Below, piece by piece: positions 1-36,715 of a DNA stretch of 36,715 nucleotides; position 1 is the first letter of the stretch; each line of letters starts with the position of its first letter. This DNA comes from Candidatus Woesearchaeota archaeon (lineage in GTDB: Archaea > Nanobdellota > Nanobdellia > Pacearchaeales > GW2011-AR1). Below the pieces are notes generated by a model. The model did no database searches. It worked only from the letters and a program-made list of their open reading frames with translations, and was not told the origin of the DNA. The stretch is from the NCBI GenBank assembly GCA_964357505.1, contig CAYHLN010000003.1, positions 1 to 36,715 of the forward strand, written 5' to 3'. The position numbers and the translations under genes are program-made.

Positions 1-2
1 CT

Positions 3-350
3 ATTCCTCCTGGAAAAAAGAGCTATACTGTGCTAGTGCCCGACTGTATAAAGAAAAGCTCTCTTTCAATAAAAGCAGCATTCCTTATAGGAATTTTAAT
101 TACAGAGGGCGGAAACCGAAGGCGCGGATATGGTCTTTCTACTGCAAGCCCGTTCCTCTGGAAAGATCTGGAAGAGCTGCTGAGTGATATTGGAGTAGGG
201 ATTAAAAAAGACAGATGGTTTAACAAAAAATATGAAAAAGAATATTATGGTCTGGTTTTCAAGAAATCGGAATTAAAAACCATTGTTAACATGTGCAGTA
301 ACGAAGAAGTCAAATCAATGATGCTGAACTGTAAAAACTTCACGTATTAA
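3..350 (+). CDS. LAGLIDADG-type homing-endonuclease-like protein, C-terminal part (5' end cut by the window edge)
   Basis: The frame is open from nt 3, with no stop upstream of the GTG at 30. It contains AFLIGILITEGG, a LAGLIDADG-like motif. By eye it matches the C-terminal half of the 390-aa ORF at 35461-36633 (IP..[YC]I, second LAGLIDADG motif, then a Lys-rich tail). It ends 33 nt before tRNA-Leu. Confidence 0.5.
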   Translation: MPPGKKSYTVLVPDCIKKSSLSIKAAFLIGILITEGGNRRRGYGLSTASPFLWKDLEELLSDIGVGIKKDRWFNKKYEKEYYGLVFKKSELKTIVNMCSNEEVKSMMLNCKNFTY

Positions 351-352
351 GG

Positions 353-360
353 TTTTTATA
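353..360 (+). promoter_or_regulatory. TATA-box-like element for tRNA-Leu
   Basis: TTTTTATA ends 24 nt upstream of tRNA position 1. The other tRNA genes in this window show the same spacing. Confidence 0.4.
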
Positions 361-383
361 GGCATAAAATGGTAAGATAATAT

Positions 384-467
384 GCGGGAATGCCGGAGCG
401 GTCAAACGGGCTGCGCTTAGGACGCAGTAGCTTAGTGCTTACAGAGGTTCGAATCCTCTTTCCCGCA
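384..467 (+). tRNA. tRNA-Leu (anticodon UAG), class II with long variable arm
   Basis: Hand-folded cloverleaf. Acceptor GCGGGAA/TTCCCGC; anticodon arm CTGCG-CTTAGGA-CGCAG; long variable arm TAGCTTAGTGCTTAC; T-arm AGAGG-TTCGAAT-CCTCT; discriminator A. No encoded CCA. Confidence 0.9.
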
Positions 468-471
468 CTTT

Positions 472-3400
472 TTATTGTTCATCAAAATCTCTAATATTTT
501 TTCCATTCAATTCTTGCAAAAATCGTAATGTATTCAAGTCATTCGGCGAGAGCTCACGATGCGCGCCACCAATATAGGTGCTAACATCCACAACGCCAGC
601 ATTAACAGAACCTAACACAACCGCGTTCCCTCCGGCAGATGAATCCGGATAGAACAAATTATAATCGCTATGAAGAAGAACCTGTGCAGCAGCTCCTTTC
701 TCACGTGCGTCTGCCCCCTCTCGGATAAAGAAGCGTGCGTGAATACCATTATAAAGAACATCATGATAAAGATATACTCGCGTCTGCGGATTTTGATAGC
801 TAATAAGAACAAAAAGAGTTGGCGTTACAGGAGCAACCATCGAAGGCGCTTCCGAACCCTGTGAAGACAGTATCGTGACTCCATCAAGAGTCGCGCCGTT
901 AAGTCTCAGGTAAAGATCTGGAATCAAATCCCTTGCGCTTGGTAATAGACGAATGGCATCGCCATTAACAGTGCCCAGTTCCTTATCTCTACCAAAACTT
1001 CCAGGAGCTACACCGAAGCCAAAAGAGAAAGGCACAGACAAAAAGACTCGATTATTATTCACATACACGCTAGTCCTCGTCTCGCCCTGGTAAACAAAAA
1101 TCTCTTGTGCAGGATCATACTCCCGCGCAAGCCGAAGTTCTGTGCCCAAGTCAACCGTAGCTTGCTCCCCATCAACAACCTGCTCATCACCATCAAAGAA
1201 GATCCCTTCGTCCGAAGTGCTGCTCGCTCCAGGCGCAACAGCTTGACTCTGCTGCACCGTGTTTACCAACAAATGCTCTACCAAATCAGCATACACCTGT
1301 GCCTTCAACAACACGAGGCGCGCACGCTGGTGATTCAAAAAGATCTTATCGAACTCAACATCAATCTGATTAACAAGAGCCTGTGCGTCCTGTAGCGTCA
1401 TACTCTCTCTCAAGCGCTCTCGTGCGTCGATCAGCTCATCAATCTTAGTCTTAGCAACATCATCACGATAAATAACGCCCTGGTCTGCAAGCGTATTCTT
1501 TTGGATTTCCTGCAGCTCCAAAAGAGTCGCATTCCGCGCTCCAATATTATTGTTGGTCAGAGCATTATCAACACTCTTCTTATCAAGCCAGCATCGCACT
1601 CCCGTATCACTACAGTACCCAACATCGATAAAGCGCGCTGGATCGCTCTCGCTACCCGGATTCCTCGTCGCACAAATTCGAACAATCCCACGATCGTACG
1701 TCTCGCCATAGAGCGTCTCTTCAACGCCGGCCTGTAGATTTGGCTGGATAAGCGCACCAACATTACCGCCACCAGAAACGCACGTTTGCTCAGAAGTAAT
1801 ACCCGTTCTCGTGAGCTCTTCTTGAGCAAAGCTATCTCGTAATTGGTTAACAGCAAAGCTTGTTGATACTTCTGTGAATCCACATTCTTCGCGATTGTTA
1901 ATGCGTACGCACAGCTGCTGATAGCCTTGAGGCGCAGTAAAGTCTTTCGTTTCAGTAGCAAACTGTCCTTTAGGTACGAAGCCCGTGGCAACCGTGATAA
2001 ACTGTGTTGTCTGATAGTACGATGTCTGTGGTGGATCTTTCAAGTAAATAGTATACGATACGCCTTGATCATTTCCTGCGAAGATGTGATAAAACGTCTT
2101 GTATTGCGACGTCGCAGGTACGGTGGCGCTAGTATAAGGAGTAGAACTAAACCAAGCGTGGAACTGAGCAGGGCTATCTGGTTCAACAAGTGCTTCAAAA
2201 GTCTTTGGACCCTTAGCAGAAATGAATGCCTTACAGAACGTACTGCCTGCCTCTTCAACCGAGCGAATCTTAAATGCTTCTAGTGAGTTAACCGCGTACG
2301 TCTGCGTGAAATAGTTTACCGAATCTTGAGCATGTTGCCAGGCTGCTTGTGTCGTCAAATATTCTCCTCCGCCACGCGGCGCTGTTTGTCCACTCGCAAC
2401 CTCAACAAGCTTAGGCAAGAGTACATTAGCAAGTGGTGCTGCTTGCCTCCAGAAGAACTCACAAGCATACACTGCAGTAATCTCATCACAAATACCAACA
2501 TACTTGCCGCTTTCAAGATTTTCCTCGAGACACAACTGGTGCGATTTCAAAATGGATACATAGCCATCAATGCCTGCCTTGATTCCGGTTAAACAAACCG
2601 GCACGTAAATACCCTCTCTAAAGTTAGGCAAGCACAGTAATGCACTGCCCACAATACCGGTCTGAATGACATCAGCAACAGGATAAGCGCCACCAAAATC
2701 ACATCGACTTGACGGACAAATGACCGGATCACAAACATTAAACAACAATCTGCACTCTTCAGGACTCATATAGTTCTGACACTGTGTTGCTGGAATATTT
2801 GCCGCTGGATCTCCAACAGGCAACGTCTCTGTCCCCGATAGCCCTCTAACTTGAATCACGCGCTTGCCATTCGCGTACTGCCGAGCAGCTTCCTGTACTG
2901 CCTCAACTCCTCTGTTGATAACTGCCTGTGCCTGTGTCTCCGTTAGTCCAGGGAATAAATCTAAGGGCTGTCCGGTATTCAAATTAACCTGCTGGCAAAC
3001 ATCATCTCCTAAGCTCTCAAAGAACTGTTCTTGCCCATTCTCTCCTACATTACAAATCCACACACTGGTAGGCCTGCCACTCGAATCAAAAGCACCAATA
3101 CCCCCAAATGCAGGAAGTATCTGTTTCGTGGCTGCATACCATCCTCGTTGTGTATCGAAAGGCACAATCGCCGGCTGCACTGGCTCAGTTTCATAATAGC
3201 GTACTCGTGGATTGAGATACTTATTGTTATAACTGACTTGGTCAAGCGAGCGTACTGCACCAAGGCCATACGTATCTAAGAATAGATCCTGATCGCTCAC
3301 CGCATAGTACATGCTATCTGAAGCATTGAAGAACAATACCTTCTCAGGTAAATAATTATCGCGCTCTTTGCGCAACCCAATCACGTACGTGCCGCCAGCA

Positions 3401-6198
3401 AATGCAGTTAGTGACCCGCCTTCCAACGTACGCACGCTCCCTTTAATAGGCACTCGCGCAACATGAGTGCTCGTAACAGCAAACTGAGACTTCAGTCCAC
3501 TATCACGAAGCTCCTCAGTAGTGCCAACAGAAACATATTTGATCGGGCCATCGTTCGCAGAGAGCGGCTCTCCGTAGAGCCCAGGCAGCCCACTTGATTC
3601 ATCTTTCCTCGAAGCCTCCAAGCTCCTACCGAGATCCGTACTCTCAGTTATGCTTCGTGCAATGCGCTTGAGCGACTCATTAGCAGCAACCTTCAATCCA
3701 GGAGAAGCATCAGCAGAATGAACAATATCTAAATTAAGCTTCATATCGCGAGCTTGGTCGTAGGTAAACTCTCCGCGATCGTATCCTCCAGACGCGTTTA
3801 CCAAATCGCTAACCCTTTGACCATTAATACTCGTCTCACCATAAGAGCCCAGTAGCTCTTGTCGCGCAAAGTCGTTTGCAGATTTGTTTCGATCAACAAT
3901 AGTCTCTCCAAAGACGCTCCCAACGCCCTCAACAGACTCGGAGTACTGAGATTCAATATCCCGTATACGTGTATTCTCAGCCTCAAGCAAGCGTTGCGTT
4001 GTGGCAACATCCCGATTAATATCATTACTCTTTTGATAATAGCATTCACCCACGTTCGCATACTCTCGCGCGCTCACAAGCCGCGCGCATTCAACATTCC
4101 AGCGTTCTCGCATAACTTTCTGTCGTGCGATCCCTTCTCCACTTAAGCCGCTCAAGAAGTTCTTTACCGTTAAGACGCCAGCAGTGGCAAAACATGCCGT
4201 CTTTAGCCCTTTGACTGCATTTCCAAGATTATTGGAAATACTTTCCCATTGTTTGATAGTCTTGTTAAGCTCCTCAAGCCGCTCCTTCGTCTTATCAGGT
4301 GTCAGCTCAAGCGCTCGCTTTTCCACACCAACAACAACGCTCACATTAGTCTCTGTCTCCAGGTTCTTCACGCTCGGCAAGATTCTGACTCGAGCCTGCT
4401 CACCAACAAAGATCTCATCCAAGATCAAGACACGTCCGCCACAAACCTCCTGACTGCCTCCCTGGTTTTGTACACGAGCATCACTACCAAGAGAGAATCG
4501 AGTAATACTTCCATTAGCACAAGCAACTCTACCTTGAACAGAATCAACAGTTAAAGACTCAAGAGTAATCGTTCCGAACTCCGTTGGGGTAGAGTTCCGG
4601 AGGGCTACTGGAATGCGATCAGAGGTTCCCTGCCAAACAAAGAAAGCAGATGGCTTCTGAGCAGGCTCGTTTACTTCAATTAAGCTAATAACTCGTGTTT
4701 CCCCATTGACAAACAGAGCCGCGCTTGCACGACTGGAATCAACAGAATAAAGTGAAGTCAGAGCAGATTCATAGCTCGCTCGATCAGGCGCGTCCGGATA
4801 CTCTTCAAGTAACTGTTGTGCAATAGTACTTGCCGTTCGCTCTTTTCCTAATCGTAGAGCCATACCAAATGATTCAGTCAAAGCAATCTCTCCATAAGAG
4901 CTACTTAAAGCACTATCGCGCTCCGCTGCATAGGAATCAGCTACGTCCTGATAAAAGTCAATACTTTTTTTGAATTCTCTCTCGATCTGATCTTCATACT
5001 GTCGATCAACAAGCCTCTCAGAAGAGAGCAAACGGATTTCCTCTCCACTAACGTTAAGCTGTTCCGCAGTTATCTGCCGATCGAGCGTCTTATTAATAGA
5101 ATAACGAACGCTCGTTGAGCCGCGCGCAGCTGGATAAGAATCTATAACTGTCCAGTTTACCGAGGCATCTGCAACCAATTGCACAACATCTCCACGCTCG
5201 AAGAGCCGTTGACTTAACGTAAGAGTGTACGACTTACCAGCGCAGGTAAGGCGCATGACATCTTGTTGTGCTTCCTTGCCAACTGCAGCAACAGTGCACT
5301 GATTCTCTAAGATCTTCATACCTTTGGTAACCTCAAAGACTTCATCATCAATTTGCACAACGGCAGAAGTCTCGGCAGGAATAAATCCATCATAAGCCAC
5401 TTTCAAGCCTGCCTGACAGTAAAGCCCGGGGAGGTAAAAGTCTCTCGATGTCTCACCACGATTCACGCGTATACTACTAACTTTACGCTCTCCCTGGTAG
5501 AAGCTGACAGTGGCAGTGTTTGCATCCGCATCTTCAAGTCTAACAAAGAACTTCCCTTGCCAGAAGCTCTGCTTATTACGAGTAGCCGCCCATTCATCAT
5601 CAGACTGTTCCTCTAGAAGAAATTCAGCTCGTCCAACGCCAAATGCATTATCGGCATTATAGTGAATACGTGCCTGTAACGTTACATTAACCTCATCGGG
5701 CAACTGCCGCTCATCTGACTGTTTCTTCATGACAACAACCAAATACCCAATGTTATTGATAATAGGATCCCCAAGCAACCGATCATGCGTTCGTAGAGCT
5801 GCGCGTGCAGGATGGAATCCACTTCCAACAATTTCCTCAGGATACGATCCACTAAAGGAAATGCTGTCAATAGATTTAATGTCAATTAAAGGATTAAACG
5901 TGAGCGCATCAAGCTGACAAAAGACCGGCACGTTCTGCTCTGCCAATAAATCACTTCGAACCACGGCCGGCTGGCAACCGCCAGGAGAAACCTGGATTAA
6001 AATGTCTTGACGATTAACACACTGCTCGGGATCCGTGAGAATAGGCCAGTATTGTTGGAGTTGGCCGCCAGAATAATAATTCTGTAGATCAGGTCGCACT
6101 ACCGAGCTATAACTCGAAGGAGCTCCACTAAAGGACGTATAAGCAAAGACGCTCCCCATCAGAAAGATAAAAACAACAAGACTTAAAGTAAGCTTCAT
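472..6198 (-). CDS. giant secreted protein, 1908 aa, no recognisable family
   Basis: Uninterrupted 5.7-kb ORF. The N-terminus MKLTLSLVVFIFLMGSVFA looks like a signal peptide, and I saw no other long hydrophobic segment. There is a Cys-dense core (CQNYMSPEECRLLFNVCDPVICPSSRCDF...) and a coiled-coil-like stretch (TPDKTKERLEELNKTIKQWESISNNL). Its ATG overlaps the stop of the upstream gene (ATGA at 6195-6198). Confidence 0.85.
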   Translation of the reverse strand: MKLTLSLVVFIFLMGSVFAYTSFSGAPSSYSSVVRPDLQNYYSGGQLQQYWPILTDPEQCVNRQDILIQVSPGGCQPAVVRSDLLAEQNVPVFCQLDALTFNPLIDIKSIDSISFSGSYPEEIVGSGFHPARAALRTHDRLLGDPIINNIGYLVVVMKKQSDERQLPDEVNVTLQARIHYNADNAFGVGRAEFLLEEQSDDEWAATRNKQSFWQGKFFVRLEDADANTATVSFYQGERKVSSIRVNRGETSRDFYLPGLYCQAGLKVAYDGFIPAETSAVVQIDDEVFEVTKGMKILENQCTVAAVGKEAQQDVMRLTCAGKSYTLTLSQRLFERGDVVQLVADASVNWTVIDSYPAARGSTSVRYSINKTLDRQITAEQLNVSGEEIRLLSSERLVDRQYEDQIEREFKKSIDFYQDVADSYAAERDSALSSSYGEIALTESFGMALRLGKERTASTIAQQLLEEYPDAPDRASYESALTSLYSVDSSRASAALFVNGETRVISLIEVNEPAQKPSAFFVWQGTSDRIPVALRNSTPTEFGTITLESLTVDSVQGRVACANGSITRFSLGSDARVQNQGGSQEVCGGRVLILDEIFVGEQARVRILPSVKNLETETNVSVVVGVEKRALELTPDKTKERLEELNKTIKQWESISNNLGNAVKGLKTACFATAGVLTVKNFLSGLSGEGIARQKVMRERWNVECARLVSAREYANVGECYYQKSNDINRDVATTQRLLEAENTRIRDIESQYSESVEGVGSVFGETIVDRNKSANDFARQELLGSYGETSINGQRVSDLVNASGGYDRGEFTYDQARDMKLNLDIVHSADASPGLKVAANESLKRIARSITESTDLGRSLEASRKDESSGLPGLYGEPLSANDGPIKYVSVGTTEELRDSGLKSQFAVTSTHVARVPIKGSVRTLEGGSLTAFAGGTYVIGLRKERDNYLPEKVLFFNASDSMYYAVSDQDLFLDTYGLGAVRSLDQVSYNNKYLNPRVRYYETEPVQPAIVPFDTQRGWYAATKQILPAFGGIGAFDSSGRPTSVWICNVGENGQEQFFESLGDDVCQQVNLNTGQPLDLFPGLTETQAQAVINRGVEAVQEAARQYANGKRVIQVRGLSGTETLPVGDPAANIPATQCQNYMSPEECRLLFNVCDPVICPSSRCDFGGAYPVADVIQTGIVGSALLCLPNFREGIYVPVCLTGIKAGIDGYVSILKSHQLCLEENLESGKYVGICDEITAVYACEFFWRQAAPLANVLLPKLVEVASGQTAPRGGGEYLTTQAAWQHAQDSVNYFTQTYAVNSLEAFKIRSVEEAGSTFCKAFISAKGPKTFEALVEPDSPAQFHAWFSSTPYTSATVPATSQYKTFYHIFAGNDQGVSYTIYLKDPPQTSYYQTTQFITVATGFVPKGQFATETKDFTAPQGYQQLCVRINNREECGFTEVSTSFAVNQLRDSFAQEELTRTGITSEQTCVSGGGNVGALIQPNLQAGVEETLYGETYDRGIVRICATRNPGSESDPARFIDVGYCSDTGVRCWLDKKSVDNALTNNNIGARNATLLELQEIQKNTLADQGVIYRDDVAKTKIDELIDARERLRESMTLQDAQALVNQIDVEFDKIFLNHQRARLVLLKAQVYADLVEHLLVNTVQQSQAVAPGASSTSDEGIFFDGDEQVVDGEQATVDLGTELRLAREYDPAQEIFVYQGETRTSVYVNNNRVFLSVPFSFGFGVAPGSFGRDKELGTVNGDAIRLLPSARDLIPDLYLRLNGATLDGVTILSSQGSEAPSMVAPVTPTLFVLISYQNPQTRVYLYHDVLYNGIHARFFIREGADAREKGAAAQVLLHSDYNLFYPDSSAGGNAVVLGSVNAGVVDVSTYIGGAHRELSPNDLNTLRFLQELNGKNIRDFDEQ

Positions 6199-8042
6199 GA
6201 AAAGACCTCCAAGCGCGCCTGCTGTACAGCTTCAAAGGCGTACTGTGCCTCTTCAAGACTTGATGGCGAAGGAACTCGTGGAATGTCAACGATAAGTCTG
6301 CCGCTTACTAAGTCAGATTCAAGTAAGTACGTTTCAACCGTTCCTCCTCCAATTAGCGCGTAATCAATCCTTGTTTCAGGAAGGGTAATATCAAAGCATT
6401 GCTCTCGTGTGCCGCCAAAGAGCCCCGCTATACCTGGCTTAGGCACAACCTGACACTCAGTCTTACTCGAAGCAGGAATAACAATGCTTGAATTACCATA
6501 TACATAGGCGGTCACGTTATAGAGACCCTCACTTAACATGACTGTGCTTGATTCTGGATAAGCAACGCTGGTGCTCCGATCAGCAGAAACAAATTGTACA
6601 ACCGCGCTTTCTCTCAGAGTGGCACCATCGCTGCGTAGCTCAAGCTGCACTTCATGCATCCGATCAAGGATAAGTTCTGCACTTGTTTCACTGTTTGAAG
6701 AGAACAGCACACTTCGCTCAGCATACCCCTCTGCTTGTGCATGCAAGATACCATTAACGCAAGCCGGTAAGGCAGTCTCAAGAACCGCATCTTCGCCTAC
6801 AATCTGCGTCGATCCAGCCTCACAAAGTGAATCAAAGCATTGGTAGCTAATGGTTGCTCCTACGGGATTGAGCTCGCGATCAAATGTCTTGATGGTCGCA
6901 GGTGCTGTCCTGAAAGCGCATACATCAGGTTGATCTGCAGGAGCCAATCCGATGCTACTTCCGGCACGCGGAAGATTGTTATCCACAACAGCAACAACCG
7001 GGAATTGAAAGAGCGTCACCCCATCATACAACTGGAACAACACGGGCACTCTAACATCGTAGACAAAATGGTACGGCACGTAACAGAAGCCCATCGCGCC
7101 CAGCGCAGGATCATTACCTACAGGATTCGCCCTCATGAGCTCATCATCGGCTGGCACAACTTCAATTGCGCTCGGCCATGCAGGATTATAAAGCAGTTGC
7201 ACAGGAACAGGCGTTTGTTGATCAACAACAAAGTAAGAATTATCATCTGTCGAAGTATAATAGGATCCTTTGAATTTAATCGCTCCGAAATTTGCCGACA
7301 ATCCTTCACGTATGTCGCTAACCACTTGTTGAGTTCGCCAAATCTTTGGCGCACAAGTCAAGAAAACACCATCAACCGGCGCGTAGCTCCGAAGGACATC
7401 AACAGCGTAACCCTCTAAGAAAGCGTCAGTTTTCTGCTTGGCATAGAGTGCCTGTGCAACCGTGTAAAATTTCCCAAAGTCGCTATCAACTTGAACGTTC
7501 TGACGCGCGAGAGAAGCACTACTTCCTTCACGCGCTGCACTAAATGTCTGCTCAACACTGACACGAACACTAGAGTCAAGAATAGTTACCGATGCCTCAG
7601 GTGCAGTCCGCTCAATCGTATATCCTTGCTCATAAAAATCGGAAAAATCACAGCCCTCAAGCTCGGCCTCAACAAAATCCTCGATCTCTCGCTCAATCTC
7701 TGATTGAGTAGGAACATTTTCCTTGAACAATCCATTCGCGCTCAGAGAATACCAATACTGGATAGGGCTGCCCAAAAAGTTAAGATGTGATGAGAAAGGC
7801 GCATAATCGCTTCCAGGAGCATAGACTCCGCTCTCAATCCTTCCTCCCTGAAGCCCCGCAAGTTCTAGAGCTCCTCTGGTGGCCAGCTCAATACATAATG
7901 CCTGTCGATCAAAGATCGGTTGAAATTCTCCGGCATCCGAACCTAAGGTAAGCCTTCCAGTGATTGCAAAAAAAGCAACAACCGCACCAACAAGCACAAT
8001 GGCTATGATCACAAAAACGGCAACCTGTCCTCGTTTACTCAT
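6195..8042 (-). CDS. 615-aa protein with an archaeal class III (type IV pilin-like) signal peptide
   Basis: The N-terminus MSKRGQ-VAVFVIIAIVLVGAVVAFF has a short basic n-region, then [KR]G, then a hydrophobic helix. This is the pattern cleaved by archaeal prepilin peptidases. I did not recognise the rest. It is translationally coupled to both neighbouring genes. Confidence 0.75.
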   Translation of the reverse strand: MSKRGQVAVFVIIAIVLVGAVVAFFAITGRLTLGSDAGEFQPIFDRQALCIELATRGALELAGLQGGRIESGVYAPGSDYAPFSSHLNFLGSPIQYWYSLSANGLFKENVPTQSEIEREIEDFVEAELEGCDFSDFYEQGYTIERTAPEASVTILDSSVRVSVEQTFSAAREGSSASLARQNVQVDSDFGKFYTVAQALYAKQKTDAFLEGYAVDVLRSYAPVDGVFLTCAPKIWRTQQVVSDIREGLSANFGAIKFKGSYYTSTDDNSYFVVDQQTPVPVQLLYNPAWPSAIEVVPADDELMRANPVGNDPALGAMGFCYVPYHFVYDVRVPVLFQLYDGVTLFQFPVVAVVDNNLPRAGSSIGLAPADQPDVCAFRTAPATIKTFDRELNPVGATISYQCFDSLCEAGSTQIVGEDAVLETALPACVNGILHAQAEGYAERSVLFSSNSETSAELILDRMHEVQLELRSDGATLRESAVVQFVSADRSTSVAYPESSTVMLSEGLYNVTAYVYGNSSIVIPASSKTECQVVPKPGIAGLFGGTREQCFDITLPETRIDYALIGGGTVETYLLESDLVSGRLIVDIPRVPSPSSLEEAQYAFEAVQQARLEVFS

Positions 8043-8169
8043 GTTTCAACCCCCGCTTCACTTTATCTTTAACAAGGTCGATAAGTTCACTATTAATATC
8101 TCTGTGTATAACGCCCTTAAATCGCTCCCAAAGTTTCTCATCCTCTATCAAAAGTAGATACTTCTTCAT
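8035..8169 (-). CDS. 44-aa ribbon-helix-helix-like small protein (below the ORF-track cutoff)
   Basis: Hand translation gives MKKYLLLIEDEKLWERFKGVIHRDINSELIDLVKDKVKRGLKHE. It has a beta-strand-like YLLLIED followed by two short helices, as in CopG/RHH proteins. Its stop overlaps the ATG of the 615-aa gene by 8 nt. A TATA box and a palindrome lie just upstream. Confidence 0.45.
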   Translation of the reverse strand: MKKYLLLIEDEKLWERFKGVIHRDINSELIDLVKDKVKRGLKHE

Positions 8170-8200
8170 CAATCACCTTCCAGTTTTTAGCAAAGTCGAA

Positions 8201-8208
8201 TATATAAA
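8201..8208 (-). promoter_or_regulatory. TATA box (TTTATATA on the minus strand) for the RHH/pilin-like/giant-protein operon
   Basis: The reverse complement of 8201-8208 is TTTATATA, 32-39 nt upstream of the ATG at 8169. Confidence 0.45.
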
Positions 8209-8213
8209 GATTG

Positions 8214-8250
8214 CTTACTAACTTCATAAGTTAGTAAGTTACTTAGTAAG
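8214..8250. promoter_or_regulatory. palindromic operator-like array of TTACTAA/TTAGTAA half-sites
   Basis: A perfect inverted repeat CTTACTAACTT-cat-AAGTTAGTAAG spans 8214-8238. It is followed directly by the near-palindrome TTACTTAGTAAG (8239-8250). Confidence 0.5.
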
Positions 8251-8304
8251 AGAAAGTATAACCTAAGGTTTATTTACTAAGATAAGACAAGAATAGTCAG
8301 GAAC

Positions 8305-8670
8305 TTATTTACATAGTAAATTAATACATTCACATCTTTTAGCAGACCTAGAAACAAAATCCTCACAAAGATTGCTCATCTCTGCGTTCCTCTTATCAAG
8401 TTCGGTATCAACTTTCGCATTTCTATTTGTGCAAGCAGGATAACATCCGCTAGGGCTATGTATATCCTTAAGCATGCAATCATCATTATTATCACATGAA
8501 TAGACTATTGAAGCAAAATATTCCGCCCAAGATTCGAGTGAACCTTCCTTTTCAGATGACCTTTCACTAAAAAAATAAATTCCAAAACCGACAAGCAAAA
8601 GAGCAATAATAAACGCCTGCCTTTTCAAAGGCGAGAAATTACTCCAAAAAGAAGTTATATATGAAAACAT
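8305..8670 (-). CDS. small membrane-anchored Cys-rich protein, 121 aa
   Basis: One hydrophobic helix (AFIIALLLVGFGIYFF) is followed by a domain with 8 Cys. Its start lies 1 nt after the stop of the 693-aa gene, so the two are probably co-transcribed. Confidence 0.6.
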   Translation of the reverse strand: MFSYITSFWSNFSPLKRQAFIIALLLVGFGIYFFSERSSEKEGSLESWAEYFASIVYSCDNNDDCMLKDIHSPSGCYPACTNRNAKVDTELDKRNAEMSNLCEDFVSRSAKRCECINLLCK

Positions 8671-8671
8671 T

Positions 8672-10753
8672 TTATCCGCTCTTCAGCTTAAATGTTAAAG
8701 GGTCAGAGGTCCCGTCATTCGCACAAGAAGCCTTACCATTCCCAGTTAGAACTCTAAAAGTTCCATCAATTCTCCAATCACTTCTTCCAGAAACTCCATT
8801 GTCATTGTAATATTTGCGAGTAGCGTTAGCACAAAAATCCTGCGAAGGAATCTTTCCAGTACCTGCATCATTCCCTAATGTAGTGCAAGTCTTTCCAAGA
8901 CTATCATTAATAATCCAGCAGTCTGGTTGCCCTGCACTATTAGAATCTCTGCCGAAATTTACATCTATAGACAAAGGTAGAGGCGCCGAAGACAAATCGC
9001 TTATAGTAAATGTCCCATCGCTCTCATCGCATACATTTGCAACATTATCACATACTCTTATTCTATATTCGGTTCCAGCCAAAGAACCCTCATAAGACAA
9101 AGTTTGTAAAGGATAATTATCTTCGCTATAATAACTGTTAAATATAAGACTTCTTACCAAAACTCTATTCTCTCCCTGAACCAAAAAAACTGATATCCTG
9201 TCAGGTCGTCCTCTTGAACCACTCCACCTAATTCTATCTCCATAATATTTGTAAGTCCCGTAATAGTCTGTAGTTTTATACAAAGTCTCTCCCCCATTAG
9301 GATAAATAACACTAATGCTCACGGGGGTTCCCGTTGTTGTTCCAGTAGTTGTAGTAGTTGCTGTTCCAGTTGTCGTTCCCGTTGGCGGTGTAGTCGTAGG
9401 TGTAGCCACCGGAGGAGTTGTAGCTATGGGAGCAGTTCCAGCACTTGCAAGAAAAATCGAAATTAGATTAGAACTTGCATCATTTGCACAAGAAGCACGT
9501 CCATTGCTACCTTGAACAACAGAAGACTTAACAACTTTCCAATTTCTAGAACCTCCAATGTTATTTTTATTATAATGATTAAATGTAGCATTAATGCAAA
9601 ACTCTTGAGAAGGAATGCCTGGGGCATTATCAAGAAGCCCAATACATTGTATGTCGCTAGAATCGTTAATAATCCAGCAGTCTGGTGCTTTTTTACCATT
9701 TGAATCTCTACCAACGTTCACGCGAACAAAAGTAATGTTAGTATGATTAACGCTTAATGCTAATTGTGCAGTTCGCAATAAAGCCGCTCGTTCAGCTACA
9801 TCTGATATACCAAGTGCAGCAAGCACTGTAGAAACAACCGCTGCAAAAAAAGGAACCTCATTAGCTGTAGTTCCCGCAGTAGTCGCTGGTGCCGTTGTAG
9901 ATGGTGTTGTAGTTGTTCTCGGAACAATTGTAACAAGGAAATATAATGAGTCATAGAAAGTTCCTGCTTGAGTTACATCAACCCTATAGTTTAAGACACA
10001 TTGGGGAGAACCTTCAGGCACAGAAATCACAATCGTTCTTTCCACCGTATCTGGTCCTGGAGCTATCCTAACACTACCGCTCCCTCCCTGAATAATAAAA
10101 CTATTTGCACTAGCCTGAGTTAACTGACATCCAGACTCAATTTCCGCAGCAGAAACAGCATATCTAAAATCTTGAGCTCCATTTACTCCAGCTAAAATAT
10201 TCTTAATAGCAAATCGGATATTAAAATTCTCTCCAGACCAAATAACAGCCGATCTGTCAGGCAGATAAACTACAGTTTTTTTGCTATTATCCGCGTTAAA
10301 CAAACTATTAATTTGAACCTTGGCATTATTATCGATTAACTCAATTGCAGAAGTTGTGGTCTGCTCTGTTCCCGTGTTTGCCGTTGTGGAAGTTGTAGTC
10401 GTCGTCTGAATAGTACAAGCCCCATCTAAACATTTTTCAACACACCTAACGCTATCCACGATGCGCTGCCCCTGTACACAATAGTTCTCTTTGAGCGTTC
10501 GTGTGTTGGTGCAAGTATCTACATACGTTGCAGAGACAGAATAAGCACCACTTCGCAAGCGATAAGTAGTAACCGTTCCTGCAATAGTAGAATAGTATCC
10601 GTTATCGCTATCTTGACACCTAGGAATACTGTTCGAAAAAGCAATATTATCATACACATCTCCTTGTATCACTCGTCCGGTAAAAGAAAACGCAGAAACA
10701 CTAAAAATACTCAAGAAAAAAACAAGCGCAGCAAAAAACGCAAACCCCTTCAT
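8672..10753 (-). CDS. secreted modular surface protein, 693 aa, with Thr-rich linkers and duplicated Cys domains
   Basis: Signal peptide MKGFAFFAALVFFLSIFSVSAFS. An N-terminal CxDSDxG...GAC module spans aa 45-113. There are three Thr/Pro-rich linkers. Two about 90-aa repeats (VN[VF]GRDSN..PDCWIINDS..IPSQ[ED]FC.NAT..SCAND) lie at aa 345-435 and 597-690. Aa 478-586 resemble a Kre9/KNH-like Ig-type domain (IRW..., YRIRVCD, GTFTI). Confidence 0.8.
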   Translation of the reverse strand: MKGFAFFAALVFFLSIFSVSAFSFTGRVIQGDVYDNIAFSNSIPRCQDSDNGYYSTIAGTVTTYRLRSGAYSVSATYVDTCTNTRTLKENYCVQGQRIVDSVRCVEKCLDGACTIQTTTTTSTTANTGTEQTTTSAIELIDNNAKVQINSLFNADNSKKTVVYLPDRSAVIWSGENFNIRFAIKNILAGVNGAQDFRYAVSAAEIESGCQLTQASANSFIIQGGSGSVRIAPGPDTVERTIVISVPEGSPQCVLNYRVDVTQAGTFYDSLYFLVTIVPRTTTTPSTTAPATTAGTTANEVPFFAAVVSTVLAALGISDVAERAALLRTAQLALSVNHTNITFVRVNVGRDSNGKKAPDCWIINDSSDIQCIGLLDNAPGIPSQEFCINATFNHYNKNNIGGSRNWKVVKSSVVQGSNGRASCANDASSNLISIFLASAGTAPIATTPPVATPTTTPPTGTTTGTATTTTTGTTTGTPVSISVIYPNGGETLYKTTDYYGTYKYYGDRIRWSGSRGRPDRISVFLVQGENRVLVRSLIFNSYYSEDNYPLQTLSYEGSLAGTEYRIRVCDNVANVCDESDGTFTISDLSSAPLPLSIDVNFGRDSNSAGQPDCWIINDSLGKTCTTLGNDAGTGKIPSQDFCANATRKYYNDNGVSGRSDWRIDGTFRVLTGNGKASCANDGTSDPLTFKLKSG

Positions 10754-10798
10754 AATAATACAAATAAAATAATATATATATATAGTTATCGAACAGGC

Positions 10799-11143
10799 TT
10801 AACGCGCTACCGAGTACGCCTCATGAGGAATGAGCAAAGGCGAAGGGGCACTCACCTCAATAACGGTATTGTCCAAGCAAATATGCTCTGCCCTTCCAAG
10901 GTGCAGCGCTTGTTGAAGAACAGCACCCACATCATTACTAAGCCCATACCTATTCATTAATAATCGAAAAAAATGATTCGTGCCAGCAAGAGAAATATCA
11001 AAAGATGTGGACCAGACCTTGTCTCCTATGCCACGTTCAGGTGACTGTCGATACACGTGCCAGAGCAAACCCTGCACAAAATCGTACACTTGCACAGAAC
11101 GTCCATTCGTGACAATAACCTGTTTGCTTACTTCCCCATACAT
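10799..11143 (-). CDS. hypothetical protein, 114 aa
   Basis: ATG-initiated ORF with ordinary composition and no recognisable motif. It begins 5 nt downstream of the 3' end of tRNA-Val on the same strand. Confidence 0.45.
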   Translation of the reverse strand: MYGEVSKQVIVTNGRSVQVYDFVQGLLWHVYRQSPERGIGDKVWSTSFDISLAGTNHFFRLLMNRYGLSNDVGAVLQQALHLGRAEHICLDNTVIEVSAPSPLLIPHEAYSVAR

Positions 11144-11148
11144 GGTAA

Positions 11149-11220
11149 TGGCCCTGCGCGGAATCGAACCGCGGCTTCATCCACGTCAAGGATACGGGCT
11201 AACCGTTACCCCACAAGGCC
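11149..11220 (-). tRNA. tRNA-Val (anticodon GAC)
   Basis: The reverse complement folds as follows. Acceptor GGCCTTG/CAGGGCC (one G-U); D-arm GGGT..GCCC; anticodon arm TATCC-TTGACGT-GGATG; T-arm CGCGG-TTCGATT-CCGCG; discriminator A. TTTTTATA (11244-11251, minus strand) lies 24-31 nt upstream. Confidence 0.9.
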
Positions 11221-11291
11221 CCATAAAGACACGCAAGGCATGCTATAAAAACCTTAGTGAATATTTTTAAACAAGCAATCCTTGTAGAGAT

Positions 11292-11552
11292 ATGGCATTT
11301 TTCAAGAGCGCGCCCCAGAATAAATTCTGTCCCGTGTGCGGCACCCAACTCAAAGCAGCTGATGGCTATTGTATCAAGTGTGGTTATTCATTCCAAGCGC
11401 GTCAGAAAAGCATGCGCCGCGGCGTCAAGTGGCGCAATGTTATCATCTTCCTTGTCCTGCTGGCGATCGTTTACTTCGGTCTTCGTTATGCAAACGATCT
11501 CACGATTATCCCTCGTTCCTTAGAAGACGCACTGAACTTTAAGTTTGATTAA
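11292..11552 (+). CDS. zinc-ribbon membrane protein, 86 aa
   Basis: CPVCG...CIKCG zinc-ribbon motif followed by one TM helix (VIIFLVLLAIVYFGL). Confidence 0.6.
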   Translation: MAFFKSAPQNKFCPVCGTQLKAADGYCIKCGYSFQARQKSMRRGVKWRNVIIFLVLLAIVYFGLRYANDLTIIPRSLEDALNFKFD

Positions 11553-11554
11553 GC

Positions 11555-12286
11555 ATGGCCTATCCTAAATTTCCAGAAAAACATGTAGAAGATGCTCTTT
11601 TCCATCCGAAAGATTTAATCAAATATGCAAAAACCAAAGGAAAGTTTCCTCGAAAATATATTGTAACCTACCAAGCAAGAGCTAAAAACTACTTCACAAA
11701 AAAATATAGGTCTAAAAAGGTAAAAATACATTCGTTGCTAACAATATACATACACAAAGACATAGGGTTTGTTAAAATACCAGGGATCGGAGCACCGCAA
11801 GCCGTATCTACGTTTGAACAACTCATTGCGCTAGGTGGGAGAGAGTTTCTAAGTATTGGAACCGCTGGAGGATTACAAAGCGAAGGCATCTTTCTCTGTG
11901 AAAAAGCAATAAGGGATGAAGGAACAAGCTACCACTACGTTCATCACGGAGATTTGGCGCTTCCAGACAAAAAACTTACAGATAAGCTCGAAAAAGTTAT
12001 GGAAAAGAGATCACTAATATTCACAAAGGGCACCACCTGGACAATCGATGCGCCATTTAGAGAAACAAAAGCAGAAATCTCGCACTACAAAAAAGAAGGG
12101 GTTTCGACAGTCGAAATGGAGGCTTCCGCCCTGTTCGCTGTTGCAAAATATAGAAAAGTGAAGATTGCTTCTGCATTTATAGTAAGTGATGTCCTGGGTG
12201 AGAAGTGGACGCCTAACTTTAGAAAATTAGACGTTGTAAAAGCACAAAACAAGCTCATAGATGCAGCAATAGATTGCTTACAGTAA
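11555..12286 (+). CDS. nucleoside phosphorylase, PNP/UDP family 1
   Basis: GIGAPQAVSTFEQLIALGGREFLSIGTAGGL and VEMEASALFAVA are typical of the purine/uridine phosphorylase fold. Confidence 0.7.
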   Translation: MAYPKFPEKHVEDALFHPKDLIKYAKTKGKFPRKYIVTYQARAKNYFTKKYRSKKVKIHSLLTIYIHKDIGFVKIPGIGAPQAVSTFEQLIALGGREFLSIGTAGGLQSEGIFLCEKAIRDEGTSYHYVHHGDLALPDKKLTDKLEKVMEKRSLIFTKGTTWTIDAPFRETKAEISHYKKEGVSTVEMEASALFAVAKYRKVKIASAFIVSDVLGEKWTPNFRKLDVVKAQNKLIDAAIDCLQ

Positions 12287-12363
12287 TGAGCCCTACTATT
12301 CAAATAGGCAAGTTCTAACTTTTCCCCTGAAAAAACCAATCGATTCATTCTAAAAATCAAAAA

Positions 12364-13461
12364 TCATCTTCTTCTTTTATTTGTCTTCTTAGGCCTTACA
12401 AGAAAATAAACCAATAACCCAATTACCAAAACCGCAAGAATGACAACAACTGGCGAGCCATAGTTGCCTGGAGGTGAAAACTGAGGTGTTGCAGTATTAG
12501 GAATCCTTGAAACTTGACAAGTGTTCCAACCATTACACTGTGAGTTGCAGGCCTGCGTTCCGGAACCTTGTTTAGTTGTGCAAGCCCTTGAGTCTCTATC
12601 GCAGATTTCGGACCCCTCTCTAACTCCGTTACCACAAACAGAAACGGGAGCGGGACTACAAGCCCCATTATTACAACCATAAGGGCAATCATAATTGACA
12701 AAGGCATACCCTGGAGGCCAAGTTATACCATTACAAGTAGTCTCAATAAGTCGATTGCTATTAGCGCTGTCAAGACAAATGTCAGAAGCAATAACAGGCT
12801 GGTTGGCCCCATTATTATAACTGATATTCGTAGCATTAGTAGAACCATAGGTATTGTAGTTTAGACCACCATCGCTATCAACACAAGAAAGTGGGGCAAC
12901 TGGGACTGTAATGCTAACAATAGGGAAAAAATTATTTACATAATTACTTTCTGGGTAAAGAGTAGTCACTCCCGGAAAGTCTCGATCATAAATACCGAAT
13001 CCAGTCGTAGCTCCAAAAAGATTCCCAACAGAAAACGAACTATCTTTGGTAGTTGTTACTATAATACTAGACCCAGAGATAAAACCATTCGCACCAAAGT
13101 AAAAATTTTCACGCTCAAACAAATGCGGAAGTATAGGATAACTCGGGGTACCAATTACACTACTTGAAGGGTATCTGCCCCACCCCACTCCTGTCAACGA
13201 ATTTCCCTCTGCGAACCAAACAATTAAATTATATTGATATCCTCCTTCAAGGTTTTCTATAGTCGGCCCATTATTCCTAATTGTAGCAATAAGAGTAATA
13301 TTCCCCGATTCATTTAAAACTTGCAAATTGGTTACAGCAATATCATAGTTTCCGAAAACGGTATTAGGATCTGGACCCAAAGCACTAACAACTCCCATCG
13401 ACAAAACCAAAGAAAGTCCAAAAATCGCCAGAAAGAAAAATCCAAACAATAATCTTTTCAT
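12364..13461 (-). CDS. membrane-anchored surface protein (CARDB-like domain, Cys modules, C-terminal TM anchor)
   Basis: I started it at MKRLLFGFFFLAIFG (ATG 13461), which has a TATA-like ATATATAT 20-28 nt upstream. The track ORF extends to 13509. DIAVTNLQVLNESGNITLIATIRNNG is CARDB-like. A CVDSDGG...CNNGAC module spans aa 209-284 of the track ORF. CGNGVREGSEICD resembles a myxococcus-type Cys repeat. The C-terminus has a TM helix plus KKTNKRRR. Confidence 0.75.
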   Translation of the reverse strand: MKRLLFGFFFLAIFGLSLVLSMGVVSALGPDPNTVFGNYDIAVTNLQVLNESGNITLIATIRNNGPTIENLEGGYQYNLIVWFAEGNSLTGVGWGRYPSSSVIGTPSYPILPHLFERENFYFGANGFISGSSIIVTTTKDSSFSVGNLFGATTGFGIYDRDFPGVTTLYPESNYVNNFFPIVSITVPVAPLSCVDSDGGLNYNTYGSTNATNISYNNGANQPVIASDICLDSANSNRLIETTCNGITWPPGYAFVNYDCPYGCNNGACSPAPVSVCGNGVREGSEICDRDSRACTTKQGSGTQACNSQCNGWNTCQVSRIPNTATPQFSPPGNYGSPVVVILAVLVIGLLVYFLVRPKKTNKRRR

Positions 13462-13570
13462 GCCCCTCTTAAAATTTCCATATATATATCTTTCTCTAAT
13501 TTGCCACAAACAAATTTCCTTCCCGATTAAAACTGTAAACTATTTAAGCAGTTAAACAATATCTAAATGA

Positions 13571-14653
13571 ATGAAAAAATCATACATAATAATTTCAGTA
13601 TCTATAGTAATTCTTATTGCGATTATAATCATCATAAGTCAAAAAAGTCCAACTTTTTCTCCAAACAATTCAAATTCCGTATGCACGGAAATCGAATATA
13701 ACAACCCAAACGCTATAAATCTCCTCTACGTCACAGATAAGCAAATAGCGCAAGAATATTCAGATTATTTTTTCTCAACCTCCCCATTTAAAGAAAATAA
13801 AGAGTCATTTAATGTCTATGCTCTGGAAAATTATCAGCCTACATGTAAAAGATATAAGGGTATTGCCCTATTCTGTTATTCCCGTGATTTAATCAATGAA
13901 GCATCAAAATGCCCTAATGATTATATCATAGTTCCTAAAGAAGAGCAAGCATCAATAAGAAGCTCAAGTTATGATAGAGTTATTAGTTTGAATACAAACC
14001 ATGAATCTTCCGTATTGTTACATGAATTCGGACATTCATTCGCAAGTCTATCCGAAGAATATGCTCCATCAAATCTACCCTCAGACTCGCCAAACTGCAA
14101 AATTTCATGCGAGCAATTTCAAAATAGTTGCTTTGAAGGCTGTTCAAAATCAAATTACAAACGCTCAATTGAAAATGGAGTAATGCGCACTCTCTCCTCA
14201 AGCGATTACGGAGAATTTAATAAAAACTTAATAACAAATCTTATACAAAAAAGATTCTCAACAATAACAAGCAATGTAATTTCAGAAAAAGAATCGTGCA
14301 ACGACCACATTTATCTAATCGAACTAACTCCTTCAGAAGATTCTTTGACTATCTCTTCAATAGCACTAACTGAAGGTTGCATATCAAATCAAAACGGAGA
14401 TTACTCTTACCAAACGGAAACCTCATCAGGTGAAATAATATCCCGAGCTTCCTTCTCTCCAACAGAAATATATACAGACGCTCCAGGGGTAAATCTTGAT
14501 CTTGAAGGCGAAACTTTCACAAGCGATGAACCAATTTATCTAACTGTCCCTGCAACAAATTTAGACAGCACAATAACAATTCAAAACGAGCAAGAGCAAA
14601 TAATAGCCTCAGGGACCCTTGATAGATTAGGAGCAACACCATGTATAATATGA
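13571..14653 (+). CDS. M64 (IgA-peptidase)-like zinc metallopeptidase with N-terminal TM anchor
   Basis: HEFGHSFASLSEEY matches the M64 signature HExxHxxxxLxDEY. N-terminal TM helix IIISVSIVILIAIIIIIS. Confidence 0.6.
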   Translation: MKKSYIIISVSIVILIAIIIIISQKSPTFSPNNSNSVCTEIEYNNPNAINLLYVTDKQIAQEYSDYFFSTSPFKENKESFNVYALENYQPTCKRYKGIALFCYSRDLINEASKCPNDYIIVPKEEQASIRSSSYDRVISLNTNHESSVLLHEFGHSFASLSEEYAPSNLPSDSPNCKISCEQFQNSCFEGCSKSNYKRSIENGVMRTLSSSDYGEFNKNLITNLIQKRFSTITSNVISEKESCNDHIYLIELTPSEDSLTISSIALTEGCISNQNGDYSYQTETSSGEIISRASFSPTEIYTDAPGVNLDLEGETFTSDEPIYLTVPATNLDSTITIQNEQEQIIASGTLDRLGATPCII

Positions 14654-15084
14654 AGCGTGGTCTAGCTCCAATAATAACCGGAGTTTTCATAATTTTAATT
14701 TCAATAATCGCAATAACAATAATCTGGTTATCAATAAAGCCGACACTTTTATCACCACAAAGCTCCTGTTTCGGCTCCGAGCTAAACCCGAAGATAATAA
14801 TCGAATCAGCATGTTATGACTCAGAAGCAAATGAAACAATCCTTGTTCTAAAAAGAAAAATTGATAGCCCCGATATTTCCGAAATAGGGATAATAATCTC
14901 AAACAATCAAGAAAGCACAAAATTCTCCTGTTCAAACTCTTGTGGAACTTGCACCCTCTTATCCGCAGGAGAAAGAAAAACTTACTATCTTCCAAGTGAA
15001 GAAGAAAATACTCCAATTCTAATCAGCATTTTAGTTAACGACTGTATTTTAGACACTAAAAAAATAGTGATTTGTAAAGATTAA
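14641..15084 (+). CDS. archaeal type IV pilin-like protein (Pilin_N type class III signal peptide)
   Basis: MKRG-LAPIITGVFIILISIIAITIIW is the classic archaeal pilin N-terminus. The alternative ATG at 14650 gives MKRG... and forms an ATGA overlap with the stop of the M64-like gene. Confidence 0.7.
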   Translation: MYNMKRGLAPIITGVFIILISIIAITIIWLSIKPTLLSPQSSCFGSELNPKIIIESACYDSEANETILVLKRKIDSPDISEIGIIISNNQESTKFSCSNSCGTCTLLSAGERKTYYLPSEEENTPILISILVNDCILDTKKIVICKD

Positions 15085-15154
15085 AAAAAATTATCTCTTT
15101 ATTTATCTTTTTCATTGCCCATATAAAGAACCATTAGAACCATCTTTTAATACC

Positions 15155-15388
15155 TTAGCAAAAGTGATTTGCACACCAAAGATTACATAGCCTATAAGCC
15201 TCATGAGCTTTCGTGCTACAACCCTCTTCTTCTGTAACTGCGCACAGACGTATCGAGTCTCCAAGATTATTCCAACACAATTTGTGAGGAGAATAAAATA
15301 TTTCAGGTCGAGTAACATACGAATAAATTCCTAGGATAATAATCAGTGCAATAAGAATCCAAATCAGTCTCTTTTCCCAAACCTTCAT
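15155..15388 (-). CDS. small membrane protein with Cys-rich tail, 77 aa
   Basis: ATG at 15388 (MKVWEKRLIWILIALIIILGIYSY). The track start at 15406 is a TTG. One TM helix and 6 Cys. No family recognised. Confidence 0.4.
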   Translation of the reverse strand: MKVWEKRLIWILIALIIILGIYSYVTRPEIFYSPHKLCWNNLGDSIRLCAVTEEEGCSTKAHEAYRLCNLWCANHFC

Positions 15389-15531
15389 ACTAATTACCAA
15401 AATCAAAACTATATAATATTTCTCTTTAAAAAAAGAAAACCAACAGCTTTAAAAACCACCCCTGCCGTCTGTTCCTGTTAAGACCCAGATAGCTTAGGCG
15501 CTAACTGGCGAGCACATATTGCCTTACTCAT

Positions 15532-15861
15532 ATGAAGTTACCCCCAAAAACAAATAGATATTGTCCGACATGTAAGAAAAACACCTCACAGGCAGTGAGC
15601 GTAGCTAAGCAAAGAGGTCGTTCCGCGACACATCCACTTTCTCGCAGTTCTGACGTTCGCCTAAAATTAAGAGGTCAGCGCGTCGGCTATGGTAATAAAG
15701 GTAAATATTCCAAACCTGCAATTAAGAACTGGAAACGCAAGACTAAAGCAACTAAAAAGCTCGCTGTAATGTACACCTGCTCTGTATGTAAAAAATCAAA
15801 AGGTATTAAAAAGGGTATTCGAACTTCAAGAATTGAAATAGGAGAAAAAGTAGCGAAATAA
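15532..15861 (+). CDS. rpl44e: 50S ribosomal protein L44e (eL42)
   Basis: CPTCKK...CSVCKK zinc-ribbon pairs, GNKGKYSKP, and a basic composition typical of L44e. Confidence 0.85.
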   Translation: MKLPPKTNRYCPTCKKNTSQAVSVAKQRGRSATHPLSRSSDVRLKLRGQRVGYGNKGKYSKPAIKNWKRKTKATKKLAVMYTCSVCKKSKGIKKGIRTSRIEIGEKVAK

Positions 15862-15862
15862 C

Positions 15863-16474
15863 ATGGCAACTCAAAAGACGCAAAAAAAGAAGTTCTTCGA
15901 GGTACGCGTTCCGCTAACAGCAAGTAAAGTCTTCCTGTATGGCTCAACGATAGAACAATTCAATAACAATGTTATCAAAATCGATCTTACCAAGAATTTG
16001 AAAGGTAAGAGTCTTGAGCTACGCGCTAAGATTAGCCTCGAAAATAACGAACTAGTTGGAGAGCCGATTAGCCTTGAACTTATTCCTTCCTACATCCGTA
16101 GAATGATGCGAAAGGGCAGCGATTACGTCGAGGATTCATTTATCTTAACATGCAAAGACGCAACACTCCGAGTAAAACCATTCATGCTGACACGCAAGAA
16201 AGTCTCTCGAGCGGTACGTAATGAACTTCGGAATACGGCGCGTAAAACGCTCGAAAGTTTTATGACTATTCGCAATGCAAACGAGATCATGTCAGAAATC
16301 ATGACAAACAAAATACAGAAAGAACTCTTCATTAAGCTCAAGAAAATCTATCCTCTTTCCCTATGTGAAATCCGTATTGTCGAAATAATCTCTCGCCAGA
16401 CTGCTGCTGAGATGGAAGTACAATCTGAAGAAAGAAAGGCCCGTAAAAAGAAAGTCGCTGAAGCAAGCGAATAA
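15863..16474 (+). CDS. rps3ae: 30S ribosomal protein S3Ae (eS1)
   Basis: KKKFFEVRVPLT..., IPSYIRRMMRKGSDYVEDSF and LCEIRIVEI are typical of S3Ae. It starts 1 nt after the rpl44e stop. Confidence 0.85.
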   Translation: MATQKTQKKKFFEVRVPLTASKVFLYGSTIEQFNNNVIKIDLTKNLKGKSLELRAKISLENNELVGEPISLELIPSYIRRMMRKGSDYVEDSFILTCKDATLRVKPFMLTRKKVSRAVRNELRNTARKTLESFMTIRNANEIMSEIMTNKIQKELFIKLKKIYPLSLCEIRIVEIISRQTAAEMEVQSEERKARKKKVAEASE

Positions 16475-16512
16475 GTTTCCCTCTTGATTTGTTTACACAA
16501 CAAAGAATATAT

Positions 16513-16535
16513 AAACTATAGAATTTCTATAGTTT
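16513..16535. promoter_or_regulatory. perfect 23-bp palindrome, likely TA operator
   Basis: AAACTATAGAA-t-TTCTATAGTTT ends 1 nt before the antitoxin ATG and overlaps an ATATATAAA TATA-like element. Confidence 0.55.
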
Positions 16536-16536
16536 A

Positions 16537-16785
16537 ATGATTACAACAATCCAGCTAAATGAAAATGTGAAAAACGCCTTAGATAGGATGAAAAATAATA
16601 AAGAAACCTATGAAGATATAATTGTTAACTTAATGACTTATTTTGAGAAACAAAAAAGAAAACAAGAGGAACTATTGATCGAAGGCTGTAAAGAAATGTA
16701 TGATGATATGTTAAGTATAGAAAAGGAATGGGAAGGAACTTTAATGGACGGCTTAGACAAAAATGAAAAATGGAACGCATTATAA
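16537..16785 (+). CDS. putative antitoxin partner of MazF (RHH-like N-terminus)
   Basis: 82 aa. TIQLNENVKNALDRMK..ETYEDIIVNLM looks like a strand plus two helices. It overlaps the mazF-like gene by 16 nt. Confidence 0.55.
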   Translation: MITTIQLNENVKNALDRMKNNKETYEDIIVNLMTYFEKQKRKQEELLIEGCKEMYDDMLSIEKEWEGTLMDGLDKNEKWNAL

Positions 16786-17117
16786 AAGGAGATATTGTAA
16801 TAGCAAACTTAGAACCAGTTAAAGGTTCAGAACAAGGAGGAATCAGACCCGTTTTGATTATTCAAAATGACACTCTTAACAAACATGCTCCGACGACTAT
16901 AATCGCACCATTAACTTCCAAAATTTACACAAAAGAATATCCCACAAATGTTTTAATTAAAAAGGAATATTCTAAATTAAAGATAGATTCGACAATCATG
17001 TTAAATCAGATAAGAACTATTGATAAGAAAAGGATTATTAAAAAAATTAGTATGCTTGATAACTTTACCATGAACAAAGTTGATAACGCGATAAAAATAA
17101 GCCTTTCTTTAGAGTAA
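16770..17117 (+). CDS. mazF: MazF/PemK-family endoribonuclease toxin
   Basis: KGDIVIANLEPVKGSEQGGIRPVLIIQND...TTIIAPLTS...LNQIRTIDKKRI match the MazF/PemK conserved blocks. Confidence 0.85.
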   Translation: MERIIKGDIVIANLEPVKGSEQGGIRPVLIIQNDTLNKHAPTTIIAPLTSKIYTKEYPTNVLIKKEYSKLKIDSTIMLNQIRTIDKKRIIKKISMLDNFTMNKVDNAIKISLSLE

Positions 17118-17156
17118 CCAAATAGCTTTTAAACCATCTATCTCTCCAAGTTCAAT

Positions 17157-17229
17157 GCCTCTGTAGCTCAGCGGTTAGAGCATCAGTTTTGTAAACTGAG
17201 GGCCGGGGGTTCAAATCCCTCCAGAGGCT
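17157..17229 (+). tRNA. tRNA-Thr (anticodon UGU)
   Basis: Acceptor GCCTCTG/CAGAGGC; D-arm GCTC-AGCGGTTA-GAGC; anticodon arm TCAGT-TTTGTAA-ACTGA; T-arm GGGGG-TTCAAAT-CCCTC; discriminator T. Confidence 0.9.
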
Positions 17230-17234
17230 TCTAA

Positions 17235-17681
17235 ATGAAAGACGCAAGAAAAGACCAAGAGCAAAAAATCCTTGATTTTCTTAAAAGACATCACTTAATG
17301 GTCATCTCAACTATCAATAGCAAAGGCGAACCGCAAAGTGCTGTCGTAGGCTTCACAGAAAGGCCAAACTTGGAAATTATTTTTGGCACGTATAATGCAA
17401 CAAGAAAATACAAAAACCTCCAAGAAAACTCGAAAATATCTCTCGTTATTGGCTGGGACTCAGAAGAAAAGATTACCATCCAATATGAGGGAATTGCCAA
17501 AGAAGCAAAGCAAGACGACTCCAAAGAATATCAGCAATTACATATCGAGAAAAGACCGAAAAGAGGAAAGCATGTCCACGACCCAAGAGAAAGAGTATTC
17601 AGAACAAAGCCCACCTGGATACGCTACTCAGACCTATCAAAAGATCCGGAAGAAATAATTGAAATTACTTTTAACGACTAA
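17235..17681 (+). CDS. pyridoxamine 5'-phosphate oxidase-like FMN-binding split-barrel protein
   Basis: The size and the pattern HHLMVISTINSKGEPQSAVVGF...IIFGT...RKYKNLQENSKISLVI are typical of the PNPOx-like family. Confidence 0.6.
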   Translation: MKDARKDQEQKILDFLKRHHLMVISTINSKGEPQSAVVGFTERPNLEIIFGTYNATRKYKNLQENSKISLVIGWDSEEKITIQYEGIAKEAKQDDSKEYQQLHIEKRPKRGKHVHDPRERVFRTKPTWIRYSDLSKDPEEIIEITFND

Positions 17682-17953
17682 CTCAACCCAAATGAGTCCG
17701 TAAACTCAACAATCGAACGATACTTCTCCAGAAATGCAAAACCCTTGTCAGTAACAGAATAGCGCTTACCCTCTGGCGTGCGATGCTCAATAATAAATTC
17801 TTTTTGCTTCAAATCACCCAAGTACTCCTCAAGCATTTGATGCGACAAGTTAGATTTATACAAAATATGGGTCGGCTTCATCTTTCCTTGTTTTGACCGA
17901 ATTACATCTAAGATATCTCTAATTATTTCCAGCCTTGATCGCTTCTTACTCAT
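17678..17953 (-). CDS. small winged-helix DNA-binding protein
   Basis: RLEIIRDILDVI...KPTHILYKSNLSHQMLEEYLGDLKQKEFI...YSVTDKGFAFLEKY is typical of small archaeal wHTH regulators. It has a 4-nt overlap with the upstream membrane-protein gene. Confidence 0.65.
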   Translation of the reverse strand: MSKKRSRLEIIRDILDVIRSKQGKMKPTHILYKSNLSHQMLEEYLGDLKQKEFIIEHRTPEGKRYSVTDKGFAFLEKYRSIVEFTDSFGLS

Positions 17954-18606
17954 GACTTCACCGTTTTGACGAATCCCAGAAGAATAAACAAGTATCCCAA
18001 AAACTGCAACAGGTGTCCTGCAACATACGATCCGTGATAGAGAGTTGCAAGGGTAAATCCAACGGCCCCTGCAAAAAGGAAAAGGAATCCGATTAATACG
18101 AGAAGCGTGGTAGTTCGCTTTATACTTGAATATTTAATGAAGTAATGTAACGTGATATAGAAGAGCAGAACGGCAGATACAAAGTAAAAAGCCAAAGCAG
18201 CGTGTTTGCTAAACAACACCATAATCAACGGCAAACTGGCAAATAGAGAATACACGCGATAACTTCTAACGCGGAATGTCAAGTAAGCCAGCGTGGCAAG
18301 TCCGAGCAACATAAAGATAATATGTCCATAAAGAACAAAGAACCCGATCAGATTGAGCCCTTCGAGTACAAGCACTCGACTTGAGTCTGACAGCCGAGTT
18401 AAGAGAAAAAAGTTCAATATTCCCCAAGTAATGTAAGAAAACGCAATAGACAAGAATCCAAATCCAAGCAACTTGCAGTGCCGTTCTGCAGAGAGCTTAT
18501 ACATATAGAAGGCGTAAGCAGAAACTAACAAGGTAATGACTGCGAAAAGAAGCTCAAGAGCAATATCAAATCCAAAAAACCACCGAGGAACAAGATAGAA
18601 TTGCAT
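17950..18606 (-). CDS. polytopic membrane protein (about 6-7 TM helices), unknown function
   Basis: Strongly hydrophobic throughout. GCTTAAAAAGG (minus strand) lies about 25-30 nt upstream of the ATG. Confidence 0.65.
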   Translation of the reverse strand: MQFYLVPRWFFGFDIALELLFAVITLLVSAYAFYMYKLSAERHCKLLGFGFLSIAFSYITWGILNFFLLTRLSDSSRVLVLEGLNLIGFFVLYGHIIFMLLGLATLAYLTFRVRSYRVYSLFASLPLIMVLFSKHAALAFYFVSAVLLFYITLHYFIKYSSIKRTTTLLVLIGFLFLFAGAVGFTLATLYHGSYVAGHLLQFLGYLFILLGFVKTVKS

Positions 18607-18752
18607 CCTTATAGACGGTAAAATGCCTTTTTAAGCATTGTGAAGCCACTCTCAAGAGCTATTGTTAAGAGGATTGCTTAATAACCCATTAATAAAGCGA
18701 AAATCTAGTGATACTGACATGAAGGAGGTGAGACCAACCATGACGACCCAAA

Positions 18753-18792
18753 GAACGACAACCGGGTGTTCGCTCGAACACCCGGGGCGTTC
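18753..18792 (-). terminator. GC-rich extended hairpin directly after the GINS-like gene
   Basis: CCGGGTGTTCG-ct-CGAACACCCGG forms a perfect 11-bp stem (18762-18785), extended by GAACG/CGTTC (18753-18757 / 18788-18792). It starts 5 nt after the stop codon. On the minus strand it is followed by TTTGGG. Confidence 0.4.
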
Positions 18793-18796
18793 CCCC

Positions 18797-19351
18797 CTAC
18801 TCATCAACAAACAATGCTTTCTTATCACCAACTAACATATCCGCAAGAACGCCATCCATATTCACCAATTGGCCCTTTTCAAAAGGCCCTACAGATGCGC
18901 CATCCATGGAAACAAATTCCGATATTGGCTCATTAATCAAAATTAATTTATGCTGAAACAGTTTTGCAGTTGAGCCACTCATCAAGCTTGCCAAGTCCTT
19001 ATCAGCAGTCTCTACTGCATATACAAGCCGCTCAAACAAGCTTTGCTCAAAGGGAAACATGGTTCCAAAATCTCGTTTCATAATACCCGTCTCAGAAGCC
19101 ACAAACACCAAGTTCAAGATCTTCTTTTTACGCCGCAACATTAACTCCTTGAAAATACTCAATGCATTCTCATATTGCTTCTTCAGTTTCAAGATATCAT
19201 CAGAAAACAAGTCTTGCGCGTTCCCAAGCTGAGTGCGCTTCTCCAGCATGTATTCAGAAACATCACTCAAAAAATTCTTAGGCAGCACTTGTAGCTGCTC
19301 ACTGAATTTCTCCTTGCGTAAGAATTCATAGAGTTCGTTATAATCTAACAT
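18797..19351 (-). CDS. GINS subunit (Gins51-like)
   Basis: The N-terminal block is LYEFLRKEKFSEQLQVLPKNFLSDVSEYM. The C-terminal B-domain-like block is ILINEPISEFVSMDGASVGPFEKGQLVNMDGVLADMLV. The 184-aa size and the architecture fit archaeal Gins51. Confidence 0.6.
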   Translation of the reverse strand: MLDYNELYEFLRKEKFSEQLQVLPKNFLSDVSEYMLEKRTQLGNAQDLFSDDILKLKKQYENALSIFKELMLRRKKKILNLVFVASETGIMKRDFGTMFPFEQSLFERLVYAVETADKDLASLMSGSTAKLFQHKLILINEPISEFVSMDGASVGPFEKGQLVNMDGVLADMLVGDKKALFVDE

Positions 19352-19387
19352 ACTATCGCATCCCTCATCGAGTTTAAAAGAATTGTG

Positions 19388-20632
19388 TTACCCGAGCAAA
19401 GTACGTTCCAGCAGCTTTCGTCCCATAATCTTCGGCCCTTCTAAGCCAAATTCCTCAGTAAAGCGCTGTTCTCGCTCTCCTTTAGGCCCTGAATAGTATA
19501 ATGCGGGGACTGGCTTATCCGAATGTGCCTTAAGTCTGCAAGCAGTCGTATGATCGGCAGTGACAACCAGCTGCGCATTATTCTTCTGAATGAAAGGAAC
19601 CAAAAATGAAAAGAAGCGTTTATCGATCATTTCAATCATTGCCTTCTTCTCATGCGGCTTATTATCATGTCCCGGAATATCGGTCTCCTTAAAATGAATG
19701 TAAAAATAATCATAAGAACGCCAGTAAGAGGAAAGCATTTTGATTGCCTGACTAATCGCCAATCCAAGAACTTCATGTAAATGCGCGTACACATCAAAGC
19801 TATGTAAATCCGGATATCGAAAGCGATACACGTGCATCTTTGCAGCCTCAGCAATACCAATCTCCAAGGGATTATACCCTAACGCCATCCACTTCCCTTT
19901 AAGCTTCTTAAACGAAGCAGGAGCTGCTCCAGGTTCGCGACAGAGCAGTACATTGGCAGAATAAAGTCCTTTCTTCACACGTGCAATATTCACCGGATGG
20001 TTATCTAACACCTCGTGGCTCTGCCTAATAAACGCATTAAGAAGCTCTGCAGAAACTCTCGAGTCCTCCTCATCATCCAAGGGCTTAGAAAAAACAAATC
20101 GATTGGTAGGATTCCGTATGGCAAATCCTTGCCCGTAAAAAGGGTCCGCATTAGAAATATTATCTGAAAACCCTCCTCTGAAAACAAGCACGCCTCTGTG
20201 TTGAATCGTAGGGTGAAACTCAAAAGCGAAGGGTAGCTTGACGTGTTGCCGAATCGCCTTTGCCAACAACAGAGCTTCTCGAGTAGTTAACGTGCGTCCT
20301 GCACGAGAGTCAAGAATCGTACCATTATCCAGATCATCAACAGTGGCAAAATTACAGCGTAAAGCTAAATCTCCCCGTGTAAGCTTGATGCCAGCACCTT
20401 TCGCCTCCAACGGTCCACGCGGCGAATCGAGGTCATACCCTAATAATGAGATAACGGCACTAGAAGATTCCGGGATAACTCCTTCTTTGATAGTATAGCA
20501 ATGATACATCGTACTGAGCCGCGCGAGCGTATCAAGATGGGGCGTGCTGGCCACATCAAGAGGAGTCTTACCGCCAAACTGGTAGCAGCTCTCGTCTGCC
20601 ACTCCATCCAAAATGACAAAAACCCCTTTCAT
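19388..20632 (-). CDS. apgM: 2,3-bisphosphoglycerate-independent phosphoglycerate mutase, archaeal ApgM type
   Basis: MKGVFVILDGVADE...GGKTPLDVASTPHLDTLA...SSSAVISLLGYD...TADHT. I set the start at ATG 20632, because the family begins here and a TATA box lies at 20655-20662. The 83-aa hydrophobic extension in the track ORF is rejected. Confidence 0.85.
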   Translation of the reverse strand: MKGVFVILDGVADESCYQFGGKTPLDVASTPHLDTLARLSTMYHCYTIKEGVIPESSSAVISLLGYDLDSPRGPLEAKGAGIKLTRGDLALRCNFATVDDLDNGTILDSRAGRTLTTREALLLAKAIRQHVKLPFAFEFHPTIQHRGVLVFRGGFSDNISNADPFYGQGFAIRNPTNRFVFSKPLDDEEDSRVSAELLNAFIRQSHEVLDNHPVNIARVKKGLYSANVLLCREPGAAPASFKKLKGKWMALGYNPLEIGIAEAAKMHVYRFRYPDLHSFDVYAHLHEVLGLAISQAIKMLSSYWRSYDYFYIHFKETDIPGHDNKPHEKKAMIEMIDKRFFSFLVPFIQKNNAQLVVTADHTTACRLKAHSDKPVPALYYSGPKGEREQRFTEEFGLEGPKIMGRKLLERTLLG

Positions 20633-20654
20633 TCCACGTCCAGCGTCCCAAACC

Positions 20655-20662
20655 TTATAAAT
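20655..20662. promoter_or_regulatory. shared, near-symmetric TATA element between divergent apgM and ftsY
   Basis: TTATAAAT is the only TATA-like element in the 50-bp spacer. It ends 20 nt before the ftsY ATG (20683) and starts 22 nt from the apgM ATG (20632). Confidence 0.5.
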
Positions 20663-20682
20663 GTTCATGCACCCCATGAGAG

Positions 20683-21831
20683 ATGTTTGATCTTCTAAAG
20701 AAAAAGCTGAAAAGCTGGCTCGGTACCGACGAAAAGCCGGATAAAAAGGCAACAGAAAAGAAAGCCAAATCAAAGAAGCCTGTAAAAGAAAAAAAGGCAA
20801 AAGCGAAGGCTGGAAAGAAAGGAAAAGCCCCCGTAGTAAAAGCAACACAAGAAATATCAATACTGGAAGTGCCGACAACATTCAATCCAGGCATGCAGAA
20901 ATATGAGCCAGATCTAGAGAAGCTAAAAGAACTCGAGCCAGTTGAGCCTGAAAAGAAAGGCTTCTTCTCCAAGCTCGCCGCGCGCTTTACGACAGCAACA
21001 ATCACTGAAGCGCAAGTGAACGAACTCTTTGACGAGCTTGAGCTCGTGCTGCTAGAGAATAACGTGGCACTTGAAGTCGTTGATGCAATACGCCTCGAAT
21101 TGGTCGCCAACTTGAAAGGCAAAGAAGCTAAAAAAGATCAACTTGAAGCAAAAATTAAACAAGGTCTCAAAGATGCCATCGCCTCAGTGCTACACGAACC
21201 TCCAAACCTCATTGAACAGATCAAAAAGAAAGCTGGGCCCTATACCATTATCTTCTTTGGCATTAACGGTTCTGGTAAAACAACCTCCCTAGCCAAACTT
21301 GCACACTACCTGAAGAAAAATAACATCTCTTCAGTGCTAGCCGCAGGCGATACCTTCCGTGCTGCTTCTATTGAGCAGCTTGAAACGCACGCCAGCCGCC
21401 TCGGCGTCCCTGTAGTAAAGCACATCTATGGTTCTGATCCTGCAGCAGTTGCCTTTGACGCAATTAAGAAAGCTGAAAAAGACCATCTTAAATGCGTATT
21501 AATAGACACCGCGGGCCGTATGTACACGAAAGAAAACCTGATCAGAGAAATGGAAAAAATCATTCGTGTTGTCAAGCCAGATCTGAAAATCTTTGTCGGT
21601 GAGAGCATAACCGGTAATGATGCAACAGAGCAAGCCCGTACGTTCAATGAAGCAATAGGTATTGACGGCATCATTCTGACGAAAGCCGATGTCGATGACA
21701 AAGGCGGTACAGCACTCTCCGTATCATACATTACCAAAAAACCAATCTATTTCTTAGGCCTCGGTCAAGCCTACGATGATCTCAAGCCTTTCAAGAAAGA
21801 ACTTATTCTGAAAAATCTGGGGTTGGACTAA
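20683..21831 (+). CDS. ftsY: signal recognition particle receptor FtsY
   Basis: NG domain motifs GINGSGKTTSLAKLA, DTAGR and TKADVD. Lys-rich N-terminal A-region. Confidence 0.9.
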   Translation: MFDLLKKKLKSWLGTDEKPDKKATEKKAKSKKPVKEKKAKAKAGKKGKAPVVKATQEISILEVPTTFNPGMQKYEPDLEKLKELEPVEPEKKGFFSKLAARFTTATITEAQVNELFDELELVLLENNVALEVVDAIRLELVANLKGKEAKKDQLEAKIKQGLKDAIASVLHEPPNLIEQIKKKAGPYTIIFFGINGSGKTTSLAKLAHYLKKNNISSVLAAGDTFRAASIEQLETHASRLGVPVVKHIYGSDPAAVAFDAIKKAEKDHLKCVLIDTAGRMYTKENLIREMEKIIRVVKPDLKIFVGESITGNDATEQARTFNEAIGIDGIILTKADVDDKGGTALSVSYITKKPIYFLGLGQAYDDLKPFKKELILKNLGLD

Positions 21832-22157
21832 TGCCACAGTTAAACGCAATGAAATGTCGCGCTTGTGAGGGCCTCGAAGACCGCCTTCCCCCTTCTAAAA
21901 TAAAGGAAAATATGCGCCTTATTTCAGACTGGAAAATGAAAGATAAGGAAGCAATAGAAAAATCATTTAAATTCAAGAACTTTCAGCAAGCACTTGATTT
22001 CATCGACGCCGTTGGAAAAATAGCCGAAGCAGAAGGCCATCATCCAGATATCGCATTTGGCTGGGGCTACGCGACCATTAAGCTCACAACCCACGCCGCC
22101 AAAGGCCTGAGCATTAACGACTTTATTCTTGCTGCCAAAATTGATGAACTCAACTAA
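21831..22157 (+). CDS. pterin-4a-carbinolamine dehydratase (PCD/DCoH)-like protein, copy 1
   Basis: AEAEGHHPDIAFGWGYATIKLTTHAAKGLSINDFILAAKID, with an N-terminal CRACEG. Its ATG overlaps the ftsY stop (TAATG). Confidence 0.8.
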   Translation: MPQLNAMKCRACEGLEDRLPPSKIKENMRLISDWKMKDKEAIEKSFKFKNFQQALDFIDAVGKIAEAEGHHPDIAFGWGYATIKLTTHAAKGLSINDFILAAKIDELN

Positions 22158-22193
22158 ACCACAACTTTATTAACATCTTTCTTCAATAAAGTT

Positions 22194-22724
22194 ATGAAGA
22201 AAAAATTTATAAAAAAATATAAACAATCAACAGTAGAAAGCTGCCTTGCTTGCTGTCTCCTCACCTTAATCGGGCAAAAACCAACAAGGGCAAAAGAAAT
22301 TAGTATGCTCTTTGATGCATTGCAATACAATCCAGATGATTTCGTAACTGGCCATATTGAGCATGTGATGAGAAAATACAAAAAAGAACTTATACGGTAT
22401 GTACACAATAATCCCCTATACAATCATCTGAAAAAAGCAAGATGCAAAGAAAAAGTAGTTCAGAGAAAGATAGATATGAACATTATTGATGAGTTACTGC
22501 ATAGGGGGACAATAGCCATTTCGCTAAATGCTCGTCATTTTGGCAAAGTCTACCATTATCCGCATTGGGTACTGCTGTTAAATAAAAAGAGAAAGAAATA
22601 TGTTGTGTACGATCCTCACACAGGGATAGTCAATACAATCACAGAAAAAAGACTAAAAGAGTCTATCAAAAGCTACCTTATCCGATTATGGATGGCTCCC
22701 CAAATCATAGCCCAAAACCTTTAA
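22194..22724 (+). CDS. papain-fold cysteine peptidase, C39-like (predicted)
   Basis: Q11-x5-C17 (QSTVESCLACCLL), then HWVLLL and VVYDPHTG. These match the Gln/Cys/His/Asp arrangement of C39-type peptidases. The gene is visibly more AT-rich than the flanking ftsY and srp54. Confidence 0.45.
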   Translation: MKKKFIKKYKQSTVESCLACCLLTLIGQKPTRAKEISMLFDALQYNPDDFVTGHIEHVMRKYKKELIRYVHNNPLYNHLKKARCKEKVVQRKIDMNIIDELLHRGTIAISLNARHFGKVYHYPHWVLLLNKKRKKYVVYDPHTGIVNTITEKRLKESIKSYLIRLWMAPQIIAQNL

Positions 22725-22748
22725 TACCAATCCCCTGCTTCCTCCCAG

Positions 22749-24104
22749 ATGCTAGATAAGCTCTCAAACACGCTCAAAAAGACAACAGACAGGATAGCAA
22801 ATGCCCTCTTCCTAGACAAGGAGCTGGTAGATAGTATCGTCAAAGATCTCCAACGCTCGCTCATCGAAGCAGACGTTAATGTCAAGCTCGTCCTTGAAAT
22901 AAGCCAAAAACTCAAAAAGATTGCCTATGATGAGCGACTGAAGGGTATAGAAAAGAAAGAACATCTCATCAAGTCATTACATGATGAGCTACGCGCTATC
23001 CTGGGTGAGAGCAAGCCACTCACGCTCGGCAAGAAAACAAAGCTGATGCTCCTTGGCCTCTATGGTGCAGGTAAAACAACCACGATTGGCAAGCTTGCAT
23101 TATATTACAGTAAGCGCGGAAAGAGCGTCTGCACCGTTGGTCTAGATGTCCATCGTCCAGCAGCCACAGACCAGCTGAAACAACTCTCAGACAAGCTCAA
23201 TATCACCTGCTTCATAGACAAAGCAGAAAAAAATCCGATAAAAATATGGAAAAAGTATGCCAAAGAAGCAGACAAGTATGATCTCATACTGATAGACACG
23301 GCAGGACGTGACGCTCTTGATAAAGAACTCGTAACAGAAATCAAAACAATAAACAAAGAGATCAAACCTGACGAAGTATTATTAGTAATGCCTGCAGACG
23401 TCGGCCAAACCGCACTCAAGCAAGCCCAAACATTCAAGGAAGCAGTCAACATCACCGGAGTCATTATTACCCGTATGGATTCAACGGCAAAAGCCGGAGG
23501 CGCGCTTACAGCCTGTGCAGAAATCCGCGTACCCGTGGTGTTCATCGGTACGGGCGAGAAGCCACACGAGCTAGAACAATTCGATCCAGAATCCTTCCTC
23601 TCACGTCTACTCGGCATGGGAGACCTCAAGTCACTGCTAGAAAAGATTGAATCAGTAACCAATAAGAAAGACCTTGAACGCACGCAAAAGAACATCCAAG
23701 AAGGCAAACTCACCCTACGCGACGTGCAAGCACAACTTGAATCAATGGAGTCGTTAGGCAGCATGGACAAAATAATGAGCATGATTCCAGGCCTCGGCAA
23801 AGCAAAAATTCCAGAAAAAGAAATGAATGACCAGCAAGCTCGCCTGAAACGCTGGAAGCATGCTATCAACTCAATGACGCCAGAAGAAATTGATAATCCA
23901 GAACTCCTTGAGAAACAAACCTCTCGTATTCAACGCGTCGCTCACGGCTCAGGCACATCAACAACTGAAATTCGCGCACTTCTCAAGCAGTACAAGATGC
24001 TCAAAGAGATGATTAAATCATCCAGTATGGCAGAAGGCGGCGCCCTCGATCAAAAGACAATGATGAAATTTGCAAAGAAGTTTGGCAAACGAATGAAGTT
24101 CTAA
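22749..24104 (+). CDS. srp54: signal recognition particle protein SRP54
   Basis: GLYGAGKTTTIGKLA, DTAGR, TRMDSTAKAGGAL, and a Met-rich M-domain (MDKIMSMIPGLG). Confidence 0.92.
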   Translation: MLDKLSNTLKKTTDRIANALFLDKELVDSIVKDLQRSLIEADVNVKLVLEISQKLKKIAYDERLKGIEKKEHLIKSLHDELRAILGESKPLTLGKKTKLMLLGLYGAGKTTTIGKLALYYSKRGKSVCTVGLDVHRPAATDQLKQLSDKLNITCFIDKAEKNPIKIWKKYAKEADKYDLILIDTAGRDALDKELVTEIKTINKEIKPDEVLLVMPADVGQTALKQAQTFKEAVNITGVIITRMDSTAKAGGALTACAEIRVPVVFIGTGEKPHELEQFDPESFLSRLLGMGDLKSLLEKIESVTNKKDLERTQKNIQEGKLTLRDVQAQLESMESLGSMDKIMSMIPGLGKAKIPEKEMNDQQARLKRWKHAINSMTPEEIDNPELLEKQTSRIQRVAHGSGTSTTEIRALLKQYKMLKEMIKSSSMAEGGALDQKTMMKFAKKFGKRMKF

Positions 24105-24105
24105 A

Positions 24106-24540
24106 ATGACAAAAACCATTATTAAAAATAAGGTAATCGTCGCCGCATCCGGCTACTTTGACCCAATTCACAAAGGGCATATTGAATATCTTGAATTAGC
24201 AAAAAGACTAGGAGATGAATTAATTGTAATAGTTAACAACGACATTCAAGCAAGCCTAAAAAAAGGAAAGGCATTTATGCCTCAAGAAGAACGTTTAGCA
24301 ATAGTCAAATCCCTAAGATGCGTAGACCAAGTATTTCTATCAATAGATAAAGATGCGAGCGTCTGCAAATCTCTTGAAGCAATAAAACCACATATCTTCG
24401 CTAAAGGCGGAGACCGCCATGCCTATGAAATTCCTGAATCCAGAGTCTGCAAAAAGCACGGAATAAAAATAATCGATAGTCTTGGTGCTAAAATTCAATC
24501 ATCTTCTGATTTAATTGCAAAATCGAAAGAAAAATATTAA
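24106..24540 (+). CDS. cytidylyltransferase-family nucleotidyltransferase (TagD / RfaE domain II-like)
   Basis: SGYFDPIHKGHIEYL (GxFDxxHxGH), ELIVIVNND, KGGD and SSSDLI. Confidence 0.7.
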   Translation: MTKTIIKNKVIVAASGYFDPIHKGHIEYLELAKRLGDELIVIVNNDIQASLKKGKAFMPQEERLAIVKSLRCVDQVFLSIDKDASVCKSLEAIKPHIFAKGGDRHAYEIPESRVCKKHGIKIIDSLGAKIQSSSDLIAKSKEKY

Positions 24541-24550
24541 ATAGAAAAAT

Positions 24551-25666
24551 CTACCTTGGACAAATATATCCACCCTCAATTCCTTTTTTAGAAAAAACAA
24601 TCTGCCAAAGCTGTAGAGTTCGAGACCGAAAAGCCCCAGCACAAGACAAAAGATAATATCTCCACATCCTATAAAATTTCTCATCATAATCTCCTTTTAT
24701 AGAGTTCCAATTCTTCACAAAATTATTCTCCCAAGCCATTAAAGTCAAATCATAATGTTGCCCAAAACTATGCAAGTCCTCCATGACAAATAATTTCTCG
24801 CTGGTTTGGGCTATTTGACTAAGAGAAGGTAGCATAGAATTTGGAAAAATATACTTCTCAATCCAAGGGTCTGCATGAGTCGATGAATCATTTCTACCGA
24901 TAGTATGCAATAAAAAAAGACCATCATCTTTCAGATTTTTATTAACTATCTGCATAAAATTATGGTAGTTTTTGCATCCTACATGCTCAATCATTCCACA
25001 CACAAGGATTTTATCAAACTGTCCATTTATATCCCTATAATCCTGAAATTTAATTTCAACAGGGAGCCCCTTGCAAAAAGTCTTAGCATACTTTACCTGC
25101 TCTTTAGACAAACTTAATCCAGTAACTCTACATCCATAATTTTTTGCCGCATATTTTGCAAAACCACCCCATCCACAGCCTATATCCAATACCCTATCAC
25201 CTTTCTTAATTTTGAGTTTCCTGCAAATCAAATCTAATTTATTCTCTTGAGCCTCATTAAGATTGTTAGTGCCCTCAAAATAGCCGCAGGTGTATTGCAT
25301 ATAGGTATCTAGAAAAGAAGAATATAATTTTGAGTTTAAATCGTAATGTTCCCTATTAACTACTTCCGCCCCTGCTCGGTTTTGCAGATTAAAAAAATTT
25401 GATTTAATAATTGGAATAATAAGCGACATTTTATTAGTTTTCTCATCTATTTTTGATCTTAGAATCCTATAAAAAAATTCATCTATCTCCTTACAATCCC
25501 ACCAGCCCTCCATATAGGCTTCCCCAAGCCCAAGCGAGCCTTTAGAAAAAACTCTTTGATAAAATAAGGGATTATTGACTTGGATATCCCAAACTCTTTT
25601 TCCATCAACCTTTACGTCTGCGACACTTAAAATATTCTGGAAATGTTCTCTCAAGGAATTCCGCAT
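24551..25666 (-). CDS. cfa: cyclopropane-fatty-acyl-phospholipid synthase-like SAM methyltransferase (CMAS family)
   Basis: HYDLNSKLYSSFLD..MQYTCGYF, VLDIGCGWGGFAKYAA, MIEHVG..NY and LLHTI are typical CMAS blocks. The gene is AT-rich. Confidence 0.8.
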   Translation of the reverse strand: MRNSLREHFQNILSVADVKVDGKRVWDIQVNNPLFYQRVFSKGSLGLGEAYMEGWWDCKEIDEFFYRILRSKIDEKTNKMSLIIPIIKSNFFNLQNRAGAEVVNREHYDLNSKLYSSFLDTYMQYTCGYFEGTNNLNEAQENKLDLICRKLKIKKGDRVLDIGCGWGGFAKYAAKNYGCRVTGLSLSKEQVKYAKTFCKGLPVEIKFQDYRDINGQFDKILVCGMIEHVGCKNYHNFMQIVNKNLKDDGLFLLHTIGRNDSSTHADPWIEKYIFPNSMLPSLSQIAQTSEKLFVMEDLHSFGQHYDLTLMAWENNFVKNWNSIKGDYDEKFYRMWRYYLLSCAGAFRSRTLQLWQIVFSKKGIEGGYICPR

Positions 25667-25751
25667 ATTAATGAAGAAATTTTGTCTATAAAACCCTTTC
25701 TTTAATAGAAAAAAAGAAAAAGCTTAAAGATAGCGTAAGCCTTGCCTAAAT

Positions 25752-26360
25752 ATGACTAAACAAAAAATTCTTGCACGTGGGGCCGAAGCAGTCATCGTAA
25801 GAGAGAAAAACCAAGTAGTGAAGAAACGGATTTCTAAAGGCTACCGTCTTCCCGCACTTGATGAAAAGCTCCGCAAGCTCCGCACTCGAGCTGAAGCGAA
25901 ACTCTTAGAAAAAGCTTATCCCCTCATCCCCACGCCTCGCCTTATTGAAATGAACGAATCAACAAAAGAGCTCGTGCTTGAATATATTCCCGGCAAAAAA
26001 CTTGCAGACTCACTCGATAAGCTCAAAAACAAAATCGCAATTGCTCGCCAGATCGGCCAATCACTAGCCAAGTTGCACGATGCCCATCTTGTTCATGGCG
26101 ATCTTACCACGAGCAATATGATTCTTAACGATAAAAAAGTTTACTTCATCGACTTTGGCCTCGGCTATCACTCTTCACGTCCTGAAGATTATGCAGTTGA
26201 TCTTCACGTCCTCAAAGAAGCCTTAGAAGCAAGACATCCAAACTCAAGCAAGCAAGTATGGAAATCAATTATCGCAGGCTACAAGCACAAGAAAACAAAA
26301 GAAACACTCAAAAGACTGAAAGAAGTCGAACTTCGTGGTCGTCATAAAGAACACTACTAA
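25752..26360 (+). CDS. bud32: KEOPS complex kinase Bud32 (Kae1-associated kinase)
   Basis: RGAEAVI, HGDLTTSNMIL, FIDFGLG, EDYAVDLHVL and ELRGR. Confidence 0.85.
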   Translation: MTKQKILARGAEAVIVREKNQVVKKRISKGYRLPALDEKLRKLRTRAEAKLLEKAYPLIPTPRLIEMNESTKELVLEYIPGKKLADSLDKLKNKIAIARQIGQSLAKLHDAHLVHGDLTTSNMILNDKKVYFIDFGLGYHSSRPEDYAVDLHVLKEALEARHPNSSKQVWKSIIAGYKHKKTKETLKRLKEVELRGRHKEHY

Positions 26361-26587
26361 GAAAAGAGCTCCGCCGTTGTGGGAAAAAGCTTTACTCGCT
26401 CTTCTAAGAGGAGTAATGCATTAGGAGTCCATAAAATATCTTTTTCATGTAAAGGCATCTTACACCCCTTCACGATGAAAATATCTCTGCGTTCACCTTT
26501 TTCACTAAAAAGAGTATCAAAATAGACGCCCACCTCTCTAAAGAATGGATGTTCAGAATCGGTAACAAGAACATATTGGCGTTCCAT
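26357..26587 (-). CDS. hypothetical protein, 76 aa
   Basis: ATG at 26587 (MERQYVLVTD...). The track start at 26623 is a TTG. No motif recognised. It overlaps the bud32 stop convergently by 4 nt. Confidence 0.35.
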   Translation of the reverse strand: MERQYVLVTDSEHPFFREVGVYFDTLFSEKGERRDIFIVKGCKMPLHEKDILWTPNALLLLEERVKLFPTTAELFS

Positions 26588-26759
26588 TATTTCTTCGCAC
26601 GACAAACCAGTAAAGGTACACAATGAAGCGTAGGCGTGGGTCCATTGTTACTGATGCGTTTTCCCAAGAGACATAAAAAAAGCACCATCAAGTCTTATTT
26701 AAAGATATAGTCAACAAATAACCAAACCCTTATAAACGACACTAAATCTTTCTTAAAAT

Positions 26760-26832
26760 AGCCCCGTAGTATAGTGGCCAAGTATACGAGCCTTTGGCGC
26801 TCGGGACCCAGGTTCAAATCCTGGCGGGGCTA
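26760..26832 (+). tRNA. tRNA-Gln (anticodon UUG)
   Basis: Acceptor AGCCCCG/CGGGGCT; anticodon arm CGAGC-CTTTGGC-GCTCG; T-arm CCAGG-TTCAAAT-CCTGG; discriminator A. CTTATAAA (26729-26736) lies 24-31 nt upstream. Confidence 0.9.
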
Positions 26833-26840
26833 TAATCCAA

Positions 26841-27092
26841 CTAAAAGACGGTTTCTAAGTAAGATTCAACATGAAGCGGACGAAGACGCGAGGCAGCCCA
26901 CTCACGAACGCTTGGTTGTTGCAAACGCTGATATGCACGATGTAACCTCTTTCGAGCTTTCTCCCATTCAGCTTGAAAGTCATCCCATACCTCTCCTCCA
27001 AAAGCCCGATAATAAAGAGAAGCCTGATATAATTCTCTACAATAGGGTTCAAGTCTCCTAACAACTGCCAAAGCCTGTTGAGCCGAGGTCAC
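26841..27092 (-). CDS. hypothetical helical protein, 83 aa, Arg/Trp-rich
   Basis: ATG start with TTTTTATAG (minus strand, 27114-27122) 22-30 nt upstream. Its composition differs from neighbouring genes. No family recognised. It is convergent with tRNA-Gln across an 8-nt gap. Confidence 0.4.
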   Translation of the reverse strand: MTSAQQALAVVRRLEPYCRELYQASLYYRAFGGEVWDDFQAEWEKARKRLHRAYQRLQQPSVREWAASRLRPLHVESYLETVF

Positions 27093-27164
27093 CCTATTTG
27101 CTAGCGATTACTCTATAAAAATCTCACCGTAACCTTCTTAAACCCCCAGTCACACGCTCTACTT

Positions 27165-27494
27165 ATGTCAGAATCAAAAACAAGTTGGGTAAATGTCAAG
27201 CCTGAGGAAATTGAAGCCAAAATAGTAGAGCTAGCAAAGAAAGGCGTCTCTCCTGGGCGTATTGGCCTGATCCTACGTGACGAACATGGCATTCCTAAAG
27301 CTAAGCTCCTTGGTTTGAAGGTAAAAAAGATACTTATCAAGTCAAAACACTGGGTAGAACCACGTCACGCTAATCTAAAAACCAAGACTGAAAAACTAAG
27401 CAAGCACGCAGCGATGCACAAACACGACTACAGCGCAACCCGCTCACTAACAAGAAACAATCAGCATCTTGCTAAAATAGAAAAAAAGAGGTAA
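27165..27494 (+). CDS. rps15p: 30S ribosomal protein S15 (uS15; S13e homolog), short form
   Basis: EEIEAKIVELAKKGVSPGRIGLILRDEHGIPKAK is the S13e N-domain block. HKHDYSATRSL is the S15 block. It lacks the usual basic N-terminal stretch. Confidence 0.75.
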   Translation: MSESKTSWVNVKPEEIEAKIVELAKKGVSPGRIGLILRDEHGIPKAKLLGLKVKKILIKSKHWVEPRHANLKTKTEKLSKHAAMHKHDYSATRSLTRNNQHLAKIEKKR

Positions 27495-27501
27495 TAACTC
27501 C

Positions 27502-28821
27502 ATGTTGGAGAAAATAAGAAGTACAATCAACGAATTAGAAGCAGTTGCGAAGAACAAACCAATCAGAGTAATTAGTCATTTTGACGCAGACGGTATCACT
27601 GCAGCTGCAATTTTCTCCCGCGCATTATATCGCTGGAATAAGCCATTCACCTTACAGATCGTTAAAAATCTTGACGAAGAAGGTATCGCTCAACTGCCTG
27701 AAAACAATACCTTAGTCTTCCTTGACCTTGCCTCAGGAAGCCTGAACTATCTAGCTCAAAAAAACACAGATGTATTCATTTTTGATCATCACGAAATCGC
27801 GCAAGAAATTCCCTCAAATGTACGCATGATCAATCCCCTATTGCTCAACCACGAACCCTGCTCAGGTGCGGCTATTGCATATCTTTTCGCCAAAACACTC
27901 TCAGAAGAAAACAAAGATCTTGCTAATCTGGCAGTGATCGGCATGGTAGGCGATCAATTCACTGATGCCATCGGCAAGACATATGATCAAATCCTTAAAG
28001 ATGCCTCCATTACGGTCCGTAAAGGGCTACTCCTCTATCCTTCAACACGTCCGCTCGATAAGGCTCTTGAATACTCAACGAGCTTTTACATACCGGGCGT
28101 GACAGGATCATTCCGTGGAGTTCTCGATTTACTACGAGAGGCAGGAATAGAAAAGACTCCAACAGGCTACAAGAGTCTCGCTGAGTTAAGCGAGGAAGAA
28201 ATGTCTCGTCTGATCACTGCAATCATGCTCAAAAGCATTGGCGAAACAGATAGCGCACCCTTAGTAGGCAATCTCTTCGTCACCAAATTCTTCAACCAGC
28301 TAGAAGATGTCCGAGAGCTATCTGCTCTGATTAATGCCTGCAGCCGTATGGGCCATCCAGAAGCAGCGCTTGGATTCTGCTTAGGTAATAAACAGTCAAA
28401 GCGCGAGGCAGAACGCATTTATATCGACTATAAGCAAAGCATCTCACATGCCATGCGATTCATCGAAGACAACAATAATCGAATTCAAGGCAAAAACTAC
28501 ACGATCATTAACGCCCAAGATAAAATAAAAGATACCATCATTGGAACCGCGGCGTCCATCATGTCCTACTCGCCACTTTACCCGCAAGGAACAGTCATCA
28601 TCGCAATGGCGTATGATAAAGACCGCATTAAAATCTCTGCTCGTCTCGCAGGTAAAAAAGGCAGAAACGTGCGCGAGCTGTTAAGCTCGGTCCTGATACC
28701 CTTATCAGGCGAAGTCGGCGGCCATCCCCAAGCAGCAGGTGGGCTCATTTCACGTGATAAAGAGCAAGAGCTCCTTACACAGCTCAAAAACGCGCTTGAT
28801 ATCGACTTAGTAAAGCTTTAA
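27502..28821 (+). CDS. DHH-family phosphoesterase, archaeal RecJ/Cdc45-like (GAN-type)
   Basis: ISHFDADGITAAAIF (DHH motif I-II), FDHHEI (DHH), GGHPQAAG (DHHA1). Its position directly after rps15 is a common archaeal arrangement. Confidence 0.75.
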   Translation: MLEKIRSTINELEAVAKNKPIRVISHFDADGITAAAIFSRALYRWNKPFTLQIVKNLDEEGIAQLPENNTLVFLDLASGSLNYLAQKNTDVFIFDHHEIAQEIPSNVRMINPLLLNHEPCSGAAIAYLFAKTLSEENKDLANLAVIGMVGDQFTDAIGKTYDQILKDASITVRKGLLLYPSTRPLDKALEYSTSFYIPGVTGSFRGVLDLLREAGIEKTPTGYKSLAELSEEEMSRLITAIMLKSIGETDSAPLVGNLFVTKFFNQLEDVRELSALINACSRMGHPEAALGFCLGNKQSKREAERIYIDYKQSISHAMRFIEDNNNRIQGKNYTIINAQDKIKDTIIGTAASIMSYSPLYPQGTVIIAMAYDKDRIKISARLAGKKGRNVRELLSSVLIPLSGEVGGHPQAAGGLISRDKEQELLTQLKNALDIDLVKL

Positions 28822-28845
28822 AATACCCCTCTTCACCCCTATCTC

Positions 28846-29016
28846 ATGATGACCAGCAAGTTTATCCGGATCATTTGCCCGCGCTGTAGAAAGCACCAGA
28901 TTATATTTGGAAAAGCTTCTACCGATGTCAAGTGCAAATCCTGCAACGTTTTACTGGTAAAAACAACGGGCGGCAAGGCTAAAATAAGGGCTGCAGTTAA
29001 GGAGGTACTCCCATGA
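28846..29016 (+). CDS. rps27e: 30S ribosomal protein S27e (eS27); below the ORF-track cutoff
   Basis: Hand translation gives MMTSKFIRIICPRCRKHQIIFGKASTDVKCKSCNVLLVKTTGGKAKIRAAVKEVLP, with a CPRC...CKSC zinc ribbon. Its stop overlaps the ATG of aIF2-alpha (ATGA). Confidence 0.85.
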   Translation: MMTSKFIRIICPRCRKHQIIFGKASTDVKCKSCNVLLVKTTGGKAKIRAAVKEVLP

Positions 29017-29702
29017 TTAAAGAAGGAGACGTCGTTCTCTGTACCGTTAAGAAGATTGAAGGCACGACTGTCTTTCTTGATATAGAAGGCGGTGGAGAAG
29101 GCAGCATGACGTTCTCTGAAGTCGCACCAGGCCGCATCCGTAATATCCGAGAGTATGTAGTAGCAAATAAAAAAGTAGTCTGCAAGATCCTGCGTATAAG
29201 TACCAATCATATCGAACTGAGCCTTCGTAGAGTAACGGGCGGAGACCGCGAGGCAGTCATGAAGCGTTACAAAAAAGAGCTTACCCTAGAATCAATGCTC
29301 AAATCCGTAGTGAAGGACAAGGCTCGCGCCATCCTTGCAAAAATCAACGAAACTATGGATGCAGTAGAGTTTCTTGATCAGATCAAAGATAATCCAAAGC
29401 TGATTGTGCAGTTCGTCTCAAAAGCTGAAGCTGAAGCACTTGAGAAAGTCTTTGCAGAGAAAAGAGACAAGAAAAAGCAAGTCAAACATAAGATCTTCAT
29501 CAAGTCCCAAGGCTCTTCTGGCATTGAGGACATTAGAGCAATACTAGAAAGCGATGCAACGATCTACTATCTGGGATCCTCAACCTTCCAGATCATAACC
29601 GAAGATGCCGATGTTAAAAAAGCGGATAATAAGATGGAAAAGATTCTGAAAGAAATGCGTGAGAAAGCCAAGGCTTGCAAAGCAGAATTTGAAGTCAAAT
29701 GA
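29013..29702 (+). CDS. eif2a: translation initiation factor aIF2 alpha subunit (short)
   Basis: N-terminal S1 domain EGDVVLCTVKKIEGTTVFLDIEG..GSMTFSEVAPGRIRNIREYV..KVVCKILRI...ELSLRRV, within the conserved rps27e-eif2a-nop10 gene order. Confidence 0.8.
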   Translation: MIKEGDVVLCTVKKIEGTTVFLDIEGGGEGSMTFSEVAPGRIRNIREYVVANKKVVCKILRISTNHIELSLRRVTGGDREAVMKRYKKELTLESMLKSVVKDKARAILAKINETMDAVEFLDQIKDNPKLIVQFVSKAEAEALEKVFAEKRDKKKQVKHKIFIKSQGSSGIEDIRAILESDATIYYLGSSTFQIITEDADVKKADNKMEKILKEMREKAKACKAEFEVK

Positions 29703-29824
29703 AGCTCAAATACTATCTCAACAAGGGCACGAAAGTCTATACGCTCAAGACGGAGCACAATAACGTTCCAACGGTAGATGCACAGTATAAGTATATCAAG
29801 ATGAAGTCAGTAAAGGAAGATTAA
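29699..29824 (+). CDS. nop10: Nop10-like H/ACA RNP protein, 41 aa, cysteine-less; below the ORF-track cutoff
   Basis: Hand translation gives MKLKYYLNKGTKVYTLKTEHNNVPTVDAQYKYIKMKSVKED. YYLN..G..VYTLK resembles the eukaryotic Nop10 N-terminus. ATGA overlap with eif2a. It occupies the conserved position after aIF2-alpha. Confidence 0.5.
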   Translation: MKLKYYLNKGTKVYTLKTEHNNVPTVDAQYKYIKMKSVKED

Positions 29825-30573
29825 GATTTAGAAAGCCCCCAGAGAAGTTGAGCATAAATGTTGAAAGAGTGAGCCACTTCTTGATTCTGGATAACTATCG
29901 AAAATGACTTCCCCTTGTTTATCCCAATCGTCACAGTATCTGCATAAATTTCAATCCAGGCAGGAGTTACCAAATCGCGCGGCATATATTTCACCTCGCT
30001 CAACCGATAAGAAGCAGAAGATATGCCATAGGGTTCGCGAGCAGATTCGTTGTAAAGAAACTTACAGGTGATGCCTTTAGCGACACGGCGTTTATGATAA
30101 TCCTTGAAATACCCGACCATTTGACCATCATAAGGGGTACGAGAGATGCCAATAATCCACATTTCATCGCCCTTCTTCATAATCTTCAAAGTTCGTTCAC
30201 GAGCCGTTTGAATTCCCTTAAGCCCATCATAGATTTGCGCAGTTTCATGAGATAGCCTATGTTCAGACTTAAGAGAGCGTACTAACTCCTTAATAGCTGC
30301 TTCCTGCTGGCTTAACTCTTCTTTTTTCTCATCTAAATAAACAACCAACCTATCCGGATCTGCCGCTTCAAAGTACTTTGTTTTTCCCTTTACGATATGA
30401 CTAACAAGTCCCTTCTTAGAAAGCCTGTCTAGTATGACGTACACTTTTGAAGCAGAAACCCCGGACTCTTCAACAACGGGCCCCGAAGTAGTCTCTCCAA
30501 GTCTAATCAATGCCAAATAGACCTTTATTTCTCCTTCAGTCAAGCCCAATTTACGAAGAGCATCTAGTTCCAT
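29821..30573 (-). CDS. TrmB-family transcriptional regulator
   Basis: LGLTEGEIKVYLALIRLGETTSGPVVEESGVSASKVYVILDRLSKKGLV is the typical TrmB wHTH, followed by a coiled-coil arm and a C-terminal domain. Confidence 0.8.
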   Translation of the reverse strand: MELDALRKLGLTEGEIKVYLALIRLGETTSGPVVEESGVSASKVYVILDRLSKKGLVSHIVKGKTKYFEAADPDRLVVYLDEKKEELSQQEAAIKELVRSLKSEHRLSHETAQIYDGLKGIQTARERTLKIMKKGDEMWIIGISRTPYDGQMVGYFKDYHKRRVAKGITCKFLYNESAREPYGISSASYRLSEVKYMPRDLVTPAWIEIYADTVTIGINKGKSFSIVIQNQEVAHSFNIYAQLLWGLSKS

Positions 30574-30660
30574 ACCATGAAAGAAAAGAGGACTTTTTAA
30601 TCTTTACCCCCTCTGGGGGAGATAACTTTTATATAGCAAGTATAGAGTTATCATTATAGA

Positions 30661-31599
30661 ATGACGAAAAGAAACTACTGGGGCGCAGAGGTTCCGAATC
30701 TGTACGAAATAGCAGATGACAGATGTATTGGGAGATACATAAGAAATACACTTCGGACCGTACTTTCAGAATTAAAAGCACAAAGCCCTGTGCAAACAAG
30801 CAAAGATATTCTATCACTCGCTCAGCAAAAAATACCCTTAGAAAGATACGAGCAGTATGCACACAAAATGCTTACAGAAAAAGGAGTTAATCATGAGCGA
30901 GTTCAGGAAGCATTGGCCGGTCGCGCAGAGATAGTTTATCGTCAAATTAGACCGTTCATTGTGGGAGGAAGAATACTCGATCTTGGATGCGGAGACGGAG
31001 CAATTGGAGCTCGATTAAGCGCAGACCGAAACGAGGTTGTTCTTGCAGATACATACGAGCATGAAAAAATAAAAAGTAGAGGATTGGAATTCATTTCAAT
31101 GGCGCAAGGGGAACCATTGAAAGATACACGCGATTATGACACAACACTCTTGCTCACTGTGCTTCATCATAGCAACAATCCCTGCCAAACCCTAAAACAA
31201 GCCGCAAACCGAACGAGACGCGGTGGAAGGATAATAGTCATTGAATCAGTCTATGGAATCGATTCTTCAGAGAGCGATCCTACCTGGAGTCATGCATCAA
31301 GAGAAATAACTGACGCTTTCAAAAAACTATCGCCCGAGCAACAAAGAAGGACAAATATCTTTTTTGATCATTTTTATAATCGTATTATCCATTATTCAGA
31401 AGATGAAGCTAAAAAAGTTAATGTTCCGTTCAATTTCAGAATCCCCTATATGCGTATGCATCCTTCAGACCTACTTGAAATGGGATGGGAAAACATCTTC
31501 TATAACGAAAAGCTAAAGTCAATTCATATGGAATACTTAGGCATTGATCAACCAGTAGTTCCGGAGTATCATACGCTGCACGTCCTGGAAAAGAGCTAG
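30661..31599 (+). CDS. class I SAM-dependent methyltransferase, unknown substrate
   Basis: Motif I ILDLGCGDGAIG, then VLHH and GGRIIVIE. TTTTATATA (30627-30635) ends 26 nt upstream of the ATG. Confidence 0.6.
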   Translation: MTKRNYWGAEVPNLYEIADDRCIGRYIRNTLRTVLSELKAQSPVQTSKDILSLAQQKIPLERYEQYAHKMLTEKGVNHERVQEALAGRAEIVYRQIRPFIVGGRILDLGCGDGAIGARLSADRNEVVLADTYEHEKIKSRGLEFISMAQGEPLKDTRDYDTTLLLTVLHHSNNPCQTLKQAANRTRRGGRIIVIESVYGIDSSESDPTWSHASREITDAFKKLSPEQQRRTNIFFDHFYNRIIHYSEDEAKKVNVPFNFRIPYMRMHPSDLLEMGWENIFYNEKLKSIHMEYLGIDQPVVPEYHTLHVLEKS

Positions 31600-31638
31600 A
31601 AAGGAATATCATTTTATAAAAAACACGTAATAATTATA

Positions 31639-31911
31639 CTATAATGCGGCCAATCGAGCATAAGCAATCGCTTTTCGGTAAGAATCTCTTATATCGTAAT
31701 GATGCTCCCAAGCATTTTCAAGTAACCACTCTGCCTTATTAATTAATTCTGCCCTTCTTGTTGTTCGTGGTTTATTCAAAGCTTCAGCTACAAGTAAGTG
31801 TGCTTGAAAGCACAACGAGCCTGTTTCTACATGATTTTCGCCACCCCATCTTTCCCAAGAACGGGAGATTGCGTCTTCTGCTTCTTCTAAGTGATATTCT
31901 ATAGCGGGCAC
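31639..31911 (-). CDS. hypothetical helical protein, 90 aa
   Basis: ATG ORF 10 nt downstream of the 104-aa ORF on the same strand. No motif recognised. Confidence 0.4.
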   Translation of the reverse strand: MPAIEYHLEEAEDAISRSWERWGGENHVETGSLCFQAHLLVAEALNKPRTTRRAELINKAEWLLENAWEHHYDIRDSYRKAIAYARLAAL

Positions 31912-31921
31912 ATTACTCCAA

Positions 31922-32236
31922 TCATCCCTTATAATTTCTTACCAATTCATCAATAATCTCTTTGGGTACAAAAACCGCGCTCTCGCCAGCCTCAACCTTC
32001 CCTTCAAGGCCAGCAGCTTTCACATCAGGCACGCTGCGACCAACGACTAAATAGCCATTCGAGTGCTCAATGGCCTGAGGACAACCGATGCCCCCAATAC
32101 AATCGTTCTGTGCAACAAGGCCCTGCTCAGTTCCATCATACACGGCAGGACACGGCCCAATACCACAACCACTCAACTGTCGACCAGCGCGGTAACTAAC
32201 TTGCCCTGTTGCTTGCTCATAATTGTTGTTTTCCAT
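31922..32236 (-). CDS. hypothetical protein, 104 aa, with repeated Gly/Cys motif
   Basis: Two similar motifs, GCGIGPCPAVY and CIGGIGCPQAIE, followed by GESAVFVPKEIIDELV. No family confidently recognised. Confidence 0.45.
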   Translation of the reverse strand: MENNNYEQATGQVSYRAGRQLSGCGIGPCPAVYDGTEQGLVAQNDCIGGIGCPQAIEHSNGYLVVGRSVPDVKAAGLEGKVEAGESAVFVPKEIIDELVRNYKG

Positions 32237-32329
32237 AATTTCTCTTATGAAAAGAACTATCTATAACTTTCCTGCTATTTTTACTAAAAAACCAAAAGAA
32301 AAGATTAAAAAGAAAGGAAAAAGAGTAAA

Positions 32330-33289
32330 ATGATGGGTTTTAAACCATCAGACGTAAAGCTACTCAAGTACCTCTATCATCACAATCGCGAGTCTCTTAC
32401 CGGCATCGCAAAAAAGCTACATCTCTCGCGCGAGCAAGTCGAATATAGAATACAGAAATATCAGCACGATGGGATCATCAAACAATTCCTTCCCGTAGTT
32501 AACTACGCCGCGCTCGGCTATCCTCTGACTACTTTTCTTTTTCTACGGTATAATAAAAAGGCGAGCCTTGAGCAGTTCAAGCGCACATGTGGTGCAGATA
32601 AGAATACACTCTCCTACGGTGAGCTACTCGCACAGTACGATCTGTATCTGGTACTCGCATTTCAAGATGAAGCTGAAAAGGCTACATTTCTAGCAAAAAC
32701 ACTTGCGGATGAAAGCATAACGGATCATCTTGTTCTCGAGCCTCATCACATCACGCTCTATCCGCTTAAGTTTATAGGGGGAAAAGAAAGCGACCCCTAC
32801 CTCATTACCAAACGCTCCGAGAATAAAGAGAAGATAGACGCGAAAGATGTCCTTATCTTGAAAGCACTCCAGCACGATGCCCGTATAAAGAGCATGGAGA
32901 TTGCCAAAAAAACCAATCTCACCGCGGAAGTCGTTGCTTATCGCCTAAAGCAGTTGCAGCAAAAAGGTATCTTGTTAGGCAGCCGTGCACATATCAATAT
33001 GGAGAAAGCAGGTTTCTTCTATACGCTTCTTTTCCTTGATATAAAGCACTACTCCCATCGCACACAGCTTAAACTCCAGGAATTCGCGAAAGAGCAACCA
33101 CATATTGACACAATTGGCCTCTCCTTTACAAAACCGAACTACTATCTACAGCTATTTCATAAAGAAGAGACCGAACTCAGAAAAACAATTGAAGAGCTAA
33201 AAGAACTCCTCCGAGAAGAGCATTACGAACTAAGCATTATTCCATTAAAAAATGCAGGCGAGAATATCCGGACGTTACCATTTCTTTAG
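32330..33289 (+). CDS. tandem (double) Lrp/AsnC-family transcriptional regulator
   Basis: It has two HTH_AsnC-like modules: LLKYLYHHNRESLTGIAKKLHLSREQVEYRIQKYQHDGIIKQF and ILKALQHDARIKSMEIAKKTNLTAEVVAYRLKQLQQKGILLG. Each is followed by a RAM-like region. Confidence 0.65.
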   Translation: MMGFKPSDVKLLKYLYHHNRESLTGIAKKLHLSREQVEYRIQKYQHDGIIKQFLPVVNYAALGYPLTTFLFLRYNKKASLEQFKRTCGADKNTLSYGELLAQYDLYLVLAFQDEAEKATFLAKTLADESITDHLVLEPHHITLYPLKFIGGKESDPYLITKRSENKEKIDAKDVLILKALQHDARIKSMEIAKKTNLTAEVVAYRLKQLQQKGILLGSRAHINMEKAGFFYTLLFLDIKHYSHRTQLKLQEFAKEQPHIDTIGLSFTKPNYYLQLFHKEETELRKTIEELKELLREEHYELSIIPLKNAGENIRTLPFL

Positions 33290-33291
33290 TC

Positions 33292-33876
33292 CTAAAATAA
33301 CGTCTTCTGTCCGATCTCGCCTTTCACAATTTCCATATCTTTCTCCCACAACGGTATGAGCTTCCGATTGTAAATAATAGCTGCGGGGTGAAAGAGCGGA
33401 ATAAGCTTAAACGAGATGCCCTCAAAAGTAATCATTTGTGCCTTGCCATGCACGCTCGTAATGGCGGGTTGTTTATCCATCTTCTCCGGATCAAGCCCAG
33501 CAAGAAAGAACTTAGTCGCATAGTTACCAAGCGAGCACACCACACTCGGACGCATCTCCCGTATCTGTTCAATGAGCCAAGGCGTGTGCGCCTTAATTTC
33601 CTCAGGTAACGGATCACGATTCTCAGGTGGCCTGCACTTCAGAATATTGGTAACATATATATCCTCAAGGCTCAACCCAACAGTAGCAAGCAACCGGTCA
33701 AGATTTTTCCCGGCAGCACCAACAAACGGCAAGCCTTGCTCATCCTCATTAGCACCAGGAGCCTCTCCAACGAACAGAATCTTGGCCTTCAAATTGCCTT
33801 TCCCTAAAACAATATTCTTACAGTTCTTACAAATGTCTGTGGCAAGCGCACGTTCCTTGTAATCCATCAAATCCAC
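33292..33876 (-). CDS. udg: uracil-DNA glycosylase, family 4
   Basis: GEAPGANEDEQGLPFVGAAGKNLDRLL and HPAAIIY, with N-terminal Cys residues (CKNCKN) consistent with the Fe-S cluster of family 4. Confidence 0.85.
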   Translation of the reverse strand: MDLMDYKERALATDICKNCKNIVLGKGNLKAKILFVGEAPGANEDEQGLPFVGAAGKNLDRLLATVGLSLEDIYVTNILKCRPPENRDPLPEEIKAHTPWLIEQIREMRPSVVCSLGNYATKFFLAGLDPEKMDKQPAITSVHGKAQMITFEGISFKLIPLFHPAAIIYNRKLIPLWEKDMEIVKGEIGQKTLF

Positions 33877-33940
33877 TAATCTAATGTGTTAAAAAACTAT
33901 TCTACAACAATCTTTAAAAATAGCTAGTACAAAGAACATT

Positions 33941-34324
33941 ATGCCAAGAGAAGCCAGTTTACTTACAAAAAAGTGCGTTCCCTGTGAAGGTGGTGTATGC
34001 CCTCTAAGGCTGGAAGAAGTTGAACCATTAATGGCACAACTCGGTCCTGAATGGAGGTTAATCCGGGAATCTGGAAAACCAAAGTGCCTTGTACGAGATT
34101 ATGGGGATTTTACTGACTTTGTTGGACCGATGCGATTCGCACAAGACGTTACGGATATCGCCGAAGCAGAAGGCCATCATCCCGATCTTAAAATTCGTTG
34201 GGGCTACGTTGGCGTAAGCTACTACACCCACGCCATTGGCGGCTTAAGCGAAAACGATTTTATTTCAGCAGCAAAAACAGAAGCACGGTATGAAAACAGA
34301 AAGAGCTCATACGGCATCAAATAA
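33941..34324 (+). CDS. pterin-4a-carbinolamine dehydratase (PCD/DCoH)-like protein, copy 2
   Basis: AEAEGHHPDLKIRWGYVGVSYYTHAIGGLSENDFISAAKTE, with an N-terminal CVPCEGG. TTTAAAAATA (33913-33922) lies upstream. Confidence 0.8.
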   Translation: MPREASLLTKKCVPCEGGVCPLRLEEVEPLMAQLGPEWRLIRESGKPKCLVRDYGDFTDFVGPMRFAQDVTDIAEAEGHHPDLKIRWGYVGVSYYTHAIGGLSENDFISAAKTEARYENRKSSYGIK

Positions 34325-34372
34325 AAGCATCAAGTATCCAAATCTTTAAAACCCCTCAATCGCAAGAAAACC

Positions 34373-34942
34373 ATGGTAATGGAACGCACCCTTGTCTTAC
34401 TTAAACCAGATACAGTCACCCGCTCACTGGTAGGCGAAGTCATTTCACGCTTTGAAAAGACCGGTCTCAAAATAATGGGTATGAAAATGGTCTGGGCAGA
34501 TGAAGCGCTAGCCAAAAAGCACTACACGTTAGACGAAGCCTGGGCAAAGAACGTTTATGATAAGACCAAGAAAACCAGAGAAGCAGCAAACGAGCCTTTT
34601 CCTTATCACGATCACCTTGAATACGGCCGCATGATCCAGGGCTGGAACGCAAATTTCTTACAAGAGGGCCCAGTAATTGCCCTTGTGCTTGAAGGCCCAC
34701 ACGCAGTCGAAATCGTACGTAAGATGATCGGCTCAACCGAACCGCGTCAAGCTTCTCCCGGTACGATTCGTGGTGACTATGCGATGACTGAATCCTACGC
34801 ACTTGCAAACGACAAGTCCCGTGTATTACGCAATCTAGCACACGCATCAGACTCAGTTGAAACAGCCGAGCGCGAGATTGCTATCTGGTTTACCAAGGCC
34901 GAGCTTCACAGTTACAGAAAAGAACTAGACAAACACTTGTAA
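34373..34942 (+). CDS. ndk: nucleoside diphosphate kinase (long form with internal insertion)
   Basis: ERTLVLLKPD, SRFEKTGLKI, GTIRGDY and NLAHASDSVETAEREIAIWF. Extra sequence sits between the KKHY and GPVIALVLEG blocks. Confidence 0.85.
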   Translation: MVMERTLVLLKPDTVTRSLVGEVISRFEKTGLKIMGMKMVWADEALAKKHYTLDEAWAKNVYDKTKKTREAANEPFPYHDHLEYGRMIQGWNANFLQEGPVIALVLEGPHAVEIVRKMIGSTEPRQASPGTIRGDYAMTESYALANDKSRVLRNLAHASDSVETAEREIAIWFTKAELHSYRKELDKHL

Positions 34943-35367
34943 TGATTTCAGCGAGAGAGGAAATGCATGCGAATGTCCTAGCGTGGACAGATGATTTAAT
35001 AAGAATTCTAAAAATAAGTGAAAATCTCTCTAAGCACGCAATGCGCAGAGTAAAGACGATCAAGTCGATCCTAGAAAGAACAAAAGAGGAAAAAGGACCA
35101 GAAATTATACCCTCTAAGATTCACTCAGAAGATCGAGAAATCTACGTGACTGTGCGCTCACTAGCGTGCGCTCTTCGTGTAGATGATGGAGTCTATGAAG
35201 ATACGGCGATGGGCATGGGACATGTCGACGAACTAAGACTGACAAATAATTACGAAACATTATATGAACTAATGGAAACAACAGTAATGTATGCTCAATA
35301 CGCTGGGCTCGAAAGAGAAGCAAGAAGACGAGAAAGCAGAAGGCACAGAAAACTTCCGCACGACTAA
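34942..35367 (+). CDS. hypothetical protein, 141 aa, basic C-terminal tail
   Basis: TAATG overlap with the ndk stop. No motif recognised. Confidence 0.45.
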   Translation: MISAREEMHANVLAWTDDLIRILKISENLSKHAMRRVKTIKSILERTKEEKGPEIIPSKIHSEDREIYVTVRSLACALRVDDGVYEDTAMGMGHVDELRLTNNYETLYELMETTVMYAQYAGLEREARRRESRRHRKLPHD

Positions 35368-35405
35368 GCTCAATACTTAAAAACCCCTAATTGCTGCTTC
35401 CTTGA

Positions 35406-35456
35406 GCCCTCATAGTTTATCGGATAGAAAAGTATAAATAGTTTCTAAATATGTAC
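35406..35456 (+). other. tRNA-like 5' piece (acceptor 5' strand, D-arm, stem at the anticodon-stem position)
   Basis: GCCCTCA-TA-GTTT-ATCGGATA-GAAA-A-GTATA-(15 nt)-TGTAC. CTTAAAAAC (35376-35384) lies 22-30 nt upstream, as at the intact tRNA genes. The acceptor strand pairs 7/7 with 36653-36659. Confidence 0.45.
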
Positions 35457-35460
35457 AAGA

Positions 35461-36633
35461 ATGAGAGTTCTGCTAGATGTCAAATCACGAAAAGAATTAT
35501 TTGATTACCTGAGAGGCTCGCACCATGCTAAAAATTTCGTGGAATTAGGGTCTAAAATGAATATCTCTCCTAAAACTCTCAATAACTGGAGATATAATTA
35601 CAGAAAATACATTCCAGGAAACCTAATAGAAAACTATCCTAAAAAGTTAGAGATTTTAGATACCCAGAAAGATAATTGGGGAGCGGTTAAGGCTGGAAAG
35701 ATAGGAGGGAAGAAAAATGTTGAAAATCTTAAGAAATTATGGGGGGATAGAAAATATTCAGAAATGAGAGAGAGAACAGGAAGAGAAGCTATTAAGAAAT
35801 TACAAAAGAAATATGGGTTGAATTTGTCAAAAATGGCAATAGCAGGTCGAATAAAAAAAAGGGGAGAAAAAAGTGAAGAGTTAGAAAGAAAAAATGAGAA
35901 ATGGTTTACCAATCAAAAAATAATATTGGATATATCAAAAATTAATTATAGCAAAAAAGACAAAAAGAAGAAGATTATGCTCCCAACAGAAATGTCTGCC
36001 CCTTTAGCAGAGGAAATAGGCGTACATTTAGGGGATGGATGTCTTTCAATAAAAAAAAACTATTTCTCTGTCAAAACTAATAAAGTGGAAGAGAAATATA
36101 TGAGCGATTTTTTGCTCCCCCTCTATAAAAAGCTTTACAATTTAGACTTAAAATTAATGAGGTTAAAGAGTGTTTCAGGATTTGAAAGCTATTCACAAGC
36201 GCTCTATGAATTTAAGAACAAAGTTCTCAGTTTACCTTCTGGAGAAAAGATACATAAGATAGAGATACCTTCTTACATCTTAGATAGTAGAAACAAAGAA
36301 GTATATCGCGCATGTATTAGAGGCCTTTTTGATACAGATGGATTTGTGAACATAGTAAAATCGAAAAATAGCTATCCAATAATATCAATAACAATAAAAT
36401 CAGAAAAATTAATGAGTCAAGTTAAAGACATGCTAACAAAGCTAGGTTTTATTCCTGCTCTCAACAAATGGACATTAAACCTAAGCGGATACGCAATGGT
36501 AGATAAATGGGTAAAAGAGATAAATTCAAATAACCCAAAAAACCTTGCTAAATTACAGCCTCGTAGTGTAGTGGATAGCACGAGACCTTGCGGAGGTCTT
36601 AACCCGGGTTCGAATCCCGGCGAGTCCATTTAA
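35461..36633 (+). CDS. LAGLIDADG-family homing-endonuclease-like protein with N-terminal HTH-like region, 390 aa
   Basis: It has two LAGLIDADG-type motifs, LAEEIGVHLGDGCLS and ACIRGLFDTDGFV. The last 25 codons or so (PRSVVDSTRPCGGLNPGSNPGESI) are simply the translation of the embedded tRNA-Arg. Confidence 0.7.
   Translation: MRVLLDVKSRKELFDYLRGSHHAKNFVELGSKMNISPKTLNNWRYNYRKYIPGNLIENYPKKLEILDTQKDNWGAVKAGKIGGKKNVENLKKLWGDRKYSEMRERTGREAIKKLQKKYGLNLSKMAIAGRIKKRGEKSEELERKNEKWFTNQKIILDISKINYSKKDKKKKIMLPTEMSAPLAEEIGVHLGDGCLSIKKNYFSVKTNKVEEKYMSDFLLPLYKKLYNLDLKLMRLKSVSGFESYSQALYEFKNKVLSLPSGEKIHKIEIPSYILDSRNKEVYRACIRGLFDTDGFVNIVKSKNSYPIISITIKSEKLMSQVKDMLTKLGFIPALNKWTLNLSGYAMVDKWVKEINSNNPKNLAKLQPRSVVDSTRPCGGLNPGSNPGESI
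36557..36628 (+). tRNA. tRNA-Arg (anticodon GCG), embedded in the 3' end of the LAGLIDADG ORF
   Basis: D-arm GTGT-AGTGGATA-GCAC; anticodon arm AGACC-TTGCGGA-GGTCT; T-arm CCGGG-TTCGAAT-CCCGG. Acceptor AGCCTCG/CGAGTCC has two mismatches (A1:C72, C3:U70). No TATA box at the usual distance. Confidence 0.7.
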
Positions 36634-36635
36634 CA

Positions 36636-36660
36636 TGGGGTTCAATTCCTCGTGGGGGCA
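36636..36660 (+). other. tRNA-like 3' piece (T-arm plus acceptor 3' strand)
   Basis: TGGGG-TTCAATT-CCTCG-TGGGGGC-A. The T-loop is close to consensus. The acceptor strand is complementary to 35406-35412. Confidence 0.5.
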
Positions 36661-36666
36661 GTTATC

Positions 36667-36715
36667 ATGAGTAAAATATTCATCATCCATGGAACGGGCG
36701 GCAACCCAAAAGGAA
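36667..36715 (+). CDS. start of an alpha/beta-hydrolase-like protein (3' end cut by the window edge)
   Basis: MSKIFIIHGTGGNPKG resembles the N-terminal strand plus HG(x)GG oxyanion region of small serine hydrolases. Only 16 codons are visible. Confidence 0.3.
   Translation, partial: MSKIFIIHGTGGNPKG

Follow-up and report, generated by a model that had tools for sequence, protein, structure and literature searches.

Three consecutive genes of a Candidatus Woesearchaeota archaeon, which encode a 44-aa mini-protein, a 615-aa protein and a 1908-aa giant protein, were found to form a real, translationally coupled unit of about 7.7 kb, and this trio is a core operon throughout the lineage. The explanation we favour, tentatively, is that it encodes a probably self-regulated, pilin-anchored two-subunit cell-surface spike belonging to the lineage core genome. 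The abundant but uncultured Pacearchaeota and Woesearchaeota have tiny genomes and are presumed to be attached to other cells, and the operon is a concrete candidate for how they touch or exploit a partner. None of its parts matched anything with known function in Pfam, NCBIfam, the PDB or Foldseek searches, and no description of the operon, its anchor, its regulator or the repeat tract at its promoter was found in the literature searched. Three "unknown" families that are specific to the lineage and set its members apart from every other archaeon would gain a probable function from the proposed role.

Organization and conservation of the operon

The analysed stretch of DNA, called the window below, comprised positions 1-36,715 of contig CAYHLN010000003.1 (assembly GCA_964357505.1). 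The features needed here are listed below, with the evidence for each in brackets.

384-468, plus strand: tRNA-Leu(tag), convergent, ending 3 nt from the giant stop codon (ARAGORN)
472-6198, minus strand: giant subunit, 1908 aa, Sec signal, no anchor, pI 4.8, 30 Cys (translation, composition)
475-1224, minus strand: giant residues 1659-1908, a hypervariable C-terminal orphan tail presumed to be the distal, exposed end (tail comparisons)
1549-3201, minus strand: conserved core of the giant, residues 1000-1550 (conservation 0.54-0.82; median identity 60.5%)
5299-6048, minus strand: giant residues 51-300, a conserved N-terminal domain and candidate site of docking on the base (column conservation 0.61-0.81)
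6195-8042, minus strand: 615-aa putative base subunit with class III signal, hydrophobic helix and ectodomain (translation, homologs, AlphaFold2)
7962-8042, minus strand: class III (type IV pilin-type) signal and hydrophobic helix (predicted cleavage between KRG and QVAVFVIIAIVLVGAVVAFFAI)
8035-8169, minus strand: mini-protein gene, 44 aa, cytoplasmic (ORF and 72 orthologues)
8173-8181, minus strand: Shine-Dalgarno-like GGAAGGTGA ahead of the mini-gene (sequence)
8201-8208, minus strand: TATA box TTTATATA, 39 nt before the mini-gene ATG (sequence and positional conservation over 72 loci)
8211-8250, minus strand: (STWA)10 tetranucleotide-phased tract of 40 nt, probable operator (repeats, 72-locus comparison)
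11149-11220, minus strand: tRNA-Val(gac), ancestral upstream boundary (ARAGORN)

In the window the mini-gene overlaps the 615-aa gene by 8 nt (ATGAGTAA), and the 615-aa gene overlaps the giant gene by 4 nt (ATGA at 6195-6198). A translationally coupled three-gene operon had been proposed from these overlaps in an earlier reading of the sequence alone, together with a search for co-occurrence and for interruptions of the giant ORF in relatives. The proposal held in the 81 related loci that were fetched for comparison. The giant gene was located directly 3' of the 615-aa gene on the same strand in 79 of them and the other two were contig ends, which means that homologs were not scattered and were co-localised in every locus that can be judged. 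The 615/giant overlap of 4 nt recurred in 45 of these loci and a mini/615 overlap of 4 or 8 nt in 40. No interruption was seen in any locus readable whole, the giant being an intact single-frame ORF in 55 of 55 loci with a complete and unmasked giant.

At least 548 GTDB species representatives carried the trio. The genes recurrently found beside it in the 81 loci encoded GINS, TFB, FtsY/SRP54, S3Ae, L44e, S8e and apgM. The operon is part of the core genome of archaea of the Pacearchaeota/Woesearchaeota type (GTDB Nanoarchaeota). It is thus present in more than 500 species, never broken, and takes a large share of small genomes, for a pair of proteins predicted to be exposed at the surface. In agreement with the earlier reading, no assembly ATPase, platform protein or prepilin peptidase of type IV pili (T4P) was encoded among the window ORFs. 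No pilus machinery was found beside the operon in any of the 81 loci, and neither a T4P ATPase nor a TadC/FlaJ platform family recurred near it.

The 615-aa protein as a putative membrane base

The first residues of the 615-aa protein, MSKRGQ, lead into a hydrophobic stretch (peak Kyte-Doolittle value 3.27), which agrees with a FlaFind-type rule ([KR][GA] before the cut, [AQ...] after it, then about 20 hydrophobic residues). The class III prepilin-type signal that had been suggested from this single N-terminus proved to be family-wide. The motif [KR][GA]Q[VLI] with a hydrophobic helix was present in 111 of 120 family members, behind leaders of 4-42 residues, compared with only 2 of 120 giants. 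All 111 motif-bearing members had G or A at -1 and 110 had Q at +1; the hydrophobic helix spanned 22 residues, with R or K at +23. A class III motif in the 615-aa family and a Sec signal alone in the giant provide the anchor logic of the proposed spike.

At least 712 homologs of the 615-aa protein were found, with 45-68% identity over the full length. The protein itself had no match at E <= 1 in Pfam or NCBIfam, sets which we take to contain the archaeal pilin N-terminal models (Pilin_N, archaeal flagellin N-terminal-like domain), and pilin families were absent from the matches of 70 family members. Its AlphaFold2 model (mean pLDDT 84.5) predicted a helix at residues 3-30, a linker at 28-34 with pLDDT below 50, a second helix at 40-63, and then an ectodomain in which an alpha/beta domain (about residues 85-360) precedes beta-sandwich domains (379-614). 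With this model Foldseek returned only generic matches to tandem beta-sandwich surface proteins, among them SlaB (8qox_B; probability 0.99, TM-score 0.12-0.16). The low-confidence linker appears in the model to split the hydrophobic helix from the ectodomain instead of leaving a single pilin helix, a point to be set against the spike reading.

The giant protein: a conserved body and an orphan tail

The sequence-only reading had described the giant as a protein with a signal peptide only and a Cys-dense core, and this description was borne out. A Sec-type signal is present, no further transmembrane segment was found (no hydrophobic segment beyond the signal exceeds Kyte-Doolittle 1.42), and 10 of the 30 Cys are located between residues 1140 and 1246. 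Long helices were predicted at 634-750 and 1549-1600. The absence of a recognisable domain was likewise confirmed, since neither large protein matched Pfam or NCBIfam. For the giant this includes SLT, and the precomputed Pfam entries were empty for 118 of the 120 giant homologs listed, the two exceptions being other families. PDB sequence and profile searches gave no matches. The fold search that had been proposed for the large proteins was also run, and no Foldseek match explains either of them; for the giant, modelled over residues 401-1600 only (pLDDT 70.7), nothing in PDB or BFVD matched the fold at E <= 1e-3.

At least 450 giant homologs (40-69% identity) were found, the core occurred in 1047 clusters at 50% identity, and family lengths ranged from 1.7 to 2.8 kaa. 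The N-terminal domain had a median identity of 55.8% across 79 loci. In the same loci, median identities of housekeeping proteins were 54.9 for S3Ae, 52.5 for SRP54, 51.1 for FtsY and 51.4 for GINS, so the body (core) of the giant is conserved at housekeeping level, at or above these four proteins. The AlphaFold2 model places in this core a disulfide-rich helical bundle (about residues 1146-1327), which contains two conserved semi-hydrophobic Gly-rich helices (1171-1217), and a beta-sandwich (1345-1445). Many polar residues (D, E, R, N, H) of the core are invariant, besides Cys, Gly and Pro.

The C-terminal tail shows the opposite behaviour. In a relative that is 69% identical over giant residues 1-1658, similarity in the tail was undetectable. 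Tails ranged from 106 to 1081 aa, only 235 of 7140 pairs had detectable similarity, and a search of 5.8 billion proteins with the tail gave no match at E <= 1e-3. About 1,600 conserved extracellular residues that end in a tail diverged beyond recognition among close relatives are an unusual signature.

The mini-protein and the tetranucleotide tract at its promoter

The ORF of the mini-gene begins at a TTG (45 aa), and the ATG at 8169 yields the 44-aa protein MKKYLLLIEDEKLW... with a basic, K/R/G-rich tail. Residues M1, K2, Y4, L5, L6, L7, E9, W14, F17, K18 and N26 are invariant in 72 orthologues. Majority-base frequencies at the three codon positions were 0.83, 0.92 and 0.57, which shows selection at the protein level. 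The promoter was also conserved over the 72 loci: the TATA box has the family consensus AAGaAAGATTTATATA with a purine-rich BRE-like stretch immediately upstream, and its spacing to the ATG is mostly 37-62 nt. AAGAGG or GGTGA motifs occupy the matching Shine-Dalgarno position in related loci.

Ending 2 nt upstream of the TATA box is a tract that reads CTTA CTAA GTAA CTTA CTAA CTTA TGAA GTTA GTAA GCAA, with weaker copies reaching about 8281. When an (STWA)8 pattern with at most 3 mismatches was searched in the 36.7-kb window, 8211-8250 was the sole match (0.00 expected from 100 shuffles). A tract of (STWA)10-12, about 40-48 bp, stands in register with BRE/TATA in 72 loci, and the half-site density was 22.3 per kb upstream of the mini-gene versus 0.55 per kb elsewhere in the loci, a 40-fold difference. 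The element had been taken for a palindromic operator array beside a TATA box. The TATA box and a dedicated cis element do exist, but the element is really a tetranucleotide-phased (STWA)n tract, and its palindromes (perfect inverted arms CTTACTAACTT / AAGTTAGTAAG at 8214-8238 and additional TTAGTAAG / TTACTAAG copies) result from this pattern. The tract is missing exactly where the mini-gene is missing. Seven loci, which may represent only one to a few loss events, lack both, and there a plain promoter precedes the 615-aa gene and the giant. The tract is a dedicated cis element gained and lost together with the mini-gene.

The mini-protein is probably a DNA-binding autoregulator. Ribbon-helix-helix (RHH) repressors that act on tandem short repeats include MetJ (8-bp metboxes), omega (7-bp heptads), CopG and Arc. 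With these the system shares a protein of about 45 aa, first in its operon, a beta-alpha-alpha pattern (KKYLLLI / EDEKLWEKFK / DINSEIIELIKEKV), an Arc-like "NSEI" opening of helix 2, and a contiguous short-repeat array beside the promoter, here (STWA)10-12 adjoining BRE/TATA at the mini-protein's own promoter. It differs from them in its 4-nt STWA period over about 40-48 bp, in a wholly hydrophobic strand, and in standing outside the RHH superfamily by profile. The earlier label "RHH-like" found no backing in profile searches beyond the beta-alpha-alpha pattern: Pfam Arc matched 1 of 24 members (E 0.14; 12.5 bits, below the cutoff of 20.4), a PDB profile search found no RHH protein, and hhalign against Arc, Mnt and CopG sequences gave a probability of 10.8%, covering only helix B, which resembles that of Arc (NSEI...).

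Comparison with known systems

Several described systems resemble the operon in part. The minor-pilin/PilY1 (PilC) tip complexes and the archaeal PilY-like or "S-layer-like" partners (Makarova et al. 2016, PMC4858521) also pair a prepilin-type protein with a much larger Sec-secreted, anchor-less, Cys-rich non-pilin, and a presumed surface exposure or adhesion role is common to both. Homology to them is lacking, however. The present operon has a single pilin-like gene, is unlinked to ATPase, platform and peptidase genes, and its partner of 1.7-2.8 kaa has a body conserved at the level of ribosomal proteins. SlaA/SlaB of Sulfolobales (PDB 8qox; PMC10903991) likewise consist of a co-transcribed large anchor-less outer subunit and a smaller anchored subunit of stacked beta-sandwiches, both acidic, but sequence homology was not detected and their folds resemble the present ones only generically. 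Furthermore, SlaB is anchored by a C-terminal transmembrane segment and coiled coil, whereas the helix of an N-terminal class III signal takes this place here; the present pair is far more conserved and has a probable dedicated regulator. The sugar-binding proteins of the Sulfolobus bindosome have in common large globular ectodomains exported with pilin-type signals and held in the membrane by the remaining helix. They differ from the 615-aa protein in having a solute-binding fold and no giant partner, and in belonging to a different lineage. Within Pacearchaeota and Woesearchaeota, unknown families were grouped in Module 98 and Module 222, including lytic-transglycosylase proteins of up to 3000 aa (fam00969), and a role in cell-cell interaction was proposed for large extracellular proteins without an assigned function (Castelle et al. 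2021, PMC8204110). The lineages and the large extracellular proteins are shared with the present case, but the giant, unlike fam00969, has no transglycosylase domain.

Proposed mechanism and alternative explanations

In the favoured spike reading, the 615-aa protein would be made with its class III signal, and a prepilin peptidase encoded elsewhere would cut it after [KR]G. The 22-residue helix would then retain it in the membrane, or as part of a short pilin-like stem, with the alpha/beta and beta-sandwich ectodomain as the base. The giant, exported by Sec without an anchor of its own, would use its conserved N-terminal and core parts to dock on this base, in a ratio that we propose to be roughly 1:1 because translation is coupled. 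Its hypervariable tail would point outward and meet other cells, most plausibly the host, or viruses. The 44-aa protein may bind cooperatively along the (STWA)10-12 tract adjoining BRE/TATA and so set operon transcription; negative autoregulation, in which TFB/TBP would be occluded, is the most likely mode. The physical 615/giant complex, the processing of the signal, the binding to DNA with its sign, and the biological role are parts of a proposal. The operon offers experimenters defined targets: an antigen for labelling or enrichment, the 44-aa protein and 40-bp tract for binding, and the domains for structures. A host attachment device may be its function, an idea helped by the hypervariable orphan tail and complicated by the housekeeping-level conservation of the body and by the absence of linkage to pilus machinery. 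In particular, 1,600 conserved extracellular residues would be unusual for an adhesin facing diverse hosts and would better fit a self-assembling or catalytic machine.

Other explanations have to be weighed against the spike. With an appreciable minority chance, the pair could be a two-component S-layer or cell coat, in which a membrane stalk (the 615-aa protein) bears a lattice-forming canopy (the giant), as in SlaB/SlaA but with an N-terminal pilin-type anchor. An operon that is universal, essentially single-copy and in core synteny would suit this, as would the strong consensus BRE/TATA, the Shine-Dalgarno sequence and equimolar coupling. The pairing of a small anchored stacked-beta-sandwich subunit with a large anchor-less acidic one, and SlaB among the fold matches at probability 0.99, point the same way, and lattice contacts could account for a conserved body with a variable outward face. 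However, neither protein has sequence or fold homology to SlaA or other S-layer proteins, and the SlaB match (TM-score 0.12-0.16) is that of a generic beta-sandwich. Fast evolution is usual in archaeal S-layer proteins, in contrast to the 60% identity here, the level of a ribosomal protein, and N-glycosylation sequons are not enriched in the giant (13 versus 12.2 expected). To our knowledge, a dedicated operator and regulator are not usual features of S-layer genes, and we know of no precedent for S-layer anchoring through a class III signal. Bacterial minor pilins carry PilY1/PilC, and the 615-aa protein could similarly be a large modular minor pilin that carries the giant as a non-pilin adhesin at the tip of a true type IV pilus, with the machinery encoded elsewhere. 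The conserved class III signal and the variable tail agree with this. T4P ATPase, platform and PilA loci are also reported in these lineages (CpaF, TadC, PilA and FlaF in Pace- and Woesearchaeota; PMC11291902), and large Sec-secreted Cys-rich partners in archaeal T4P loci were interpreted as PilY-like adhesins (PMC4858521). But the operon adjoins pilus genes in 0 of 81 loci, only one pilin-like gene is present instead of a minor-pilin set, Pfam finds no DUF2341, PilY1 or vWA domain in the giant, and the model predicts a flexible linker after the hydrophobic helix instead of a continuous pilin alpha-1 helix. We regard a pilus tip as rather improbable.

The conservation of the extracellular core, which equals that of ribosomal and SRP proteins and extends to many invariant polar residues, could also reflect a mechanistic task other than adhesion. 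The pair would then act, for example, in membrane contact, pore formation or fusion, or as an enzyme complex that scavenges lipids or other building blocks from a host, with the Cys-stapled bundle and its two semi-hydrophobic Gly-rich helices as the active part. These lineages presumably rely on hosts for lipids, the helices at 1171-1217 are conserved within the bundle, and the operon, at the cost of a large share of small genomes, is never lost or broken. Against it, no catalytic or transport domain was detected, and the fold searches pointed to no fusogen, pore-forming toxin or lipid-transfer protein (diphtheria toxin matched with a probability of just 0.13). A disulfide-stapled bundle speaks against large refolding, and the hydrophobicity is under the usual transmembrane threshold, which leaves such a machine improbable. 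The mini-protein, for its part, could, instead of being a transcription factor, serve the 615-aa precursor in the cytoplasm as a chaperone or targeting factor, with the tract bound by another factor or acting through DNA structure alone. RHH homology is unsupported, a ribbon that reads DNA would not usually have two hydrophobic faces, as the predicted N-terminal strand YLLLI does, and a 4-nt period is an unusual operator geometry. Nevertheless, the tract and the mini-gene are missing as a pair from loci that retain the 615-aa gene and the giant, which argues that the mini-protein is dispensable for the complex and tied to the tract. Its basic tail, its Arc-like helix B (NSEI...) and the near invariance of both protein and tract make a non-regulatory role very improbable. 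A bolder reading, to which we give a small chance, is that the 615-aa protein and the giant constitute an unrecognised extracellular machine of new fold that defines the Pacearchaeota/Woesearchaeota lineage. Its body would be ribosome-tight because of a mechanical or catalytic step at the envelope of another cell (membrane contact, a pore or bridge, lipid uptake), an exchangeable tail would set partner specificity, and a new mini-repressor would polymerise on the tetranucleotide-phased operator. If true, the most species-rich, still uncultured DPANN groups would use this apparatus to interact with their hosts.

Boundaries and base composition of the locus

The tRNA-Leu gene downstream of the giant was also present in related loci and forms a conserved downstream boundary. 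The higher GC content of the operon had been noticed in the sequence-only reading. The contrast with the neighbouring genes is real: GC was 0.46-0.49 over 1-8 kb of the window and 0.37-0.41 in the following 3 kb, and the operon family was GC-richer than its flanks in 56 of 56 loci. Nevertheless, the operon is not special in this respect. Its GC3 of 0.40-0.41, compared with 0.26-0.30 in the neighbouring 121-, 693-, 381- and 360-aa genes, equals that of core genes (0.40-0.48 in S3Ae, SRP54, FtsY and aIF2-alpha), and its higher GC is therefore no mark of a special block. The contrast in the window is due to the AT-rich neighbours, which sit in a 2.9-kb low-GC3 insert that parts tRNA-Val from the operon. 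This tRNA gene was located about 60-130 nt upstream of the tract in 10 of 11 loci checked, and about 2 kb upstream of it in L002, the closest relative.

Gene organization of the operon

Three overlapping ORFs on the minus strand had been claimed in an earlier sequence-only reading of the window, and their coordinates and junctions bear this out. The operon and its promoter signals are as follows:

8035-8169, minus strand: ORF of the mini-gene, 44 aa counted from the ATG
6195-8042, minus strand: ORF of the 615-aa gene
472-6198, minus strand: ORF of the giant gene, 1908 aa
mini-gene/615-aa gene junction, minus strand: 8-nt overlap, reading ATGAGTAA
6195-6198, minus strand: 615-aa gene/giant gene junction, reading ATGA
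8201-8208, minus strand: TATA box, TTTATATA, 39 nt ahead of the first ATG
between the TATA box and the first ATG, minus strand: ribosome-binding site, GGAAGGTGA

The window is archaeal DNA, and its other genes include those for ribosomal proteins S3Ae and L44e, SRP54, FtsY, aIF2-alpha, a RIO kinase and a TrmB regulator. No pilus assembly ATPase, platform protein or prepilin peptidase was found in a gene search of the window, in agreement with the sequence-only reading. Searches of Pfam, NCBIfam, PHROGs and PADLOC with all three operon proteins gave nothing usable; for the two large proteins, in which that reading could recognise no domain, Pfam and NCBIfam were likewise empty. PDB searches by sequence and by family profile gave chance-level matches only.

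Distribution and genomic setting

At least 450 homologs of the giant were found, with 40-69% identity over about 85-94% of its length; none has a protein name, and their source MAGs carry the labels Nanoarchaeota or Pacearchaeota. For the 615-aa protein the number of full-length homologs (603-666 aa) is at least 712, and a scan of one genome per GTDB species gave a relative in at least 548 species, with titles naming Pacearchaeota, Woesearchaeota or Nanoarchaeota. An exhaustive HMMER search with the core of the giant (residues 1000-1550) returned 1047 clusters at 50% identity, 908 of them with E <= 1e-30, and in these matches the core invariably begins about 1000-1300 residues into proteins of 1.7-2.8 kaa. 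Castelle et al. 2021 (PMC8204110) probably included the three families in their unnamed modules specific to Pace-/Woesearchaeota. Literature searches brought up no account of the operon, nor of its anchor logic, of the contrast between body and tail in the giant or of the candidate tetranucleotide operator.

From at least 548 related genomic loci, the 80 best were fetched and compared. The giant gene lies directly downstream of the 615-aa gene on the same strand in 79 of the 81 loci of the set, the remaining two being contig ends. The 4-nt overlap between these two genes was seen again in 45 loci, an overlap of 4 or 8 nt between the mini-gene and the 615-aa gene in 40. Wherever the giant is complete and free of masking, in 55 loci, it reads as one unbroken frame. 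Because the genes stay together and the giant stays intact across these loci, neither of the genomic observations named beforehand as contrary to the operon reading, scattered homologs and an interrupted giant, was made.

The operon is flanked by housekeeping genes (GINS, TFB, FtsY/SRP54, S3Ae, L44e, S8e and apgM), and the frame tRNA-Val(gac) - operon - tRNA-Leu(tag) recurs across the loci. This setting is core-genome synteny, neither a mobile island nor a pilus locus, and with such neighbours a connection of the operon to pilus machinery by genomic context was ruled out. A viral origin was also ruled out, as tblastn queries with the giant core and the 615-aa protein matched none of 50,697 phage records.

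Two contigs of the same MAG (CAZVKQ01; loci L050 and L051) each carry a 615-aa gene followed by a giant gene, which may reflect a paralogous second operon or a strain mixture in the bin. Small secreted proteins are encoded upstream on the operon strand at about 9201 in locus L062 and about 327 in locus L075, each of two families recurring in about 12 loci. Members of one family (about 197 aa) have a C-terminal transmembrane segment and are encoded directly upstream of the operon; those of the other (about 158 aa, beta-rich) are encoded about 0.6 kb upstream. Both families are absent from the window, and they could be accessory components of the operon.

The 615-aa protein

The 615-aa protein of the window starts with MSKRGQ, followed by a strongly hydrophobic helix. 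The pattern [KR][GA]Q[VLI], a 22-residue hydrophobic stretch and then R/K was found in 111 of 120 family members behind leaders of 4-42 residues, and the nine members without it are truncated gene calls or single substitutions at -2. The retention of G at -1 and Q at +1 whatever the leader length would be expected of a class III (prepilin-type) signal and not of a plain signal anchor, so that the signal proposed from the window's protein is predicted for the family.

In the AlphaFold2 model (mean pLDDT 84.5), a helix (3-30) is followed by a low-confidence linker, a second helix (40-63), an alpha/beta domain to about 360 and stacked beta-sandwiches (379-614). Foldseek returned only generic tandem beta-sandwich surface proteins (Gram-positive pilins, SpyCEP, SlaB), all with TM-scores <=0.15 on the query; the SlaB match had a probability of 0.99 but a TM-score of just 0.12-0.16. 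Curated pilin models in Pfam and NCBIfam did not match the protein, and Pfam gave nothing usable, pilin models included, for 70 family members. The family thus has a predicted pilin-type signal, which does not by itself make it a filament subunit. T4P machinery is present in Pace-/Woesearchaeota lineages (PMC11291902), so a prepilin peptidase is presumably present in them as well.

The giant protein

The giant carries a Sec-type signal without any further membrane segment, long helices and 30 cysteines, 10 of which fall within residues 1140-1246. The conservation profile shows strongly conserved blocks at residues 51-300, 600-700 and 1000-1550, and variable parts, namely the linkers at 300-400 and 850-950 and the end from about 1650. 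The median identity of the core was 60.5% and that of the N-terminal domain (residues 51-300) 55.8%, compared in the same loci with 54.9% for S3Ae, 52.5% for SRP54, 51.1% for FtsY, 51.4% for GINS and 68.5% for L44e. It is unusual for an extracellular disulfide-rich domain to evolve as slowly as ribosomal and SRP proteins. Large secreted, Cys-rich partners often accompany archaeal T4P loci, where they have been read as adhesins or S-layer-like proteins (PMC4858521).

As modelled with AlphaFold2 (pLDDT 70.7, pTM 0.41), residues 401-1600 form a patchwork in which helical bundles and very long helices are combined with two beta-sandwiches and, at about 1146-1327, a helical bundle stapled by cysteines. 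A fold search of this model against PDB and BFVD gave no match at E <= 1e-3, whole-chain Foldseek being insensitive for multidomain models, and family profiles of the giant found nothing in PDB. As the fold searches with the two models offered no support, a fusogen, a toxin, a tail fibre and a lipid-transfer protein were all given up as readings. Both large proteins are acidic, and N-glycosylation sequons are not enriched (13 versus 12.2 expected).

The end of the giant behaves differently from its conserved body. The closest relative shares 68.6% identity over residues 1-1658, beyond which similarity is undetectable. Tail length ranges from 106 to 1081 aa, and similarity is detectable in only 3.3% of tail pairs. 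A search with the tail alone (residues 1659-1908) against 5.8 billion proteins was empty, and its sensitivity is uncertain because not even the window's own protein was returned. One short motif, of the form h-x-x-L-[ND]-G-[AK]-x-[IL]-x-G, is found in many otherwise unlike tails, right at the C-terminus or close to it; in the giant of the window, for example, it lies around residues 1770-1785 and 1890-1908. It is the source of the sole detectable tail similarity, a common module of about 90 aa at 28-32% identity. Tail swapping between lineages is weakly supported by this module, and hypervariability is claimed here but cassette exchange is not.

The mini-protein and its upstream tract

Except for a basic K/R/G tail at its end, which varies, the mini-protein is almost invariant (MKKYLLLIEDEKLWEKFK..DINSEI...). 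Conservation at codon positions 1, 2 and 3 (0.83, 0.92 and 0.57) shows that its gene is translated and maintained by selection. A beta-alpha-alpha pattern and an Arc-like NSEI opening helix 2 suggest a ribbon-helix-helix (RHH) fold, as had been noticed earlier, but profile tests (Pfam on 24 mini-proteins, PDB, and Arc/Mnt/CopG comparison sequences) gave no support for RHH membership, and the fold is treated here as putative.

Upstream of the mini-gene, the sequence-only reading had described a palindromic operator array. The repeats are real, with perfect inverted arms of 11 nt at 8214-8238 and further TTAGTAAG / TTACTAAG copies; their basic unit, however, is the tetranucleotide STWA (S = C/G, W = A/T), and the palindromes come with it automatically, since (STWA)n, read as its reverse complement, gives the same pattern displaced by a single base. 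The TATA-aligned consensus of 72 loci, TTAcTTAcTTAcTTAgTTAgTTAcTTAgTTAgTTAATAAGaAAGATTTATATA, consists of 10-12 STWA units in fixed register with BRE/TATA, and the spacings of GTWA units in these loci are multiples of 4. The tract at 8211-8250 is the sole match in the window to (STWA)8 with <=3 mismatches, where none is expected by chance, and half-site density in the 200 nt upstream of the mini-gene is 40x that elsewhere in the loci. A general promoter element was ruled out, since the fetched loci contain only three other clusters, one of which is the operon's own promoter further upstream.

The mini-gene and the tract are both missing in seven loci (L005, L009, L020, L028, L038, L065 and L075) that keep the giant and have a plain promoter, AAAAAGGTTTATATA / AAAAAGGTTTATATATT, located about 45 nt ahead of the start of the 615-aa gene; in L038 a tRNA-Val lies directly upstream. 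These seven may represent one to a few loss events. Apart from two further loci masked by N runs at this place, no locus had one element alone. The joint absence ties the mini-protein to the tract, and since the seven loci keep the 615-aa gene and the giant, the mini-protein is dispensable for the structural pair; a dedicated regulator would be expected to behave in this way. The end of the tract lies 2 nt from the TATA box, so that a protein bound to it would mask the BRE; from this we infer that the mini-protein represses the operon.

Base composition and neighbouring genes

The operon had also been described as more GC-rich than the neighbouring surface-protein genes. This contrast holds, but the operon itself is not unusual: its GC3 (0.40-0.41) equals that of the core genes of the window (0.40-0.48), whereas that of the neighbouring surface-protein genes is 0.26-0.30. 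The GC of the operon exceeds that of its flanks in all 56 of 56 loci, by 3.6 points on average. Codon positions 1 and 2 account for its higher overall GC, because the proteins contain much Ala, Gly and Val and little Lys. Horizontal transfer as the source of the higher GC was ruled out on these grounds. The odd block is formed by the neighbouring genes and not by the operon:

8300-11145: low-GC3 block (2.9 kb, GC3 0.26) between tRNA-Val(gac) (11149-11220) and the operon promoter, with ORFs of 121 aa (Cys-rich membrane protein), 693 aa (secreted protein with Thr-rich linkers) and 114 aa
12364-14653: two low-GC3 (0.26-0.30) surface/secreted genes, composition unlike core genes

In most relatives tRNA-Val lies about 60-130 nt upstream of the promoter, while in the window these 2.9 kb of ORFs stand between them, and the block looks like an insertion beside tRNA-Val. 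Within 12364-14653, a 381-aa protein combines a Sec signal and Cys-rich modules with a transmembrane segment and basic tail at its C-terminus, and a 360-aa protein has a weak Peptidase_M64 match.

Proposed model and alternatives

The best-supported model combines a base anchored by a pilin-type signal, a giant forming shaft and tip, and a mini-regulator. The 615-aa protein would be the base, held through its signal and carrying the anchor-less giant, whose conserved body would form the shaft and whose hypervariable tail the exposed tip. Base and giant would be produced in coupled amounts under the control of the dedicated mini-regulator.

Several roles could be served by such an assembly. It could mediate adhesion to a partner cell; an interaction organelle is favoured by the variability of the tail and by the regulator. 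Universality, coupling and the conservation of the body, on the other hand, keep in play both a two-component coat and a conserved extracellular machine. The operon could also encode a true pilus tip, against which stand the missing pilus linkage and the presence of just one pilin-like gene. The operon is filed here as a class III-signal surface complex with a small autoregulator, and that it represents a new type of host-interaction machine is considered improbable.

Other features of the window

Four further features were recorded:

16770-17117: MazF/PemK-type toxin ORF (Pfam E 3.5e-34), between the S3Ae gene and tRNA-Thr
30-350: LAGLIDADG-domain ORF, a short fragment adjoining tRNA-Leu (384-468)
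35461-36633: LAGLIDADG-domain ORF of 390 aa, overlapping a predicted tRNA-Arg(gcg) at 36557-36628
21831-22157 and 33941-34324: two paralogous genes for pterin-4a-carbinolamine dehydratase, in the same 36-kb window of a small genome

Follow-up and report, generated by a model that had tools for sequence, protein, structure and literature searches.

A LAGLIDADG cassette with its own tRNA-Arg(GCG) gene that probably invaded a resident archaeal tRNA-Arg(GCG) gene

What is a LAGLIDADG ORF doing between two complementary halves of a tRNA gene? The arrangement occurs in a 36,715-nt stretch of archaeal DNA, referred to here, at its full length, as the window. A first-pass annotation had offered three answers: (a) the ORF lies in a 1.17-kb intron of a tRNA gene, (b) a homing-endonuclease cassette that supplies a replacement tRNA has split a resident tRNA gene, and (c) the pieces are a decayed relic. 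The second is probably right: the locus is best read as a resident tRNA-Arg(GCG) gene invaded by a free-standing LAGLIDADG homing-endonuclease cassette that carries a tRNA-Arg(GCG) of its own. It is favored by intact alleles at the same site in relatives, by the identity of the isoacceptor inside and outside the cassette, and by the constant presence of the tRNA in the cassette. The interval 35406–36660 is not a tRNA gene with a giant intron.

Anatomy of the interrupted gene

The cassette is ~1.2 kb long and stands where ~nt 25–48 (the anticodon arm and variable loop) of the resident tRNA-Arg(GCG) would be, with its boundaries in the resident gene at nt 24 and ~nt 49. It consists, in order, of a TATA-like box, a two-motif LAGLIDADG ORF, a complete second tRNA-Arg(GCG), and a 7-nt spacer (Table 1). 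Direct reading and searches confirmed the elements listed in the first-pass annotation: the 5′ piece GCCCTCATAGTTTATCGGATAGAA, the TATA-like box upstream of it, the 390-aa ORF, the embedded tRNA-Arg, and the 3′ piece TGGGGTTCAATTCCTCGTGGGGGCA.

Table 1. Positions of the resident gene's remnants and of the cassette in the window
Feature	Position	Strand	Basis or content
Resident-gene TATA-like box CTTAAAAAC	35376..35384	+	−30 to −22 from 35406
Outer 5′ relic, nt 1–24 of resident tRNA-Arg(GCG)	35406..35429	+	24/24 identity to intact L173 allele
Cassette left end	35430..35460	+	A-rich BRE-like bases, TATA-like box TATAAATA, 20-nt spacer to ATG
LAGLIDADG homing-endonuclease ORF, 390 aa	35461..36633	+	Pfam LAGLIDADG_3 (PF14528), E = 2e-10
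Inner, cassette-borne tRNA-Arg(GCG)	36557..36628	+	ARAGORN; Rfam tRNA, 54.4 bits
Spacer, inner tRNA to outer 3′ relic	36629..36635	+	Includes ORF stop TAA, 36631–36633
Outer 3′ relic, ~nt 49–73 of resident tRNA-Arg(GCG)	36636..36660	+	T arm, acceptor 3′ strand, discriminator A

The outer pieces match the two ends of a tRNA gene, and on sequence grounds the match is far beyond chance. The 5′ relic covers the acceptor 5′ strand and the D arm through the third base of the D-stem 3′ strand. In the 3′ relic, the 22 nt at 36639–36660 are identical to nt 52–73 of the intact tRNA-Arg(GCG) of L173 (L numbers denote related loci), and the T stem has the TGGGG form also seen in the intact L139 allele. 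The first 7 nt of the 5′ relic (GCCCTCA, 35406–35412) pair 7/7 with TGGGGGC of the 3′ relic, as first described. The TATA-like box of the resident gene is spaced like those of the window's intact Leu, Val, Thr, and Gln tRNA genes, again as described. A metagenome query with the 3′ piece brought up chiefly intact tRNA-Arg genes, among which GCG was the commonest type and CCT and TCT also occurred; some genes for tRNA-Thr and tRNA-Lys were matched too. The 5′ halves of the matched genes resemble the 5′ piece of the window.

The tRNA-derived 5′ piece had been thought to run through 35456, but it ends at 35429, tRNA position 24. Positions 22–25 read GAA-Y in intact alleles and GAA-A in the relics of the five close loci first compared, which places the left breakpoint after nt 24. 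The supposed stem at the anticodon position, GTATA-(15 nt)-TGTAC, consists of the TATA-like box of the cassette (35433–35440, 20 nt upstream of the ATG) plus spacer, and as a stem it is conserved in no relative. When 20 loci were compared, the stretch from the D arm to the ATG had no conserved anticodon arm, the TATA-like box alone being conserved. A TATA-like 8-mer precedes the ATG by 20–23 nt (mode 21) in 29 of 36 related loci, including those of the His and Arg(CCT) clades, and the sequence of the spacer between box and ATG is not conserved. The box-to-ATG spacing fits a putative promoter at the left end, from which transcription would start so as to give a leaderless endonuclease mRNA. Two other features of this segment were considered. 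TTTCTAA in the window spacer lies at a tRNA-incompatible distance and was treated as chance, and possible pairing of the TATA region with the spacer that follows the inner tRNA (6/7 by eye in two loci, absent in others) was dropped.

The ORF is the only protein-coding content of the cassette. It has more than 80 homologues at 48%–69% identity, and at least 427 relatives of the endonuclease occur in species-representative genomes. The acidic residues of both LAGLIDADG motifs, LAEEIGVHLGDGCL and IRGLFDTDGF, are conserved; G191, D192, G193, D291, T292, and G294 are invariant among 31 aligned homologues, and D293 is nearly so. The AlphaFold2 model (pLDDT 88.6) predicts the pseudo-dimeric alpha-beta-beta-alpha-beta-beta-alpha fold of a single-chain, two-motif LAGLIDADG protein, preceded by an N-terminal helical extension of ~170 aa. 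Its top Foldseek matches are the TliVMA intein endonuclease, I-Tsp061I, PI-PfuI, and I-DmoI, with target-normalised TM-scores of 0.72 for I-Tsp061I and 0.64–0.69 for I-DmoI. With its motifs conserved and a predicted fold like those of I-Tsp061I and I-DmoI, the enzyme looks intact. The conserved protein stops near aa 365 (36555), and the final 25 codons run on into the tRNA gene; the tail (368–390) is modelled with a pLDDT of ~31, and many homologues have C-termini that are translated tRNA gene. The GC content of the ORF (0.318) is lower than that of every other segment of equal length sampled across the contig.

The inner tRNA overlaps the 3′ end of the ORF and belongs to a different sequence lineage than the resident tRNA-Arg(GCG). 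In each of the 20 loci of close relatives, an endonuclease or its remnant is followed by a same-strand tRNA-Arg(GCG) at the equivalent position (50–64 bits), and ARAGORN finds a same-strand tRNA at the 3′ end of the ORF in 50 of 80 family loci. The cassette is by its layout a single unit, with the tRNA always a part of it in close relatives. In relatives with a recognisable 3′ relic, the spacer that follows the inner tRNA is 3–29 nt long and not conserved in sequence. The inner tRNA-Arg(GCG) is presumed to be a functional replacement for the resident gene. Its acceptor stem has 5/7 pairs in the window (A1·C72 and C3·U70 are unpaired) versus 7/7 in 15 of 16 relatives, so the window copy might be impaired by these two mismatches.

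Occupied and intact alleles in relatives

Has the cassette moved repeatedly, or was it inserted once and then inherited? A search of relatives for an uninterrupted allele, suggested in the first-pass annotation, found intact tRNA-Arg(GCG) genes at the same ndk-linked site in other DPANN archaea. At this site, ndk lies immediately upstream of an intact gene in at least 10 loci (L168, L159, L096, L188, L151, L137, L116, L173, L155, and L144), and upstream of a split gene with an endonuclease in at least seven (the window, L001, L201, L202, L206, L207, and L208). Many of the intact alleles carry a small anticodon-loop intron; intact alleles with an intron at 37/38 include those of L144, L137, L108, L111, L081, and L190. 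The distribution of the cassette is patchy: cassette-bearing and intact alleles interleave in an ndk tree, which is a neighbor-joining tree of a short protein with no support values, and every cassette-bearing locus has a closer intact neighbor by ndk (for example, the window and L168 at 72% identity, and L001 and L144 at 88%). It is also discordant. L001 and L202 are 80% identical in the endonuclease and 69% in ndk, whereas L001 and L207 are 60% identical in the endonuclease and 80% in ndk. Because the alleles interleave and the similarity of the endonucleases departs from that of their hosts, the pattern points to spread of the cassette by repeated horizontal invasion.

The outer pieces form an erosion series. 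Across 19 related loci they range from pristine to eroded away, with matches of 24/24 at one extreme and no recognisable relic at the other. L202, L208, and L211 have a truncated 3′ piece, L207 has one that is interrupted by an insertion, and in L204, L005, L006, and L009 it is likewise truncated, interrupted, or absent. The idea of a decayed relic therefore holds for the outer pieces as a class but not for those of the window, which are still pristine. The outer gene itself is to all appearance dead, its two ends being nonfunctional flanks, since nt 25–48 are missing, no bulge-helix-bulge (BHB) motif is present, and the relics erode in relatives.

An alternative to repeated invasion is a single ancient insertion that was inherited vertically, its endonuclease now inactive or domesticated and the pristine pieces in the window kept for some other reason or by chance. 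There is evidence on its side. The cassettes differ by ~40% at the protein level and hence are old, and degraded copies are known, both as eroded relics and as L160, in which the relics and the inner tRNA are retained and the endonuclease is reduced to its C-terminal 130 aa. Nevertheless, this history is unlikely. A cassette allele that lacks nt 25–48 cannot regenerate an intact allele, yet the two forms interleave among close ndk relatives. Moreover, endonuclease and ndk similarities are discordant, the cassette is found in different tRNA-Arg genes and in different contexts, and its catalytic motifs are invariant or nearly so. The preferred reading remains invasion by a cassette that may still be mobile.

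Splicing and integration

Could the ORF instead lie in an intron? If so, the outer pieces would be exons, and the 1.2-kb segment with ORF and tRNA would be removed by the archaeal splicing endonuclease. The 7/7 pairing of the outer acceptor strands and the intact resident promoter are what such a gene should have, and a distant relative of the endonuclease, L032 from a Micrarchaeota genome, sits in a tRNA-gene intron with a strict hBHBh′ motif; ORF-bearing tRNA introns therefore exist within the endonuclease family. However, the same scanner (strict hBHBh′, 4-bp helix), whose geometry was checked by hand on the ordinary intron-bearing allele L108, found no motif joining the outer pieces when 5′ sites at 35412–35479 were combined with 3′ sites at 36540–36664, and the sequence downstream of 35429 showed no complementarity to that upstream of 36636. 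Removal of the ORF does not leave a near-complete tRNA, because the anticodon arm and variable loop are absent from these “exons,” in which the only anticodon-like stem is the unconserved promoter segment. ARAGORN returned either no gene for the joined halves or inconsistent calls of Phe(AAA) and Pyl(CTA) with fake introns, whereas a control join with nt 25–48 of L173 restored was called Arg(GCG). Rfam at E ≤ 10 matched the inner tRNA alone and nothing in the outer pieces. Finally, many relatives have lost the 3′ “exon” or have it interrupted, whereas the inner tRNA is always intact. The locus lacks three marks of an archaeal BHB tRNA intron: there is no BHB, no complete cloverleaf, and no conservation of the 3′ exon in insert-bearing relatives. 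The intron reading is largely refuted and now very improbable; it is tempting to see a record-size tRNA intron here, and that would be a misreading, though the distant L032 resembles one. A group I intron was also considered, and there was no Rfam match to one in 35300–36715; every published group I intron of archaea lies in an rRNA gene (PMC6125680).

Splicing might also be invoked twice, joining outer nt 1–24, the inner anticodon arm, and outer nt 49–73 into a second tRNA-Arg(GCG). ARAGORN does call such an in-silico chimera tRNA-Arg(GCG), but the proposal is scarcely credible: neither of the junctions that it needs has a BHB, and the lone match near the D loop has h = 2 and h′ = 2, with about as many strict motifs expected by chance on a rough estimate. 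The outer 3′ piece that it uses is eroded in many relatives, and its product would be redundant with the inner tRNA.

Splitting of the gene by a tRNA-targeting integrative element of the pNOB8 or SSV type hardly merits belief. Integrative elements of archaea do insert at tRNA genes and leave pieces of them behind, as with the Caldiarchaeum tRNA-Thr fragment that adjoins a recombinase element (PMC3293823). However, the cassette has one ORF only, for a LAGLIDADG endonuclease, and lacks an integrase; neither att-like direct repeats nor terminal inverted repeats were found bounding it, and the inner and outer tRNAs differ in sequence rather than sharing a duplicated core. The outer pieces were likewise considered as att-like copies of the inner tRNA and set aside, the similarity being weak in most loci.

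Proposed mechanism and known systems

Homing endonucleases usually persist in essential genes only because the intron or intein that holds them is spliced out. The element described here appears to carry a working copy of the gene that it destroys instead. How might it spread? In a DPANN (Woesearchaeota-like) archaeon, with the tRNA-Arg(GCG) downstream of ndk as the target, the endonuclease would cut intact resident-type tRNA-Arg genes near the junction of the D arm and anticodon arm. Repair off a cassette-bearing allele would then copy the cassette in, using the tRNA ends and neighboring DNA as homology. The cargo tRNA would be co-transcribed with the endonuclease mRNA, freed by RNase P and tRNase Z, and would take over from the destroyed gene. 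If the cargo replaces that gene in this way, insertion would be tolerable without splicing and the cassette would later be hard to lose.

More distant relatives have a similar or partial layout with Arg(CCT), His, or other tRNAs. The chances are roughly even that the locus exemplifies a class of homing cassettes that compensate for their own insertion, one that is widespread in DPANN and other archaea and seems not to have been described. In such cassettes, a LAGLIDADG gene with a leaderless promoter would be joined to a tRNA gene of its own (Arg-GCG, Arg-CCT, His, Ile, and others) and would cut, destroy, and replace the resident isoacceptor gene. Evolutionary relatives occupy genuine BHB introns that carry an ORF within tRNA genes. 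Searches of the open-access full-text literature found no account of archaeal tRNA genes with a cassette that combines a LAGLIDADG gene and a tRNA.

Several known systems share parts of this arrangement. Phage T4 SegB is a free-standing homing endonuclease encoded in a tRNA gene cluster that recognises the T-psi-C motif (PMC2330249). As with SegB, the endonuclease gene lies outside any intron or intein and among or beside tRNA genes, with tRNA gene sequence as its likely target, and endonuclease and adjacent tRNA would be inherited together at the expense of recipient alleles. The window locus resembles a SegB-like free-standing gene with cargo in having no intron signal and an inner tRNA-Arg(GCG) in 20/20 close loci. 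However, SegB is a GIY-YIG enzyme of a phage and lies between genes, whereas the present enzyme is of the LAGLIDADG type, belongs to a cellular archaeal genome, and lies inside its target tRNA gene; the cassette deletes the middle of that target and brings a complete gene for the same isoacceptor as a substitute. The endonucleases of archaeal rRNA introns (I-DmoI, I-Tsp061I, and I-PorI) share the LAGLIDADG fold, archaeal hosts, and a stable-RNA gene as target. Unlike the cassette protein, they lack the extra N-terminal domain, and they depend on BHB splicing, in place of which a cargo gene would here restore host function. In fungal mitochondria, a mobile endonuclease ORF in Allomyces atp6 is said to bring a replacement gene segment and to leave the resident segment as a pseudogene. 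That insertion is also self-compensating, in that the element brings its own version of the sequence that it disrupts and part of the resident gene is left as a relic, but it concerns a protein-coding gene, a partial C-terminal in-frame replacement, a GIY-YIG-type ORF, and an organelle genome. Among the disrupted tRNA genes of archaea are the split tRNAs of Nanoarchaeum and the tRNA fragments left by integrating elements (PMC3293823, PMC4390854). Here too, foreign DNA parts the tRNA halves in a DPANN or other archaeal genome, and a 5′ fragment precedes a mobile element, after which comes a full-length tRNA. The Nanoarchaeum split tRNAs differ in being functional and joined through BHB-forming leaders, whereas the outer pieces in the window have neither anticodon arm nor BHB; integration relics differ in the presence of a recombinase.

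What would follow if this reading is correct? First, homing endonucleases would have a third means of residing in an essential gene, in addition to self-splicing introns and to inteins. Second, selfish elements would drive horizontal replacement and turnover of tRNA genes in small-genome archaea. Third, annotators would have an explanation for tRNA halves and duplicate-looking tRNA fragments in DPANN genomes. Fourth, the family would offer natural endonucleases with predictable targets, the intact alleles being known. Fifth, since many intact alleles at the site carry a small anticodon-loop intron, the site would make it possible to test, in a natural setting, the long-held view that introns shield tRNA genes from invaders.

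Two smaller observations concern the relics. In L002, the 3′ relic retains a TTTCTAA loop, which indicates that the cassette there is in a tRNA-Arg(TCT) gene; the destroyed gene is TCT and the supplied gene is GCG, so the replacement does not always match the gene that is lost. The two relics also differ in survival: with a relic score of at least 20, the 5′ relic is recognised in 12/20 loci and the 3′ relic in 7/20. Simple neutral decay does not predict the better survival of the 5′ relic, and the 5′ piece may have a role, for example, as a BRE, an operator, or a homology arm.

A resident tRNA-Arg gene split by a cassette

The element in the window is a predicted free-standing homing endonuclease with a cargo tRNA: a cassette of TATA-like box, LAGLIDADG ORF, inner tRNA-Arg(GCG) and spacer, flanked by two outer pieces of a tRNA gene.

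Features of the disrupted locus in the window (forward strand)
Feature	Position	Observation
141-aa ORF	34942-35367	between ndk and the disrupted tRNA gene; no NCBIfam match
TATA-like box CTTAAAAAC	35376-35384	-30 to -22 from 35406
Outer 5' piece GCCCTCATAGTTTATCGGATAGAA	starts 35406	direct reading
TATA-like box TATAAATA	35433-35440	20 nt before ATG
LAGLIDADG ORF	35461-36633	390 aa; Pfam LAGLIDADG_3, E=2e-10
Inner tRNA-Arg(GCG), complete	36557-36628	within ORF 3' end; ARAGORN; Rfam tRNA, 54.4 bits
Outer 3' piece TGGGGTTCAATTCCTCGTGGGGGCA	36636-36660	acceptor strand pairs 7/7 with 35406-35412

Direct reading of 35200-36715 bears out the outer-piece strings, TATA spacing, ORF and 7/7 acceptor pairing of the first-pass annotation. 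The upstream box CTTAAAAAC has the spacing of the TATA-like boxes at the window's Leu, Val, Thr and Gln tRNA genes. The outer pieces had been extended into tRNA-like halves; the pieces are real but their extent was over-read, and Rfam finds no tRNA in them at E≤10.

To what gene do the outer pieces belong? A search of metagenomes with the 3' piece as query (GGTTCRAWTCCTCGTRGGGGC) returned 120 loci (related loci are labelled L001 and so on throughout). The majority are uninterrupted, intact tRNA-Arg genes, mainly GCG but also CCT and TCT, along with some Thr and Lys genes. The 5' halves of the intact tRNA-Arg genes are the window's 5' piece. For example, the intact allele in L173 reads GCCCTCATAGTTTATCGGATAGAA-CGTGACCTTGCGGAGGTCAAGAGCGA-GGTTCAATTCCTCGTGGGGGCA, and its nt 1-24 and 52-73 are identical to the window. 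Site homology was tested by tblastn with the window's neighbouring genes, plus further look-ups. ndk lies directly upstream of an intact tRNA-Arg(GCG) in L168 (72% ndk identity), L159, L096, L188, L151, L137, L116, L173, L155 and L144, and upstream of a split gene with endonuclease in L001, to which the further look-ups add L201, L202, L206, L207 and L208. Given this linkage and the sequence identity with intact alleles, the outer pieces are the ends of a resident ndk-linked tRNA-Arg(GCG). The first-pass annotation had suggested looking for an uninterrupted allele, and one exists in L168, L173 and others.

In L144, L137, L108, L111, L081 and L190, the cassette-free ndk-linked allele has a small canonical intron directly behind TTGCGG (position 37/38). 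Should the endonuclease site extend to the anticodon loop, such introns could shield tRNA-Arg(GCG), and the intron-bearing intact alleles would allow a natural test of whether introns defend tRNA genes. The ndk-tRNA spacer is itself a variable spot across loci: L201 has a 149-aa ORF at the position of the window's 141-aa ORF, and L202 has a small ORF and a PIN-domain gene in the spacer. In L088, L090 and L182, tRNA-Arg(CCT) 3' halves begin inside the anticodon stem, with unrelated sequence before them; they resemble what integrated elements leave behind at attachment sites, are unrelated to the cassette, and possibly come from bacteria rather than archaea.

Putative promoter, protein and cargo tRNA

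The stem GTATA...TGTAC, previously placed at the anticodon position, does not hold: it contains the TATA-like box TATAAATA, and the TATA-ATG spacer is not conserved. Of 36 loci drawn from the Arg(GCG), Arg(CCT) and His clades, 29 have a TATA-like 8-mer 20-23 nt ahead of the ATG (mode 21), and GGATAGAA of the relic is among the purine-rich bases in front of this 8-mer. This distance fits archaeal leaderless-mRNA promoters, and the box is a putative promoter of a leaderless endonuclease mRNA. The inner tRNA has no separate promoter in front of it, so it would have to be co-transcribed with the endonuclease ORF and then cut out.

The AlphaFold2 model of the ORF product has a mean pLDDT of 88.6; residues 368-390, encoded by the tRNA gene, fall to ~31, as would be expected of accidental read-through. 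In Foldseek and sequence searches, residues ~166-339 match single-chain LAGLIDADG enzymes, best the TliVMA intein endonuclease, I-Tsp061I (target-normalised TM-score 0.72), PI-PfuI and I-DmoI, and in the alignment both LAGLIDADG motifs, with their acidic residues, show no or almost no variation. The N-terminal ~170 aa form a predicted extra helical domain, which had no match in these searches. In L202 (3676-4164) and L207 (2805-4179), the radA/Rad51 gene shortly after the cassette contains an intein that has a LAGLIDADG_3 domain of its own; several LAGLIDADG elements thus lie close together in these lineages.

The ORF has 109 homologues, more than 80 of them at 48-69% identity, and those named come from Woesearchaeota, Pacearchaeota, Nanoarchaeota and Aenigmatarchaeota genomes. 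Many C-termini in the alignment read S-(V/I)-V-D-S-T-x-P-C-G, which is what the D arm and anticodon arm of a tRNA gene give when translated; the ORF-then-tRNA order is thus conserved. Scanning species-representative genomes gave at least 427 endonuclease relatives. ARAGORN placed a same-strand tRNA against the ORF 3' end in 50 of the 80 loci examined (His(GTG) in 15, Arg(GCG) in 9, Ile(GAT) in 6, Arg(CCT) in 5, Arg(TCG) in 3, others in 12), an underestimate because it overlooked some intron-containing tRNAs.

In the close Arg(GCG) clade, both outer pieces are seen again: GCCCYYATAGTTYAAYGGATAGAA and then a TATA-like box lie upstream, and (C)GAGGTTCRAWTCYTCGTRGGGGCR lies 7-27 nt past the inner tRNA, which scores 50-64 bits in all clade loci scored. 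The window's copy has 5/7 acceptor pairs (36557-36563 with 36621-36627; A1.C72 and C3.U70 mismatched), whereas 15 of 16 relatives have 7/7. Compensatory changes relative to L001 at positions 5-68 and 6-67 indicate that the acceptor stem has been under selection, although the window's copy may now be impaired. Bases 3-6 of its 5' strand (CCTC) are shared with the outer relic, a hint that gene conversion has taken place between relic and inner tRNA.

Endonucleases of the Arg(CCT) clade are only ~27-30% identical to the window's. L051 and L030 of this clade are nevertheless built like the window's locus. On the 5' side, their outer half stops at the D stem and is followed by an A-rich stretch with a TATA-like box, 21 nt and ATGAGA; on the 3' side, the inner tRNA-Arg(CCT) is followed by the outer T arm and acceptor strand, with outer acceptor pairing 7/7 in L051 and partly decayed in L030. 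In the His clade (L013-L029), tRNA-His(GTG) follows the endonuclease, several loci have a D-arm-like remnant TAGTTTAATCGGTAGTAC before the TATA-like box, and there is no 3' relic. Where read, the gene directly after tRNA-His starts with K-G-x-R-D-F, a motif typical of histidyl-tRNA synthetase, and is presumably hisS. This cassette class is apparently widespread and undescribed; no description of a LAGLIDADG and tRNA arrangement was found in the open-access full-text literature.

Alternative readings and known systems

Of the readings first offered, a tRNA gene split by an endonuclease cassette bringing a presumed replacement tRNA is right, with intact alleles at the same ndk-linked site. Another, a tRNA gene with an ORF-bearing intron, is wrong. 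A strict scanner for the bulge-helix-bulge (BHB) motif hBHBh', its geometry hand-checked on the ordinary intron-bearing allele L108, found none joining 354xx to 3663x, and in the close Arg(GCG) clade nothing anticodon-arm-like is conserved between D arm and ATG. The joined halves give no gene in ARAGORN, or inconsistent Phe(AAA) and Pyl(CTA) calls with an "anticodon" from promoter sequence; with L173 nt 25-48 added as a control, they give Arg(GCG). Furthermore, the relics decay while the inner tRNA is intact. Insertion by an integrase or transposase fails because the cassette has no bounding direct or inverted repeats and no second ORF.

A distant endonuclease relative in a Micrarchaeota MAG (L032:2454-3308, JACCLL010000016.1) lies in an apparent 760-nt BHB intron at tRNA position 30/31. 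This intron looks genuine; in its strict motif, H is CACC/GGTG, h is 3 bp, and h' reaches the scanner's cap and so is at least 8 bp. The exons assemble to tRNA-Thr(TGT) given a second intron, ~22 nt long, after the anticodon loop, the ARAGORN call of Leu(CAG) being wrong. To our knowledge, no tRNA gene has yet been described with an ORF-bearing BHB intron.

By carrying a copy of what it destroys, the cassette resembles mobile ORFs of fungal mitochondrial genes. Its enzyme has a predicted fold in common with archaeal rRNA-intron endonucleases, although the cassette is without splicing. The closest functional analogue in the literature consulted is T4 SegB. This free-standing endonuclease is encoded within a tRNA cluster, recognises the sequence of tRNA genes, and promotes its own inheritance along with that of the tRNA genes beside it (PMC2330249). 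Archaeal tRNA fragments beside mobile elements are known, but with recombinases (PMC3293823). All archaeal group I introns published so far interrupt rRNA genes (PMC6125680).

Breakpoints, relic decay and probable spread

Positions 22-25 read GAA-Y in intact alleles, and in the relics of the five close loci first compared they read GAA-A, then the TATA-like box, which puts the left junction after nt 24; later loci have the same GGATAGAA-A junction. The right junction is not fixed: the 3' relic starts at about nt 32 in L002, 44-45 in L207 and L001, 47 in L201, 49 in the window, 51-52 in L003, L004 and L213, 58 in L202 and 61 in L208, and several other loci have no 3' relic at all. The L002 relic retains TTTCTAA-GGGGT-TAAGAT, so the gene invaded there was tRNA-Arg(TCT). 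The simplest history would be clean insertion at 24/25, with the 3' remnant then eroded from its inner side.

Relics across 20 clade loci form a decay series: pristine on both sides in L001 and L002 (24/24 each) and the window (24/24 and 21/24), partly eroded in L202, L204, L207 (57-nt insertion in the T loop), L208 and L211, and unrecognisable in L006 and L009. Across these loci the 5' relic is better kept than the 3' relic, and may have a role as a putative BRE, operator or homology arm. L160 (reverse complement, ~10810-11350) is a decaying cassette: its outer 5' relic runs straight into the endonuclease's last ~130 aa, but the inner tRNA-Arg(GCG) is intact and the outer 3' relic pristine. 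In L115, an inner tRNA-Arg(TCG) is followed after 12 nt by a 3' relic of the outer type (GGTTCAAATCCTCGTGGGGGC), and the locus has no tblastn match to the window's endonuclease at E≤1e-5; it may be a cassette remnant with another cargo isoacceptor.

In a neighbour-joining ndk tree without support values, cassette-bearing and intact alleles interleave, and the nearest ndk to that of every cassette-bearing locus belongs to an intact allele, not to another cassette-bearing locus (window-L168, 72% versus 67% for cassette-bearing; L001-L144, 88% versus 80%). Endonuclease identity does not track ndk identity: L001 and L202 share 80% and 69%, respectively, and L001 and L207 share 60% and 80%. With nt 25-48 lost, there is no way back from a cassette allele to an intact one, and the pattern therefore requires several independent gains. 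As the ndk tree has no support values, the evidence for spread is suggestive, not conclusive. The cassette also occurs in other contexts and in another isoacceptor gene. Finally, no other 1.1-kb stretch sampled in the contig is as AT-rich as the ORF (GC 0.318, versus a minimum of 0.325 elsewhere).
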